Assembly (NCBI GenBank): GCA_963718915.1
Contig: CAVRAI010000003.1
Span: forward strand, 570,001-602,000
DNA from: an uncultured Chloroflexia bacterium
GTDB lineage: Bacteria; Chloroflexota; Ktedonobacteria; Ktedonobacterales; JADMIN01
Length of the DNA: 32,000 nucleotides
Direction of reading: 5' to 3'
Below the pieces are notes generated by a model. That model had not been told where the DNA came from, ran no database searches, and was given only the letters and a program-made list of their open reading frames with translations. Below, piece by piece: positions 1 through 32,000 of this stretch. Numbering within the stretch: the stretch's first letter is position 1; every line of letters begins with the position of its first letter. The position numbers and the translations under genes were made by a program.

Positions 1-603
1 GCGACCTGGCGGATCGCTATAACGCGATGGTGATGGTGGACGACTCGCATGCGGTGGGCTTCGTCGGCCCGACGGGGCGCGGCACGCCGGAGCTGCATGG
101 CGTCGTGGATCGCGTGGATATCATCACCGGCACGCTGGGCAAGGCGCTTGGCGGGGCGAGCGGCGGCTACACCAGCGGACGCGCGGAGATCGTCAGTCAT
201 GCTACGCCAGCGGTCGCGCCCGTATCTCTTCTCCAACACGGTGGCCCCGTCCATCGTCGCGGCCTCGCTCAAAACGCTGGAACTGCTCACGCAGTCGGAT
301 GATCTGCGGGCGAAACTGCGCACGAACACGAAGCTCTTCCGCGAGCGGATGACGGCGCTGGGCTTCGACATCCTGCCGGGCGACCATCCGATTGTGCCGG
401 TGATGCTCGGCGACGCGAAACGCGCGACGCAGTTGGCGGACCGCCTGCTGGAGAAGGGCATCTATGTGATCGCCTTCTCCTATCCGGTCGTGCCGCAGGG
501 CAAGGCGCGCATCCGCACCCAGGTCTCTGCGGCGCATACCGAGGCCGACCTGCTGGCGGCGGCGGACGCCTTCGCGGCGGCGCGCGACGAGTTGGGGCTG
601 TAG
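1..603 (+). pseudogene. kbl: 2-amino-3-ketobutyrate CoA ligase (glycine C-acetyltransferase), 5' end cut by window edge; reading frame breaks near 195-201
   Basis: Frame starting at nt 3 reads [64 protein letters not shown]. It then runs into nonsense ending at 302. The frame of ORF 49..603 resumes with [23 protein letters not shown]...PVMLGDA...[20 protein letters not shown]. Together these are collinear with E. coli Kbl as recalled from memory ([23 protein letters not shown] with the PLP lysine, [18 protein letters not shown]). Seven nt (agtcatg, 195-201) lie where six are expected. Confidence 0.85.
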
Positions 604-606
604 TTG

Positions 607-1590
607 ATGGCGCTAGGTCTGGCGGAGAAAGCGCTACTCTTGCAGTATGGGATCGACAACCAGCAAGCGTCGAGGCAGCCTGATAAAAGTAGCGGAGAGG
701 CGGCTGCGACCGAGATGGTCGCATACCATCGGGTGATCGGGGCGCTGCTCATGGATGCGCTGCTGAAGCGATACATCGGCCTGAAGCGCCCAGCGTTGTT
801 CGTCCTGTCTCGGCCTGCCTACCTTGTGCTGGTGATTGGGATGCTCCTCCTCTACGTGCCAATCTTTCTCGGCCCAGCAACAGCGTATTCTGTTACTTCG
901 GTCTATGGCGCCAGTGCGCTTCCCTTCTTTGGCGCAGTGGCGATTAGCCTGGGGTTCTTTGGCACAGCGGCGCTTACCTTCGGGCTCATTATCCTCTGGT
1001 TCATCATCATGTATCTCATCGTGTATCTCATCACTGGGCGGCTGTCCGTCGATGAGACCTTGCCGACTGACGATGCACTGTTGGTGGCGCTGCTCCGGCG
1101 GATGCGTGAGATCGGCCAGGCGAAGACCTGCCTCACATACTCCCGGCGTCTGAGGCGTTCTCGCGAACTCCGCGAACAGATCGCTACGACGCAGAAACGG
1201 TTGATCGACCAAGGTTACCTCGTCACGGCGGTGAGGCACGGTGACATCTGGGGCGGCGCACTGCTTGTCTACCGGATGAACCTCGATATGCCGGAATGCC
1301 AGGAGCTACGCGACCAATTCCGCGCCTTCCTGCTGACCGACCACGCCTGGAACGAACAGATCGCCGCTCTGGCGATTCTCTTCTCTCCAAGGATATTCGC
1401 GAGACGAATGAGTTCCCTGGGTGACTGGCAACAAGAGGGATGGGCCACGTTGTTTGCGTCAGCGGAGTATCCAGTCATCAAGGTCCGCCTCAAGGCCATC
1501 AAGGCGCAGCGCGACCAGACGATGCGGGCGCTGTGGGACACGACGGCCTATCAGGGACTGCTGACCATCCGCGATAGGTTCGCCGCGTGA
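607..1590 (+). CDS. membrane protein with GPP34/GOLPH3-like N- and C-terminal segments interrupted by about 3 TM helices (function unknown)
   Basis: ORF 604..1590; the first ATG is at 607, 3 nt after the kbl stop. The N-terminus (LAEKALLLQYG, VIGALLMDALLKRYIGL) and the segment after the TM block (GRLSVDETLPTDDALLVALLRRMREIG...QKRLIDQGYLV...NEQIAALAILFS) resemble the GPP34 helical pattern. A hydrophobic block (YLVLVIGMLLLYVPIFLG ... LIILWFIIMYLIVYLI) sits between them. The family call rests on pattern recognition only. Confidence 0.35.
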   Translation: MALGLAEKALLLQYGIDNQQASRQPDKSSGEAAATEMVAYHRVIGALLMDALLKRYIGLKRPALFVLSRPAYLVLVIGMLLLYVPIFLGPATAYSVTSVYGASALPFFGAVAISLGFFGTAALTFGLIILWFIIMYLIVYLITGRLSVDETLPTDDALLVALLRRMREIGQAKTCLTYSRRLRRSRELREQIATTQKRLIDQGYLVTAVRHGDIWGGALLVYRMNLDMPECQELRDQFRAFLLTDHAWNEQIAALAILFSPRIFARRMSSLGDWQQEGWATLFASAEYPVIKVRLKAIKAQRDQTMRALWDTTAYQGLLTIRDRFAA

Positions 1591-1705
1591 GAGCGCAATA
1601 GTCCCTCATCTCTCGTTGGGTTGCATACGAATATGACATGAGATGTCTTGATAGGCTGCCACACTCTATCTGTAGCGCTGGTGCGAGACAAGATGGAGGA
1701 ATGCA

Positions 1706-2566
1706 ATGAAGTATGGCCTTTCGCTTCCCAATGGCGGCGTCTGTGGCGATGCGCGTGTGCTGGCGGAACTCGGCTGTCTGGCGGAGGACGCGGGGTGGGA
1801 CGGCGTCTTCGTCGAAGACTATATCGTCCACCAGAGCGATGGCGCTGTGCCGACCTGTGATCCGTGGATCGCGCTAGCGGCGATGGCCGTCGGCACGCAG
1901 CGGGTCCGGCTGGGTACGTCGGTGACGCCACTCAATCGACGCCGACCGTGGAAGGTGGCGCGCGAGGCGGTCGCGCTGGATCAGTTGTCGAACGGGCGCT
2001 TCATTCTGGGCGTCGGCTCTGGCGATGTCGGTGAGGCGGGATTCAGCCGGGTCAACGAGGTGCGGGACGCGAAGGAGCGCGCGCGGATACTGGACGAGGC
2101 GCTGGATGTCATCGTCGGACTGTGGACTGGAGAACCGTTCAGCTACGACGGCCACTATTTTCAGGTCCACGAGATGACATTCCTGCCGACGCCGGTGCAG
2201 CAGCCGCGTATTCCGATTCTGGTGGGTGGCGGCTGGCCGCTCAAGGGGCCGTCGCTGCGGGCGGCGCGTTACGATGGCTGCTGTCTCTACAAGCAGCATA
2301 AGCCCGGCGAATTCGGCGATTGGACGCCCGATGAGGTGCGCGCGCTCAAAGCGTTCATCGAGAGCCATCGCAGCGAAGAAGAGCGTGGCAAGCCCTACGA
2401 GATCAAGCTGGGCGGACGCAGCCGCTCCGACGACTGGGAGCAGGACCGCGCCCTGATGCAAGCGCTGGCCGAGGCGGGCGTCACCTGGTGGGTGGAGTAT
2501 GTGCCCGCGGGTGAGCTTGACGAGATGCGCGCGAGTGTGCGGCGCGGGCCACTGCGTCTCTCGTAG
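1706..2566 (+). CDS. LLM-class (luciferase-like) flavin/F420-dependent oxidoreductase
   Basis: MKYGLSLPNGG...LAEDAGWDGVFVEDY...RVRLGTSVTPL..RRPW.VAREAVALDQLSNGRFILGVGSGD is a typical LLM TIM-barrel N-terminal pattern. A strong SD (GGAGGA) lies 5 nt before the ATG at 1706. Confidence 0.8.
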   Translation: MKYGLSLPNGGVCGDARVLAELGCLAEDAGWDGVFVEDYIVHQSDGAVPTCDPWIALAAMAVGTQRVRLGTSVTPLNRRRPWKVAREAVALDQLSNGRFILGVGSGDVGEAGFSRVNEVRDAKERARILDEALDVIVGLWTGEPFSYDGHYFQVHEMTFLPTPVQQPRIPILVGGGWPLKGPSLRAARYDGCCLYKQHKPGEFGDWTPDEVRALKAFIESHRSEEERGKPYEIKLGGRSRSDDWEQDRALMQALAEAGVTWWVEYVPAGELDEMRASVRRGPLRLS

Positions 2567-2594
2567 TCCGCAGGCGTTCATGGGGCAATGGGTA

Positions 2595-3803
2595 TCACTC
2601 GCCCAGCGCTATCGCTCCCGTGGATACCAGCGCATCGATCTCCTCCTGGGTGTAGCCCGCCTCGTGCAGAATGTCGGCGGTATCCGCGCCCAGCGCGGGC
2701 AGTCCCTGGCGCAGGGTGAATGGCGCATCGCTGACCACTGGCGTGTAGCGGAGCGCGTCGCCCTCGCCTTCCACGTCGCCATAGCTGCCGTGGGTCGTCA
2801 TGCCACGCGCGCGCAGTTGCGGATCGGCCAGCGCCTCAGTGATGGTGTTGACCGGGCCAACGCAGACATCGGCGTCCGCCAGCTCGTCCAGCCACTCGTC
2901 GCGCGTCTTCGTGCGAAAAATCGCCGCCAGCTCGGCAATTACCGCGTCGCGGTCGGCGGCGTCACGGGGGAACTGGCGCGCGACCAGATCGGGCCGCCCC
3001 AATCGCTGGCAGAGGTTCTCGAAGAACTTTGGCTCCAACGCGCCCACGGTGAGATAGCGGCCATCGCTGGTCTCGTAGATGTTGTAGCCCGGCAGCGCGC
3101 CGGTCAGTTCCGCCTCGCCCGGCCCCGGCTCCGGCGTGCCATTCAGCACGCGGGTGCCCAATATCGGCAGCAGCGAGAGCGCGCCGTCGGTCATCGAGAC
3201 ATCGACGTAGCGACCCTCGCCAGTTACGGCGCGGCCAACCAGCGCCGCCAGAATGCCTGTGGCAGCCATCAGCGAACCGCCCGCGATATCGGCGAACTGC
3301 GCGCCCGGTAGGACGGGTGGCTCCCCCGGACGCGCCAGATGCGCCAGCAGGCCCGCGTAGCCGATGTAGTTGAGGTCATGCCCGGCGCGCTGGCTATAGG
3401 GGCCGTCCTGGCCGTAGCCTGAGATGCTACAGACGACCAGCCGTGGATTGCGCGCGTGCAGCGTCGCGTAGTCCAGCCCGAGCCGCGCCATTACACCGGG
3501 GCGAAAGGTCTCCAGCAGCACATCGGCGCCGTCTACCAGCCGCAGCAGCGCCTCGCGTCCCTGTGGATGTTTCAGGTTGAGCGCAACGCTGCGCTTATCA
3601 CGATTGACTGCCAGAAACGCCTGGCCAACCGTTCGCGCGAATGGGGGCATCGTGCGCGCATAATCGCCGGAGCCTGGCTCCTCGATTTTGAGCACATCAG
3701 CGCCGAGGTCGGCGAGCATCTGAGTTGTGTAGCCGCCGGGCAGCAGACGCGAGAGGTCGAGCACGCGCACGCCCGCCAGCGGCGCTACGGGAATCTGGGA
3801 CAT
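2595..3803 (-). CDS. family III CoA-transferase (CaiB/BaiF; alpha-methylacyl-CoA racemase-like)
   Basis: From Met48 of ORF 2595..3944: MSQIPVAPLAGVRVLDLSRLLPGGYTTQMLADLGADVLKIEEPGSGDYAR, followed by LKHPQGREALLRLV..ADVLLETFRPGV..RLGLDY, hallmarks of CoA-transferase family III. The 47 codons upstream are Arg/Pro/Ser-rich and look non-coding, so the start is placed at 3803. Confidence 0.85.
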   Translation of the reverse strand: MSQIPVAPLAGVRVLDLSRLLPGGYTTQMLADLGADVLKIEEPGSGDYARTMPPFARTVGQAFLAVNRDKRSVALNLKHPQGREALLRLVDGADVLLETFRPGVMARLGLDYATLHARNPRLVVCSISGYGQDGPYSQRAGHDLNYIGYAGLLAHLARPGEPPVLPGAQFADIAGGSLMAATGILAALVGRAVTGEGRYVDVSMTDGALSLLPILGTRVLNGTPEPGPGEAELTGALPGYNIYETSDGRYLTVGALEPKFFENLCQRLGRPDLVARQFPRDAADRDAVIAELAAIFRTKTRDEWLDELADADVCVGPVNTITEALADPQLRARGMTTHGSYGDVEGEGDALRYTPVVSDAPFTLRQGLPALGADTADILHEAGYTQEEIDALVSTGAIALGE

Positions 3804-4043
3804 ATATGCGATCCTTCTTGGGGTTATCCTCGTCGTTGTCGCATCGCACCGGGAGGAGCGCGCCGGGGGTGAGCCAGCGCGCAAGAAAAGGGCCGGCAAC
3901 ATGGGTGTTGAGAGGTGCGATAAGACCAGAGCGCAGATCCACATTCCCGGCTGCGACCGTTATACCGGAAAGTCACACAAGCGTCAAGTACCCAAAATGG
4001 GACAGGTACCCCCAGCGGGCATAGACAATTCTGGCGCCTCACC

Positions 4044-4070
4044 TTGACGACTATGGCTGAGGTGTATACT
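4044..4070 (+). promoter_or_regulatory. candidate sigma70-type promoter (TTGACG-N15-TATACT) for the 4187 gene
   Basis: TTGACG at 4044-4049 and TATACT at 4065-4070 in an intergenic stretch. The spacer is 15 nt, which is short, so confidence is low. Confidence 0.3.
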
Positions 4071-4186
4071 ATTCTCGCTACGGGCCGGGGGCGCCGGGCT
4101 AGCTCGTTTTTGTCGGTGTCTCCATCTGGTGGCAGCGGTGTGGTGGGCCAAGGTTGCCCCAGGGACGCAGGGAGGATGCACCACGC

Positions 4187-5446
4187 ATGGAGAAAAAGAC
4201 CCGATCTTCCCGCAAAGATCCGGCGAGCTTTGGCAATGCGCGCAATCAGAGCCACACGCGCCACTCGCGCACACTGGCGGATGCCACCGACCCACGCACT
4301 CCCGTGCGGCGCCGCGATGACTTCGAGCCAGAGTATTCCGCACGCGACGAGCAGCCACCCTCGATGCCGCCGCACCTGACGCTCCCATCGATTCCCTCCA
4401 TGCCCGCCACCTCGCACGATGGCACGCGCCACCGTCCGTCACACAGTTTGATCGACCGCGTCTCGCATCGCCGCGGAAATCGGCAGTCATCCTGGGATGA
4501 GTATGCGCAAGATGGCGAGGACTGGTCCAACGCCGGGTATCCCAACGACGACAATAATGACTACGATACGGGGCGGAGCCGCGCTCAGTCGGTCGCGCGG
4601 CCACTGGCGACGATGTACATCGAAGCTCCGGTCGAGCAGGAAGAGTACCCGGGCGGCTCGCGGGCGCTCATGCCTCCTGATAGTGTGCCTGATCTGGTCG
4701 CATTCCGACCGCCCATGCCCGCGCAGCGCAAGCCCGTCTATACTCGCGCCATCGAGACGGCGCGGCGCAATCCCTGGTCGGTCTCGCGTATTGGTCTGGC
4801 GTTGATCGCGATCTGTGTGACACTGTTGCTTTCGATCACTGGCGTCGGCGAGCCATCACAGCCGCTGATGGCCTTTTACAACGCGCAGGCGGCGGGTGCG
4901 AACGCGCAGAATATCGCCACACTGGTGAAGCCACTGACACAGGGCAAGCTGGTGAATCAGTATGACTCAGCCGCGCAATATAACGCATACTGGGGAGCGG
5001 CCTGTAGCGCGGCAGTGCTGGCGGAAACGCTGAGCGCATGGGGCGTAAAAGGCGCTACCATTGGGCGCATGATCGATGAGCTTGGCTCGCAGATATCGCC
5101 ATATGGCGGCCTGCTCAGCTATAGCGGCTTTCAGAAAGTCGCCTCGCTGCACCAGATGCGGTCGGACTACCGTGATAATCTGAGCTATAAGCAGATGCTC
5201 TATATTACCAACACGCTGCATCTGCCGCTCATCGTCAACGTGCGCATTAGCTACGGCTTCTACCATTTCTTCTCCGGCGGCCACTTCCTGGTGATGACGG
5301 CGGGCGACAGTCAGGGGCTGCGGCTGGTAGACTCCTCGCTCTACTATGTCACCTACATGCCGCTCAGTGTCTTCAACAGCATGTTTACCGGACGTACCGT
5401 TCTGCTGCTGCCCAGCGACTATACCTATACCCTGCCTTCCAGCTAG
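4187..5446 (+). CDS. membrane-anchored papain-fold (peptidase C39-like) domain protein with a long charged/disordered N-terminal tail
   Basis: ORF 4154..5446. The first ATG is at 4187, with GGGAGGA about 11 nt upstream. There is one TM helix (IGLALIAICVTLLLSITGV). The C-terminal domain has Q...WGAACSAAVLAETL (candidate catalytic Cys), then GGHFLVMTAGD (candidate His) and LVDSS (Asp), the spacing pattern of C39_2-type peptidases. The N-terminal ~200 aa are low-complexity and the true start is uncertain. Confidence 0.5.
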   Translation: MEKKTRSSRKDPASFGNARNQSHTRHSRTLADATDPRTPVRRRDDFEPEYSARDEQPPSMPPHLTLPSIPSMPATSHDGTRHRPSHSLIDRVSHRRGNRQSSWDEYAQDGEDWSNAGYPNDDNNDYDTGRSRAQSVARPLATMYIEAPVEQEEYPGGSRALMPPDSVPDLVAFRPPMPAQRKPVYTRAIETARRNPWSVSRIGLALIAICVTLLLSITGVGEPSQPLMAFYNAQAAGANAQNIATLVKPLTQGKLVNQYDSAAQYNAYWGAACSAAVLAETLSAWGVKGATIGRMIDELGSQISPYGGLLSYSGFQKVASLHQMRSDYRDNLSYKQMLYITNTLHLPLIVNVRISYGFYHFFSGGHFLVMTAGDSQGLRLVDSSLYYVTYMPLSVFNSMFTGRTVLLLPSDYTYTLPSS

Positions 5447-5661
5447 CGGACGAGCGCGATCCACGCCTGACCCACGCCGACGGATGAACCGCCCGCAACA
5501 GCGGCGCGTTATCGGTCTCTCTCCCGGCGCCATTGTCCTGTTTTGCTGTCGCGCGCGCCGTCTCGGCGTGTATACTGCCCCTGGTATGATCCTGTCTGGG
5601 CGCGCCTATCGTCGTGTCCAGATACGACGGCATCTCCAGACGCAGTGGGGTAATCAGATAC

Positions 5662-6660
5662 ATGGTAGTGGACGACGAGACGCGGCAGATCATGTTCAGC
5701 GAGCTACGCCAGCGATTTGGAGCGGGCGTGGTTGGTCACGAGATGCTCTCGCGTCATGGCACCTTTGGTGTTGGCGGTCCAGCGGATGTCTGGCTGGCCA
5801 TCGAGCGAGAAGACATGCTCGTCGAACTGGCGGCGCTGGCCAACGACCGCCAGTGGCCGCTTATGCTCGTCGGCAATGGCACGAATGTTCTCTATGCCGA
5901 CGCGGGCGCGCGTGGCATCGTCGCCCGCATGCACAGCGCCGCCTGGCGCCTCGACGAGGTGGATGGCGAGCATACACTGCTCATCGCCGATGGCGGCGTT
6001 GATCTGCCAAAACTGGTCAATGCGCTGGCGGTCCAGGGGCTTGCCGGGCTGGAATGGGGCGCGGGTGTGCCTGGCACCGTCGGCGGCGCGGTGGTGAGCA
6101 ACGCGGGCGCCAATGGGTCATGCGTCGCCGATACGCTGAAGACGGCGCGCGTGCTCTTCACCGGCGAAGGTGTTGTACGCGAACTGCCTGCCGAGGAGTT
6201 GCGCCTTGCCTACCGTCACAGCCGCTTCCGGGCGGGACGGCGGATTGCGTTTGGCGACGATGGGCAGCCGGTGGCCGCGCCACGGGCATTGATCGAGCCA
6301 GCCGAGATGATTACCGGGGCGACGTTTCTGCTGACCCGCGACGATCCCGTCGCCGTCCGCGCGCGCGTCCAGCATCATCTGCGCTATCGCAAAGAGACTC
6401 AGCCGACACAGAAGAGCGCTGGCTCCGTCTTCAAGAACCCATTGCCCGAGTTTTCTGGTAGACTGATCGAGGCGGCTGGCCTGAAAGGTTACATGATCGG
6501 CAAGGCGCAAATCTCGCCCCGACACGCCAACTTCATCGTCAACGCGGGCGGCGCGACGGCGGCGGATGTTGTCGCGCTGATCGCGCTGGCCCGGCGCACG
6601 GTACGCGAGCAGTTTGATATCGAGCTTGAACTGGAAGTGGAGCTGCGCGGCGACTGGTAG
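5662..6660 (+). CDS. murB: UDP-N-acetylenolpyruvoylglucosamine reductase
   Basis: LSRHGTFGVGGPADVWLAIE...LMLVGNGTNVLYADAGARGIVARM (FAD-binding PCMH domain), then LAYRHSRF, SAGSVFKNP, GKAQISPRHANFIVN and a C-terminal LELEVEL. Collinear with MurB. The start could be 5614 (GTG), 5662 or 5692. Confidence 0.9.
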   Translation: MVVDDETRQIMFSELRQRFGAGVVGHEMLSRHGTFGVGGPADVWLAIEREDMLVELAALANDRQWPLMLVGNGTNVLYADAGARGIVARMHSAAWRLDEVDGEHTLLIADGGVDLPKLVNALAVQGLAGLEWGAGVPGTVGGAVVSNAGANGSCVADTLKTARVLFTGEGVVRELPAEELRLAYRHSRFRAGRRIAFGDDGQPVAAPRALIEPAEMITGATFLLTRDDPVAVRARVQHHLRYRKETQPTQKSAGSVFKNPLPEFSGRLIEAAGLKGYMIGKAQISPRHANFIVNAGGATAADVVALIALARRTVREQFDIELELEVELRGDW

Positions 6661-6690
6661 CGTTAGCTTGCCACTGGCCGCATGTCGATT

Positions 6691-6727
6691 GGAGATGGTT
6701 CGGAGATGGTTCGGAGATGGTTCGGAG
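6691..6727 (+). repeat. 11-bp tandem repeat GGAGATGGTTC x3.4 in the murB / next-gene spacer
   Basis: Read directly: ggagatggttc (6691-6701), ggagatggttc (6702-6712), ggagatggttc (6713-6723), then ggag... merging into the GGAGGG Shine-Dalgarno of the 6735 gene. Confidence 0.9.
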
Positions 6728-6734
6728 GGAAGCT

Positions 6735-7445
6735 ATGGCGAGTGCGCGGGTAGAGGCGCCATCGGTGGAGATGTCATTGCAGGCATTGCGTCGCCCGCTT
6801 GCCGATGGCGGGATGGCTGCTCCAGCGCTAGATGACGCGCTGGATCTGGTGCGAAGGGTTGGCGATGAGCCAGCGTATGCCACGCGCGTGCGTCAGGTAC
6901 TCGCACAGCCAGCTGGACTGGCGCAAGTGATTTTGGCTGCGGCGCCTCGTGTCGCTTCGGCGTGGGCGATAGCTGGGCTGATGGTGCTGACGGCGCTGGC
7001 CGGCCCGCTGCTCGCCTATGCTATCTTTGAAACGTCGTCGCAGACGGCGACCGCCATCGGCGATCCGTTCCAGGTGTACGCCGCGCAGCTTCCGGGCTGG
7101 GCTGGGCTGGCGGCGGGCATCGTCGGGACGGCGCTGTTGATCGTCTTTCTGCTGACGGTGACACGCTATCAGCGTCCCACGTTGCTCGGCCTGTTTGGTG
7201 GGCTGGCGGGTGGGATCGTCGAGGTCATAGCGGCGGTGCTGCCGTGGGTGGGCATCGTCGGGGCGAAGACGACCTGCGTGGCAGGCTCCGGCTGTACCGT
7301 TCAGGCGGGCGTTCCCGAACAAATTGGCCTTGTTGCCGCTCTCTGCTTCGCCATCCCTTTCGTGCTGGCGGTGACGGGCGTCTCAGGCACGCTGGCGCTG
7401 TGGCTTCAGCGGCGGCGCCTGCTGGCCGCGATTCGTAGCGCATAG
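6735..7445 (+). CDS. hypothetical integral membrane protein (about 4 TM helices)
   Basis: ORF 6717..7445. The ATG at 6735 is preceded by GGAGGG at a 5-nt spacing. Hydrophobic helices include AWAIAGLMVLTALAGPLLAYAI, LAAGIVGTALLIVFLLTV, LLGLFGGLAGGIVEVIAAVL and LVAALCFAIPFVLAVTGV. No family recognised. Confidence 0.55.
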   Translation: MASARVEAPSVEMSLQALRRPLADGGMAAPALDDALDLVRRVGDEPAYATRVRQVLAQPAGLAQVILAAAPRVASAWAIAGLMVLTALAGPLLAYAIFETSSQTATAIGDPFQVYAAQLPGWAGLAAGIVGTALLIVFLLTVTRYQRPTLLGLFGGLAGGIVEVIAAVLPWVGIVGAKTTCVAGSGCTVQAGVPEQIGLVAALCFAIPFVLAVTGVSGTLALWLQRRRLLAAIRSA

Positions 7446-7601
7446 CTCTCGTCGCAACGCCTGGAACGTTGCGCGCGTACGTAATGCAGACAGCGGAATC
7501 AGTCGAAACCAGCGCAGTCATGTAGATGCTGGATGTTGGCTATCAACGCAGCGTGGCAGATGCAACCCCTGTCACGCCTTGCGCGAGGAGGAATACGCGC
7601 C

Positions 7602-8333
7602 ATGCAGATGCAACCGTCGCAATCACCGCAACCATCGGCAACGCCTCAGCAGGAGGCCATGCGCGTGCTCCGCGAGCGTTACGAGCGCGGGGAAATCGCG
7701 TTCGAGACGTTCCAGCGCGGGCTTGATGCCCTCTTGCTTGCGCGGGATGCGGACGAGTGTCAGGCCATCATGAACGGCCTGCCGCAGTTGCCCACCAGTA
7801 AGGTCGATCAACTCGATGCCCTTTCGTCGCGGCCATCATCTTCCCCCGCGCCGTTCCGCCAGAGCGGACAGCCCCGCAGGCTGCTCGCATTCTTCAGCCA
7901 GGTGAAGCGCATGAATCACGCCTGGCGGCTGGATCCCAATACAACTGGCGGCGCGGTCTTCGGTCAGATGGATCTGGACCTCAATCTCGCGGCGCTCCCT
8001 TCACATGTCACCATGACGCTCTCTGCCGTCTTTGGCCAGGTCACCATCTACGTCCCCGCGACAGCGCAGGTGCGGGTGCGGGCCAGCGCATTGATGGGCG
8101 AGGTGAACATCTTCGGCGAGAGTTCGGGTGGCATCTTCGTCAGCGACGAGTCAACGTCCGAAAGCTCGACGCCCGGTCATCCTGAGACGACGATTGACCT
8201 CGACGTGCGGGCAGTCTTTGGCGAGGTGAAGGTCATCCACGGCGAGAATCCGTCGCTCTTCAAGAAGCTTGGCGCCATCGTGCGGCGCATGATCGCGGAG
8301 CCGGAGCCGGGCAGACTCTCGAATCCATCGTGA
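7602..8333 (+). CDS. SHOCT-like N-terminal motif plus LiaF-C/DUF2154-like beta-rich C-terminal domain protein
   Basis: ATG at 7602 with GAGGAGG 10 nt upstream. LRERYERGEIAFETFQRGLDALL matches the SHOCT motif pattern. The C-terminus (GGAVFGQMDLDLNLAALPSHVTMTLSAVFGQVTIYVPATAQVRVRASALMGEVNIFGE...VRAVFGEVKVI) has the repetitive GxVxI pattern seen in the LiaF C-terminal domain. Confidence 0.5.
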   Translation: MQMQPSQSPQPSATPQQEAMRVLRERYERGEIAFETFQRGLDALLLARDADECQAIMNGLPQLPTSKVDQLDALSSRPSSSPAPFRQSGQPRRLLAFFSQVKRMNHAWRLDPNTTGGAVFGQMDLDLNLAALPSHVTMTLSAVFGQVTIYVPATAQVRVRASALMGEVNIFGESSGGIFVSDESTSESSTPGHPETTIDLDVRAVFGEVKVIHGENPSLFKKLGAIVRRMIAEPEPGRLSNPS

Positions 8334-8420
8334 GCGAATTGAGAGGGTGACAGGGTGAACTTCGCGGCGCAGTATCGTTCTACATGTTAGGGGACGTGTG
8401 AGACTGGCTGGCGGCTGAAG

Positions 8421-8543
8421 CCGCGCCTAAGGGCTACGCCGCAAAGGCCGCCTGCGCGGCCTCGAATTGTGGCGATTCTGCTCTCTGGAGCCTGCGCAGG
8501 CAGGCTTTGTGGATGAGCGGAAGCGAGTCCCTTAGCCGCGCGT
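8421..8543. repeat. ~120-bp imperfect palindromic (long hairpin / MITE- or REP-like) element upstream of murC
   Basis: Outer arms are gcgcctaaggg (8423-8433) and cccttagccgcgc (8529-8541). Inner arms are ccgcaaaggccgcctgcgcggc (8439-8460) and gcctgcgcaggcaggctttgtgg (8490-8512), near reverse complements with a few mismatches. The centre is at ~8461-8489. Confidence 0.7.
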
Positions 8544-8589
8544 TCACGCGCTTGGCATCTGGCAATCTAGAGTGGGGAATAATGGCGTG

Positions 8590-10044
8590 ATGAATCCAGG
8601 CGAGTTGTTGAAGCTTTTTCCAGATGGGCTGCGCGGCAAGCGCATTCACGTGGTCGGCGCGGGCGGCAGTGGCGTCTCGTCGGTGCTGTTGCTGGCGCGC
8701 GAGCAGGGCGCGGTGGTCACCGGCTGTGATATCGCCCAGACGACCATGACGCGCGTGCTGGAACAGCAAGGCATCACTATCCAGTCTGGACACGACGTCG
8801 CCCACATTCATGATGTTGATCTGGTGGTGACCAATCCCGCCGTTACCCATCTCCATCCCGACCACATCGAGCTACGGGCCGCCGAGGCGGCGGGCATCCC
8901 GGTGACACAGTGGCAGCCGCTGCTTGGCTATCTGATGCGCCAGACGCCAGGTATCGCGATTGCTGGCGTGCACGGCAAAGGCTCGACAGGGGCGCTGCTG
9001 GGCGCGCTGGCCACCGCCGCTGGCCTCGACCCAACCGTGGAACTGGGCGCGGTCGTGCCTGAGTGGAAGGGCAACGTGCGCATAGGGCACGGCAATCTCT
9101 TCATCAACGAGGCGGATGAGTGGAACTATAACTTTCTCAATTACCATCCGCGCATGACTGTCCTGACCGCCGTGGAGTACGACCACCCGGAGTTCTTTCC
9201 GTCATACGATGTCATCCGCGACGCCTTCGTGCAGTTCCTGCATGGGATGGATACCACTGCCCGCCCCGATGCCTCCTTCGCGCCGATGGTCGTCTATAAC
9301 GACGATATCCCCGGCTGCCGCGATGTAATCGCGCGGCTAAGCGATATGCCGATTGCCACGCGCCCATTTAGCCTGGAGCGGCCCGATGCCGAGGCGGGCG
9401 CGGCGGATATGCGCGTCGATACCGAGACGAGCTTTACGCTGCTGTTGCATGGCGAAGCCCTGGGGCGGGTCACGCTGGCGACTCCCGGCCCCCACAACAT
9501 CGCCAACGCAGTGGCCGCCGCTGCTGCTGCCGATGCGCTGGGTATCGCGCCGGAGGTGATCGTGCGGGCGCTGACGGCCTTCCCCGGCGTGCGCCGCCGC
9601 TTCGAGATCATCGAGGATGGCGACGTGACCTTCATCGACGACTACGCCCACCATCCCCATGCGGTTGCGCTGACGGTGGCCACGGCGCGCAAACGCTTCC
9701 CCGGTCGGCGGCTGATCGCGGTCTTCCAGCCGACGCTCTTCACCCGTCTGCATCGCTTCCTGGAACCGTTCGCCGCCGCTTATGATGAGGCGGACGAGGC
9801 GGTGGTGGTGGAGATTCAGCCCTCACGCGAGCGCGACACCGGCCTGATTCATGGCAATGATCTGGTGAAGGCGATTGCCGCGCGTCCAGCCTGGCAGGGC
9901 CGCGCCTCCTCCATCCACTACGGCGGCAACTTCGACGAGACGGCGGCGCTGCTGCGTGCGATGCGCCAGCCTGGCGATGTTTACGTCATCATGGGGTCCG
10001 GCCCGGTTAACCGCGTGATCGCCCCCGCCCGCCTGCACGGCTAG
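8590..10044 (+). CDS. murC: UDP-N-acetylmuramate--L-alanine ligase
   Basis: GKRIHVVGAGGSGVSSVLLLAREQGAVVTGCD (Rossmann N-domain), IAIAGVHGKGSTGALL (Mur ligase P-loop), LTAVEYDHPEFF and DDYAHHPHAV. Collinear with MurC. An alternative GTG start lies at 8572. Confidence 0.9.
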   Translation: MNPGELLKLFPDGLRGKRIHVVGAGGSGVSSVLLLAREQGAVVTGCDIAQTTMTRVLEQQGITIQSGHDVAHIHDVDLVVTNPAVTHLHPDHIELRAAEAAGIPVTQWQPLLGYLMRQTPGIAIAGVHGKGSTGALLGALATAAGLDPTVELGAVVPEWKGNVRIGHGNLFINEADEWNYNFLNYHPRMTVLTAVEYDHPEFFPSYDVIRDAFVQFLHGMDTTARPDASFAPMVVYNDDIPGCRDVIARLSDMPIATRPFSLERPDAEAGAADMRVDTETSFTLLLHGEALGRVTLATPGPHNIANAVAAAAAADALGIAPEVIVRALTAFPGVRRRFEIIEDGDVTFIDDYAHHPHAVALTVATARKRFPGRRLIAVFQPTLFTRLHRFLEPFAAAYDEADEAVVVEIQPSRERDTGLIHGNDLVKAIAARPAWQGRASSIHYGGNFDETAALLRAMRQPGDVYVIMGSGPVNRVIAPARLHG

Positions 10045-10253
10045 GCGCGCCACCCGTTAATGGGTGATGGGCGCGTCGGACGGTCCTTCGCTCACTCGTC
10101 CCCACGAAGCCAGTCCGCCCTCACTGCTAAAATCGCCATTCATCGGATCGCTTTCGGCGTACGCAAAAATACCACTGTGTCTGTCTGCAAATCTCAGGTA
10201 TACTGCCCCTGGACACAGGCGAACACTGTGACGCACAGAGGAGGGATATCGCG

Positions 10254-10961
10254 ATGAATGGACATGCGCCGGGCCAGCCGCCGTTTCCACAGGCGTGGTG
10301 GGCTTTCGATCTGGGACGCTATCGTGGCTGCGACGGCACGTATTGCCGCTACGAATACGAGAGCCTGCCGCCGATACCGGCGGTGAGTGAGTCGCTCGAC
10401 TGGCTGGAGCCGCTGGATGAGCGCACCGACGCAAAGATGGCGATTCACCGCAATCCACCAGAAGCGCGCGGCGAGGTGGCAAAAATCGCGGAGTCGGCGG
10501 AGCGGCTGGGACTGACGCTGCCCGAATCGTTCATCCGGCTGATGAGCTCGACTGAGCTGCAGGACCGCATTCCCTCGTGTACCGCCTGCTACTTCAATCT
10601 CTCAGATGACATCATGCCTTGCCCCGGCAGTGACGGCGGCTACATCGTCCGCTTCTACTGCGACCAGCAGGACGTCCTGCTCTGGTACCTCTATCTCACG
10701 CCGCAGGGCGCGCAATACGTGCTCGTCACGCCTATCGAACTGGAGGAGATGGCGGCGAATACGCTCACCGACGAGGCTCGGCAGAGCATCCAGCGGAACA
10801 CGTGGGTCTGCGCGCCATCGTTCGCCGCCTTCATCTATCGCTGGTGGCTGGAAAACTCGCTCTGGTTCAAAGTCTCCGAATCAGATGACGAGGATAAGCT
10901 GACCGCAGACGAGCGCGCCTACCTCGCGCACTACAGCGCTGGTGGTGGCGCCAGCCAGTAG
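10254..10961 (+). CDS. hypothetical protein, possible SMI1/KNR4 (SUKH)-like fold
   Basis: ATG at 10254 preceded by GAGGAGGGA. The segment AESAERLGLTLPESFIRLMSS...RFYCDQQDVLLWYLYLTPQGAQYVLV resembles the 'LG..LPedy..fl ... dqqg...wyl' pattern of SMI1/KNR4 proteins. Pattern recognition only. Confidence 0.4.
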   Translation: MNGHAPGQPPFPQAWWAFDLGRYRGCDGTYCRYEYESLPPIPAVSESLDWLEPLDERTDAKMAIHRNPPEARGEVAKIAESAERLGLTLPESFIRLMSSTELQDRIPSCTACYFNLSDDIMPCPGSDGGYIVRFYCDQQDVLLWYLYLTPQGAQYVLVTPIELEEMAANTLTDEARQSIQRNTWVCAPSFAAFIYRWWLENSLWFKVSESDDEDKLTADERAYLAHYSAGGGASQ

Positions 10962-11161
10962 TCGTGCGCCATAACTCCCTATGCGCCTGGGAATATCTAC
11001 CCTTCCTTCTTTGCATTTCCAGTGCCGTCTGGTAGGATAATGCAATGGGGCGAAGCATGCTGGCGGCTCGGGATATATTTGGTAGCGCCGCCTAGGTGTA
11101 CCACCGCGAATCAGGCTGGCCGAGCTTCTTCATCTCTCCATCAGGAGGCTCTAAAGGACTT

Positions 11162-12004
11162 ATGATAAGACTACGATCACGTCTTGTGCTGCTGCTGGGG
11201 TGCCTTGTCGTCCTCGGCGTCATCATTTTGAGCGGCTGCAGCGGTACGGTGTCTACCACGAACCTGTCGCAGATCAAGCCGGTCGCGACGGTTCCCTATC
11301 TGCCGCCGACGGTGGTACCCAATACGCCCGTTGCCACGGCCACAGCCACGGCGACGGCGAAACCGCATCCGGCGAAGACACCTGTTCCATCTGGCCCACC
11401 AGCGCCGATTCCGACCGCGGGGTCATTACCTCCAGGCCCGATGCCCGCTGGTACCGTGCCCAATATTGGCGGCCAGCTCATCCTGGTCAGCCTCTCGCAA
11501 CAATGGCTCTTCGCCTTTCAGGATCATCGGCTGGTCTTCCGCACGGCGGTGACAACGGGCATGCCGCAGTTACCGACGCCAACCGGTACTTTCCATATCC
11601 AGTGGCACGAGCGCAATGTGACGTTCTACTCGCCGTGGCCGCTGGGGTCGCCCTATTATTACTCGCCGGAGCACATCAACTACGCCATGTATTTCCTGTA
11701 CAACGGCTACTACATCCACGACGCGCCCTGGCGACACGTCTTCGGCCCCGGCACGAATTATCCCCATACTGATCCTGACGGCACCCACGAGACGGGCAGC
11801 CATGGCTGTGTGAATGTGCCAACTGGGCCGATGTCATGGCTCTATAACTGGGCGCATGATGGCGCGACGGTCGTCATCTATGGCCATGCCGCCACCGGAC
11901 CCGCCCCGACACCAACGCCGACGAAGACGCCCGCGCCCGCACCGACGGCAACCGATACGCCTGTGCCTCCGCCAGCGCCAACCGACACGCCAACAACGCC
12001 GTAG
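11162..12004 (+). CDS. L,D-transpeptidase (YkuD domain) lipoprotein with PT-rich linkers
   Basis: ATG at 11162 after AGGAGG. The signal peptide carries a lipobox (LGVIILSGC). The YkuD core reads LILVSLSQQWLFAFQDHRLVFRTAVTTGMPQLPTPTGTF...YYIHDAPWR...GSHGCVNVP, with the catalytic HGC motif. Pro/Thr/Ala low-complexity regions lie at both ends. Confidence 0.85.
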   Translation: MIRLRSRLVLLLGCLVVLGVIILSGCSGTVSTTNLSQIKPVATVPYLPPTVVPNTPVATATATATAKPHPAKTPVPSGPPAPIPTAGSLPPGPMPAGTVPNIGGQLILVSLSQQWLFAFQDHRLVFRTAVTTGMPQLPTPTGTFHIQWHERNVTFYSPWPLGSPYYYSPEHINYAMYFLYNGYYIHDAPWRHVFGPGTNYPHTDPDGTHETGSHGCVNVPTGPMSWLYNWAHDGATVVIYGHAATGPAPTPTPTKTPAPAPTATDTPVPPPAPTDTPTTP

Positions 12005-12012
12005 AATCCAGA

Positions 12013-12193
12013 GACCTCACCCCCAGCCCCTCTCCTAGGAGGAGAAGGGAGTGTGCGCGTCGCCAACTGGCGAAATGGTTGCCTATGCCCTCCCCTGGTA
12101 GGGGAGGGTGGCCGAAGGCCGGGTGAGGTTCTTCCCTGGCGGCGGACCTCACCCCCAACCCCTCTCCCACAGGAGAGGGGCGCCAGAGGGGAG
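12013..12193. repeat. cluster of three REP-like hairpin repeats (+,-,+) between convergent genes; probable bidirectional terminator/RNA-stability elements
   Basis: Copy 1 (12013-12053): gacctcacccccagcccctctcctaggaggagaagggagtg. Copy 2 (12088-12129, inverted) has a perfect 9-bp stem ccctcccct/aggggaggg and ends in ccgggtgaggt. Copy 3 (12145-12193): gacctcacccccaacccctctcccacaggagaggggcg, with a 9-bp stem cccctctcc/ggagagggg. ORFs overlapping these repeats (11874..12170 on the minus strand, 12053..12250 on the plus strand) are artefacts. Confidence 0.8.
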
Positions 12194-12220
12194 CCAGAAT
12201 CGCGCCGAGTGGGCTGTGGC

Positions 12221-13162
12221 TCAGTTGAGGCTGGCGCGCACCTCGCGTAGCTCCGCTATGCGCCGACGCAGCCGACCAACCTCCGGCGCGGCGGGGGCGC
12301 GTTCGGCGTAGGTGGCGATATCGGCGGCGGCAAGGAGTGGCTCGCCCAGCGCCAGCCGCAGCAGCCCGCGATCCCGTAGCTCTTCGGGCATATCAGGCCG
12401 CAGCAGCACCAGCCGCTCCACCACTTCGAGCGCGAGCCGACTCTCGCCACGGTGCAGATAGATTACTTTGAGGTTGTTCAGCATGCGGGTGAGGATGGCG
12501 CGAGCGCTCAGGGGAGCGCTCCAGCGCGGATCAAAATAAGGGAGCGCTCCAGTCGCGCCCATCAACTCAATGATGAAATGGCGGCATTCGTCGGCGTCGA
12601 GCAACTTGCCGCCATGAAAGGCATCCAGGTAGAGGTCGCCACCCTCCTCGCGTGGCAGCGGCCACTTGACCATGAAGTGTGACGGCAGCCCAACGCCGCG
12701 TAGCGGAATGCCAAGGCGGCGCGCGACCTCCAGGTAGATGACCGAGAGCGTGATCGGCAGGCCAACGCCACGGTCGAGCGTTTCATGCAAATAGGTGTTG
12801 CGCGGATCGTAATAGTCTTCAGTATTGCCGGATAGCCCCTCGTGATCCGCCAACGTCTCGCGCAGCGTCTCCAGCACGCGAGTCGCCATTGCACGTTCTC
12901 GAAGCGCACGGGAACGTCGCAGCCCCGCCGCAGTTGTGCCAAGCGCCTCACGCACTATCGTTGCCAGCGCATCCAGTCGCCGCTGATAGTGGGCGGCGTT
13001 CAGATCAGCATAGGCGATGTCAGCCATCATCAGCGCGCCCTGCGCCAGATCAAGCTGGGTATCAGGATGGGCGGCAAACGCGGCGAAGCGCAGCAGCGGT
13101 GTGAACGGTGTAGCATCCATGGGCAACTCATCTATCAGCGAAAATGATGGGATGGTTCGCAC
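12221..13162 (-). CDS. SirB1/YchA-like protein (transglutaminase-like N-domain + TPR-like C-domain, UPF0162)
   Basis: YYDPRNTYLHETLDRGVGLPITLSVIYLEVARRLGIPLRGVGLPSHFMVKW...LYLDAFHGG, and a C-terminal RLALEVVERLVLLRPDMPEELRDRGLLRLALGE. This parallels E. coli SirB1 (...PEDPYEIRDRGLIYAQL). The start could be the GTG at 13162 or the ATG at 13120. Confidence 0.7.
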   Translation of the reverse strand: MRTIPSFSLIDELPMDATPFTPLLRFAAFAAHPDTQLDLAQGALMMADIAYADLNAAHYQRRLDALATIVREALGTTAAGLRRSRALRERAMATRVLETLRETLADHEGLSGNTEDYYDPRNTYLHETLDRGVGLPITLSVIYLEVARRLGIPLRGVGLPSHFMVKWPLPREEGGDLYLDAFHGGKLLDADECRHFIIELMGATGALPYFDPRWSAPLSARAILTRMLNNLKVIYLHRGESRLALEVVERLVLLRPDMPEELRDRGLLRLALGEPLLAAADIATYAERAPAAPEVGRLRRRIAELREVRASLN

Positions 13163-13248
13163 TTCCTGTATGGTATACGCTGAAGCGCGCGGGCAGGTAT
13201 GAACTAGGTTACAAATACTGCGGTCGGCTCACCATTGATGCCACTGCT

Positions 13249-14988
13249 TCATCGATGGGTGAGTTGTACGAGCGCGATGACGCAGAAGACGATGGCGAAA
13301 AGGCCGCCCAGCGCCAGCAGCGCGGCATAGATACCACGGGTGCGCGCCATGTAGCGCCGATAATAGGCGTCGGATGCCGTGGCAGGCTCGCGGAGACGCT
13401 GGCGCTCAGTGACGGTAAGCTCTGTCATCTCGGCCAGTCGCGTGGCAAGCGCCTTCTGCTCCAGCGCGAAATGGTCGTTGCGGGCGCGCAGCAGAAACGC
13501 GATGACAAACGCGATGTAGCCGCTATACAGGATGGCCGCCAGCAACGCCAGCAGCGGCGAGATGGCGGGCTGGATCAGGCCAGCGATGACCACTGCCGTC
13601 AGCAACCCCACCGTCCGGTAGACGTTATCCACCACATCGCCTGTGAGATCGCCGACCGCTTTACGCACCGTTTCCGCGTAGTCCGCCACGGCATTCTGCG
13701 CGGTCTGGCGCGCGGCGAAGTAGCGGTCGGTCTGGCCGCGCACGAAAAGCGTAAAGTTGGCTTTGGCCGCCTCCAGCGCATCCACCGCCGCCCGCGCCAC
13801 CTCGGCCAGCGATACCGCGTGACCTGGCGGCAGCTCGCGCGCCAGACACTCACGCGCGATGATGAGCGTGTCGACGGCGCCGCGCCGCGTGGCCCAGTCC
13901 GCCAGTCGCGCCAGCGTCTCTCCCGCAGCCGCCGATGGGAGCGCCTCATCGCCCGTAGTGGGGAGCGTACAGGTCGCGGGACGCACCCCGGCAAACCGCA
14001 GCGCCAGCCCATCCGTCAATCTGCCCTGCACGACGCTGGCGAGCGCGGTCGCCGCCAGCTCCGCCCGTAGGAGCGCCAGCTGCGCCGCTGTTGCCTCCAG
14101 ACCGGGAGCGCGGGCAACCAGCCGCAGCGTCTCCGCCGTCAGAATCTGTGGCGCGTCGGGCCAGCCACCCTCCTCGGCGAGCAAACGCCGTGACGCCTGC
14201 GCGCGGCTGACGAACTGGCGGAACGCGGCGGGTGAGACTTGCAGCCAATCGGGCACGTTGGGGCTCGACGCTCCCACGCATTCGAGCGCGGCGCCCGCCA
14301 GATAGCCTGGTGTGTCGCAGAGCAGCACGCAGGTTCGGCCATCGGCGCGAATCAGCCCCGACTGTTCCAAATAGGGGATCCCGGCGAGGCTGATGAGTTG
14401 ATTCCAGGCGGCGGCGGTATAGAAGACCGCGACCATCGCCGGAGCCGCGACGCCAGGTCGTTGCATCATGATGTCCCGCGCCAGCGTGAGCGCGTGTGTC
14501 TTGCCGAAGGAGAGCCGCGCCTCGACGCTGAGTGCGTCCCCCTGTGTCTCCGCCGCCGATTGCGCCGCCGCCTGAAATGTCCGTAACGCGCCAGCGGGAT
14601 CGCTCCCCGCACGCAGGGAGGCCGCCACGGCGGGCATATCGGGGTCCAGCCCATCCAGCCGCAGATCGAGCGCAAGGTCATCGGCCAGCGTGGCGAACCA
14701 TCGCCCAGCCTCGTCGCTATCACTGTGGACCAGGTGTTCGACAGTCAGCCGGGCAACCACCTCCAGCCGTTCGAGCGCCTCGCCCTCGGCCAGCCGCGCC
14801 TGGGAGATGTTGAACGCCACGCCAATATCGGCGATGACCTCGTAGAGATGCTGCAACTGAGCGAGATGCGAATCAGGATACGGCGCGGGACGCCCGACTG
14901 CGCCATCTGTCGCCACGTCGGTTGTGTCTGGCAGGGCTGGGCGGGTACGCTGGCTCGTGGTCTGGCTGGTGCGGTTCGGTCTGCTCAT
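13249..14988 (-). CDS. hypothetical 579-aa protein: ~430-aa Ala/Leu-rich soluble region of unknown fold plus 3 C-terminal TM helices; translationally coupled to the upstream NA37-like gene
   Basis: ORF 13249..15558 was trimmed to the ATG at 14988-14986. That ATG overlaps the upstream stop (minus strand cgATGAgc) and has GAGGGGG 8-9 nt upstream. The protein starts MSRPNRTSQTTSQR. TM helices: VGLLTAVVIAGLIQPAI, LLALLAAILYSGYIAFVIAFLL and IYAALLALGGLFAIVFCVIALV. I recognise no catalytic or family motif. Confidence 0.65.
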   Translation of the reverse strand: MSRPNRTSQTTSQRTRPALPDTTDVATDGAVGRPAPYPDSHLAQLQHLYEVIADIGVAFNISQARLAEGEALERLEVVARLTVEHLVHSDSDEAGRWFATLADDLALDLRLDGLDPDMPAVAASLRAGSDPAGALRTFQAAAQSAAETQGDALSVEARLSFGKTHALTLARDIMMQRPGVAAPAMVAVFYTAAAWNQLISLAGIPYLEQSGLIRADGRTCVLLCDTPGYLAGAALECVGASSPNVPDWLQVSPAAFRQFVSRAQASRRLLAEEGGWPDAPQILTAETLRLVARAPGLEATAAQLALLRAELAATALASVVQGRLTDGLALRFAGVRPATCTLPTTGDEALPSAAAGETLARLADWATRRGAVDTLIIARECLARELPPGHAVSLAEVARAAVDALEAAKANFTLFVRGQTDRYFAARQTAQNAVADYAETVRKAVGDLTGDVVDNVYRTVGLLTAVVIAGLIQPAISPLLALLAAILYSGYIAFVIAFLLRARNDHFALEQKALATRLAEMTELTVTERQRLREPATASDAYYRRYMARTRGIYAALLALGGLFAIVFCVIALVQLTHR

Positions 14989-16169
14989 CGGCCAGCCCCC
15001 TCTTTGAGCGTCAGTGTCTCGATGGTCAGGCGGATTTTGCCGCCGACGCGCTGGTCCTCCACCCGTGCCATGGCGGCGAAGCGCTCTGCCGGGACAATCA
15101 GCCGGGCGCCGCCGTCCAATTCCAGCGTCACCGTCTGCACGATGGGATCGGCGGTGGGGCGATCCACCGTGAAGTGGGTCTGGTGTGGCTCGAACGCGGC
15201 GTCGAAGATACTCTGTGTGAGTGTGGAAAGCAGATCGGCGGCCAGCGCGCCATTGCCCGGCAACGCGGCCAGCGCGAACGCGGGCAGATCGAGCGTCTCG
15301 TCCGCGAGGGCCGCTCGTCGCGCCTCGTAGACGTGGAGTAGCGTGTGCGGCGAGAGGGAAGCGCCGCGATCCGCCAGCCAGTCGTCGGTCGCGCGGAGAA
15401 AGAGCCGGGTGCGCCGCCGGGCCGACGGCAGAATCTGGGTGGTGAGGAAGCCGCGATAGAAGTAGGCGGCGACGCCCTCGGAGCGGATGTTGGCCTGGGT
15501 GTCGAGCAGAACCAGCGCGAATCCGGCGCCGTCCGCTGAGGGAGTAATCAGCGCGCATTTCTGTTTCTGGCGCACGGTCTCGGGCATCAGGTTATCGGCC
15601 AGCGCGATGCGCACCAGCCGCCGCCCGCGCTCCGTCGAGAAATTGCGCACCAGCCGGGCGTCTGGGTCGAGCTTGAAGAGCGCGATGCACGACATCGGCA
15701 AGCCCGGCGCGGTATAGATGGCGACGACGAAATCGCCCGGGTTGATCTGATTCGGGCGCTGCCGCATCTGCGCGAAGAGACGACGCGCCATCTCGTGCGA
15801 GACCGCGACGAACGCGGATGGCTCGCCAAGTAGTCTGGCGCAGAGGTCAGGCATGGTCGGCGTAGCAGCCTGTTCGGCGAGGAAGCGCGCCTGCCAGTCG
15901 GCGTTTTCGAGCGCCTGGGCAATGTAGTTGGCAAAGAGCGCATGGATGGTCGCATCCAGCGCCAACTCCGCCTCAACCAGCAGCAGGGCGCCTGTGCGGT
16001 TATCCAGATGATGCAGAATCAGCCGCTCGATGGTGATCGCGGTAGCGCGCGTCGGCAGCGCGACGACCGGTGGGGCGGCTGGCTGCGCCACCTCGGCGAT
16101 ATCGGGCGCCCGGAACGCCTGCCCGCGCTCGGCAATGTGCGCCGCGCCAGTTCTGCTGAGTCTGCCCAT
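14985..16169 (-). CDS. NA37 family (YejK/NdpA-like) nucleoid-associated DNA-binding protein homologue, with a ~45-aa N-terminal extension
   Basis: ORF 14985..16475 was trimmed to the ATG at 16169, with GAGGAGGTG 6-8 nt upstream. ITIERLILHHLDNRTG..LLLVE, GDFVVAIYTAPG..MSCIALFKLDP, KQKCALITPSADGAGFALVLLDTQ....VAAYFYRGFLTTQIL, RRRTRLFLRATDDWL and the C-terminal IRLTIETLTLK follow the order and character of E. coli YejK motifs (IALHQL.., GGIVLFCHY..YLLVAVL, YLTFLKG..VADFFMDFLG, TLTIKG) as recalled from memory. Confidence 0.65.
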   Translation of the reverse strand: MGRLSRTGAAHIAERGQAFRAPDIAEVAQPAAPPVVALPTRATAITIERLILHHLDNRTGALLLVEAELALDATIHALFANYIAQALENADWQARFLAEQAATPTMPDLCARLLGEPSAFVAVSHEMARRLFAQMRQRPNQINPGDFVVAIYTAPGLPMSCIALFKLDPDARLVRNFSTERGRRLVRIALADNLMPETVRQKQKCALITPSADGAGFALVLLDTQANIRSEGVAAYFYRGFLTTQILPSARRRTRLFLRATDDWLADRGASLSPHTLLHVYEARRAALADETLDLPAFALAALPGNGALAADLLSTLTQSIFDAAFEPHQTHFTVDRPTADPIVQTVTLELDGGARLIVPAERFAAMARVEDQRVGGKIRLTIETLTLKEGAGR

Positions 16170-16402
16170 CGTCCGCACCTCCTCGGAGACGCCGCCTGTC
16201 TCTCTCAATCCTCTCCATTGTACACCTATCAATTCTCTGGGCGGTTGCCTGATATGGTACTCTAGGGTACCCTTCGCCGCCTGCCGCATCACCAATGCGT
16301 ACTCCAGGTAAGAGCATGAGCGGTGGGATTCTTTTGTGGCTCTCGTTACCTGGTTTTGAGCGTCTCGTTCTCTCCTTGTGAGCGGAGGAAACTCTGCATT
16401 CG

Positions 16403-16422
16403 AGAGATACCCAGAGATACCC
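16403..16422 (+). repeat. direct 10-bp repeat AGAGATACCC x2 (plus a degenerate third copy AGAGGGATAC at 16434-16443) in a low-GC divergent intergenic region
   Basis: Read directly: cgAGAGATACCCAGAGATACCCatggatgtttgAGAGGGATACgcg. Located 28-47 nt upstream of the GTG at 16450. Confidence 0.8.
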
Positions 16423-16449
16423 ATGGATGTTTGAGAGGGATACGCGCAG

Positions 16450-16851
16450 GTGGCTTTTCTCGTGACCGAATACACACTCGTTTTCCGCCGGATCGGTGGG
16501 CGACGCCGAGACTTCTCGCGGCCCTATAACGGCTGGACGCTTGCCCGGCCCGGGCTGGCGCAGCTGATGCTGGACGCCGCGACGCCCGACACCGACACCG
16601 ACACCGTCAACGGTCGGCAAAGCGGCGAGATCGCCCATGTGGTGGTCGTGCCGCTCTGCTCTACCCTCGCGCTAGAGCCACTTGCCTACGAGCATTTTCT
16701 GGTGGCGAGCGGGGTGCTGCCGCATTCGCTGCGCCTGCTGGCGCATGTCCGCCTGACCGACACGCACGCGGTCGAAACGGTACGTCGGCGAATTCAGTCG
16801 CTGGTGATGGCGGCTGAGGTACAGGCGATCATCGAGGGGCTATCGGCCTGA
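16450..16851 (+). CDS. small hypothetical protein (133 aa from GTG 16450; alternative ATG at 16567)
   Basis: Hand-counted third-position GC is ~80% over the whole frame, versus a ~50% GC non-coding stretch immediately upstream, so this frame is probably translated. An in-frame stop lies at 16432. The 3' end overlaps the convergent helicase gene by 23 nt. Contains a DTDTDT hexanucleotide repeat. No family recognised with confidence. Confidence 0.45.
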   Translation: MAFLVTEYTLVFRRIGGRRRDFSRPYNGWTLARPGLAQLMLDAATPDTDTDTVNGRQSGEIAHVVVVPLCSTLALEPLAYEHFLVASGVLPHSLRLLAHVRLTDTHAVETVRRRIQSLVMAAEVQAIIEGLSA

Positions 16852-19759
16852 CCGTCTCCTGCTGGGCGCTGCTGCTCCGCGCCGGAATGATTCCGCCATG
16901 GCCATCGTAGAGCGATGCGCAGTACGCCACCAGCCGTCGTAACAGGGGGACTTCTTCGAGCGCGGCGCGATTGCCCAGGATGATAAGCTTGTGCCGCGCC
17001 CGTGTCAGCGCCACATTCAGTCGGTTCGGGTCCGCCAGGAAGTCTGGCCCGCGCCCGCCCCATGTTGCCGCGCCCCCACCGCCAAAGCTGTAGAAGATGA
17101 CCGACCGCTCGCCTCCCTGGAAGCGATCTACCGTATCCACCAGCACATCGGTCTCGCCACCTGCCACCAGCCGCGCGCGAATAGCGCCCACCTGCGCCCG
17201 ATACGGCGCGATCACGCCAATGTCGTGCGCCGCGACGCCCAACCGGCGCAGCTCGCGCACCAGATTGCGCACCAGGATCGCCTGCGCCTGATTCTCCTTA
17301 TGCCCGCGCTCGTCCGGTCCCAACGGCACGTCGATGAAGACGACTGGATGCGCCGGATCGAGGACTCGCCCGAAAGTCCCCACTGCGGCCTCGCTCAGCG
17401 CTAACCGCGCGGTACGCGCTGATCCCTCCGCAACCAGGGTGTCGCCGTAGAATTCACCGCTGGGGAAGGCGCAGATGACGGGGTGCATCCGATACTGGCG
17501 CCGCAGGGGGACGCTGGCCTCCGCACCACAACGCTCTAGCAGCGTGGCAAAGAGCGAGCGTTTCAAGCCACGAGCAGCCGCCGTCTCGCTTCGCACCAGT
17601 GGCGGAAGCTGGCGATCATCCCCGACCAGCACAAAGCGCCGCGCGAATCGGAGCGCGCCGAGCGTCGTGGGCAGCGTTAGCTGGGTCGCTTCGTCCAGGA
17701 TGGCCAGATCGAAGAGCAGTGGCTCGCCAATATCATCATAGCTCTCGGATGACCATGTGGCCGTCGTCGCGGCCACCAGCGGCGCGGTACGCAGCGTCTC
17801 GCGGATGCGCCCCGGCGTCAGTTCGGCGCCTTCTCCGGCCAGCGCCCGTGCCCGCGTCACCAGCCGATGCCCTTGTATCTCTGGCGCGACGCTTAGCTCG
17901 TGGCCCAGCCGCACAAAATCATCCCAGCCATCAGCCAGCAACCGTCGCAGGACGGTATCCACCGCCTGATTGGTAAACGCGCCGATCAGTACTCGCTCGC
18001 CGCGTTGCATCGCTCGCCGGGCAATCTCGGCGACAACACTCGTCTTGCCGGTACCCGGCGGCCCCTGAATCAGCAGATAGTCGCGGGCGGCCAGCGCGCG
18101 GGCAACTGCCTGCCGCTGCTCGGTATTGAGGCTGGCGGGCAATGTCTCCTGTATCGCTGCCTCGGCGGACTCGTCGAAGGTGGGCGCGATGGCGCCGCGG
18201 ACCAGCTCGCGCAGGTGGGGCGCGCCACGTAGCCAGCGCCAGAGATTGCGCACGGTGCGATCATGCACGATATCGCTCTCGTAGCGGTCAAGCAGAGTGG
18301 GGTTGGCGATGCGCTCCGGCGTCCAGACGACGACACGTTGCGCCTCGATGCGCAGAATCGTCCCGCTGACCACCGCGCCGCGCACGGGATCGCCCTCGCT
18401 CACCAGCACGGCGTCGCCCTCGCGGAGATCGGAGCCTTGCGCGCCTTCGAGGGTATATTCCCACTCGCCCTTCGCGGTCTGGCGCGGTTCGCCCACCAGC
18501 CTGAGGTCGCCCAGCGCCACACCACGCCGCATCCGCTCAGCGGGTGTCGCTCGCCAGAGCGCGCTGCCATCGACTTCAGCGGCGCGCGCCTCCTGCCGCA
18601 GCAGATCGTACATCTCGGCGAACATCGTGGCGTCTTCCTGGTCAACCGGCTCCAGCACGTCGGGCAGGTCAGGTGGCTGCCAGCCAAGCAACGCCGAGGC
18701 GCGCAGGCAATCCTGCCGCACCATGCAGCGCGCGCACTTCAGCGCGGATGGCGGCGGGGGTACCGCGCCGGTCGCGTGGACGAGCGCCAGCGCGTTGCGT
18801 AGCTCCATCACTCGTTGCAGATCGCGATGGACGAAGGGGATCCTGTAGGTGTCTGCGCGACCGGGCGTTCCACTATAGAGCAGCGTCGCGCCGGGGCCAT
18901 CCTGCCGTCCCGGAAAGCGGGCGGCCAACAGCGTCTGGTAGCCATGCACCTGCCAGCGATGCTCGCGTTTGGGCAGCGACGCGCGCACGTTGCCGGTCTT
19001 CAGTTCAAGCAGTGACCCGCCGTGGGGATCCTGCAACAAGACATCGAGCCGCCCCTTCAGGCCAACCTCCGGCGCCAGGAGAAACGTCTCGGCGCGGATG
19101 TCGGGAGCGGTGCGCCAGAGATTCTGGCGGCTCTGGGCGTACCATGCGGCCAGCGCGCGTATATGGGGCGCGGCCTCAGCGGCCATCTCCCCCTCGCCGA
19201 TTTGTCGCAGCGCCAGCTCAACCTGCGCCGCGTCCAGGGCACGCTGAAGATAGACCTCGATAGGTTCGTTGCCGCCCTTGAGCAGCTCTTTAAACGCGGT
19301 ATGCACCAGCGTCCCACGCAGCGAGGCCGCGCTTGGCGGTGAGGGCGCCATACGGCGTAGCGGATACTGGCGCACGCAGTACTCGGCGTTGTTGATATCG
19401 GTAATGTTGAGCAGCAGGTCGGGTTCCAGCACGATCACGCCCGCTGGCAGCAGCCGCAACGTCTCGGGAGTAGCTGTGCGGGCGAGATGATGGACGCACA
19501 CACGCAACCCGCGCCAGCGATCTGGCGGATAGGCCGATAATTCGCGCCAGAGGGCGCGTCCCTGCTCCTCGCAACGCACATGTATGGTCTCGCCGCGTTC
19601 ATCGCGCAGCGTCAGTTCCAACTGGCGCAACCTGGGGTCAAATGCCGCGTCGCACAGTTCGCCGGAAACGCTGGCCACGTCACAGGGGGTCGCGCGCTCC
19701 ATCTCCCATGGGCAGAGAAAGCAGCTCTGCGCGCTATTCGTAGACTTGTCTGCTGCCAT
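16829..19759 (-). CDS. Dna2-like bifunctional protein: N-terminal Cas4/RecB-type PD-(D/E)xK nuclease with a 4-Cys Fe-S cluster, fused to an Upf1/Dna2-type SF1B helicase
   Basis: Nuclease motifs: AEYCVRQY (Cys1), GRLDVLL...LLELKTG (D...ExK), QVHGYQTLL (QhxxY) and CARCMVRQDC (CxxCx5C). Helicase motifs: LIQGPPGTGKTS (I), AILDEATQL (II), VLVGDDRQLPP (III), RQYRMHPVI (IV), VIAPYRAQV, VDTVDRFQGGERSVIF (V) and NVALTRARHKLIILG (VI). A ~115-aa Cys-containing N-terminal extension (CFLCPWEMERATPCD) has unknown function. Confidence 0.85.
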   Translation of the reverse strand: MAADKSTNSAQSCFLCPWEMERATPCDVASVSGELCDAAFDPRLRQLELTLRDERGETIHVRCEEQGRALWRELSAYPPDRWRGLRVCVHHLARTATPETLRLLPAGVIVLEPDLLLNITDINNAEYCVRQYPLRRMAPSPPSAASLRGTLVHTAFKELLKGGNEPIEVYLQRALDAAQVELALRQIGEGEMAAEAAPHIRALAAWYAQSRQNLWRTAPDIRAETFLLAPEVGLKGRLDVLLQDPHGGSLLELKTGNVRASLPKREHRWQVHGYQTLLAARFPGRQDGPGATLLYSGTPGRADTYRIPFVHRDLQRVMELRNALALVHATGAVPPPPSALKCARCMVRQDCLRASALLGWQPPDLPDVLEPVDQEDATMFAEMYDLLRQEARAAEVDGSALWRATPAERMRRGVALGDLRLVGEPRQTAKGEWEYTLEGAQGSDLREGDAVLVSEGDPVRGAVVSGTILRIEAQRVVVWTPERIANPTLLDRYESDIVHDRTVRNLWRWLRGAPHLRELVRGAIAPTFDESAEAAIQETLPASLNTEQRQAVARALAARDYLLIQGPPGTGKTSVVAEIARRAMQRGERVLIGAFTNQAVDTVLRRLLADGWDDFVRLGHELSVAPEIQGHRLVTRARALAGEGAELTPGRIRETLRTAPLVAATTATWSSESYDDIGEPLLFDLAILDEATQLTLPTTLGALRFARRFVLVGDDRQLPPLVRSETAAARGLKRSLFATLLERCGAEASVPLRRQYRMHPVICAFPSGEFYGDTLVAEGSARTARLALSEAAVGTFGRVLDPAHPVVFIDVPLGPDERGHKENQAQAILVRNLVRELRRLGVAAHDIGVIAPYRAQVGAIRARLVAGGETDVLVDTVDRFQGGERSVIFYSFGGGGAATWGGRGPDFLADPNRLNVALTRARHKLIILGNRAALEEVPLLRRLVAYCASLYDGHGGIIPARSSSAQQETVRPIAPR

Positions 19760-19904
19760 CGCCAGCGCTCACTTTCCCGCCAGCGGCTATCGCATGGCGC
19801 ATCGCAGTGTACGGCGAAGCAGGCGGCGCGTCAAGCGGGCTGGAGGCGATGGACCGATATCCGCCGCTACAGTTCAGCTGGAACCTGTAACCCAAGATCG
19901 ACGT

Positions 19905-19933
19905 TTGTGAAAAGAGGTATTTGCGGTTATACT
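19905..19933 (+). promoter_or_regulatory. candidate sigma70-type promoter TTGTGA-N17-TATACT for the HlyD-family gene (~205-nt leader)
   Basis: TTGTGA at 19905-19910 and TATACT at 19928-19933 with a 17-nt spacer, in the divergent intergenic region 19760-20144. Confidence 0.45.
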
Positions 19934-20144
19934 ATCCGCGTCTAGCTGAACGCGAAAGTCTATCGGGCACAGTGCCGGGCGATTACGGTTCATCGGAACG
20001 ATATGCTCTGGCCATCTGGTGACGCTGTGGCGCGCAACTCGTCCATATACGATACTCAGAGTTGATAGCGTATCGCTGATGCAGCGCGTGAAAGATGCTC
20101 CTGCCACGGAGCGCTCGCGTGCTTCGAAGGGATAGAGAAGCACC

Positions 20145-21632
20145 ATGGAGGATTCGCCACAAACACCCTTCAAAGACAGACCCAATGTCAGCGAGACGAC
20201 GATGCCTGGCCGCTACGTCGATCCCGTGACCGAGACAGATTACTCAGTAACATCGATGGATGGCATCCGCGGGTTCAACAAACTCTGGTGGAAGCATCGG
20301 CGCTGGCTTGTCCCTGTGCTCTCGGTGGCGCTGCTTGCGCTGATTCTCTTTGCCACGCTCGCCATCATCGTGCGTTCGCGCCAGCCCTATCTGACGTTTG
20401 GAGTGGTGACACAGGGCAACATCGTGCTCTCATTCCAGACGACTGGCACGCTGCGGAGCGCTGTCTACGGCGCTGATTTCGCGGTGACGGGGACGGTAGC
20501 TCAGATCAACGTGACGATAGGCCAGCAGGTCTCGCAGGGCGATACCCTCGCGCAACTCAATACCACGCTGCTGCAGGATGCGGTGAATCAGGCGCAGGTG
20601 GCCGTCAATGGCGCGTCAACGGCGTTATCCAGCGCGCAGACCAACCAGGATAAGGTTCAGACCTCCGCCAATGCCCTGACGGACAGCGCCTATACGACTG
20701 AGCAGGCGGCGATTGCTCAGTGCAATCGTGTATCGAGTCCGCCGCCCAACTGTGTCGCCCAGGCCAGAAGCCAGTACGCCGCCGCGCTTGCCGCCGCCGA
20801 CAGCATGAACGCGCAGGCCCAGCAGCAGACCACTACGGCTCAGGCGCAATACAACTCGGCCAAGGCGGGTCTGCAGGGCGTGCAGGATAACCTGGCCGCC
20901 GCCACGCTCAAAGCGCCGCATGGAGGGACCATTGCGGCGATCAACGGCGTTGTGGGTCAGACCAGCGGCGGTACCAAGAGCAGCTCCACGCCATTCATCC
21001 AGATTGCCGATCTCAACGCGCTGCAAATCACGGCGACGGTGAACGAGTCGCAGGTGGGCGTTGTGCTGCCGCAAGACGCGGTGCGTTTCACGGTGCCTTC
21101 GTTCAAGAATCGCGTCTTCAGTGGCTCGGTGAGCGGCGTCTCGCCGTTTGGGCAGGCAACCCACGATACGGTGCTCTACCCGATGACGGTGGATGTCGAC
21201 GGCCAGTCGGTGAGCTCCGGGACGGCGAACGCGACGGGCCAGACGCTGCTTCCCGGCATGACGGCGAAGATGACCGTGCTGACGGCGCAGCGATTCGCGG
21301 TGAAGCTCATCCCCAATAGCGCCGTGACCTACGCGCACCTCGCCGCCGATCCGAGACACTCCACGCTCATCAGCAAGGCGGCGGCAACTAAAGCGCTCGC
21401 CGAGGCGCGGCAGATGCTCACCCAGTTAGAGAACTCCGGCACGGATTACTCGCTGGATAATCCCACACCCGCCTATGTGCTGGTGTTGGTGAAGGGCAGA
21501 TGGATAGCGCAGCCGGTGGTGCTCGGACTGACCGACGGCAGGCACTACGAGGTGCTGGCGGGGCTGAGTCTGGGCCAGAAAGTGGCGACAGGCGAACAAC
21601 TCAACTGGTTCACCATCCTGCGTAACCAGTAA
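20145..21632 (+). CDS. HlyD/MacA-family periplasmic adaptor (membrane fusion protein) of an efflux system
   Basis: N-terminal TM helix (WLVPVLSVALLALILFATLAIIV). Then a lipoyl-like segment (GTVAQINVTIGQQVSQGDTLAQL), a long Ala/Gln-rich coiled coil, LKAPHGGTIAAINGVVGQ, and a beta-barrel region (LPGMTAKMTVL). The start could also be the Met of MPGRYV about 18 codons downstream. Confidence 0.8.
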   Translation: MEDSPQTPFKDRPNVSETTMPGRYVDPVTETDYSVTSMDGIRGFNKLWWKHRRWLVPVLSVALLALILFATLAIIVRSRQPYLTFGVVTQGNIVLSFQTTGTLRSAVYGADFAVTGTVAQINVTIGQQVSQGDTLAQLNTTLLQDAVNQAQVAVNGASTALSSAQTNQDKVQTSANALTDSAYTTEQAAIAQCNRVSSPPPNCVAQARSQYAAALAAADSMNAQAQQQTTTAQAQYNSAKAGLQGVQDNLAAATLKAPHGGTIAAINGVVGQTSGGTKSSSTPFIQIADLNALQITATVNESQVGVVLPQDAVRFTVPSFKNRVFSGSVSGVSPFGQATHDTVLYPMTVDVDGQSVSSGTANATGQTLLPGMTAKMTVLTAQRFAVKLIPNSAVTYAHLAADPRHSTLISKAAATKALAEARQMLTQLENSGTDYSLDNPTPAYVLVLVKGRWIAQPVVLGLTDGRHYEVLAGLSLGQKVATGEQLNWFTILRNQ

Positions 21633-21826
21633 CAAGTCCTCAGCGCAGGATGCGCCCGCGCCGCCATGCCCAGGTGCGCTACACAGGCTACCGCGTGCAA
21701 GAGGACGGTGTCATCGTGTTATACTTCAGGTGACACCGGCTGTTCATGCGCGCGTGGGCCAGCTCCAATACTCCAGGCCAGCGCACACGCTCGCACTACG
21801 ATTAAGTCAACGAGGTCGAGGAGCAG

Positions 21827-22765
21827 ATGAGCGAACTGGCTGTCTTCACGGGACGGGCGCACCAGCAACTGGCAATCGATATCTGCGTACACCTCGGTAT
21901 CCCGCTGGGCAATGCTGAGGTCTTTGAGTTCGACAACGAGAATATCTTCGTCAAGATCAATGAGAACGTCCGCGGCAAGGACGTCTACCTCGTTCAGCCG
22001 TTTAGCACGCCGGTGAACACCTCCATCATGGAGGTATTCATCATCATCGACGCGCTCCGGCGCGCCTCGGCCCAACGTGTCACGGCGGTGATCCCCTACT
22101 ATGCCTATGGACGCACCGACAAAAAGGACCAGCCGCGCGTCCCCATCACGGCGCGCCTGATCGCCGACTGTATCACCGTCGCGGGCGCGAATCGCGTGCT
22201 GACGATGGATCTGCATGCGGGCCAGATTCAGGGCTTCTTCAATATCCCGGTGGATGAGTTGACCGCGGCGCCCATTCTCGTCAACTACGTCCGCTCGTTG
22301 AAGCTCACCGATTTTACCGTCGTCGCCACCGACACCGGGTTCGCCAAGAAGGCGCGCAACTTTGCCGAGGATCTGAATGCTCCACTGGCGATCATCGAGA
22401 AACGCCGCACCAACAATGCGGGCGCGGTGGAGAGCCTCGGCCTGATCGGTAGTGTGGAGGGGCAGAACGCCATCATCGTCGACGACGAGATCGGCACGGC
22501 AGGCTCGCTGGTACAGGCGGCGCAGGTGGTGCGCGAGAGCGGCGCGCGCGATATCTACGCCGCGGCGGTGCATGGCATCCTCTCAGGGCCAGCCATCCAG
22601 AATATCCAGCATTCCGATATCAAGAAGCTGGTGATTACGGATACTGTCCCATTACCGCCAGAGAAGCGCATTCCCCAGATTGCGCAGTGTTCCGTCGCGG
22701 AGCTGTTTGCCGGGGCCATTGCGCGCATTCACGAAGGGCGTTCGGTCTCGGAGCTTTTTCGATAG
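21827..22765 (+). CDS. prs: ribose-phosphate pyrophosphokinase (PRPP synthetase)
   Basis: Collinear with B. subtilis Prs as recalled: FEFDNENIFVKINENVRGKDVYLVQP, IMEVFIIIDALRRASA, VIPYYAYGRTDKK, LTMDLHAGQIQGFFNIPVD, IIVDDEIGTAGSL (PRPP-binding loop) and HGILSGPA. GAGGAG SD 3 nt before the ATG. Confidence 0.95.
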   Translation: MSELAVFTGRAHQQLAIDICVHLGIPLGNAEVFEFDNENIFVKINENVRGKDVYLVQPFSTPVNTSIMEVFIIIDALRRASAQRVTAVIPYYAYGRTDKKDQPRVPITARLIADCITVAGANRVLTMDLHAGQIQGFFNIPVDELTAAPILVNYVRSLKLTDFTVVATDTGFAKKARNFAEDLNAPLAIIEKRRTNNAGAVESLGLIGSVEGQNAIIVDDEIGTAGSLVQAAQVVRESGARDIYAAAVHGILSGPAIQNIQHSDIKKLVITDTVPLPPEKRIPQIAQCSVAELFAGAIARIHEGRSVSELFR

Positions 22766-22795
22766 CAGCCGTAGCAGCGCGGGGAATGTGCGCCG

Positions 22796-23254
22796 ATGAT
22801 GGACGAGACGGCAGCGGCAGCGGTTTCTATCACGCCAGAGTTCGAGAGCATCCTGCGGTATCTGCGGACGCTGGCGGAACCATGCGCGCCGCCGATGGGC
22901 GCGGGCGGCTTCGATGTACTCTATGCCAGCGCGCGTGAGGTGGTTGTCTGGTACTCCCCGGCCCGTGACGGCCAGATGGCGCGTGAGATCGCGATTCCCG
23001 CCGAGGTGCTCGCCGCCGCATGGCAATCGCTCTGCGCGGGCGCGCTACTGGATGAGGCGACGTTGTTCGCGTTGGGGCTAGGCTCAGCGGGCGCGCAGTG
23101 GGTCATCGCGCTGCTGGCGCAGATTCCCGGTATACAGGTGCGGCAGGAGCCGCTGGCGCTGGCGTGGGCGCTGCTGGCAGCTTCTTCCACGCCTCCCACG
23201 TCTCAACCCGTTGAGCATACTGAGCTTTATTCAGGCGGTGATCCAGAGGCATAG
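22796..23254 (+). CDS. hypothetical protein (152 aa)
   Basis: ORF only; follows prs by 30 nt. No recognisable motif and a weak RBS. Confidence 0.4.
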   Translation: MMDETAAAAVSITPEFESILRYLRTLAEPCAPPMGAGGFDVLYASAREVVVWYSPARDGQMAREIAIPAEVLAAAWQSLCAGALLDEATLFALGLGSAGAQWVIALLAQIPGIQVRQEPLALAWALLAASSTPPTSQPVEHTELYSGGDPEA

Positions 23255-23415
23255 GGCGCTGGATGCGGTGATTGTTGTGGAGAATGTGGTGGTGGGGCGA
23301 CGGTAGTCGGTGTGGAGGATGCGCCGGACAAGGACTGTTCAAGTCGGCAGCGAGGCGGGTAGCTTGAAGCACTGACTGCCAGTGCCCTGGCTCCGTCGTT
23401 AGCGATCCTTCAGCA

Positions 23416-24156
23416 TCAGTCGCGGCGCACGAGGCCATCGATCAGTAATCCGATGGTGAAGTCGAAGCGTTCATGGCCGACGCCGGAAGTCAGTTCGGCT
23501 GCATAGCGCTTCGACTGCGGGAAAGCATCAGGCAGCGCAGCAAATCTGCGCAGCAGTTCGTCGCGGCTGACGACCCAGCCAGCGCCACGATCGCTCTGAT
23601 GACTATCTAGCATGGATATTTCGAGGCAGTATGCATTGACGTAGAGCGTCAGGGAGTCGATCGCCCAGGCGGCGATCTGTGGCTCGATGCCTCCCGCGAG
23701 AAGGATCGCGAACATGCCCTCATTGACTCGAAGCGTCTCCAGGTTTGTTGGCGCGAGGGCGAGAGATGCCCGGGAGATGCCAGGGTAGCGCAAATATTGG
23801 TCTCGTAACTGAGTGCAGACAACGACTATCTGTTGCTGCCAGGTAGCGGAATCCGGCTCGGGTAGTTCGATCTCGGCGCAGAGGCGACCGATGAGCAGTT
23901 CGTCCAGATCCCTCTTGTTGACCACGTGGGCATAGAGCGACGCGGGACCCGTCTCGAGCGCAGAGGCGAGGCGTCGCATCGTCAACGCCTCGTATCCCTC
24001 ACTCGCTACGATGTCGAATGCGGCGGTGACGATCGAATCGACTGTGATCGGCCTCTTGCCTCGTCCGGCTGGGCCACGCCGCGTCGCAGGCATGCTCACA
24101 TCTGCGTCCAGTTGCTGGTGACGCGCGGCACGACGTTGCAGTGGTGTTGGTGACAT
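23416..24156 (-). CDS. TetR/AcrR-family transcriptional repressor
   Basis: N-terminal HTH: ITVDSIVTAAFDIVASEGYEALTMRRLASALETGPASLYAHVVNKRDL. The C-terminal helical ligand domain resembles the TetR_C pattern. Divergent from an MFS gene. An alternative internal start lies at 24093. Confidence 0.85.
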   Translation of the reverse strand: MSPTPLQRRAARHQQLDADVSMPATRRGPAGRGKRPITVDSIVTAAFDIVASEGYEALTMRRLASALETGPASLYAHVVNKRDLDELLIGRLCAEIELPEPDSATWQQQIVVVCTQLRDQYLRYPGISRASLALAPTNLETLRVNEGMFAILLAGGIEPQIAAWAIDSLTLYVNAYCLEISMLDSHQSDRGAGWVVSRDELLRRFAALPDAFPQSKRYAAELTSGVGHERFDFTIGLLIDGLVRRD

Positions 24157-24162
24157 GACCCC

Positions 24163-24171
24163 ATTCTAGCA
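24163..24171 (-). promoter_or_regulatory. candidate extended -10 promoter (TGCTAGAAT on the minus strand) giving a leaderless or near-leaderless tetR transcript
   Basis: The minus strand reads tTGcTAGAATggggtcATG, with only 6 nt between the -10 hexamer and the ATG at 24156. Confidence 0.4.
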
Positions 24172-24178
24172 AATCTTC

Positions 24179-24231
24179 GAACATTGTGCTACACTCAAAG
24201 AACAGTGTTCGTATTTATGCGAACACTGTTC
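24179..24231. promoter_or_regulatory. three palindromic operator-like sites GAACAnTGT(T/G)C spaced exactly 21 bp centre-to-centre
   Basis: gaacattgtgc (24179-24189), gaacagtgttc (24200-24210) and gaacactgttc (24221-24231), all in the TetR/MFS divergent intergenic region. Confidence 0.6.
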
Positions 24232-24321
24232 AAGAGAAAGTCATGGTCTGTGATTGCTGATCAACGTCTCGACGAGGCGCCCCCTCCAGTTCATTACCCT
24301 TGGGTACCGCATGGCTCATCC

Positions 24322-24355
24322 TTGCTGTCATCTCCATTGCTGTCATCTCCATTGC
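24322..24355 (+). repeat. 15-bp tandem duplication TTGCTGTCATCTCCA x2.3 in the MFS leader
   Basis: Read directly: ttgctgtcatctcca ttgctgtcatctcca ttgc. Confidence 0.9.
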
Positions 24356-24416
24356 CGACCTCACGCTCGCAAACGGAAACGCGCCACACCACCACTCCAC
24401 ATGAAAGGAACACGAT

Positions 24417-25913
24417 ATGAACGCCCAGCGTCACGAACACGAACTCGAACACAAACACGAGCAACCAGCAATTCGGTCTCATGCCACGCCCCAGTCGTTG
24501 CGGGCGGTCTGGGTGGCCTTGGCCGGACTATCAGCGGTATTTCTCTTCGAGATGCTGGACAACTCAATCCTGAACGTCGCGCTGCCCACGATTGGACGCG
24601 ACTTGCACGTTTCGACCATCGCGCTGCAGTGGGTGACGGGCGCGTACGCGGTCGTGTTCGGCGGGTTGATGTTGGTGTTCGGAGCAATATCCGACCGGTT
24701 CGGCCGACGACGGGTCATGCTCATCGGGCTGGTGCTGCTTGGCATCGCGAGCCTGGCGACCGCGTTCGTCACCACGACGGAGCAACTGATCGTCGTGCGG
24801 GCAGTGATGGGCTGCGCGGCGGCGATGACGACTCCAGGGACGATGGCGCTGGCCTTCCGGATGTTCGAGGAAGATAGCCTGCGCCTCCGTGCGATAAACC
24901 TCATCTCGACTGTGGGTCTGGTTGGACTCGCGATCGGCCCGACTGTGGGTGGCTTCGTGCTCGCGATCGCGCCATGGCAGGTTCTGCTGCTGGTGAACGT
25001 GCCGATCGCCGTGCTCGCGATCATCTGTGTGCGGGTCGGTATCGCTGCGGACGAAGCGGCTGACCTTCACCGCGACCCGGTGGATGTCCTCGGAGCGGTG
25101 CTGGGCACGGCGACGATCGTTCTCGCGCTCGTCGCACCGACGCTATTCGTGAACGAAGGCGCCGACTCATGGGCGCCATGGACGGCCACCGCTGCGGCCG
25201 TTGTGGGGGCGATTTTCTTCTTCCTCCGCGAGCACTCGGCCCGTTATCCGCTTCTCGACCTGACGCTCGTTGCTCGCCCGCTCGTTTCCAGCGGCCTGGC
25301 CTATAAAGCTGCCGCTGGGCTGGCGACCGCCGGTCTCGGCTACATGGTGACGCTGCAGTTGCAGCTCGACTGGGGGTGGACGCCCGCACTCGCTGCTATC
25401 GGCATGCTACCGCAGGTCATCGTCCTCGTCGCGGGCGGCGCGTTCGTCAATCCGTTCGTGCAACGGGTTGGTCTCGACCGGGCAGCATGGCTCAGCGCTG
25501 CGGCGGTTGTGTTCGGGCTTGCCGTCTACGGTCTGCTGAGCAGCTTCGGATATGTGTGGGTCGCGATCGCACTCGTACTCGTGGCAGCCGGGTTGCGCGT
25601 GGTCGGCGTCGTTGCCGGGGTCAACGTGCTCCGTGGCCTGCCGAAGAACCGGACCACAATCGGCGCGGCGCTCACCGACACCGCAACCGAGGTCACTTCC
25701 GGCGTCGGTATCGCCGTCACCGGCACCATCCTCGCAGCGCTGTTCACCGGCGATATCGCCACATCGAACTGGAGCACGCAACAAACCGCGGAATTCCAGA
25801 CGGCAGTCACGATTGCCGGTCTCGTGCTCACAGTCGTGGCTGCGGCGCTCGTCGGGTGGGCGATCCTCCGTACGCGGAGCGCCGCAGACGGCCAGGAGAT
25901 GTATTCAAAATGA
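24417..25913 (+). CDS. MFS transporter, DHA2 (EmrB/QacA-like, 14-TMS) drug:H+ antiporter family
   Basis: LDNSILNVALPTIGRDLHVSTIALQWVTGAYAVVFGGLMLVFGAISDRFGRRRVMLIGL is the signature N-terminal region, including the GxxSDRxGRR motif A. About 14 hydrophobic helices follow. Confidence 0.9.
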   Translation: MNAQRHEHELEHKHEQPAIRSHATPQSLRAVWVALAGLSAVFLFEMLDNSILNVALPTIGRDLHVSTIALQWVTGAYAVVFGGLMLVFGAISDRFGRRRVMLIGLVLLGIASLATAFVTTTEQLIVVRAVMGCAAAMTTPGTMALAFRMFEEDSLRLRAINLISTVGLVGLAIGPTVGGFVLAIAPWQVLLLVNVPIAVLAIICVRVGIAADEAADLHRDPVDVLGAVLGTATIVLALVAPTLFVNEGADSWAPWTATAAAVVGAIFFFLREHSARYPLLDLTLVARPLVSSGLAYKAAAGLATAGLGYMVTLQLQLDWGWTPALAAIGMLPQVIVLVAGGAFVNPFVQRVGLDRAAWLSAAAVVFGLAVYGLLSSFGYVWVAIALVLVAAGLRVVGVVAGVNVLRGLPKNRTTIGAALTDTATEVTSGVGIAVTGTILAALFTGDIATSNWSTQQTAEFQTAVTIAGLVLTVVAAALVGWAILRTRSAADGQEMYSK

Positions 25914-25952
25914 GGGAACGCAGTTCCAGAGACAATTCCCAAGGCTCACAGA

Positions 25953-26399
25953 TTAGCGATCGCGCGTGATGCGCGCCATGCTGGCGACGAGCAAGACCAG
26001 CAGCATCGCGTTCACCGGATGGAATGCCGCGACAAGCGGGATGATGCGGCCAGCGTCGATCAGCAACCCCTGGAGGATCATCAGGCCGAAGACTAGCCAC
26101 GAACGGCGCCGGAGTGTTGCTCCCAGATGCCCGCGCCAGGCGACCAGCGGCAGCGCCAGCGAGCCAAGGATGACCAGCGTTCCCAGAATCATGTGTGGCA
26201 GGAAGCTCGACACGCCGAAGACGCCCAGCCCGGCGAAGAAGATTTGCAATGTGACGCCGCCCAGCAGGATGCGCGCGATGACGGTATGCGCTCTGGCCGC
26301 GCGGCTGGGGATCGCGGCGAGAGTCTGCGACGCTACGGGAACGGCGGTGGGTGTGACTGGCTGAGTTGCTTCGGGTGGGGTGGAAATGAGCGTTTGCAT
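25953..26399 (-). CDS. small hypothetical membrane protein (4 TM helices)
   Basis: ATG at 26399 preceded by GAGGAGG. Helices: VIARILLGGVTLQIFFAGLGVFGV, HMILGTLVILGSLALPLVAW, SWLVFGLMILQGLLI and AFHPVNAMLLVLLVASM. It resembles actinobacterial DUF-type small membrane proteins, but I cannot name the family with certainty. Confidence 0.55.
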   Translation of the reverse strand: MQTLISTPPEATQPVTPTAVPVASQTLAAIPSRAARAHTVIARILLGGVTLQIFFAGLGVFGVSSFLPHMILGTLVILGSLALPLVAWRGHLGATLRRRSWLVFGLMILQGLLIDAGRIIPLVAAFHPVNAMLLVLLVASMARITRDR

Positions 26400-26560
26400 T
26401 GGGAACCTCCTCGCTCAGTTCAATGTTTGTGTTCTCCTCTTTCTTGTCACCCTCAGCATAGCCCGGCATCGTTCCGCAACCGCTACGACGAGCGTTACAG
26501 AGTTGGGATAGTAGCGAATCTCGTAATGTTGTTGAAGATCGGGTTGAGGTGGGACTGGAG

Positions 26561-27244
26561 CTAAGTTGCTGAGGCAATGCCCAGCAGTCGGTCCACCAGC
26601 GCGACATTCGCCTGCTCCAGCGCGTCGACCAGCGCGTCGGCGGCGGCGAGGCCGGGCGCGTCGGGCTGGCCCGCGCGGCGCACCGCCAGGCAGCGCATCC
26701 CGCCCGCGTGGGCGGCGGCGACCCCAGCGGGCGCGTCTTCGATGACCAGGCAATGCGCGGGAGTGACTCCCAGATGCTCGGCTCCGGCGAGGAAGATGTC
26801 GGGCGCGGGCTTGCCGTGGGCCACTTGCTCGCCTGAGACGACCGCATCGAGGTAGGGCGCGATACCGAGCAACTGGACGATTGCCTCCAGGTTGGCGGGT
26901 GGCGCCGATGAGCCGAGCGCCTGCCGGTAGCCCGCCGCATGCAGCGCCGCCAGCAGTTCTTTCGCGCCGGGAAGCGCCACAGCCTCCTCCGCCAGCAACG
27001 CGCGGTAGATGGCCTCCTTGCGGTCGCCCAGCGCGGCGATGCGTTCCGGTGGACCGGATACGCCGAACATACGTGGGAAGATGTCGCTGTTGCGCATGCC
27101 GAAGGTGGCCCAGAAGGCGGCGTCGCTATAGGGCAGATGCTCTTCGCGCGCCAGCTGCTCCCAGGCGCGGCGATGCTGCTCGCCGCTATCGATCAGGACG
27201 CCGTCAACATCCCACAATACCGCATAGTCGCCACGATTGACCAT
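26561..27244 (-). CDS. HAD-superfamily hydrolase, subfamily IA (beta-phosphoglucomutase/phosphatase-like)
   Basis: From Met23 of ORF 26561..27310: MVNRGDYAVLWDVDGVLIDS (DxDGxL motif I), GSSAP (motif II region), KPAPDIF, and CLVIEDAPAGVAAAHAGGM (motifs III/IV). Confidence 0.85.
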   Translation of the reverse strand: MVNRGDYAVLWDVDGVLIDSGEQHRRAWEQLAREEHLPYSDAAFWATFGMRNSDIFPRMFGVSGPPERIAALGDRKEAIYRALLAEEAVALPGAKELLAALHAAGYRQALGSSAPPANLEAIVQLLGIAPYLDAVVSGEQVAHGKPAPDIFLAGAEHLGVTPAHCLVIEDAPAGVAAAHAGGMRCLAVRRAGQPDAPGLAAADALVDALEQANVALVDRLLGIASAT

Positions 27245-27452
27245 CCTGGCCCGCCTCCTCAGTCTGTCTCTGGCCTGCTGCTTCTCAGCGCGCTCAGCCG
27301 TTCTAACCATGCACTGGGATTGTATCGCGCCAGTCGCGCATCAATCTCGGCCCATTTCCATGAGGACCTGTCAAAAAGCAACCGCTTCATTCGATCAGGA
27401 TAGTGTGGGAGAAGGCAGGCGCTTCTCGTCACCACGGCAGAAAGTAGTCTCT

Positions 27453-28022
27453 GTGGAGCTTGTGAGCAGTCTCTCGCTCGATGCATTCACCGCGCTTGCG
27501 CGTCGTTATACCCAGCCACTACACGTCTTTCTCTGCGGCCTCGTGCATGATCCGGAGCTTGCGCGCGACCTGCTGCAAGACACGTTCATCGCGGCATGGA
27601 GCGCGGCGCAACAGGGTACGCCGCCGCTCGTTGCCAACGGCGATGAGGCTGGCATACGGCGCTGGCTCTATCGCGTCGCTTATCGGCGGGCGGTGGATAG
27701 TCTGCGGCGCAGGCGGCTGATTCACTGGGAATCGCTCCATGCGCTGCTGGACTTCGAGCGGCTTCCAGGAAACAGCGCATCCTACTCGTTCGAGGAACTG
27801 GTGGCCGAGAGCGAGGCCATGCAACGCGCGCTTGCCACACTCAGCCCGGAAGACAGCGCCTGCCTGCTGCTGATGGTCGTCCAGGGATTCACCGCACAGG
27901 AAGCCGCCGCAATCATCGGCTCGTCCGCGACGGCGATGGGCAAACGCATCGGCAGGGCGAAGAGCCGCCTGCTCTCCGCCTATCTGGCGCAAAATGCCTC
28001 CAATCCGGGAGGACGGTCATGA
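27453..28022 (+). CDS. ECF-type RNA polymerase sigma-70 family factor (paralogue 1)
   Basis: Region 2: PELARDLLQDTFIAAW...GIRRWLYRVAYRRAVDSLRRRR. Region 4: LSPEDSACLLLMVVQGFTAQEAAAIIGSSATAMGKRIGRAKSRL. The start is uncertain (GTG at 27405, 27453 or 27462); 27453 was chosen by length comparison with the paralogue at 29641. Confidence 0.8.
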   Translation: MELVSSLSLDAFTALARRYTQPLHVFLCGLVHDPELARDLLQDTFIAAWSAAQQGTPPLVANGDEAGIRRWLYRVAYRRAVDSLRRRRLIHWESLHALLDFERLPGNSASYSFEELVAESEAMQRALATLSPEDSACLLLMVVQGFTAQEAAAIIGSSATAMGKRIGRAKSRLLSAYLAQNASNPGGRS

Positions 28023-29395
28023 ATACATTTAACATGCGGCATCCGTCCGGCCCTGAATGCGCCAGGTACGCGGAGCTTCTGCCTCAGTTCCGGCAAGGAA
28101 CGCTCAGCCGTGCCGAAGAGATGTCTCTGCGCGCGCATCTCGCCACCTGTGGCTACTGCCAGGCGCAACTGGCGGCCTACGACCGGCTGGATGCCGCGCT
28201 CTACACCTACATGGGCCGTTTCGCGCGGACCGCGCCCGCCGCCGATGACCTCGTCCGGCTCGCCGTCTCGCGCGTTCCATCGACATCCCCCGCGCGGATG
28301 AATCATCATCAGTCCCAGGCATCCTGGGAAGGTCGGAGAGATAACTCCATGTTCAATGATTGGGATGAGACAACGTATGAAATGCCCACCCTGCCGCGAT
28401 CAGACCGGCAGCCGCCGCGGAATACACCGAACACACGCACCCGCCCGGTGCTGGCGACCATTGCCGCGTTGTTGATAATCGGACTGGCGGCGACGCTCTT
28501 CGCCGTCTTCGGGCGGCCATCCAGCGGCCCGGCGCAGGGCAGCACGCCCACCGCGACGACCCAGCCAACGGCGACGGCCCAGCCAACACAGCAGCCGACA
28601 CAAGCGACTTCGGTGGGGGTTGTCAACTCTGGCCATCCATGCGGCAGCGACACCTCTGGCCAGATCAGCTACGTGCAGATTGGCGACCTGAAGGTGAGCC
28701 AGGTGCATTTCTCGTTCGCCTATTCCTATGCCTCCAACCAGCTTCCGGCCAATCTCGATCCGTCGAAGCCCTATCAACTGCCGGACAACCTTCCGAATCC
28801 GCCGAACCCACCAGTCAATCCGGCGATCAGCCAGGGCGGCGGCTATAGCCTGACGATCTGCAACACATCCGGTTCGGCCAGCCATGTGATCCAGAGTCTC
28901 ACTGTCGGCATCGCGGCGTTCACGGCCTACAGCGGGCCGCTCAACACCTACCAGTTCTGTGACCCAGTCTATCAGCGGGCATACGGCATTACTGGTGGTG
29001 GCTGTGGCGCTGGAATGTCCCTCGACGAACAGCTCCAGGCAAGCTTTGCGGCAGACGCGACCGTTGGGGCGCAGGTGACGACGACACAAGTTGGTACGGG
29101 TAATGCAGGGAACAACCCGAACGGTCTGAATACGCCGCCACTGCCGGTTCAACTTGGCCCTGGCCAGATGCTCGTCATAAGTCTCGGCGTGGCCGTACCC
29201 ACCGCACCAGGAACCTACACTTTCGCCTTCGGGCTGAACTACGACAGCGTGACATCCGCGCCCATTTCGACGATGCAGCCGACGATCTTCGATAGCGCGG
29301 GGGTGAAGTGGAGCGGCGGCAACTGTACCAAACCGGCCCTACTGAGCCAGATTCCCACCAGCAATCCCACGGCCGGGTATGTCTGCGCGCCATAG
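28019..29395 (+). CDS. anti-sigma factor (zf-HC2), single-pass membrane protein with a TQP-rich linker and a 6-Cys extracytoplasmic domain of unknown fold
   Basis: The ATG at 28019 overlaps the sigma stop (ATGA) and GGGAGGA lies 5 nt upstream. The zf-HC2 motif is RAHLATCGYCQ (Hx3Cx2C). The TM helix is VLATIAALLIIGLAATLFAVF and the linker is TPTATTQPTATAQPTQQPTQATS. Confidence 0.75.
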   Translation: MNTFNMRHPSGPECARYAELLPQFRQGTLSRAEEMSLRAHLATCGYCQAQLAAYDRLDAALYTYMGRFARTAPAADDLVRLAVSRVPSTSPARMNHHQSQASWEGRRDNSMFNDWDETTYEMPTLPRSDRQPPRNTPNTRTRPVLATIAALLIIGLAATLFAVFGRPSSGPAQGSTPTATTQPTATAQPTQQPTQATSVGVVNSGHPCGSDTSGQISYVQIGDLKVSQVHFSFAYSYASNQLPANLDPSKPYQLPDNLPNPPNPPVNPAISQGGGYSLTICNTSGSASHVIQSLTVGIAAFTAYSGPLNTYQFCDPVYQRAYGITGGGCGAGMSLDEQLQASFAADATVGAQVTTTQVGTGNAGNNPNGLNTPPLPVQLGPGQMLVISLGVAVPTAPGTYTFAFGLNYDSVTSAPISTMQPTIFDSAGVKWSGGNCTKPALLSQIPTSNPTAGYVCAP

Positions 29396-29640
29396 CAGCG
29401 TTTGAATCGAACGGCGTTCGTCGCGACCACCAATCGACTATTTCCGGGGCCTGCTGTGGGATGTGTCCTACTCACCAGCAAGCCCTCAGCGTGTTTTGGA
29501 CAAGCTACTAGGCCATGAGCCAGGTAATTTGAACAGTGTATCCATCAGGGAGTGGAGCATAAGGTGTCCACCTACGTTACGCCCGCGCGATAGCAGAGTG
29601 TAACCGGTTATACAGAACCAAGGGAGTGTGGGAGTGTCGC

Positions 29641-30219
29641 ATGCATGATGTCGTCGCCTCTGATCCGCATCCCACGGATGCCTTTGCCCAGGCGCTGAAT
29701 ACGCTGCAATGGCCGCTGGTTGGCTTCGTCCGCGGGCTGATACGAGACGAGGAGCAGGCGCGCGACATCGTCCAGGATGTGTTTGTAGACGCATGGAAAC
29801 ACGCGCGTCAAGGTACTCCGCCGTTCACAAGCGCCGCCGACAATGAAGACGGGATACGGCGCTGGCTCTTCCATGTGGCCTATCGTCGAGCGGTCTCAGC
29901 GTATCGGCGCGGAAACATCATCAACTGGCAATCGCTTGAGCCGTCAATGGAGACGCTGCTCCCCTGGGACGGCGAGCCAAAGCCGTTCGATGATCAGATC
30001 GTTGAGCGTGAGGCTCTACGTGACGCGCTGCAACAGCTTTCGATTGAAGACGCCGCCTGTGTGCTGCTACACGCTGTGTGGGGGCTGACTTCCACCGAGA
30101 TTGCCGCGATTCTCGACATCTCGCGCGCGGCGGCGAAGAAGCGGCTGACCCGCGCCAAGCAACGGCTGCGCATCTCTTATTTCGACCAGAACCGCACGCA
30201 GGGGGAGGATCCGCGATGA
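29641..30219 (+). CDS. ECF-type RNA polymerase sigma-70 family factor (paralogue 2)
   Basis: ATG at 29641 with GGGAG 5-6 nt upstream. EEQARDIVQDVFVDAW...GIRRWLFHVAYRRAVSAYRR; LSIEDAACVLLHAVWGLTSTEIAAILDISRAAAKKRLTRAKQRL. It shares the unusual QGTPP...GIRRWL insertion with the 27453 gene. Confidence 0.85.
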   Translation: MHDVVASDPHPTDAFAQALNTLQWPLVGFVRGLIRDEEQARDIVQDVFVDAWKHARQGTPPFTSAADNEDGIRRWLFHVAYRRAVSAYRRGNIINWQSLEPSMETLLPWDGEPKPFDDQIVEREALRDALQQLSIEDAACVLLHAVWGLTSTEIAAILDISRAAAKKRLTRAKQRLRISYFDQNRTQGEDPR

Positions 30220-31682
30220 CTACTATAGAGCCGCAACCTGTTCTGCCAACCCAGGACTGCGCGGCCATCGCGCCACTGCTCCCGCTGCTCGATTCATCCG
30301 ATCTCAGCGCCGAAGACGCCACCCGCGCCCGCGACCACCTGGAGACCTGCGCGTGGTGCACGCGAGAACACGCCGCCCACGTGATTGTGGATGCCGCGCT
30401 GCGGCGTCAGTATGGCGAGCCGCCAGAGCGCGCGCTGCCTTTCCTTACGATGGAGAGCTTTGTGAATACACCAGACACGCGGGACAGGCTAGGTCAACTA
30501 GATACCACCTATCCGCCGAGCGACACAGACAGAACCGTTCCTGATTACCCGCGTCGTGGCCCTGGTCGGCTCACTGGTATCGCGGCGGTGGCGGCCGCGC
30601 TGCTGCTGGTGGGGCTGGCGGCCACGCTCTTTACCGTCTTCTCCCAGACAGCGCATGGCCCCGCGCGTAACAGCGCGCCGACCGCAACGTCGATTGCCCA
30701 CCAGCCACTCGCGCCGCTGCATCTGCCAGCGGGAGCCACCCTGCTAGGTCTCTCGATGACTTCACCAACCGACGGCTGGGCAGTAGGTGTGAGTGCCAAT
30801 CCTCAGCAAGTTTTACTGGTGCGCTATCACGATGGGCAATGGGCCATCTGGCCTGGTACCCTGCCGCAGTTGCAATTGTTATTGAGCGCCGATAGCCTCT
30901 CGATGGATTCGCCAACCGATGGCTGGATGACCGGCGATGGCGGCATGCTGCACTATACCAACGGGCAGTGGGTGGCCGTCGCCTTACCCGGTGTTGGCGG
31001 GATTGACAGAGTACAAATGGTCTCGCCAACTGATGGCTGGGCGAAAGCCTTCATCCAGTCCGCCGATAAGCAGAGTGGCGTATTTGGGATGCTGCGCTAT
31101 ACCGGGGGCGCGTGGTCCGTCGTCCCGCTACCACCGGCCTTGCGGGAGATTAGCGATGAGACACAGCTCGATTTCTCTGTGACCGAGTCGGGCGAATGCT
31201 GGTTGCTGTATCGTGTCGCTAGCAGTAATAGCACCGAGATTCTGCGCTATACAGGCGGCTCCTTCCAGGTGGTCTATACGCTGCCCGGCGTCCAGGAATA
31301 CCATATCACCATGGGCACATCGGAGAATGGCTGGCTGACCGGCATCAACGCCAACAGCAGTCCGTTCTATCACTTCGACGGTTCCGCCTGGACAAAGGTG
31401 GCGATTCCCGCCAGCTTCACTGGATCGTCCAGTAGCAACTATACAGCGGTGATTGCGCCATCTGGCGTGGCGTGGCTATTTGGTATTGGCGACTCCGGAC
31501 ACAATGGCGCGGCCGCTCGCTACCTCAATGGCTCATGGAAAGCGGTGACAGCGCCTTCGACAATCTTTCCGAGTACCTTCAGGTTGGTGGCCGATGACGA
31601 AGGCTGGGCCATCGGCACAGGTGGAGACCGCTCTGTGCTTTATCACTACCAGAACGGCAGTTGGACACCGTATCCGAATTGA
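30216..31682 (+). CDS. anti-sigma factor (zf-HC2), single-pass membrane protein with a beta-propeller-like repeat ectodomain
   Basis: From Met47 of ORF 30078..31682; the ATG at 30216 overlaps the sigma stop (ATGA). The zf-HC2 motif is RDHLETCAWCT. The TM helix is IAAVAAALLLVGLAATLFTVF. Repeated blades: SMTSPTDGWAVGV, SMDSPTDGWMTGD, MVSPTDGWAKAF, TESGECWLLY, TSENGWLTGI, APSGVAWLFGIG and ADDEGWAIGTGG, alternating with YxxGxW strands (YHDGQWA, YTNGQWV, YTGGAWS, YTGGSFQ, FDGSAWT, YLNGSWK, YQNGSWT). Confidence 0.75.
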   Translation: MTTIEPQPVLPTQDCAAIAPLLPLLDSSDLSAEDATRARDHLETCAWCTREHAAHVIVDAALRRQYGEPPERALPFLTMESFVNTPDTRDRLGQLDTTYPPSDTDRTVPDYPRRGPGRLTGIAAVAAALLLVGLAATLFTVFSQTAHGPARNSAPTATSIAHQPLAPLHLPAGATLLGLSMTSPTDGWAVGVSANPQQVLLVRYHDGQWAIWPGTLPQLQLLLSADSLSMDSPTDGWMTGDGGMLHYTNGQWVAVALPGVGGIDRVQMVSPTDGWAKAFIQSADKQSGVFGMLRYTGGAWSVVPLPPALREISDETQLDFSVTESGECWLLYRVASSNSTEILRYTGGSFQVVYTLPGVQEYHITMGTSENGWLTGINANSSPFYHFDGSAWTKVAIPASFTGSSSSNYTAVIAPSGVAWLFGIGDSGHNGAAARYLNGSWKAVTAPSTIFPSTFRLVADDEGWAIGTGGDRSVLYHYQNGSWTPYPN

Positions 31683-31702
31683 GACGTACCCACTATTCGT
31701 GA

Positions 31703-31744
31703 AGAGCCTGCCAGGCGGTAAGATGCCCACTGGCAGGCTCTTTC
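31703..31744 (+). terminator. hairpin terminator candidate downstream of the anti-sigma gene
   Basis: A perfect 12-bp stem, agagcctgccag (31703-31714) / ctggcaggctct (31730-31741), with a 15-nt loop, followed by only a short T run (cttt). This is weaker than a canonical intrinsic terminator. Confidence 0.5.
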
Positions 31745-32000
31745 GCATGGGCATTTGTATGGACAGGACAATAGTACTCGTTTGCAGGAGCATGGCTGGT
31801 ATGGTATCATCCATTGTGAGTGCAACGGCTTTCCTGTCACACAGGAAATACTGTATTGGCACTACACAGGTTGGGCGCATGGCGGCAGCGGGCGGCGTAG
31901 CCCATTGGTACCAGGCGGGCATGATAACACTGGCCTGTTGTCGCAAACCCAGGTATAGTGCTGGTGAACGTTGCAAAGCACATTTGTTCTAGCTCTCGGT

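Follow-up and report, generated by a model that had tools for sequence, protein, structure and literature searches.

Operons in which a YejK-like nucleoid-associated protein (NAP) is encoded within 40 bp of a non-NAP partner, the operon criterion of Li et al. (2026, bioRxiv 10.64898/2026.04.06.716658), include the PANGU systems. Type II PANGU, composed of Pag2A (the NAP) and Pag2B, is a validated anti-phage system in which both genes are needed, protection is abortive and T4 infection makes the NAP move off the nucleoid, and Pag2B carries an acidic NAP-binding (DMK) domain at its N-terminus and a TM domain at its C-terminus (Li et al., 2026). Type I PANGU consists of the NAP Pag1A and the GRel toxSAS Pag1B, which form a 2:1 heterotrimer complex (Li et al., 2026). 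The same authors published ten effector clusters with their HMMs, predicted further NAP-operon types outside defense islands, and reported a background of ~4% defense linkage for stand-alone NAPs (Li et al., 2026). The DS-1 ('D390') system of E. coli, from DefensePredictor, is also validated as an anti-phage, abortive-infection pair and comprises WP_000355468.1 (NA37) and WP_000150292.1 (404 aa; PMC13092281). YejK itself is a stand-alone nucleoid-associated DNA clamp (PDB 9be2) that binds DNA without sequence specificity and is very acidic overall, the authors' overall value being 4.4 (PMC11229321).

A sequence-only reading of the locus described here had stated that no system of such composition was known. 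That statement is outdated, as Type II PANGU and DS-1 have this composition and protect E. coli from phage. We propose that the locus may be a new effector-family variant of NAP-sensor/membrane-effector (PANGU-like) modules, a reading that we hold to be about evenly balanced between right and wrong. The validated Type II PANGU and DS-1 precedents, with the same composition and gene order, count in its favor, as do the NA37 identity of gene 1, the obligate pairing, the layout shared by the models of gene 2 and the DS-1 effector, the scarcity of invariant polar residues in the soluble region, and the expectation of Li et al. that more NAP-operon types lie beyond defense islands.

A conserved, translationally coupled gene pair

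The window, by which we mean the whole stretch of 32,000 nucleotides that was analyzed, contains the following features at and around the pair, with positions counted from its first nucleotide.

13249-14988, minus strand: gene 2, a 579-aa partner of an unannotated family (ORF, AF2 model)
13255-13341, minus strand: third hydrophobic helix (TM3) of gene 2, ~residues 550-578 (AF2 model, hydropathy)
13483-13620, minus strand: TM1-TM2 helical hairpin of gene 2, ~residues 457-502 (alignments A1, A2 and A5; hydropathy)
13810-14871, minus strand: soluble alpha/beta region of gene 2, residues 40-393, candidate NA37-binding domain (AF2 model, charge)
14985-14988, minus strand: ATGA overlap of the gene-1 stop and gene-2 start (sequence; RTGA in 20 of 20 loci)
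14985-16169, minus strand: gene 1, a 394-aa NA37/YejK-family nucleoid-associated protein (Pfam, PHROG, ortholog profile)
14996-15002, minus strand: gene-2 SD GAGGGGG, within gene 1 (sequence; GGAGG-like at the same place in all related loci)
15018-16040, minus strand: NA37-like region of gene 1, ~residues 44-384 (phrog_1974)
16176-16184, minus strand: gene-1 SD GAGGAGGTG, 7 nt ahead of the ATG (sequence; invariant in a six-locus alignment)
16217-16224, minus strand: TGTACAAT, extended -10-like element ~45 nt upstream of the gene-1 start (conserved, alignment A7)
~16255-16275, minus strand: conserved GGGTACC/GAGTACC repeats preceding TGTACAAT (alignment A7)
16450-16851, plus strand: 133-aa gene of unassigned family, divergent from gene 1 (tblastn conservation)
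16829-19759, minus strand: 976-aa PD-(D/E)XK (Cas4/Dna2-like) nuclease fused to an SF1B helicase (Pfam)

The ATGA overlap and the GAGGGGG SD inside gene 1 are present as first described, and an RTGA overlap with a GGAGG-like SD is kept in all 20 of the Ktedonobacterales loci that carry both genes, a recurrence that is more than chance. Genes 1 and 2 are a real, conserved, translationally coupled module. Upstream of gene 1 the GC content is 51-58% at 16170-16450 vs 63-78% around it, so the low-GC promoter-like stretch noted earlier stands; the 660-bp 'intergenic' emptiness claimed with it does not, since the 133-aa plus-strand gene at 16450-16851 leaves an actual promoter region of ~280 bp. Within this region TGTACAAT and the GGGTACC/GAGTACC repeats are a candidate promoter and operator. 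A simple sigma-70 consensus scan of the low-GC stretch at 16170-16450 returned nothing, and sigma-70 and terminator scans around the operon returned nothing meaningful.

The assignment of gene 1 to the NA37 family, made at first from motifs, is borne out by profile searches. Its Pfam NA37 (PF04245) match reaches 73.5 bits, well over the threshold of 24.6 (E = 2.6e-20), and spans residues 51-268, corresponding to profile positions 1-212 of 325, and the orthologs of loci L016 and L018 are also above the NA37 threshold, with the L018 match extending to profile position 286. The NA37-like family phrog_1974 matches residues 44-384 (E = 1.1e-25), and a search with the ortholog profile retrieves the crystal structure of YejK, 9be2 (E = 4.4e-4), in an alignment limited to residues 5-250. 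The N-terminal extension, previously put at ~45 aa, covers residues 1-50 and is poorly conserved and of low complexity. An alternative 496-aa gene-1 start (GTG, 16475) was ruled out, as the SD, the GC dip and the onset of conservation all favor 16169.

The AF2 model of gene 2 (pLDDT 87, pTM 0.73) has a disordered N-terminus (residues 1-39), an alpha/beta region (40-393), a stalk helix (394-456), a TM hairpin (~457-502), a cytoplasmic Arg-rich helix (503-549) and TM3 (550-578). The hydrophobic segments lie at ~457-473, 478-502 and 550-578, the soluble part ahead of them is ~455 aa, and in the Ktedonobacterales lineage the modeled extracytoplasmic loops are ~5 residues. Gene 2 had been described as having no recognizable motif and a C-terminal membrane anchor, and it has three C-terminal hydrophobic helices and no match in the Pfam, NCBIfam, PADLOC or PHROG models; no RelA/SpoT-like or other enzymatic domain was found with Pfam, and an exact look-up of the protein found no identical record. 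A structural comparison, which the sequence-only reading had named as a check, gave the same picture, with no Foldseek match of the model to PDB or BFVD at E ≤ 0.001. The best Foldseek matches (Y-family polymerase little-finger domains and de novo helical bundles; E ≥ 0.04, query-normalized TM-score 0.1) were discarded, and Pfam matches to HrpA_pilin and PHO4 (E ~0.09, below cut-off) were dismissed as noise.

Residues 40-393 of gene 2 have a net charge of -12 and a pI of 5.0, and throughout the family the soluble region carries a net negative charge (median -15.5, pI ~5.1). Acidity at this level (pI ~5, 11-12% Asp+Glu) is usual among cytoplasmic proteins and does not demonstrate DNA mimicry. 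The best-conserved part of the family is the TM1-TM2 hairpin together with the DLTGDVVDNVYRTVG motif that precedes it (alignments A1, A2 and A5). Across the family the soluble region keeps few invariant polar residues, which points to a role in binding or sensing and away from an enzymatic one.

Family pairing, neighbors and inheritance

The family of gene 2 is unnamed and is defined here by profiles A1, A2 and A5. It comprises 445 clusters at 50% identity, with members as divergent as ~20% identity, and homology between its two tiers extends from end to end (hhalign probability 100%, E = 4e-63). The family signature, all of which is found in gene 2, consists of D-x2-G-x3-G-x-L-x-[IV]-x-G and DKL-x-I-x-R in a ~420-460-aa soluble region, followed by a [DN]-x-Y-[KR]-T-x-G juxtamembrane motif, the TM hairpin and then the third TM helix; one subfamily has a ~130-aa extra C-terminal domain that has no Pfam match. 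Because alignment A2 is too diverse, subgroup A5 was used for locus scans; a word-indexed search with A2 recovered relatives of its first sequence only. An NA37 gene lies directly upstream of the gene-2 homologue, overlapping or abutting it, in all 34 loci that have upstream DNA (20 from Ktedonobacterales, six of six distant members and eight of eight metagenome loci). The adjacency first seen in the window is hence general, and the pairing is obligate across the deep family. Searches of plasmids and IMG/VR viral contigs turned up no family member, an absence that counts against the NAP-sensor/effector reading.

The genes around the pair, both in the window and in its relatives from Ktedonobacterales, are those for MurB, Mur ligase, YkuD, a LiaF-like protein and an MFS transporter. 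PADLOC, also named as a check by the sequence-only reading, saw no system in the window or these relatives and only a partial helicase-core similarity of the 976-aa neighbor, and there are no recognized defense genes within 10 kb of the window locus. The housekeeping and envelope context and the lack of a PADLOC system count against the PANGU-like module. Moreover, pairwise identities follow nearly the same pattern for gene 1, gene 2 and the neighboring helicase (correlation of the matrices r ~0.97), which indicates that the Ktedonobacterales locus is vertically inherited and not mobile like typical defense islands. In Ktedonobacterales the module is a stably inherited chromosomal locus.

These same observations raise the possibility, which we consider distinctly less probable than the PANGU-like module, of a housekeeping nucleoid-membrane tether, in which the NA37 clamp would sit on the chromosome and gene 2 would be a constitutive anchor, with no cell killing. 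Its role would be in chromosome positioning or segregation, or in coordination with envelope growth, in the filamentous, spore-forming Ktedonobacteria. A tether would suit the conserved chromosomal context beside cell-wall genes (MurB, Mur ligase, L,D-transpeptidase, LiaF-like), which extends to the distant locus L023, where the pair has a Mur ligase and an alanine racemase nearby, and the vertical inheritance together with the flanking helicase. It is likewise consistent with the single copy of the pair per locus, the lack of mobile-element hallmarks at the locus, the empty tRNA and Rfam scans of the window, and the SMC gene next to one distant family member, and a 1:1 translational coupling would fit a stoichiometric structural complex. 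The surroundings of other distant members argue against a tether. Two of the six that were looked up (L029 and L030) are within 10 kb of known defense genes and lie in defense islands, one immediately following an Hma system (HmaC E = 4e-121) and one at a distance of 1 kb from PDC-S31 and a split type IV restriction enzyme, GmrSD. Another distant member is beside PIN and PhdYeFM toxin-antitoxin genes. The Hma, GmrSD and toxin-antitoxin neighbors count in favor of the PANGU-like module. Furthermore, every pair of NA37 and a membrane-anchored protein that has been put to experiment is an anti-phage system. All of the named homologues recovered come from uncultured MAGs, suggesting that the distribution is patchy and not order-wide. 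Conservation in gene 2 is highest in the juxtamembrane and TM module, as would be expected of an active membrane device more than of a passive anchor. The sequence-only reading had offered either a defense-like pair or a DNA-membrane tether, and the defense side of that proposal is strengthened by Hma and GmrSD beside two of the six distant members and weakened by the vertical inheritance and housekeeping neighbors in Ktedonobacterales. It had also held that a conserved core-genome locus away from defense islands would speak against defense, and by that measure a vertically inherited housekeeping locus counts against it.

The two genes on the far side of the promoter region might instead suggest a three-component DNA surveillance system, in which the nuclease-helicase, NA37 and the membrane protein, possibly with the 133-aa ORF, would act in a Hachiman-like defense or in repair. 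We regard this as very unlikely. The nuclease-helicase is found upstream of the pair in 13 Ktedonobacterales loci despite differing other flanks, and its core resembles the defense helicases MkoA, DpdJ and Hhe and the PLuB helicase-like model. The match to MkoA by PADLOC is confined to the helicase core, and for every named system the protein falls well short of the curated threshold (with the NCBIfam PLuB helicase model it scores 309 bits where 999 are required). The gene is also missing within 8-10 kb in L008/L023, L019 and L022, is separated from the NA37 gene by unrelated hydrolase and BNR-repeat genes in L016 and L018, and occurs in none of the six distant family loci. In addition, gene 1 is preceded by a conserved promoter-like region of its own, and between it and the helicase there is a convergent gene. 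The nuclease-helicase is therefore probably a frequent but dispensable neighbor and not part of the module. The 133-aa ORF, which has no Pfam or NCBIfam match, has tblastn matches in 15 loci (41-91% identity), including L022 and L023, both of which are without the helicase. Its conservation with both the helicase and the pair favors the three-component system, and since it is conserved beside the NA37/gene-2 pair and/or the helicase gene it is possibly an accessory, a regulator or simply an ancestral neighbor.

A candidate mechanism

By analogy with the validated systems we infer DNA binding by gene 1, its interaction with gene 2, the trigger and a membrane-damaging activity. In the PANGU-like module a YejK-like DNA clamp (gene 1) would be produced in fixed proportion to a membrane-embedded partner (gene 2) by translational coupling. 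On an intact chromosome the NA37 dimer would sit on DNA, and degradation of or heavy damage to the DNA, such as phage nucleases inflict, would release NA37. The freed NA37 may then bind the acidic cytoplasmic alpha/beta region of gene 2, and the signal would pass through the stalk helix and the conserved juxtamembrane motif to the three-helix membrane domain, which would compromise the membrane or arrest growth, leading to abortive infection. The YejK pore residues R173, R176 and K177 align with non-basic positions in the gene-1 alignment, with basic YFYRGF and SARRRTR adjacent, and this apparent lack of conservation would count against the NAP-sensor/effector reading.

A DNA binder held in fixed proportion to a membrane protein with a large cytoplasmic domain also resembles a sequestration switch, and hence the pair might be regulatory, with a membrane sensor sequestering the DNA-binding protein in the manner of an anti-sigma factor and with no role in defense or tethering. 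There is a precedent in NdpA2, an NA37 protein reported to regulate ICE transfer in Pseudomonas (PMC8565334). However, YejK binds DNA as a non-specific clamp (PMC11229321), gene 2 is almost without an extracytoplasmic sensor domain, and there are no conserved target genes nearby, and we rate such a switch the least probable of the readings considered here. A separate and more far-reaching reading, which we think rather improbable, is that the Ktedonobacterales pair could have ceased to be an accessory phage-defense island and become a lineage-fixed device signaling genome integrity to the membrane. NA37 set free from damaged or degraded DNA would engage a new class of membrane effector and trigger programmed death or dormancy of single cells of the multicellular filament, and gene 2 would found a widespread family of NA37-gated membrane effectors (445 clusters at 50% identity) with its own fold, present in many phyla and unrelated to the Pag2B and DS-1 partners.

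If the PANGU-like module is correct, it would add an eleventh or later effector family to the modular NAP-sensor immune systems and would extend NAP modules to the Chloroflexota. The gene-2 family is large, confidently modeled, obligately paired with NA37 and annotated in no database, and it lies mostly outside defense islands, where it is invisible to guilt-by-association searches and where Li et al. (2026) predicted more types. The pair is also a natural test of whether a NAP-membrane pair can be domesticated into core chromosome biology, as a tether or as an effector.

Comparison with YejK, DS-1 and PANGU

Gene 1 is in the same Pfam family as YejK, the structure of which is found by the ortholog profile, but unlike the very acidic, stand-alone YejK it has a pI close to neutral (7.1) and in every case comes coupled to a membrane partner. 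With DS-1 the locus shares an NA37 gene followed by a membrane-partner gene (the DS-1 gap is 2 nt), net-acidic soluble regions in both partner proteins, and a common AF2 layout of an alpha/beta N-terminal region, stalk helix, TM hairpin, cytoplasmic helix and third TM. The gene-2 family nevertheless has no detectable homology to the DS-1 effector (hhalign of A1 vs A3, probability 0.1%), which counts against the PANGU-like module. A match of A2 to A3 (13.8%, score 35.2) was discarded because the reversed-sequence control scored alike (reversed A3 10.2%, score 33.8). The discarded match ran over 260 colinear columns, with DKLxIxR opposite ERxSVMR and the TM hairpins aligned. The NAPs also differ, as that of DS-1 has an N-terminal zinc ribbon whereas gene 1 has its unconserved low-complexity extension, and BLASTP gives no alignment between the two. 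The DS-1 effector family is enterobacterial and gammaproteobacterial, unlike the Ktedonobacterales host of gene 2. Judged by these profile comparisons, gene 2 belongs to a putative effector family separate from the E. coli Type II/DS-1 partner.

With Type I PANGU the likeness is in the proposed logic, in which a NAP would act as the sensor that binds a domain of its partner; the Type I effector is a soluble alarmone synthetase, whereas gene 2 is without a RelA/SpoT-like domain. Gene 2 is set apart from Pag2B of Type II PANGU by description, with the DS-1 effector profile A3, to which it showed no homology, standing in for the published effector-cluster HMMs, as it is a 579-aa protein with no library match and its soluble region is mildly acidic (pI 5.0) where Pag2B is described as a highly acidic DNA mimic. 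Its host, a member of the Chloroflexota (Ktedonobacterales), is not among the PANGU-carrying phyla listed by Li et al. (2026), and the window locus, unlike PANGU, is not within 10 kb of recognized defense genes, the proximity seen for L029 and L030. On the other hand, the operon is bicistronic and tightly coupled with the YejK-like NAP gene first, as in Type II PANGU, the 4-nt overlap in the window and in all 20 relatives is well within the 40 bp of the PANGU operon criterion, and gene 2, like Pag2B, combines an N-terminal cytoplasmic net-acidic region, albeit of modest acidity, with a C-terminal TM domain. Of the known systems, therefore, the locus most resembles PANGU, with a different partner protein family.

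Operon layout and obligate pairing

The NA37/YejK-family gene (gene 1) and its unannotated membrane-anchored partner (gene 2) form a module that is real and deeply conserved. Both minus-strand genes lie exactly where the sequence-only reading had placed them, and the ATGA overlap and the internal Shine-Dalgarno sequence that it had described are present:

16169 to 14985 (-): gene 1, 394 aa
14988 to 13249 (-): gene 2, 579 aa
14985-14988 (-): ATGA, common to the gene 1 stop and the gene 2 start
14996-15002 (-): GAGGGGG, Shine-Dalgarno sequence of gene 2, inside gene 1
16176-16184 (-): GAGGAGGTG, Shine-Dalgarno sequence of gene 1, 7 nt 5' of its ATG
16217-16224 (-): TGTACAAT, extended -10-like element conserved in an alignment of six related loci

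A word-indexed search recovered 97 close relatives of gene 2, and all of the named ones are from Ktedonobacterales MAGs, while an exhaustive profile search yielded 445 cluster representatives (E<=1e-3), the distant tier of which is homologous over its full length to the close tier (hhalign probability 100%, E=4e-63). Lys/Arg ratios among these representatives range from 0.16 to 0.83, implying that the hosts differ widely in GC content. An NA37 gene is located directly upstream of the gene 2 homologue in 34/34 loci with upstream sequence, and the two-gene module proposed from the sequence is thus syntenic in other genomes. These loci include 20 with both genes (the Ktedonobacterales genome loci plus L022-L024), the six distant members that were looked up (6/6), and eight metagenome loci (8/8). 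In all 20 of the Ktedonobacterales loci where both genes occur, they join in a 4-nt RTGA overlap after a GGAGG-like element. We conclude that the two genes form an ancient unit that is obligate and translationally coupled.

Two of the related loci deserve comment. The NA37 gene of L022 (8872-10004 on a 788-kb contig) is called as two ORFs (328 and 49 aa), a split that suggests a frameshift, or an error in sequencing, immediately ahead of the junction with the gene 2 homologue. Contig JAJPIU010000192.1 (L008/L023) is labelled as a 'Proteobacteria bacterium' MAG, yet its pair is of the Ktedonobacterales type (48% identity to that of the window), and the contig is probably mis-binned or mis-classified.

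Upstream of gene 1, GC content drops to 51-58% (16170-16450), where a simple scan for sigma-70 promoters gave no consensus match. The TGTACAAT element is preceded by GGGTACC/GAGTACC direct repeats, with conserved blocks spanning 16217-16275 (-), and together these could represent a candidate operator for some regulator. The related locus L007 has three copies of the repeat.

Sequence and predicted fold of the two proteins

Assignment of gene 1 to the NA37 family is borne out by profile search, where it scores 73.5 bits against Pfam PF04245 (cut-off 24.6; residues 51-268). [quoted passage not shown] Residues 1-50 show no conservation among orthologs. YejK is a dimeric clamp with a basic pore that binds DNA non-specifically (PMC11229321). 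We infer DNA binding by gene 1 from its family membership only, because the alignment with gene 1 shows no conservation of the YejK pore residues that were mutated (R173/R176/K177).

Gene 2, in whose soluble region the sequence-only reading had recognized no motif, is likewise unplaced in any known family, with no match in Pfam, NCBIfam, PADLOC, PHROGs, or PDB sequence searches and no significant Foldseek match of its model in PDB or BFVD. The AlphaFold2 model, based on a 30-sequence alignment, is confident (pLDDT 87, pTM 0.73) and, together with hydropathy for the transmembrane (TM) segments, gives the following layout:

residues 1-39: disordered segment
residues 40-393: alpha/beta region
residues 394-472: 79-residue helix, hydrophobic at its end
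residues 478-520: second helix
residues 526-578: third helix
residues ~457-473, 478-502, and 550-578: TM segments (hydropathy)

An Arg-rich segment between TM2 and TM3 is consistent with an N-in topology. The soluble region has a net charge of -12 to -14 and a pI of about 5.0, and it is net-negative throughout the family (median -15.5), which is compatible with an acidic surface for binding a nucleoid-associated protein (NAP) and is not diagnostic of one. Invariant polar residues are few across the family, making enzymatic activity unlikely. In one subfamily of distant relatives (17 representatives, among them P0146, P0149, P0157, and P0165; alignment A6; an example is the gene at 8001-10007 of L025), the third TM helix is followed by an additional conserved Cys-containing domain of ~130 aa, with no Pfam match, which by predicted topology is probably extracytoplasmic.

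Genomic neighbourhoods

The rest of the window is of a housekeeping nature, encoding MurB, a Mur ligase, an L,D-transpeptidase, a LiaF-like protein, a CoA-transferase, an MFS transporter, an ECF sigma factor and its anti-sigma factor, a TetR regulator, an HlyD protein, and a transglutaminase-like/TPR protein; it contains no tRNA genes or Rfam matches. The module is flanked by a cell-envelope cluster (5614-12004: MurB, LiaF-like protein, Mur ligase, YkuD L,D-transpeptidase), in which the transpeptidase has Pro/Thr/Ala-rich low-complexity linkers. The distant locus L023 likewise has a Mur ligase and an alanine racemase in the vicinity of the pair. The closest neighbours are:

12221-13162 (-): Transglut_core2 and TPR_9 gene, same strand, 86 nt 3' of gene 2
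16450-16851 (+): 133-aa ORF divergent from gene 1, overlapping the helicase 3' end by 23 nt
16829-19759 (-): 976-aa nuclease-helicase, PD-(D/E)XK (Cas4/Dna2-like) fused to SF1B (Upf1/IGHMBP2-like) helicase

The Transglut_core2/TPR_9 gene may be co-transcribed with the pair and is probably not a module member, as it is kept only in close relatives (L001-L004, L009). The region between gene 1 and the helicase, previously taken as wholly intergenic, proved to contain the 133-aa ORF, which matches no Pfam or NCBIfam family and whose protein sequence is conserved across 15 related loci (41-91% identity). In L022 and L023, which lack the helicase, this ORF still accompanies the NA37 pair, and in L016 and L018, where insertions part helicase and pair, it is found with the helicase. 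Just upstream of it is a tandem 10-nt repeat, AGAGATACCC (16403-16445; two exact copies and a degenerate third), present as a single copy in close relatives L002 and L003.

The helicase is upstream of the pair in 13 Ktedonobacterales loci, is 52-63% identical across distant members of the order, and is missing in other loci, with unrelated genes intervening in the two insertion loci. Its similarity to Mokosh MkoA lies in the helicase core, and it falls below the curated cut-off for every named system, including the NCBIfam 'PLuB system helicase-like' model (309 bits, cut-off 999). A three-component unit of the pair with the helicase-nuclease is accordingly an explanation that we consider improbable, and that of a sequestration-type regulator is, if anything, slightly more so. 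Matrices of pairwise identity correlate among gene 1, gene 2, and helicase (r about 0.97), and we therefore take the locus to be vertically inherited in this lineage.

Both this mode of inheritance and the cell-envelope genes around the pair in Ktedonobacterales favour the main rival explanation, namely a housekeeping tether that would hold the nucleoid to the membrane constitutively. However, some distant relatives are in a defence-island context and there is experimental precedent for anti-phage NAP/membrane pairs, and we regard the tether as possible but less likely than the effector reading below. Contexts are mixed among the six distant members: one is directly downstream of a Hma system (HmaB/HmaC, E=4e-121), one has a split GmrSD-type restriction enzyme and a PDC-S31 candidate at a distance of 1 kb, one adjoins PIN and PhdYeFM toxin-antitoxin genes, and the others are in metabolic or SMC contexts. 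No family member was found on plasmids or IMG/VR contigs.

Comparison with known NAP/membrane-effector systems

We propose, with about an even chance of being correct, that the pair is a variant of the NAP-sensor/membrane-effector design that uses a new effector family, which is the most economical reading. Of this design, only the parts list, the coupling, and the obligate pairing were observed in the present analysis. By analogy, we infer the trigger, the binding of gene 1 to gene 2, and the membrane activity: the NA37 protein would sit on DNA, genome degradation would release it, and the released protein would engage the acidic cytoplasmic region of gene 2, thereby activating the conserved juxtamembrane/TM module. 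The interest of the module lies in a partner family that is unannotated, widespread, and structurally well-defined, in its presence in Chloroflexota, and in its core-like fixation in the chromosome, owing to which the choice between effector and tether can be addressed by experiment.

The sequence-only reading could name no defence or segregation system composed in this way, yet two 2025-2026 reports describe one (PANGU type II and DS-1), and hence the pair is not a categorically new system. PANGU are bicistronic operons of a YejK-like NAP and an effector, and 47% of YejK-like genes are in operons (Li et al., bioRxiv 10.64898/2026.04.06.716658). Type II requires both genes and acts by abortive infection. 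Its effector, Pag2B, combines an acidic N-terminal 'DMK' domain, to which the NAP binds (KD 19 nM), with a TM domain at the C-terminus, and the NAP departs the nucleoid upon T4 infection; the same authors expect further types to be found, especially outside defence islands (bioRxiv 10.64898/2026.04.06.716658). Their background values for defence linkage are 4.2% for stand-alone NAPs and 8.2% for NAP operons, and the type I complex has a Pag1A2:Pag1B stoichiometry. DS-1, validated in E. coli by DefensePredictor, consists of WP_000355468.1 (NA37 with an N-terminal zinc ribbon) and WP_000150292.1 (404 aa; PMC13092281). A profile of 28 DS-1 effector sequences showed no homology to the gene 2 family beyond the reversed-sequence control. 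Even so, the overall layout of the AlphaFold2 model of the DS-1 effector (pLDDT 84.6) matches that of gene 2, with an alpha/beta N-terminal region and a stalk helix leading into a TM hairpin, followed in both by a cytoplasmic helix and then a third TM helix.

Follow-up and report, generated by a model that had tools for sequence, protein, structure and literature searches.

Four genes lie together within 6.5 kb of a 32-kb stretch of Ktedonobacterales DNA (Chloroflexota; the whole stretch is called the window below): those for a Dna2-like nuclease-helicase, a protein of the NA37 family, a membrane protein and a small protein encoded on the opposite strand. A preliminary description, drawing on gene content, suggested that they might form one antiphage locus, in which a membrane effector would join a sensor and a helicase-nuclease, and allowed that they may be independent units. 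We asked whether the block is one system or several, and whether defence is its likely purpose.

The block comprises three transcription units among housekeeping genes

All four genes are present at positions 13249-19759, intact and under purifying selection, with revised starts for the NA37 and membrane protein genes. They make up three transcription units: the NA37 gene (14985-16169, minus strand) followed by the gene for a 579-residue transmembrane (TM) protein (13249-14988, minus strand); a gene for a 133-residue protein divergent from NA37 (16450-16851, plus strand); and the gene for the Dna2/Bad-like nuclease-helicase (16829-19759, minus strand). The flanks are housekeeping genes, as had been described, with a domain scan of the neighbouring ORFs yielding murB, murC, YkuD, prs and similar.

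The reported lack of island marks was borne out as well. A tRNA and Rfam search of the 32-kb window returned zero matches, the scanned neighbouring ORFs contained no integrase or transposase domain, and GC content showed no sharp shift (0.63-0.69 in the block versus ~0.63 in the window). Defence, mobile-element and tRNA genes were not found in the window. The PANGU authors call an operon defence-related if a known defence gene lies no further than 10 kb away (bioRxiv 10.64898/2026.04.06.716658), and here the neighbours of the block carry housekeeping domains instead. Within the block, PADLOC matched the Dna2-like protein alone, and that only at the generic level of helicase or nuclease. Together with a synonymous divergence (dS) equal to that of the flanks (0.28-0.39 for block genes versus 0.32-0.34), the missing GC shift, tRNA and integrase led us to reject a mobile-island origin.

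NA37 and the membrane protein form a coupled pair

The mechanically called NA37 ORF (14985-16475) is over-extended. The gene in fact begins with the ATG at 16169, behind a GAGGAGG motif, and encodes a 394-residue YejK-like nucleoid-associated protein (NAP) with 100% identity across its 394 residues to database protein P0001. It matches Pfam NA37 (E 4.5e-20, 72.7 bits versus a cut-off of 24.6) and, over its full length, phrog_1974 (E 1e-25); a phage search with the protein gave zero matches, and no NCBIfam family, the YejK equivalog included, was reached at E<=0.1. An assignment as a housekeeping YejK orthologue is not supported, given this missing YejK match and a gene that is always co-transcribed with a TM partner.

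The TM protein starts at the ATG at 14988, not at 15558, with AAAGAGGGGG upstream as its ribosome-binding site, and the NA37 stop and TM start overlap as ATGA at 14985-14988, indicating translational coupling. The two genes are a true operon: in the window and in all relatives examined the partner gene follows NA37 immediately (gap <40 bp) and has the same orientation, and the order, with the genes overlapping or <=3 nt apart, is kept in all relatives down to 20% identity (a count over eight Ktedonobacterales-type lineages and five of five distant loci). Neighbour-joining trees of the two proteins are congruent, showing that the pair evolves together.

As a candidate membrane effector or anchor, the TM protein combines a disordered N-terminus (residues 1-37), an acidic cytoplasmic alpha/beta domain (~40-390, pI ~5.0, net charge -13) and a C-terminus of three very long helices, in which hydropathy places a TM hairpin at ~458-502 and a third TM helix at ~552-574 (AF2 model, pLDDT 85.7). 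Its family comprises 463 clusters at 50% identity, and 41 of 42 members have an acidic N-domain (median pI 5.1). Pfam, NCBIfam, PADLOC and PHROGs yielded nothing usable for the protein, Foldseek comparison of the AF2 model with the PDB gave no match with E<0.06, and plasmid, phage and viral-contig searches found zero copies. A contig profile scan with the TM alignment recovered seven loci, a number that is no census because seeding requires exact peptides.

The pair resembles NAP-based abortive-infection systems

E. coli DS-17 (DefensePredictor; the NAP WP_000355468.1 and WP_000150292.1) is a validated anti-phage system (PMC13092281), and the architecture and mechanism of type II PANGU (Pag2A and Pag2B) have been reported (bioRxiv 10.64898/2026.04.06.716658). 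DS-17 is probably of the same kind as type II PANGU, DS-17B and Pag2B being likened here by their described architecture. Judged from sequence, the NA37-TM pair has the architecture of these recently validated NAP-based abortive-infection systems. BLASTP and single-sequence hhalign comparisons with DS-17A and DS-17B were not significant, and only profile-profile alignment gave a signal: the TM family (A5) aligned with the DS-17B family (A7, a profile built from homologues collected on plasmids) with a score of 41.0 (E 1.7e-4, 230 colinear columns, probability 48.9%), compared to 26.6 and 21.4 for reversed alignments and at most 23.5 for block-shuffled ones. These values suggest a remote, borderline similarity between the two families. 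Several distant members of the TM family have defence-type neighbours: they come immediately behind HmaB/HmaC (404 bits) or behind Mrr_cat, or they adjoin PIN/PhdYeFM and HicAB, so that linkage to defence genes does occur among distant relatives (locus L100 with HmaB/C, the contig of P0399 with Mrr_cat). The antiphage suggestion thus gains ground for the NA37-TM pair, through its architecture, its borderline similarity to DS-17B and these distant neighbours, and loses it for the four genes as a unit.

The explanation we favour, at a probability of about one half, is that the block consists of two long-neighbouring entities, a three-gene module of NA37, TM and small proteins and a separate repair-type enzyme, and is not a four-gene system. 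The core pair of the module would be a remote relative, at the level of borderline homology, and an architectural twin of DS-17 and type II PANGU. By analogy with PANGU, the NA37 protein would coat the chromosome. Degradation or gross perturbation of the nucleoid, such as phage nucleases might cause, would release it, and the freed protein would bind its membrane partner at the acidic cytoplasmic N-domain; the long helical TM region of the partner would then compromise the membrane or otherwise arrest the cell. What we infer comprises the binding of NA37 to DNA and to the effector, the triggering event, toxicity at the membrane and any part played by the small protein. Because the module is fixed and vertically inherited in its lineage, it may serve phage defence, or it may act more generally as a checkpoint on genome integrity or cell fate.

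The block looks fixed and vertically inherited

The trio of small, NA37 and TM genes is present in all eight deep Ktedonobacterales-type lineages sampled and is conserved whether or not the helicase adjoins; more distant relatives of the TM protein follow an NA37 gene in five of five loci. In a flank-anchored metagenome scan with the SirB1-like protein as query, none of the four informative relatives, two of which had the same sequence, showed an empty site, the other 74 loci being ~40%-identity homologues from other taxa. Sampling was biased towards presence, with cultured Ktedonobacteria absent among the named matches. Defence systems are usually patchy. In the lineage of this soil bacterium, the block looks vertically inherited and fixed, and not like a mobile defence island. 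The preliminary description had named invariance across the clade as an argument against a defence locus, and with no empty site and dS equal to the flanks that argument now applies in part.

The strongest alternative is housekeeping chromosome organisation, in which NA37 is the ordinary NAP of the lineage, its partner tethers the NAP, and with it the nucleoid, to the membrane, both are regulated by the small protein, and the Dna2-like protein is a repair or replication enzyme, with no immunity involved. A fixed and vertically inherited block with flank-like dS, purifying selection, a trio in every lineage and no empty site is what this reading expects, as are housekeeping flanks, which in one lineage are rpmH-rnpA-yidC-jag. 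The characterised NA37 proteins YejK and StaR are NAPs that modulate topoisomerases (PMC10053502), and 47% of YejK-like genes lie in operons while only ~8% of non-redundant NAP operons lie near defence genes (bioRxiv 10.64898/2026.04.06.716658). However, the distant TM-family members in defence or toxin-antitoxin contexts and the borderline homology to a validated anti-phage effector argue against it, and the evidence of fixation comes from the presence-biased sample described above. NA37 and TM also evolve faster than the SirB1-like flank (86-88% versus 95% identity, dN/dS 0.18-0.23 versus 0.09). We consider a purely housekeeping role a serious possibility, if a somewhat unlikely one.

The nuclease-helicase is a separate, dispensable neighbour

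The minus-strand gene at 16829-19759 encodes 976 residues with the Pfam domains PDDEXK_1, Dna2, AAA_11 and AAA_12. Among solved structures the best match is mouse DNA2 (5EAN, E 1e-63), whose residues 265-1034 are colinear with residues 223-943. An N-terminal iron-staple PD-(D/E)XK nuclease (D239, E252-x-K254, Q270xxxY274) and four Fe-S cysteines (C128, C342, C345 and C351, spaced as C...CxxCxxxxxC) are conserved in four orthologues, and motifs I-VI of a C-terminal SF1B (Upf1-like) helicase are intact (GPPGTGKT, DEATQ, GDDRQLPP, QYRMHP, VDRFQGGE, NVALTRAR). Both the nuclease with its Fe-S motifs and the colinear SF1B helicase place the protein in the Dna2/Bad type. The bacterial homologue Bad is an ssDNA-dependent ATPase with 5'-3' translocation and ssDNA endonuclease activity (PMC7430649), and the same activities are predicted here from the intact motifs. 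The second entity of the favoured explanation is, on these motifs, a Dna2/Bad-like 5'-3' helicase-nuclease with a putative repair or replication role on ssDNA ends or flaps.

Matches of this protein to defence models were partial or far below cut-off. The best NCBIfam matches fell short of their thresholds (PLuB helicase-like, 309 versus 999 bits; IGHMBP2, 285 versus 349 bits), PADLOC MkoA matched residues 654-949 only (profile positions 765-1099 of 1112), and PADLOC DpdJ matched over 51-469 of 2112, the generic helicase core only. We rejected a Mokosh identity because the MkoA match covers the helicase core alone, and membership in Mokosh, Dpd or PLuB given these partial or sub-threshold matches and the absence of partner-gene domains among the neighbours; the literature did not establish the meaning of the NCBIfam label 'PLuB system'.

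A closer tie between enzyme and module can be imagined, in which a PANGU/DS-17-like nucleoid-integrity sensor was domesticated into a fixed, vertically inherited three-gene cell-fate checkpoint with an added small regulator and acts with the Dna2-like enzyme: processing of broken or foreign DNA by the enzyme would set the nucleoid state that NA37 reads, and the membrane partner would arrest the growth of a filament compartment or kill it. We regard this as unlikely.

Also unlikely is the model first proposed, in which all four genes constitute one antiphage system. Combinations of a helicase-nuclease and an effector are common in defence, and the Dna2-like gene adjoins the trio in five of the eight deep lineages, an adjacency that looks ancestral when mapped on the tree and is kept despite changed outer flanks. 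The convergent overlap of the helicase and small genes, seen in the window, recurs in a JGI relative at 81% identity. However, the helicase gene is not in the neighbourhood of the trio in three of the eight lineages, the adjacency having been lost at least twice (in L013 and in L007 plus L011), and all five distant NA37-TM loci lack both the helicase and the small ORF; L001, moreover, tolerates three ORFs inserted between helicase and trio. The helicase gene is convergent with the small ORF and has its own promoter region, the divergent intergenic region that it shares with an HlyD-type adaptor gene (19760-20144), which contains one sigma-70-like site per direction (19834-19806 on the minus strand and 19905-19933 on the plus strand, both consensus matches only). 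Since the helicase side also retains prs and/or the HlyD-type gene as neighbours, its adjacency to the trio may be plain residual synteny. The composite locus is not supported as one unit, and the caution about independent units holds so far as the helicase is concerned, which forms a separate transcription unit. Independent occurrence of the helicase and the NA37 pair, which the preliminary description had named as evidence against the composite, was found in part, in the lineages and distant loci without a helicase. The Dna2-like gene is an ancestral yet dispensable neighbour.

The small divergent gene belongs with the pair

The 133-residue small protein (16450-16851, plus strand) is divergent from NA37 and convergent with the Dna2-like gene, whose 3' end its own overlaps by 23 nt. 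It is a real gene, to judge from 133 homologues with strongly conserved motifs (EYTLVF[RK]R, VVPxCSTLALD, YExFL, IQSLVMAAEVQxIV) and a dN/dS of 0.11-0.16 against two closer relatives. The homologues, which constitute a new family, occur solely in Ktedonobacterales-type sequences. Pfam, NCBIfam, PADLOC and PHROGs gave nothing usable for it (PADLOC likewise has no model matching NA37), and Foldseek comparison of its AF2 model (pLDDT 75) with the PDB and BFVD gave no match with E<0.06.

The promoter region between the small gene and the NA37 operon (16170-16449) contains a 16-bp palindrome, GGTACTCTAGGGTACC, at 16256-16271, which occurs once in the 32 kb and is conserved in the window clade only. 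The NA37 start is preceded by a conserved -10-like hexamer, TACAAT. Alignment of the region with L019, L005 and L006 revealed long invariant stretches despite a dS of ~1 to L006; an operator common to all lineages was not found there.

That the small protein is independent of the operon, or acts as a transcription factor elsewhere and has no more than the intergenic region in common with it, would agree with its opposite strand, its absence from the distant NA37-TM loci and its lack of a detectable domain, but is improbable given that it lies head-to-head with NA37 in all eight lineages, including the three without a helicase neighbour and with different genes beyond, and that it has diverged in step with NA37 and TM. 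The same head-to-head arrangement upholds the earlier grouping of the small ORF with the NA37-TM pair. Present at every Ktedonobacterales-type locus, the small protein is most likely a lineage-specific third component, which we infer to regulate either the operon or the way NA37 and TM interact.

Significance

It was not until 2025-2026 that systems pairing a NAP with an effector were described, all of them from accessory genomes of Proteobacteria and Bacillota. This locus carries the architecture of NA37 plus a membrane partner into Chloroflexota, and brings to notice a large partner family without a Pfam, NCBIfam or PADLOC model. It also offers a case of a chromosomally fixed module that has gained a third conserved gene and a long linkage to a Dna2-like enzyme. 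Mobile copies in defence islands elsewhere, set against a core-like copy here, raise the question of whether such modules are purely antiviral or are genome-integrity checkpoints borrowed by phage defence. Profile alignments from the locus could serve as a starting point for models that detect the two families, TM and small protein.

Comparison with known systems

Mokosh MkoA, Dpd DpdJ and the NCBIfam 'PLuB system helicase-like protein' have the Upf1-like SF1B core in common with the window enzyme, and PLuB also its nuclease-plus-helicase arrangement, but the partner genes of those systems are absent from the window locus. The enzyme is closer to Geobacillus stearothermophilus Bad and eukaryotic DNA2, which likewise place an iron-staple nuclease before an SF1B helicase; the catalytic and cluster-binding residues are all present in the protein. 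Unlike those enzymes, it has ~110 unrelated N-terminal residues and is, in this lineage specifically, a long-term neighbour of an NA37 module.

[quoted passage not shown] In contrast to YejK, the window protein reaches no NCBIfam YejK model, and in contrast to both it has an obligatory membrane-protein partner; no such partner of YejK or StaR is described in PMC10053502 or bioRxiv 10.64898/2026.04.06.716658.

The closest likeness is to DS-17 and type II PANGU. DS-17, too, has a YejK/NA37 gene followed immediately by a partner gene, translationally coupled or nearly so, and DS-17B shares with the window TM protein an acidic N-domain (pI 5.2 versus 5.0), a TM hairpin and a third, C-terminal TM helix. 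Relatives adjoin defence genes in DS-17/PANGU II as in the window family. The differences are that the window partner is longer (579 residues versus 404 for DS-17B), that DS-17A has an N-terminal zinc ribbon which is missing from the window NA37 protein, and that the module includes an additional conserved divergent small gene. The 'DNA-mimicking' domain of Pag2B is elongated, whereas the N-domain of the window protein appears in its AF2 model as mixed alpha/beta and mildly acidic, and not obviously alike. DS-17-type pairs occupy prophage moron slots or plasmids in Proteobacteria, whereas the window locus is chromosomal, vertically inherited and set among housekeeping genes in a member of the Chloroflexota. 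On balance, we regard the locus as a three-gene variant of the known NAP-plus-membrane-effector kind, chromosomally fixed and adjoined by a repair-type enzyme.

Gene models and transcription units

The four genes that the preliminary description placed together at 13249-19759 do lie there, with models fixed by start-codon inspection and one 100%-identical database protein: a membrane (TM) protein of 579 aa (13249-14988, reverse strand), an NA37 protein of 394 aa (14985-16169, reverse strand, ribosome-binding site GAGGAGG), a small divergent ORF of 133 aa (16450-16851, forward strand) and, convergent with it, a Dna2-like gene of 976 aa (16829-19759, reverse strand). A mechanical ORF list over-extends two of these (13249-15558, 769 aa; 14985-16475, 496 aa), the true starts being 14988 and 16169; GC content is roughly 64%. 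Their closest database proteins come from metagenome-assembled genomes of Ktedonobacterales (Chloroflexota). Because the TM gene's ATG, preceded by AAAGAGGGGG, overlaps the NA37 stop as ATGA, the two genes form a single translationally coupled operon. NA37 and the small ORF are separated by 280 bp, and the small ORF and the Dna2-like gene share 23 nt at their 3′ ends. The latter has its own 385-bp upstream region with a sigma-70-like site, in keeping with the earlier suggestion that the helicase may be an independent unit.

A 16-bp palindrome, GGTACTCTAGGGTACC, lies at 16256-16271 in the divergent NA37/small-ORF intergenic region and occurs once in the 32-kb window. The homologous loci L005, L019 and L020 retain it, as does L006 with a single mismatch although dS there is ~1. 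It was not found in lineages deeper than this clade, and we consider it a candidate operator.

Genomic setting of the block

As described earlier, the flanks are housekeeping in character, with murB, a Mur ligase, a LiaF-like protein, YkuD and a SirB1-like protein on one side, and an HlyD-type adaptor, prs, TetR, MFS, HAD and ECF sigma factors on the other. The reported lack of integrase, tRNA and transposase also held, with no tRNAs, Rfam matches or mobile-element genes found in the window. A search anchored on the SirB1-like gene recovered the block in all four informative close relatives of this small sample (two with the same sequence). Compared with L019, block genes had dS of 0.28-0.39 and flanks 0.32-0.34, and dN/dS was 0.10-0.23, so all the genes are functional and vertically co-inherited; the SirB1-like flank changes somewhat more slowly than NA37 and TM. 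A defence island in the window was rejected on several such grounds, among them the flanks, the absence of mobile elements and tRNAs, the presence of the block in all four informative relatives, and flank-like dS. Elsewhere in the window, at 27237-29395 and 29626-31682, an ECF-type sigma-factor gene precedes an ORF without a Pfam match (458 and 534 aa), possibly an anti-sigma partner in each case.

The trio is conserved and the helicase is probably a dispensable neighbour

We then compared contexts of NA37 or TM homologues from 81% down to 44% identity, a homology-based sample skewed towards presence, with no named cultured Ktedonobacteria among the matches. Every Ktedonobacterales-type locus long enough carried an opposite-strand small ORF, NA37 and then the TM gene. 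In five lineages (the window's clade, L006, L001, L002/L010 and L012) the Dna2-like gene adjoins this trio. It is not in the neighbourhood in three (L007, L011 and L013), whose small ORF has unrelated genes ahead of it. NA37 and TM neighbour-joining trees are congruent, and lineages with and without an adjacent helicase are interspersed on them, so that the adjacency was probably ancestral and lost at least twice. Residual synteny is sufficient to explain it, because the helicase side also keeps prs and/or an HlyD-type gene in several lineages and L001 tolerates three small ORFs without family matches (133, 72 and 163 aa; 5793-6926) between the Dna2-like gene and the small ORF.

At L012 (5354-12262 and 14140-16192), a long-read contig, frameshifts interrupt the Dna2-like, small-ORF and TM genes, likely through assembly error, though decay could be responsible; the sequence 2-4 kb downstream encodes a DDE_5 transposase and a phage-type integrase. 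At L002 (1-3840) the block directly adjoins rpmH-rnpA-yidD-yidC-jag, a cluster usually located near the replication origin, and has two endonuclease VII genes on its other side.

The Dna2-like protein itself contains PDDEXK_1, Dna2, AAA_11 and AAA_12 domains (Pfam) and is colinear with mouse DNA2 (5EAN, E 1e-63). Its nuclease (D/ExK/QxxxY) and helicase (I-VI) motifs and its four iron-staple cysteines are all intact and shared by orthologues, indicating a bacterial Dna2/Bad-type enzyme; Bad combines a 5′-3′ ssDNA motor with an endonuclease (PMC7430649). Assignment as MkoA or DpdJ was rejected, since the PADLOC matches span the helicase core only, and the best NCBIfam models scored far under cut-off (PLuB helicase-like, 309/999 bits; IGHMBP2 family, 285/349). 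This repair-type enzyme is best read as a long-standing but dispensable neighbour of the trio.

The NA37-TM pair is the ancient unit

When 1.84 billion representatives were searched by profile, 463 clusters proved related to the TM protein. In all five distant members with usable contigs, NA37 lies immediately upstream of the TM gene, overlapping it or 3 nt apart, identifying the pair as the ancient unit. None of these five loci has small-ORF or Dna2-like homologues, and the idea that the four genes are a single antiphage system is not supported. Beyond the window's clade the surroundings of the pair are often of an accessory or defence type. It directly follows an Hma system (HmaB methylase fragment and HmaC, PADLOC 404 bits) at L100 (1-7205) and Mrr_cat and RNase_H_2-like proteins on the JGI contig encoding P0399, and it lies beside PIN and PhdYeFM (L014) or HicAB (L015). 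At L016 the neighbour is an ATP-synthase operon. At L100 a 61-aa ORF overlaps the NA37 start.

The Pfam NA37 domain is clear in the NA37 protein (E 4.5e-20), which matched no YejK model in NCBIfam. The PHROG family phrog_1974, of unknown function, matches it over its full length (E 1e-25), so phages or prophages also carry NA37-like proteins; no copies of this NA37 protein were found in phages, nor of the TM protein on plasmids, phages or viral contigs. The TM protein matched nothing in the family libraries searched. In its AF2 model (pLDDT 85.7), a disordered N-terminus leads into an alpha/beta domain (~40-390), followed by three very long helices that make up a TM hairpin and a third TM helix; Foldseek found nothing in the PDB. 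The protein combines an acidic N-domain (pI 5.0) with a basic C-terminal region.

The small protein belongs to a new, strongly conserved family of 133 matches, all from Ktedonobacterales-type sequences. Its model (pLDDT 75) had no fold match; there is a faint likeness to the N-terminal part of PEP-utilising enzymes (PEP synthase/PPDK; NCBIfam E 0.024), and one homologue, P0336, bears a precomputed PF01326 match.

Comparison with PANGU and DS-17

[quoted passage not shown] In PANGU, the NAP dissociates from the nucleoid when the genome is broken down by phage nucleases and then binds an effector's acidic 'DNA-mimicking' domain; type II PANGU pairs a NAP with a partner whose N-terminal domain is acidic and whose C-terminal domain is TM (bioRxiv 10.64898/2026.04.06.716658). 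The best reading of the trio is a chromosomally fixed three-gene variant of this NAP-plus-membrane-effector kind. We put the probability that its role here is antiviral at about one half; a broader genome-integrity or nucleoid-membrane function is somewhat less likely.

DefensePredictor validated E. coli DS-17, a NAP with a 404-aa hypothetical protein (PMC13092281), and this partner, DS-17B, has the same sequence layout as that of type II PANGU. Taking DS-17B from the DefensePredictor supplement and gathering homologues from plasmids, we found such pairs in mobile contexts. On Klebsiella plasmid pBio30 (L099, 1823-4224) the pair occupies a lambdoid moron slot between the genes for antiterminator Q and holin, and on a Methylobacter plasmid (L098, 1680-5998) its neighbours are a Gabija GajB helicase (777 bits) and IS256. 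Profile-profile comparison of the TM and DS-17B families scored 41.0 (probability 49%, E 1.7e-4), the 230 colinear columns taking in the last part of the N-domain together with the TM hairpin. Two reversed alignments scored 26.6 and 21.4, and block-shuffled controls at most 23.5. Single-sequence comparisons with DS-17 were not significant. Remote homology between the two families is therefore likely but not proven, and the architectural equivalence of the TM protein and DS-17B is clear.

Follow-up and report, generated by a model that had tools for sequence, protein, structure and literature searches.

A complete gene for a Dna2-like nuclease-helicase occupies positions 16829..19759 on the minus strand of the window (the whole 32,000-nucleotide stretch of DNA that was analysed). 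According to the list of open reading frames (ORFs) and their translations, the gene starts with ATG and encodes 976 aa followed by a stop codon. Homologue searches returned 565 relatives of the 976-aa protein, with a top identity of 92 %, and every residue called invariant below is so in a family alignment of 90 sequences. M1 and the C13-F-L-C16 segment are kept across the 90 homologues, which supports the chosen start codon. Upstream, an intergenic region of 385 bp (19760..20144, ORF map) is shared divergently with a HlyD-like gene (20145-21632, plus strand) and contains a promoter-like site at 19834-19806 (minus strand), a weak consensus match with 9 of 12 positions. At its 3' end, the gene is overlapped by 23 nt by a convergent ORF of 133 aa (16450..16851, plus strand), which had no Pfam or PADLOC match. 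This ORF is a conserved neighbour rather than part of the enzyme: in tblastn searches, it was found directly downstream of the orthologue in 18 examined loci (17 of them independent), with 39-90 % identity.

Further downstream, a separate operon outside the feature (13249..16070, minus strand) consists of an NA37 gene, for a nucleoid-associated protein (Pfam NA37; about 14985-16070), and a membrane-protein gene (13249-14988). The NA37 stop codon overlaps the ATG of the membrane-protein gene at 14988 (ATGA), i.e., the two are a translationally coupled pair. The first-pass annotation had placed the nuclease-helicase gene upstream of this pair on the same strand, with a low-GC region and a small opposite-strand ORF in between, and the geometry is as it described. 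The low-GC region, at 16200-16450, has a GC content of 51-53 % versus about 65 % in the background and has the appearance of a promoter region.

The remark on adjacency implies that the nuclease-helicase and the NA37/membrane pair could form a functional module, such as a membrane-anchored system for DNA processing or DNA uptake. In 14 loci of the clade with at least 52 % identity, the pair does lie downstream of the gene and on its strand, at a distance of 0.16-5 kb; its two members are always adjacent to each other in the 13 loci that contain both, while one more locus, L081, ends inside NA37. However, the spacing between the gene and the pair varies and is filled by unrelated genes (hydrolase, cupin, SnoaL, NUDIX), the conserved convergent ORF and the low-GC promoter region intervene in the window, and the ATGA overlap couples NA37 to the membrane-protein gene and not to the nuclease-helicase. 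In the same clade, the pair is not beside the gene in L002 and L004/L010, and it is missing from all of the ca. 60 loci of other Ktedonobacteria, where housekeeping neighbours are found instead. With separate transcription units and no conservation of the arrangement outside one subclade, a functional link is very improbable, and the nuclease-helicase is best considered on its own.

The N-terminal part of the protein (residues 1-115; 19415..19759, minus strand) was assigned as an OB-fold domain based on the topology of an AlphaFold2 (AF2) model, Foldseek searches, and the alignment. In the model, residues 28-111 follow the OB order b1-b2-b3-helix-b4-b5, and pLDDT exceeds 90 across residues 31-110. 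Nearly all top Foldseek matches of this domain in the PDB are OB folds, including Teb1 OB-B (9e-4), RPA32, Stn1, POT1, and the OB domain of LysRS; HIN domains of IFI16, which are tandem OB folds, are also among the matches. The first-pass annotation had noted here a region of ca. 115 aa with a CxxC and a third Cys, and had left it unassigned. The region is real, and C13, C16, and C26 are invariant, but it can now be assigned as an OB fold, as in Dna2. H91, absent from the motif list of that annotation, is also invariant and completes a CxxC...C...H set. The set is retained in 44 of the 46 distant prokaryotic Dna2-like proteins that were aligned, and probably constitutes a zinc site. Eukaryotic Dna2 is not known to have such a set in its OB domain. 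The Cys3His motif is a concrete structural feature that can be tested.

Residues 116-365 (18665..19414, minus strand) form a PD-(D/E)XK "iron-staple" nuclease domain, as judged by Pfam matches, a HMMER alignment, and motif conservation. Pfam PDDEXK_1 matched residues 119-351 (3.7e-14, 53.7 bits against a cut-off of 22), and Pfam Dna2 (PF08696) matched residues 91-211 (1.5e-10, 41.6 bits against a cut-off of 22.4). The putative Fe-S cysteines C128, C342, C345, and C351 (C...CxxCx5C) are invariant, as are D239, E252-L-K254, Q270-x3-Y274, and H153. In the HMMER alignment, all four cysteines pair with those of mouse Dna2, the catalytic Asp, Glu, and Lys and the QxxxY motif pair with their mouse counterparts, and D239 corresponds to mouse D278, whose substitution in the D278A mutant yields a nuclease-dead enzyme (PMC4716839). 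The protein is predicted from its conserved ligands to carry a Fe-S cluster as well as zinc.

The nuclease is followed by a two-helix stalk and a beta-barrel (residues 366-540; 18140..18664, minus strand), delineated from the secondary structure of the AF2 model and the mouse Dna2 alignment. In the model, long helices 374-412 and 497-539 flank strands at 433-492, and residues 366-540 align without a break to residues 455-640 of mouse Dna2. The C-terminal half is an Upf1-like SF1B helicase with domains 1A and 2A (residues 541-955; 16895..18139, minus strand), identified by Pfam and PDB matches and by invariant motifs. Pfam AAA_11 (4e-33) and AAA_12 (5.5e-42) were found in this half, its PDB sequence matches are to IGHMBP2, Upf1, and Sen1, and motifs Q, I, Ia, II, III, IV, V, and VI are all present. 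Q548, GPPGTGKT (566-573), FTNQAVD (595-601), DEAxQ (689-693), GDxxQLPP (713-720), QYRM (755-758), DTVDRFQG (875-882), and NVALTRA (915-921) are invariant. Thus, both the SF1 helicase motifs and the Cas4/RecB nuclease signature that had been read in the single 976-aa ORF are present and invariant across the family.

Comparison of the whole protein with known structures pointed to eukaryotic Dna2, which functions in the repair and replication of DNA. The first PDB match by phmmer was mouse DNA2 (1.1e-63), with a main aligned stretch at residues 223-943 (207 bits) and a weak one at residues 106-206 (6.8 bits). When the AF2 model (pLDDT 89.3, pTM 0.88) was used as a Foldseek query, the Dna2 entries 5EAN, 5EAW, and 5EAX led the results (E 7.5e-58, TMq 0.72, 1066 columns), followed by the helicase-only IGHMBP2 and Upf1. 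The predicted fold matches that of mouse Dna2 over essentially the whole length (TM 0.72), though sequence identity is only about 25 %. The domains are the same in order and number as in eukaryotic Dna2 (OB, Fe-S PD-(D/E)XK nuclease, stalk plus beta-barrel, SF1B 1A/2A), while the host, being bacterial, has no RPA, to which mouse Dna2 binds with an N-terminal helix (alpha1). Each of the sequence and structure features of the Dna2 family that were examined, i.e., the nuclease motif, the four Fe-S cysteines, the OB fold, the stalk plus barrel, and the SF1B helicase, was found. The first-pass reading of a Dna2-like fusion of a Fe-S nuclease and a SF1B helicase, in the domain order of Dna2, is borne out by Pfam, phmmer, and Foldseek alike, and the Pfam search it had recommended returned Dna2, PDDEXK_1, AAA_11, and AAA_12. 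We conclude that, judged by sequence and predicted fold, the 976-aa protein is an intact bacterial member of the Dna2 family.

Several known proteins share parts of this architecture. AddB/AdnB-type subunits and Cas4 have the same Fe-S-stapled RecB-family nuclease fold. AddB, which works with a partner, AddA, has its nuclease on the C-terminal side of an inactive SF1A-like domain; Cas4, with about 200 aa, stands alone as a protein and is tied to CRISPR loci. Cas4 profiles matched residues 225-352 (2.3e-8 in PADLOC, 8.5e-8 in NCBIfam), and the NCBIfam cas4 model (TIGR00372) scored 32.2 bits versus a cut-off of 65. A Cas4 identity was rejected given the score below cut-off, a nuclease embedded in a 976-aa protein, and the lack of cas genes among the annotated neighbours.

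The sole biochemically characterised prokaryotic Dna2-like enzyme is Bad of Geobacillus stearothermophilus, a monomeric protein with a Fe-S cluster that acts as a ssDNA endonuclease and as a 5'-3' translocase and helicase (PMC7430649). Both proteins are bacterial and have an iron-staple nuclease N-terminal to a SF1B motor. Bad, however, contains a large central domain that DNA2 is without, with its Walker A Lys at position 815 and its nuclease Asp at position 150 (PMC7430649). The corresponding residues here, compared via the published Bad positions, are Lys 572 and Asp 239, and there is no central insert; since residues 223-943 align continuously with mouse DNA2, there is no room for one. The Asp position also suggests that Bad is without the ca. 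115-aa OB domain. The bad gene adjoins a Type III-like methyltransferase and is sporadically distributed, and a role as the motor-nuclease of a restriction-like system was proposed for it (PMC7430649), whereas the gene studied here occurs class-wide and has no methyltransferase nearby: none adjoins it in the window (Pfam scans of the ORFs), and related loci have none among their conserved neighbours. Without a central insert and an adjacent Type III-like methyltransferase, a Bad-type identity was rejected. In locus L002, the opposite strand carries a gene with a PCMT-type methyltransferase domain ca. 2 kb downstream; it is not kept in other loci.

Nuclease-helicase fusions are frequent in defence systems, and the first-pass annotation had suggested that the protein might be Nhi-like. 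Nhi (nuclease-helicase immunity) is a staphylococcal single-protein defence that likewise combines a nuclease and a SF1-type helicase on one polypeptide. A protein of this kind, or a restriction-like motor-nuclease such as that proposed for Bad next to its Type III-like methyltransferase (PMC7430649), would sense and degrade phage replication intermediates. In PADLOC and NCBIfam, the highest-ranking matches are indeed defence-system helicases (MkoA, MkoC, DpdJ, PLuB_AAA, ProA), and some distant relatives have N-terminal NERD domains. However, the PADLOC Nhi model (PDLC02372) reaches only residues 544-592, 49 residues at the P-loop/Walker A (E 4.4e-4, 17 bits), and Nhi differs from the protein in nuclease type and in genomic behaviour. 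The best-scoring stretches of MkoA (250 bits; 654-949) and MkoC lie within the helicase half. For PLuB_AAA, the score is 309 bits where the curated cut-off is 999, and the same generic level, 220-340 bits, was obtained with every one of the eight distant Dna2-like proteins that were scanned. PADLOC returned no match in 10 neighbouring proteins, and no methyltransferase is adjacent to the gene or conserved near it.

Individual assignments to two of these systems were also rejected. NF040671 ("PLuB system helicase-like protein") is the top NCBIfam match, and residues 109-945, covering the nuclease and the helicase, are collinear with its positions 351-1246, but nothing matches the first 350 positions of the profile and the 309 bits fall below the curated cut-off of 999. 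Our literature search found nothing on PLuB. In the case of Mokosh, the best stretches of MkoA and MkoC cover only the C-terminal part of much longer profiles, and no PADLOC-positive neighbour (MkoB/PLD partner) accompanies the gene.

All of the 80 best genome loci belong to the class Ktedonobacteria and include every cultured genus listed (Thermosporothrix, Thermogemmatispora, Ktedonosporobacter, Ktedonobacter, Tengunoibacter, and Dictyobacter), with one gene copy per genome. Across these loci, identity drops from 91 % to 39 % in step with taxonomy, and in a neighbor-joining tree the named genera group together. Thus, the gene is inherited vertically across the class; where we call it core, this refers to breadth across genera in the 80 best loci, not to a census. 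A housekeeping synteny consisting of DUF711, Usp, ClpS, GAF, a PfkB kinase, and a Fe-S assembly protein is conserved in 33-46 loci, with a nucleoside hydrolase as a further neighbour in 21 loci, and neighbours inside the window include Prs, MurB, a Mur ligase, and YkuD (Pfam). Comparison of the gene with four orthologues yielded dN/dS of 0.10-0.17, i.e., purifying selection. Plasmids and phages are essentially without the gene: one full-length relative, at 27.6 % identity, was found among 72,556 plasmids, and no full-length relative was found among 50,697 phage records. Bacterial Dna2-like proteins are rare; with residues 1-540 as a query, only 311 clusters were recovered among 1.84 billion representative proteins.

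The first-pass annotation had itself named vertical inheritance and presence in relatives as what would count against a defence function, and essentially this pattern was observed, with class-wide occurrence that follows taxonomy, stable housekeeping synteny, and purifying selection. A single-protein antiphage role is accordingly very unlikely. Because inheritance is vertical and class-wide and the neighbours are housekeeping genes, the protein appears to be a DNA-maintenance enzyme rather than a Nhi-like antiphage system. Together with the architecture and the intact motifs established in silico, this makes it probable that the gene encodes a bacterial Dna2-family enzyme (OB, Fe-S nuclease, SF1B motor) that serves chromosomal DNA maintenance in Ktedonobacteria rather than phage defence.

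The enzymatic activities and the physiological substrate of the protein, and hence the following mechanism, we infer by homology to mouse Dna2 (PMC4716839) and Geobacillus Bad (PMC7430649). The N-terminal OB fold, with its probable Cys3His zinc site, would decorate a [4Fe-4S]-stapled PD-(D/E)XK endonuclease, and the stalk and beta-barrel would connect this nuclease with an Upf1-type SF1B 5'-3' motor. A free ssDNA end (5' flap or 5' overhang) would thread a tunnel in which D239/E252/K254 form the active site of the nuclease, DNA affinity and 5'-3' translocation would come from the ATP-driven helicase (K572), and the 5'-tailed ssDNA would be cut endonucleolytically while being fed in. The OB domain would most likely contact another protein (e.g., SSB, in the way that RPA is contacted by the OB of Dna2) or serve as an auxiliary contact for ssDNA. 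From distribution and context, the cellular role may be 5'-strand resection at breaks, processing of long flaps, or processing of stalled forks. In bacteria, breaks are normally resected by RecBCD, AddAB, or AdnAB, and the processing of Okazaki fragments falls to RNase H and Pol I, so that the need for Dna2 is unexplained (PMC7430649).

The enzyme might instead act mainly on RNA or RNA-DNA hybrids, removing R-loops or RNA primers rather than resecting DNA ends. The helicase half is nearest to IGHMBP2, Upf1, and Sen1, and it was suggested that eukaryotic Dna2 bypasses the RNA primer of Okazaki fragments (PMC4716839). Against this, the combination of nuclease and tunnel is common specifically to Dna2 and AddB, both of which act on ssDNA, and Bad is a ssDNA-dependent ATPase and DNA helicase-nuclease (PMC7430649). 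The two explanations overlap, because flap and primer processing would suit both, but a mainly RNA-directed activity has little likelihood compared with action on DNA.

A broader proposal may be made, tentatively and with the odds somewhat against it: in Ktedonobacteria and some other Chloroflexota, a Dna2 orthologue of full architecture might be a core enzyme of genome maintenance, possibly the principal nuclease for 5'-end resection or for long flaps, either replacing RecBCD/AddAB-type machines or working beside them. The Cys3His zinc-OB module, not described before, would then distinguish a rare clade of prokaryotic Dna2, and in one lineage a fused Ser/Thr kinase would regulate the enzyme. 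Were this so, Ktedonobacteria would offer a tractable bacterial model of eukaryote-type Dna2 biology, and the clade would bear on the origin of eukaryotic Dna2. Bad, the only bacterial Dna2-like protein studied, is architecturally atypical and possibly restriction-linked, whereas the Ktedonobacteria clade has the complete eukaryote-like domain set in a housekeeping setting and is conserved throughout a bacterial class whose genomes are large and actinomycete-like. It is therefore the better candidate for probing Dna2 function in bacteria. As to annotation, "AAA domain-containing protein" can become "Dna2-family nuclease-helicase", and a Nhi or defence label is inappropriate. Natural fusions to a Ser/Thr kinase, NERD, or UvrD occur among relatives and add functional hints.

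The Dna2-like gene occupies positions 16829-19759 on the (-) strand, and both the ORF list and the translation gave the 976-aa frame described in the first-pass annotation, intact and with an ATG start. Long spurious ORFs are common in the window because its GC content is ca. 64%. A database search with the product of this ORF returned 565 homologues, the top one being 92% identical over its full length, and the dN/dS ratio calculated against four orthologues was 0.10-0.17. We therefore conclude that the ORF is a genuine gene. In a family alignment of 90 homologous sequences (A1), every residue singled out in the first-pass annotation was invariant: the Fe-S cysteines C128, C342, C345, and C351; the nuclease residues D239, E252-x-K254, and Q270-x3-Y274; and helicase motifs Q (Q548), I (GPPGTGKT, 566-573), Ia (FTNQAVD), II (DEAxQ, 689-693), III (GDxxQLPP), IV (QYRM), V (DTVDRFQG), and VI (NVALTRA). 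So were the cysteines C13, C16, and C26 near the N-terminus, along with H91, which had been missing from the earlier list. The shorter versions of the gene called in some databases would drop the N-terminal CxxC, and the annotated ATG is thus validated. A promoter and terminator scan around the gene revealed none better than the shuffled expectation.

The interpretation of the product as a Dna2-like nuclease-helicase was supported by Pfam, by a PDB sequence search, and by Foldseek analysis of an AlphaFold2 model. Pfam assigned Dna2 (PF08696) to residues 91-211 and PDDEXK_1 to residues 119-351, followed by AAA_11 and AAA_12. Among all PDB sequences, the top match was mouse DNA2 (E 1.1e-63), aligned over two stretches of the query, 106-206 (weak, 6.8 bits) and 223-943 (207 bits). 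In this alignment, D239 falls on D278, whose replacement by alanine yields the nuclease-dead mouse mutant used in the structural study (PMC4716839), the ELK motifs coincide, and the four cysteines fall on the Fe-S ligands. The model, built from A1, was confident (pLDDT 89.3, pTM 0.88), and a Foldseek search of the PDB placed three Dna2 entries at the top (E 7.5e-58, TMq 0.72, 1066 aligned columns), with the helicase-only proteins IGHMBP2, Upf1, and Sen1 well behind. The published Dna2 layout consists of an OB domain, a nuclease of ca. 310 residues, a stalk and beta-barrel, and SF1B domains 1A and 2A (PMC4716839); each of these elements is also present, in identical order, in the protein studied here. 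All sequence and structural features of Dna2 were tested for and found, and judged by its sequence and predicted structure, the protein is an uncharacterised member of the Dna2 family with predicted enzymatic features. JGI pipelines already annotate it as Dna2, while NCBI lists an "AAA domain-containing protein". The novelty is modest, and lies in the complete eukaryote-like architecture, the class-wide bacterial conservation, and a Cys3His OB signature in common with a rare prokaryotic Dna2 clade.

The N-terminal region, which had been left unassigned, was also modeled separately (residues 1-122, pLDDT 84.9). In both the full-length and the 1-122 models, residues 28-111 form a b1-b2-b3-helix-b4-b5 arrangement, the predicted topology of an OB fold. 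Foldseek matches to this domain had weak E-values and formed a uniform list, almost exclusively of OB folds: Teb1 OB-B (9e-4), RPA32, Stn1, POT1, TEBP-alpha, the LysRS anticodon-binding OB, a small SSB, and the IFI16 HIN domain, a tandem OB. In the model, C13 and C16 lie in an arm preceding b1, C26 is at the start of b1, and H91 is in b4; from their conservation, the four residues are inferred to form a putative structural zinc site. The OB-domain profile matched many distant prokaryotic Dna2-like proteins at ca. 30% identity, and the CxxC...C...G...HL signature was preserved in 44 of 46 of those aligned. The OB domain of mouse Dna2 binds RPA70 and not DNA (PMC4716839); by analogy, the bacterial OB domain may contact SSB.

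The first-pass annotation had raised possible kinship with Nhi, a staphylococcal nuclease-helicase antiphage system. The PADLOC Nhi profile matched just 49 residues, at the P-loop, and membership was rejected. Matches to MkoA, MkoC, DpdJ, and ProA had their best-scoring stretches in the helicase region, with DpdJ covering residues 549-946, and Cas4 profiles reached the nuclease core only, with scores under the cut-offs. PLuB_AAA (NF040671) is collinear with the protein through nuclease and helicase. Its score of 309 bits is far under the cut-off of 999, and similar scores (220-340 bits) were obtained for all eight distant Dna2-like proteins scanned; the score is therefore generic, and PLuB membership was also rejected. 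No publication on a "PLuB system" turned up in a literature search. Bad, the DNA2-like helicase-nuclease of Geobacillus stearothermophilus, has the same nuclease-then-SF1B logic, together with a large central domain, Walker A lysine K815, nuclease residue D150, and an adjacent Type III-like methyltransferase (PMC7430649). In our protein, the Walker A lysine is K572, and both the insert and the methyltransferase are lacking. Bad membership was rejected on architecture and context, and in layout the protein is nearer to eukaryotic Dna2 than is Bad as known from its published description. A second bacterial class occurs in Mycobacteria and Rhodococcus (PMC7430649).

To map the distribution of the gene, one genome per GTDB species was scanned, and at least 552 related stretches were obtained. 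The best 80 of these all belonged to class Ktedonobacteria, among them Thermosporothrix hazakensis, four Thermogemmatispora, Ktedonosporobacter rubrisoli, Ktedonobacter sp., Tengunoibacter tsumagoiensis, and several Dictyobacter. Identity to the query dropped stepwise, from 91% in the nearest MAGs to 53-60% in other "Ktedonobacterales" MAGs, 49% in Thermosporothrix, 45-46% in Thermogemmatispora, and 39-45% in Ktedonobacteraceae, and named genera clustered in a neighbour-joining tree. When 1.84 billion representative proteins were searched with the N-terminal half of the protein, only 311 clusters (at 50% identity) were recovered. Since the clusters are so few and the best 80 stretches are all from Ktedonobacteria, the family is rare overall and pervasive in this class. 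A tblastn search of 72,556 plasmids revealed a single full-length relative (27.6% identity), and no full-length relative was found in 50,697 phage records.

Within the window, both sides of the Dna2-like gene hold ordinary chromosomal neighbours. On one side are a HlyD-like gene, transcribed divergently, and then Prs; the small convergent ORF, NA37, and genes for a membrane protein, a transglutaminase-TPR protein, and a YkuD transpeptidase lie on the other; farther away are Mur ligase, MurB, a LiaF-like protein, a TetR/MFS pair, and a CoA-transferase. PADLOC produced no matches for ten neighbouring proteins. When ORFs were clustered over 85 related loci, the gene was found in a different, equally stable housekeeping block in Ktedonobacteraceae, Thermogemmatispora, and Thermosporothrix. 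This block, common to 33-46 loci, contains DUF711, a universal stress protein, ClpS, a GAF protein, a PfkB sugar kinase, and an Fe-S assembly protein, with a nucleoside hydrolase as an extra neighbour in 21 loci. No methyltransferase, restriction, or other defence gene recurred among neighbours in the 85 loci. An origin in a mobile element or a defence island was rejected on the plasmid and phage searches and the PADLOC-negative neighbours, and the Nhi/defence reading was not supported. The window itself is ordinary Ktedonobacterales chromosome: the part compared (ca. 10250-23250) is syntenic with three MAG contigs (L001, L007, and L009) at 77-95% protein identity. Pfam gave no match for the long ORFs at 25828-26940, 28019-29395, and 30078-31682.

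A link between the gene and the downstream NA37/membrane pair had also been implied. The gene for NA37, a YejK-like nucleoid-associated protein, extends over ca. 14985-16070 (-), as judged from orthologues; by the same comparison, the longer ORF that starts at 16475 in the gene calls is extended too far. The membrane-protein gene (13249-14988, (-)) codes for 579 aa with C-terminal transmembrane helices, and its product had no match in Pfam or PADLOC. The two genes overlap at an ATGA (14985-14988) and adjoin in 13 of 13 loci holding both (locus L081 stops inside NA37); from the sequence, they form an operon of their own, with predicted translational coupling. By itself, the pair makes up an uncharacterised module of two genes. 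Between it and the Dna2-like gene, the low-GC region and the small opposite-strand ORF noted earlier were both present, the former as a stretch of 51-53% GC at 16200-16450, the latter as a convergent 133-aa ORF at 16450-16851 (+), overlapping the 3' end of the Dna2-like gene by 23 nt. This ORF, without a match in Pfam or PADLOC, is kept directly downstream of the orthologue in 18 of the examined loci, 17 of these being independent, with 39-90% protein identity. In the subclade at 52% identity or above, the NA37 pair lies 0.16-5 kb downstream of the Dna2-like gene, and unrelated genes occupy the interval; the pair is missing beside the gene in L002 and L004/L010, and in all of the ca. 60 loci from the remaining Ktedonobacteria. 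A single operon was rejected on this distribution, the ATGA coupling, and the intervening ORF and low-GC stretch. We conclude that the adjacency is a lineage-specific remnant of synteny rather than a functional module.

In silico, the active sites of a two-metal PD-(D/E)XK nuclease and an SF1B ATPase are intact, the iron-staple cysteines are present, and the nuclease lies ahead of the 5'-3' motor, the Dna2-type arrangement. Judging from the biochemistry of Dna2 and Bad, a free 5' ssDNA end would enter a tunnel running through the nuclease; binding and 5'-3' translocation would fall to the helicase domains, and the threaded strand would be cut endonucleolytically. From distribution and context, we infer that the enzyme serves a housekeeping function, resecting breaks or processing long flaps or stalled forks.

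Natural fusions were observed among relatives. In a part of Ktedonobacteraceae, an in-frame Ser/Thr kinase (Pkinase 19-260, E 3.4e-46) is present at the N-terminus of the Dna2-like protein. Such fusions (1327-1375 aa) occur in L049 (6771-10754, (+)), L050, L051, L059, L063, L064, L071, L075, and L076, and in protein P0126; all kinase-fusion loci except L051 fall in one neighbour-joining clade, which also takes in L054, a locus outside the scored set. A metagenomic protein of 2254 aa, P0144, combines a UvrD-type SF1A helicase, a PD-(D/E)XK domain additional to that of the Dna2-like module, a Cys3His OB, the Dna2-like Fe-S nuclease, and an SF1B helicase. This dual-motor layout, comparable to that of AddAB/AdnAB but on a single polypeptide, weakly hints at end resection; P0144 is one cluster with one member, and may be an assembly or gene-calling artefact. 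Finally, the distant Dna2-like proteins P0152 and P0277-P0284 (ca. 1220-1300 aa), and also P0143, P0149, and P0159, bear an added N-terminal ca. 250-350 aa, a NERD domain (PF08378) by precomputed Pfam, upstream of the Cys3His OB, nuclease, and helicase core. Chloroflexota MAGs are the source of at least some of these proteins.
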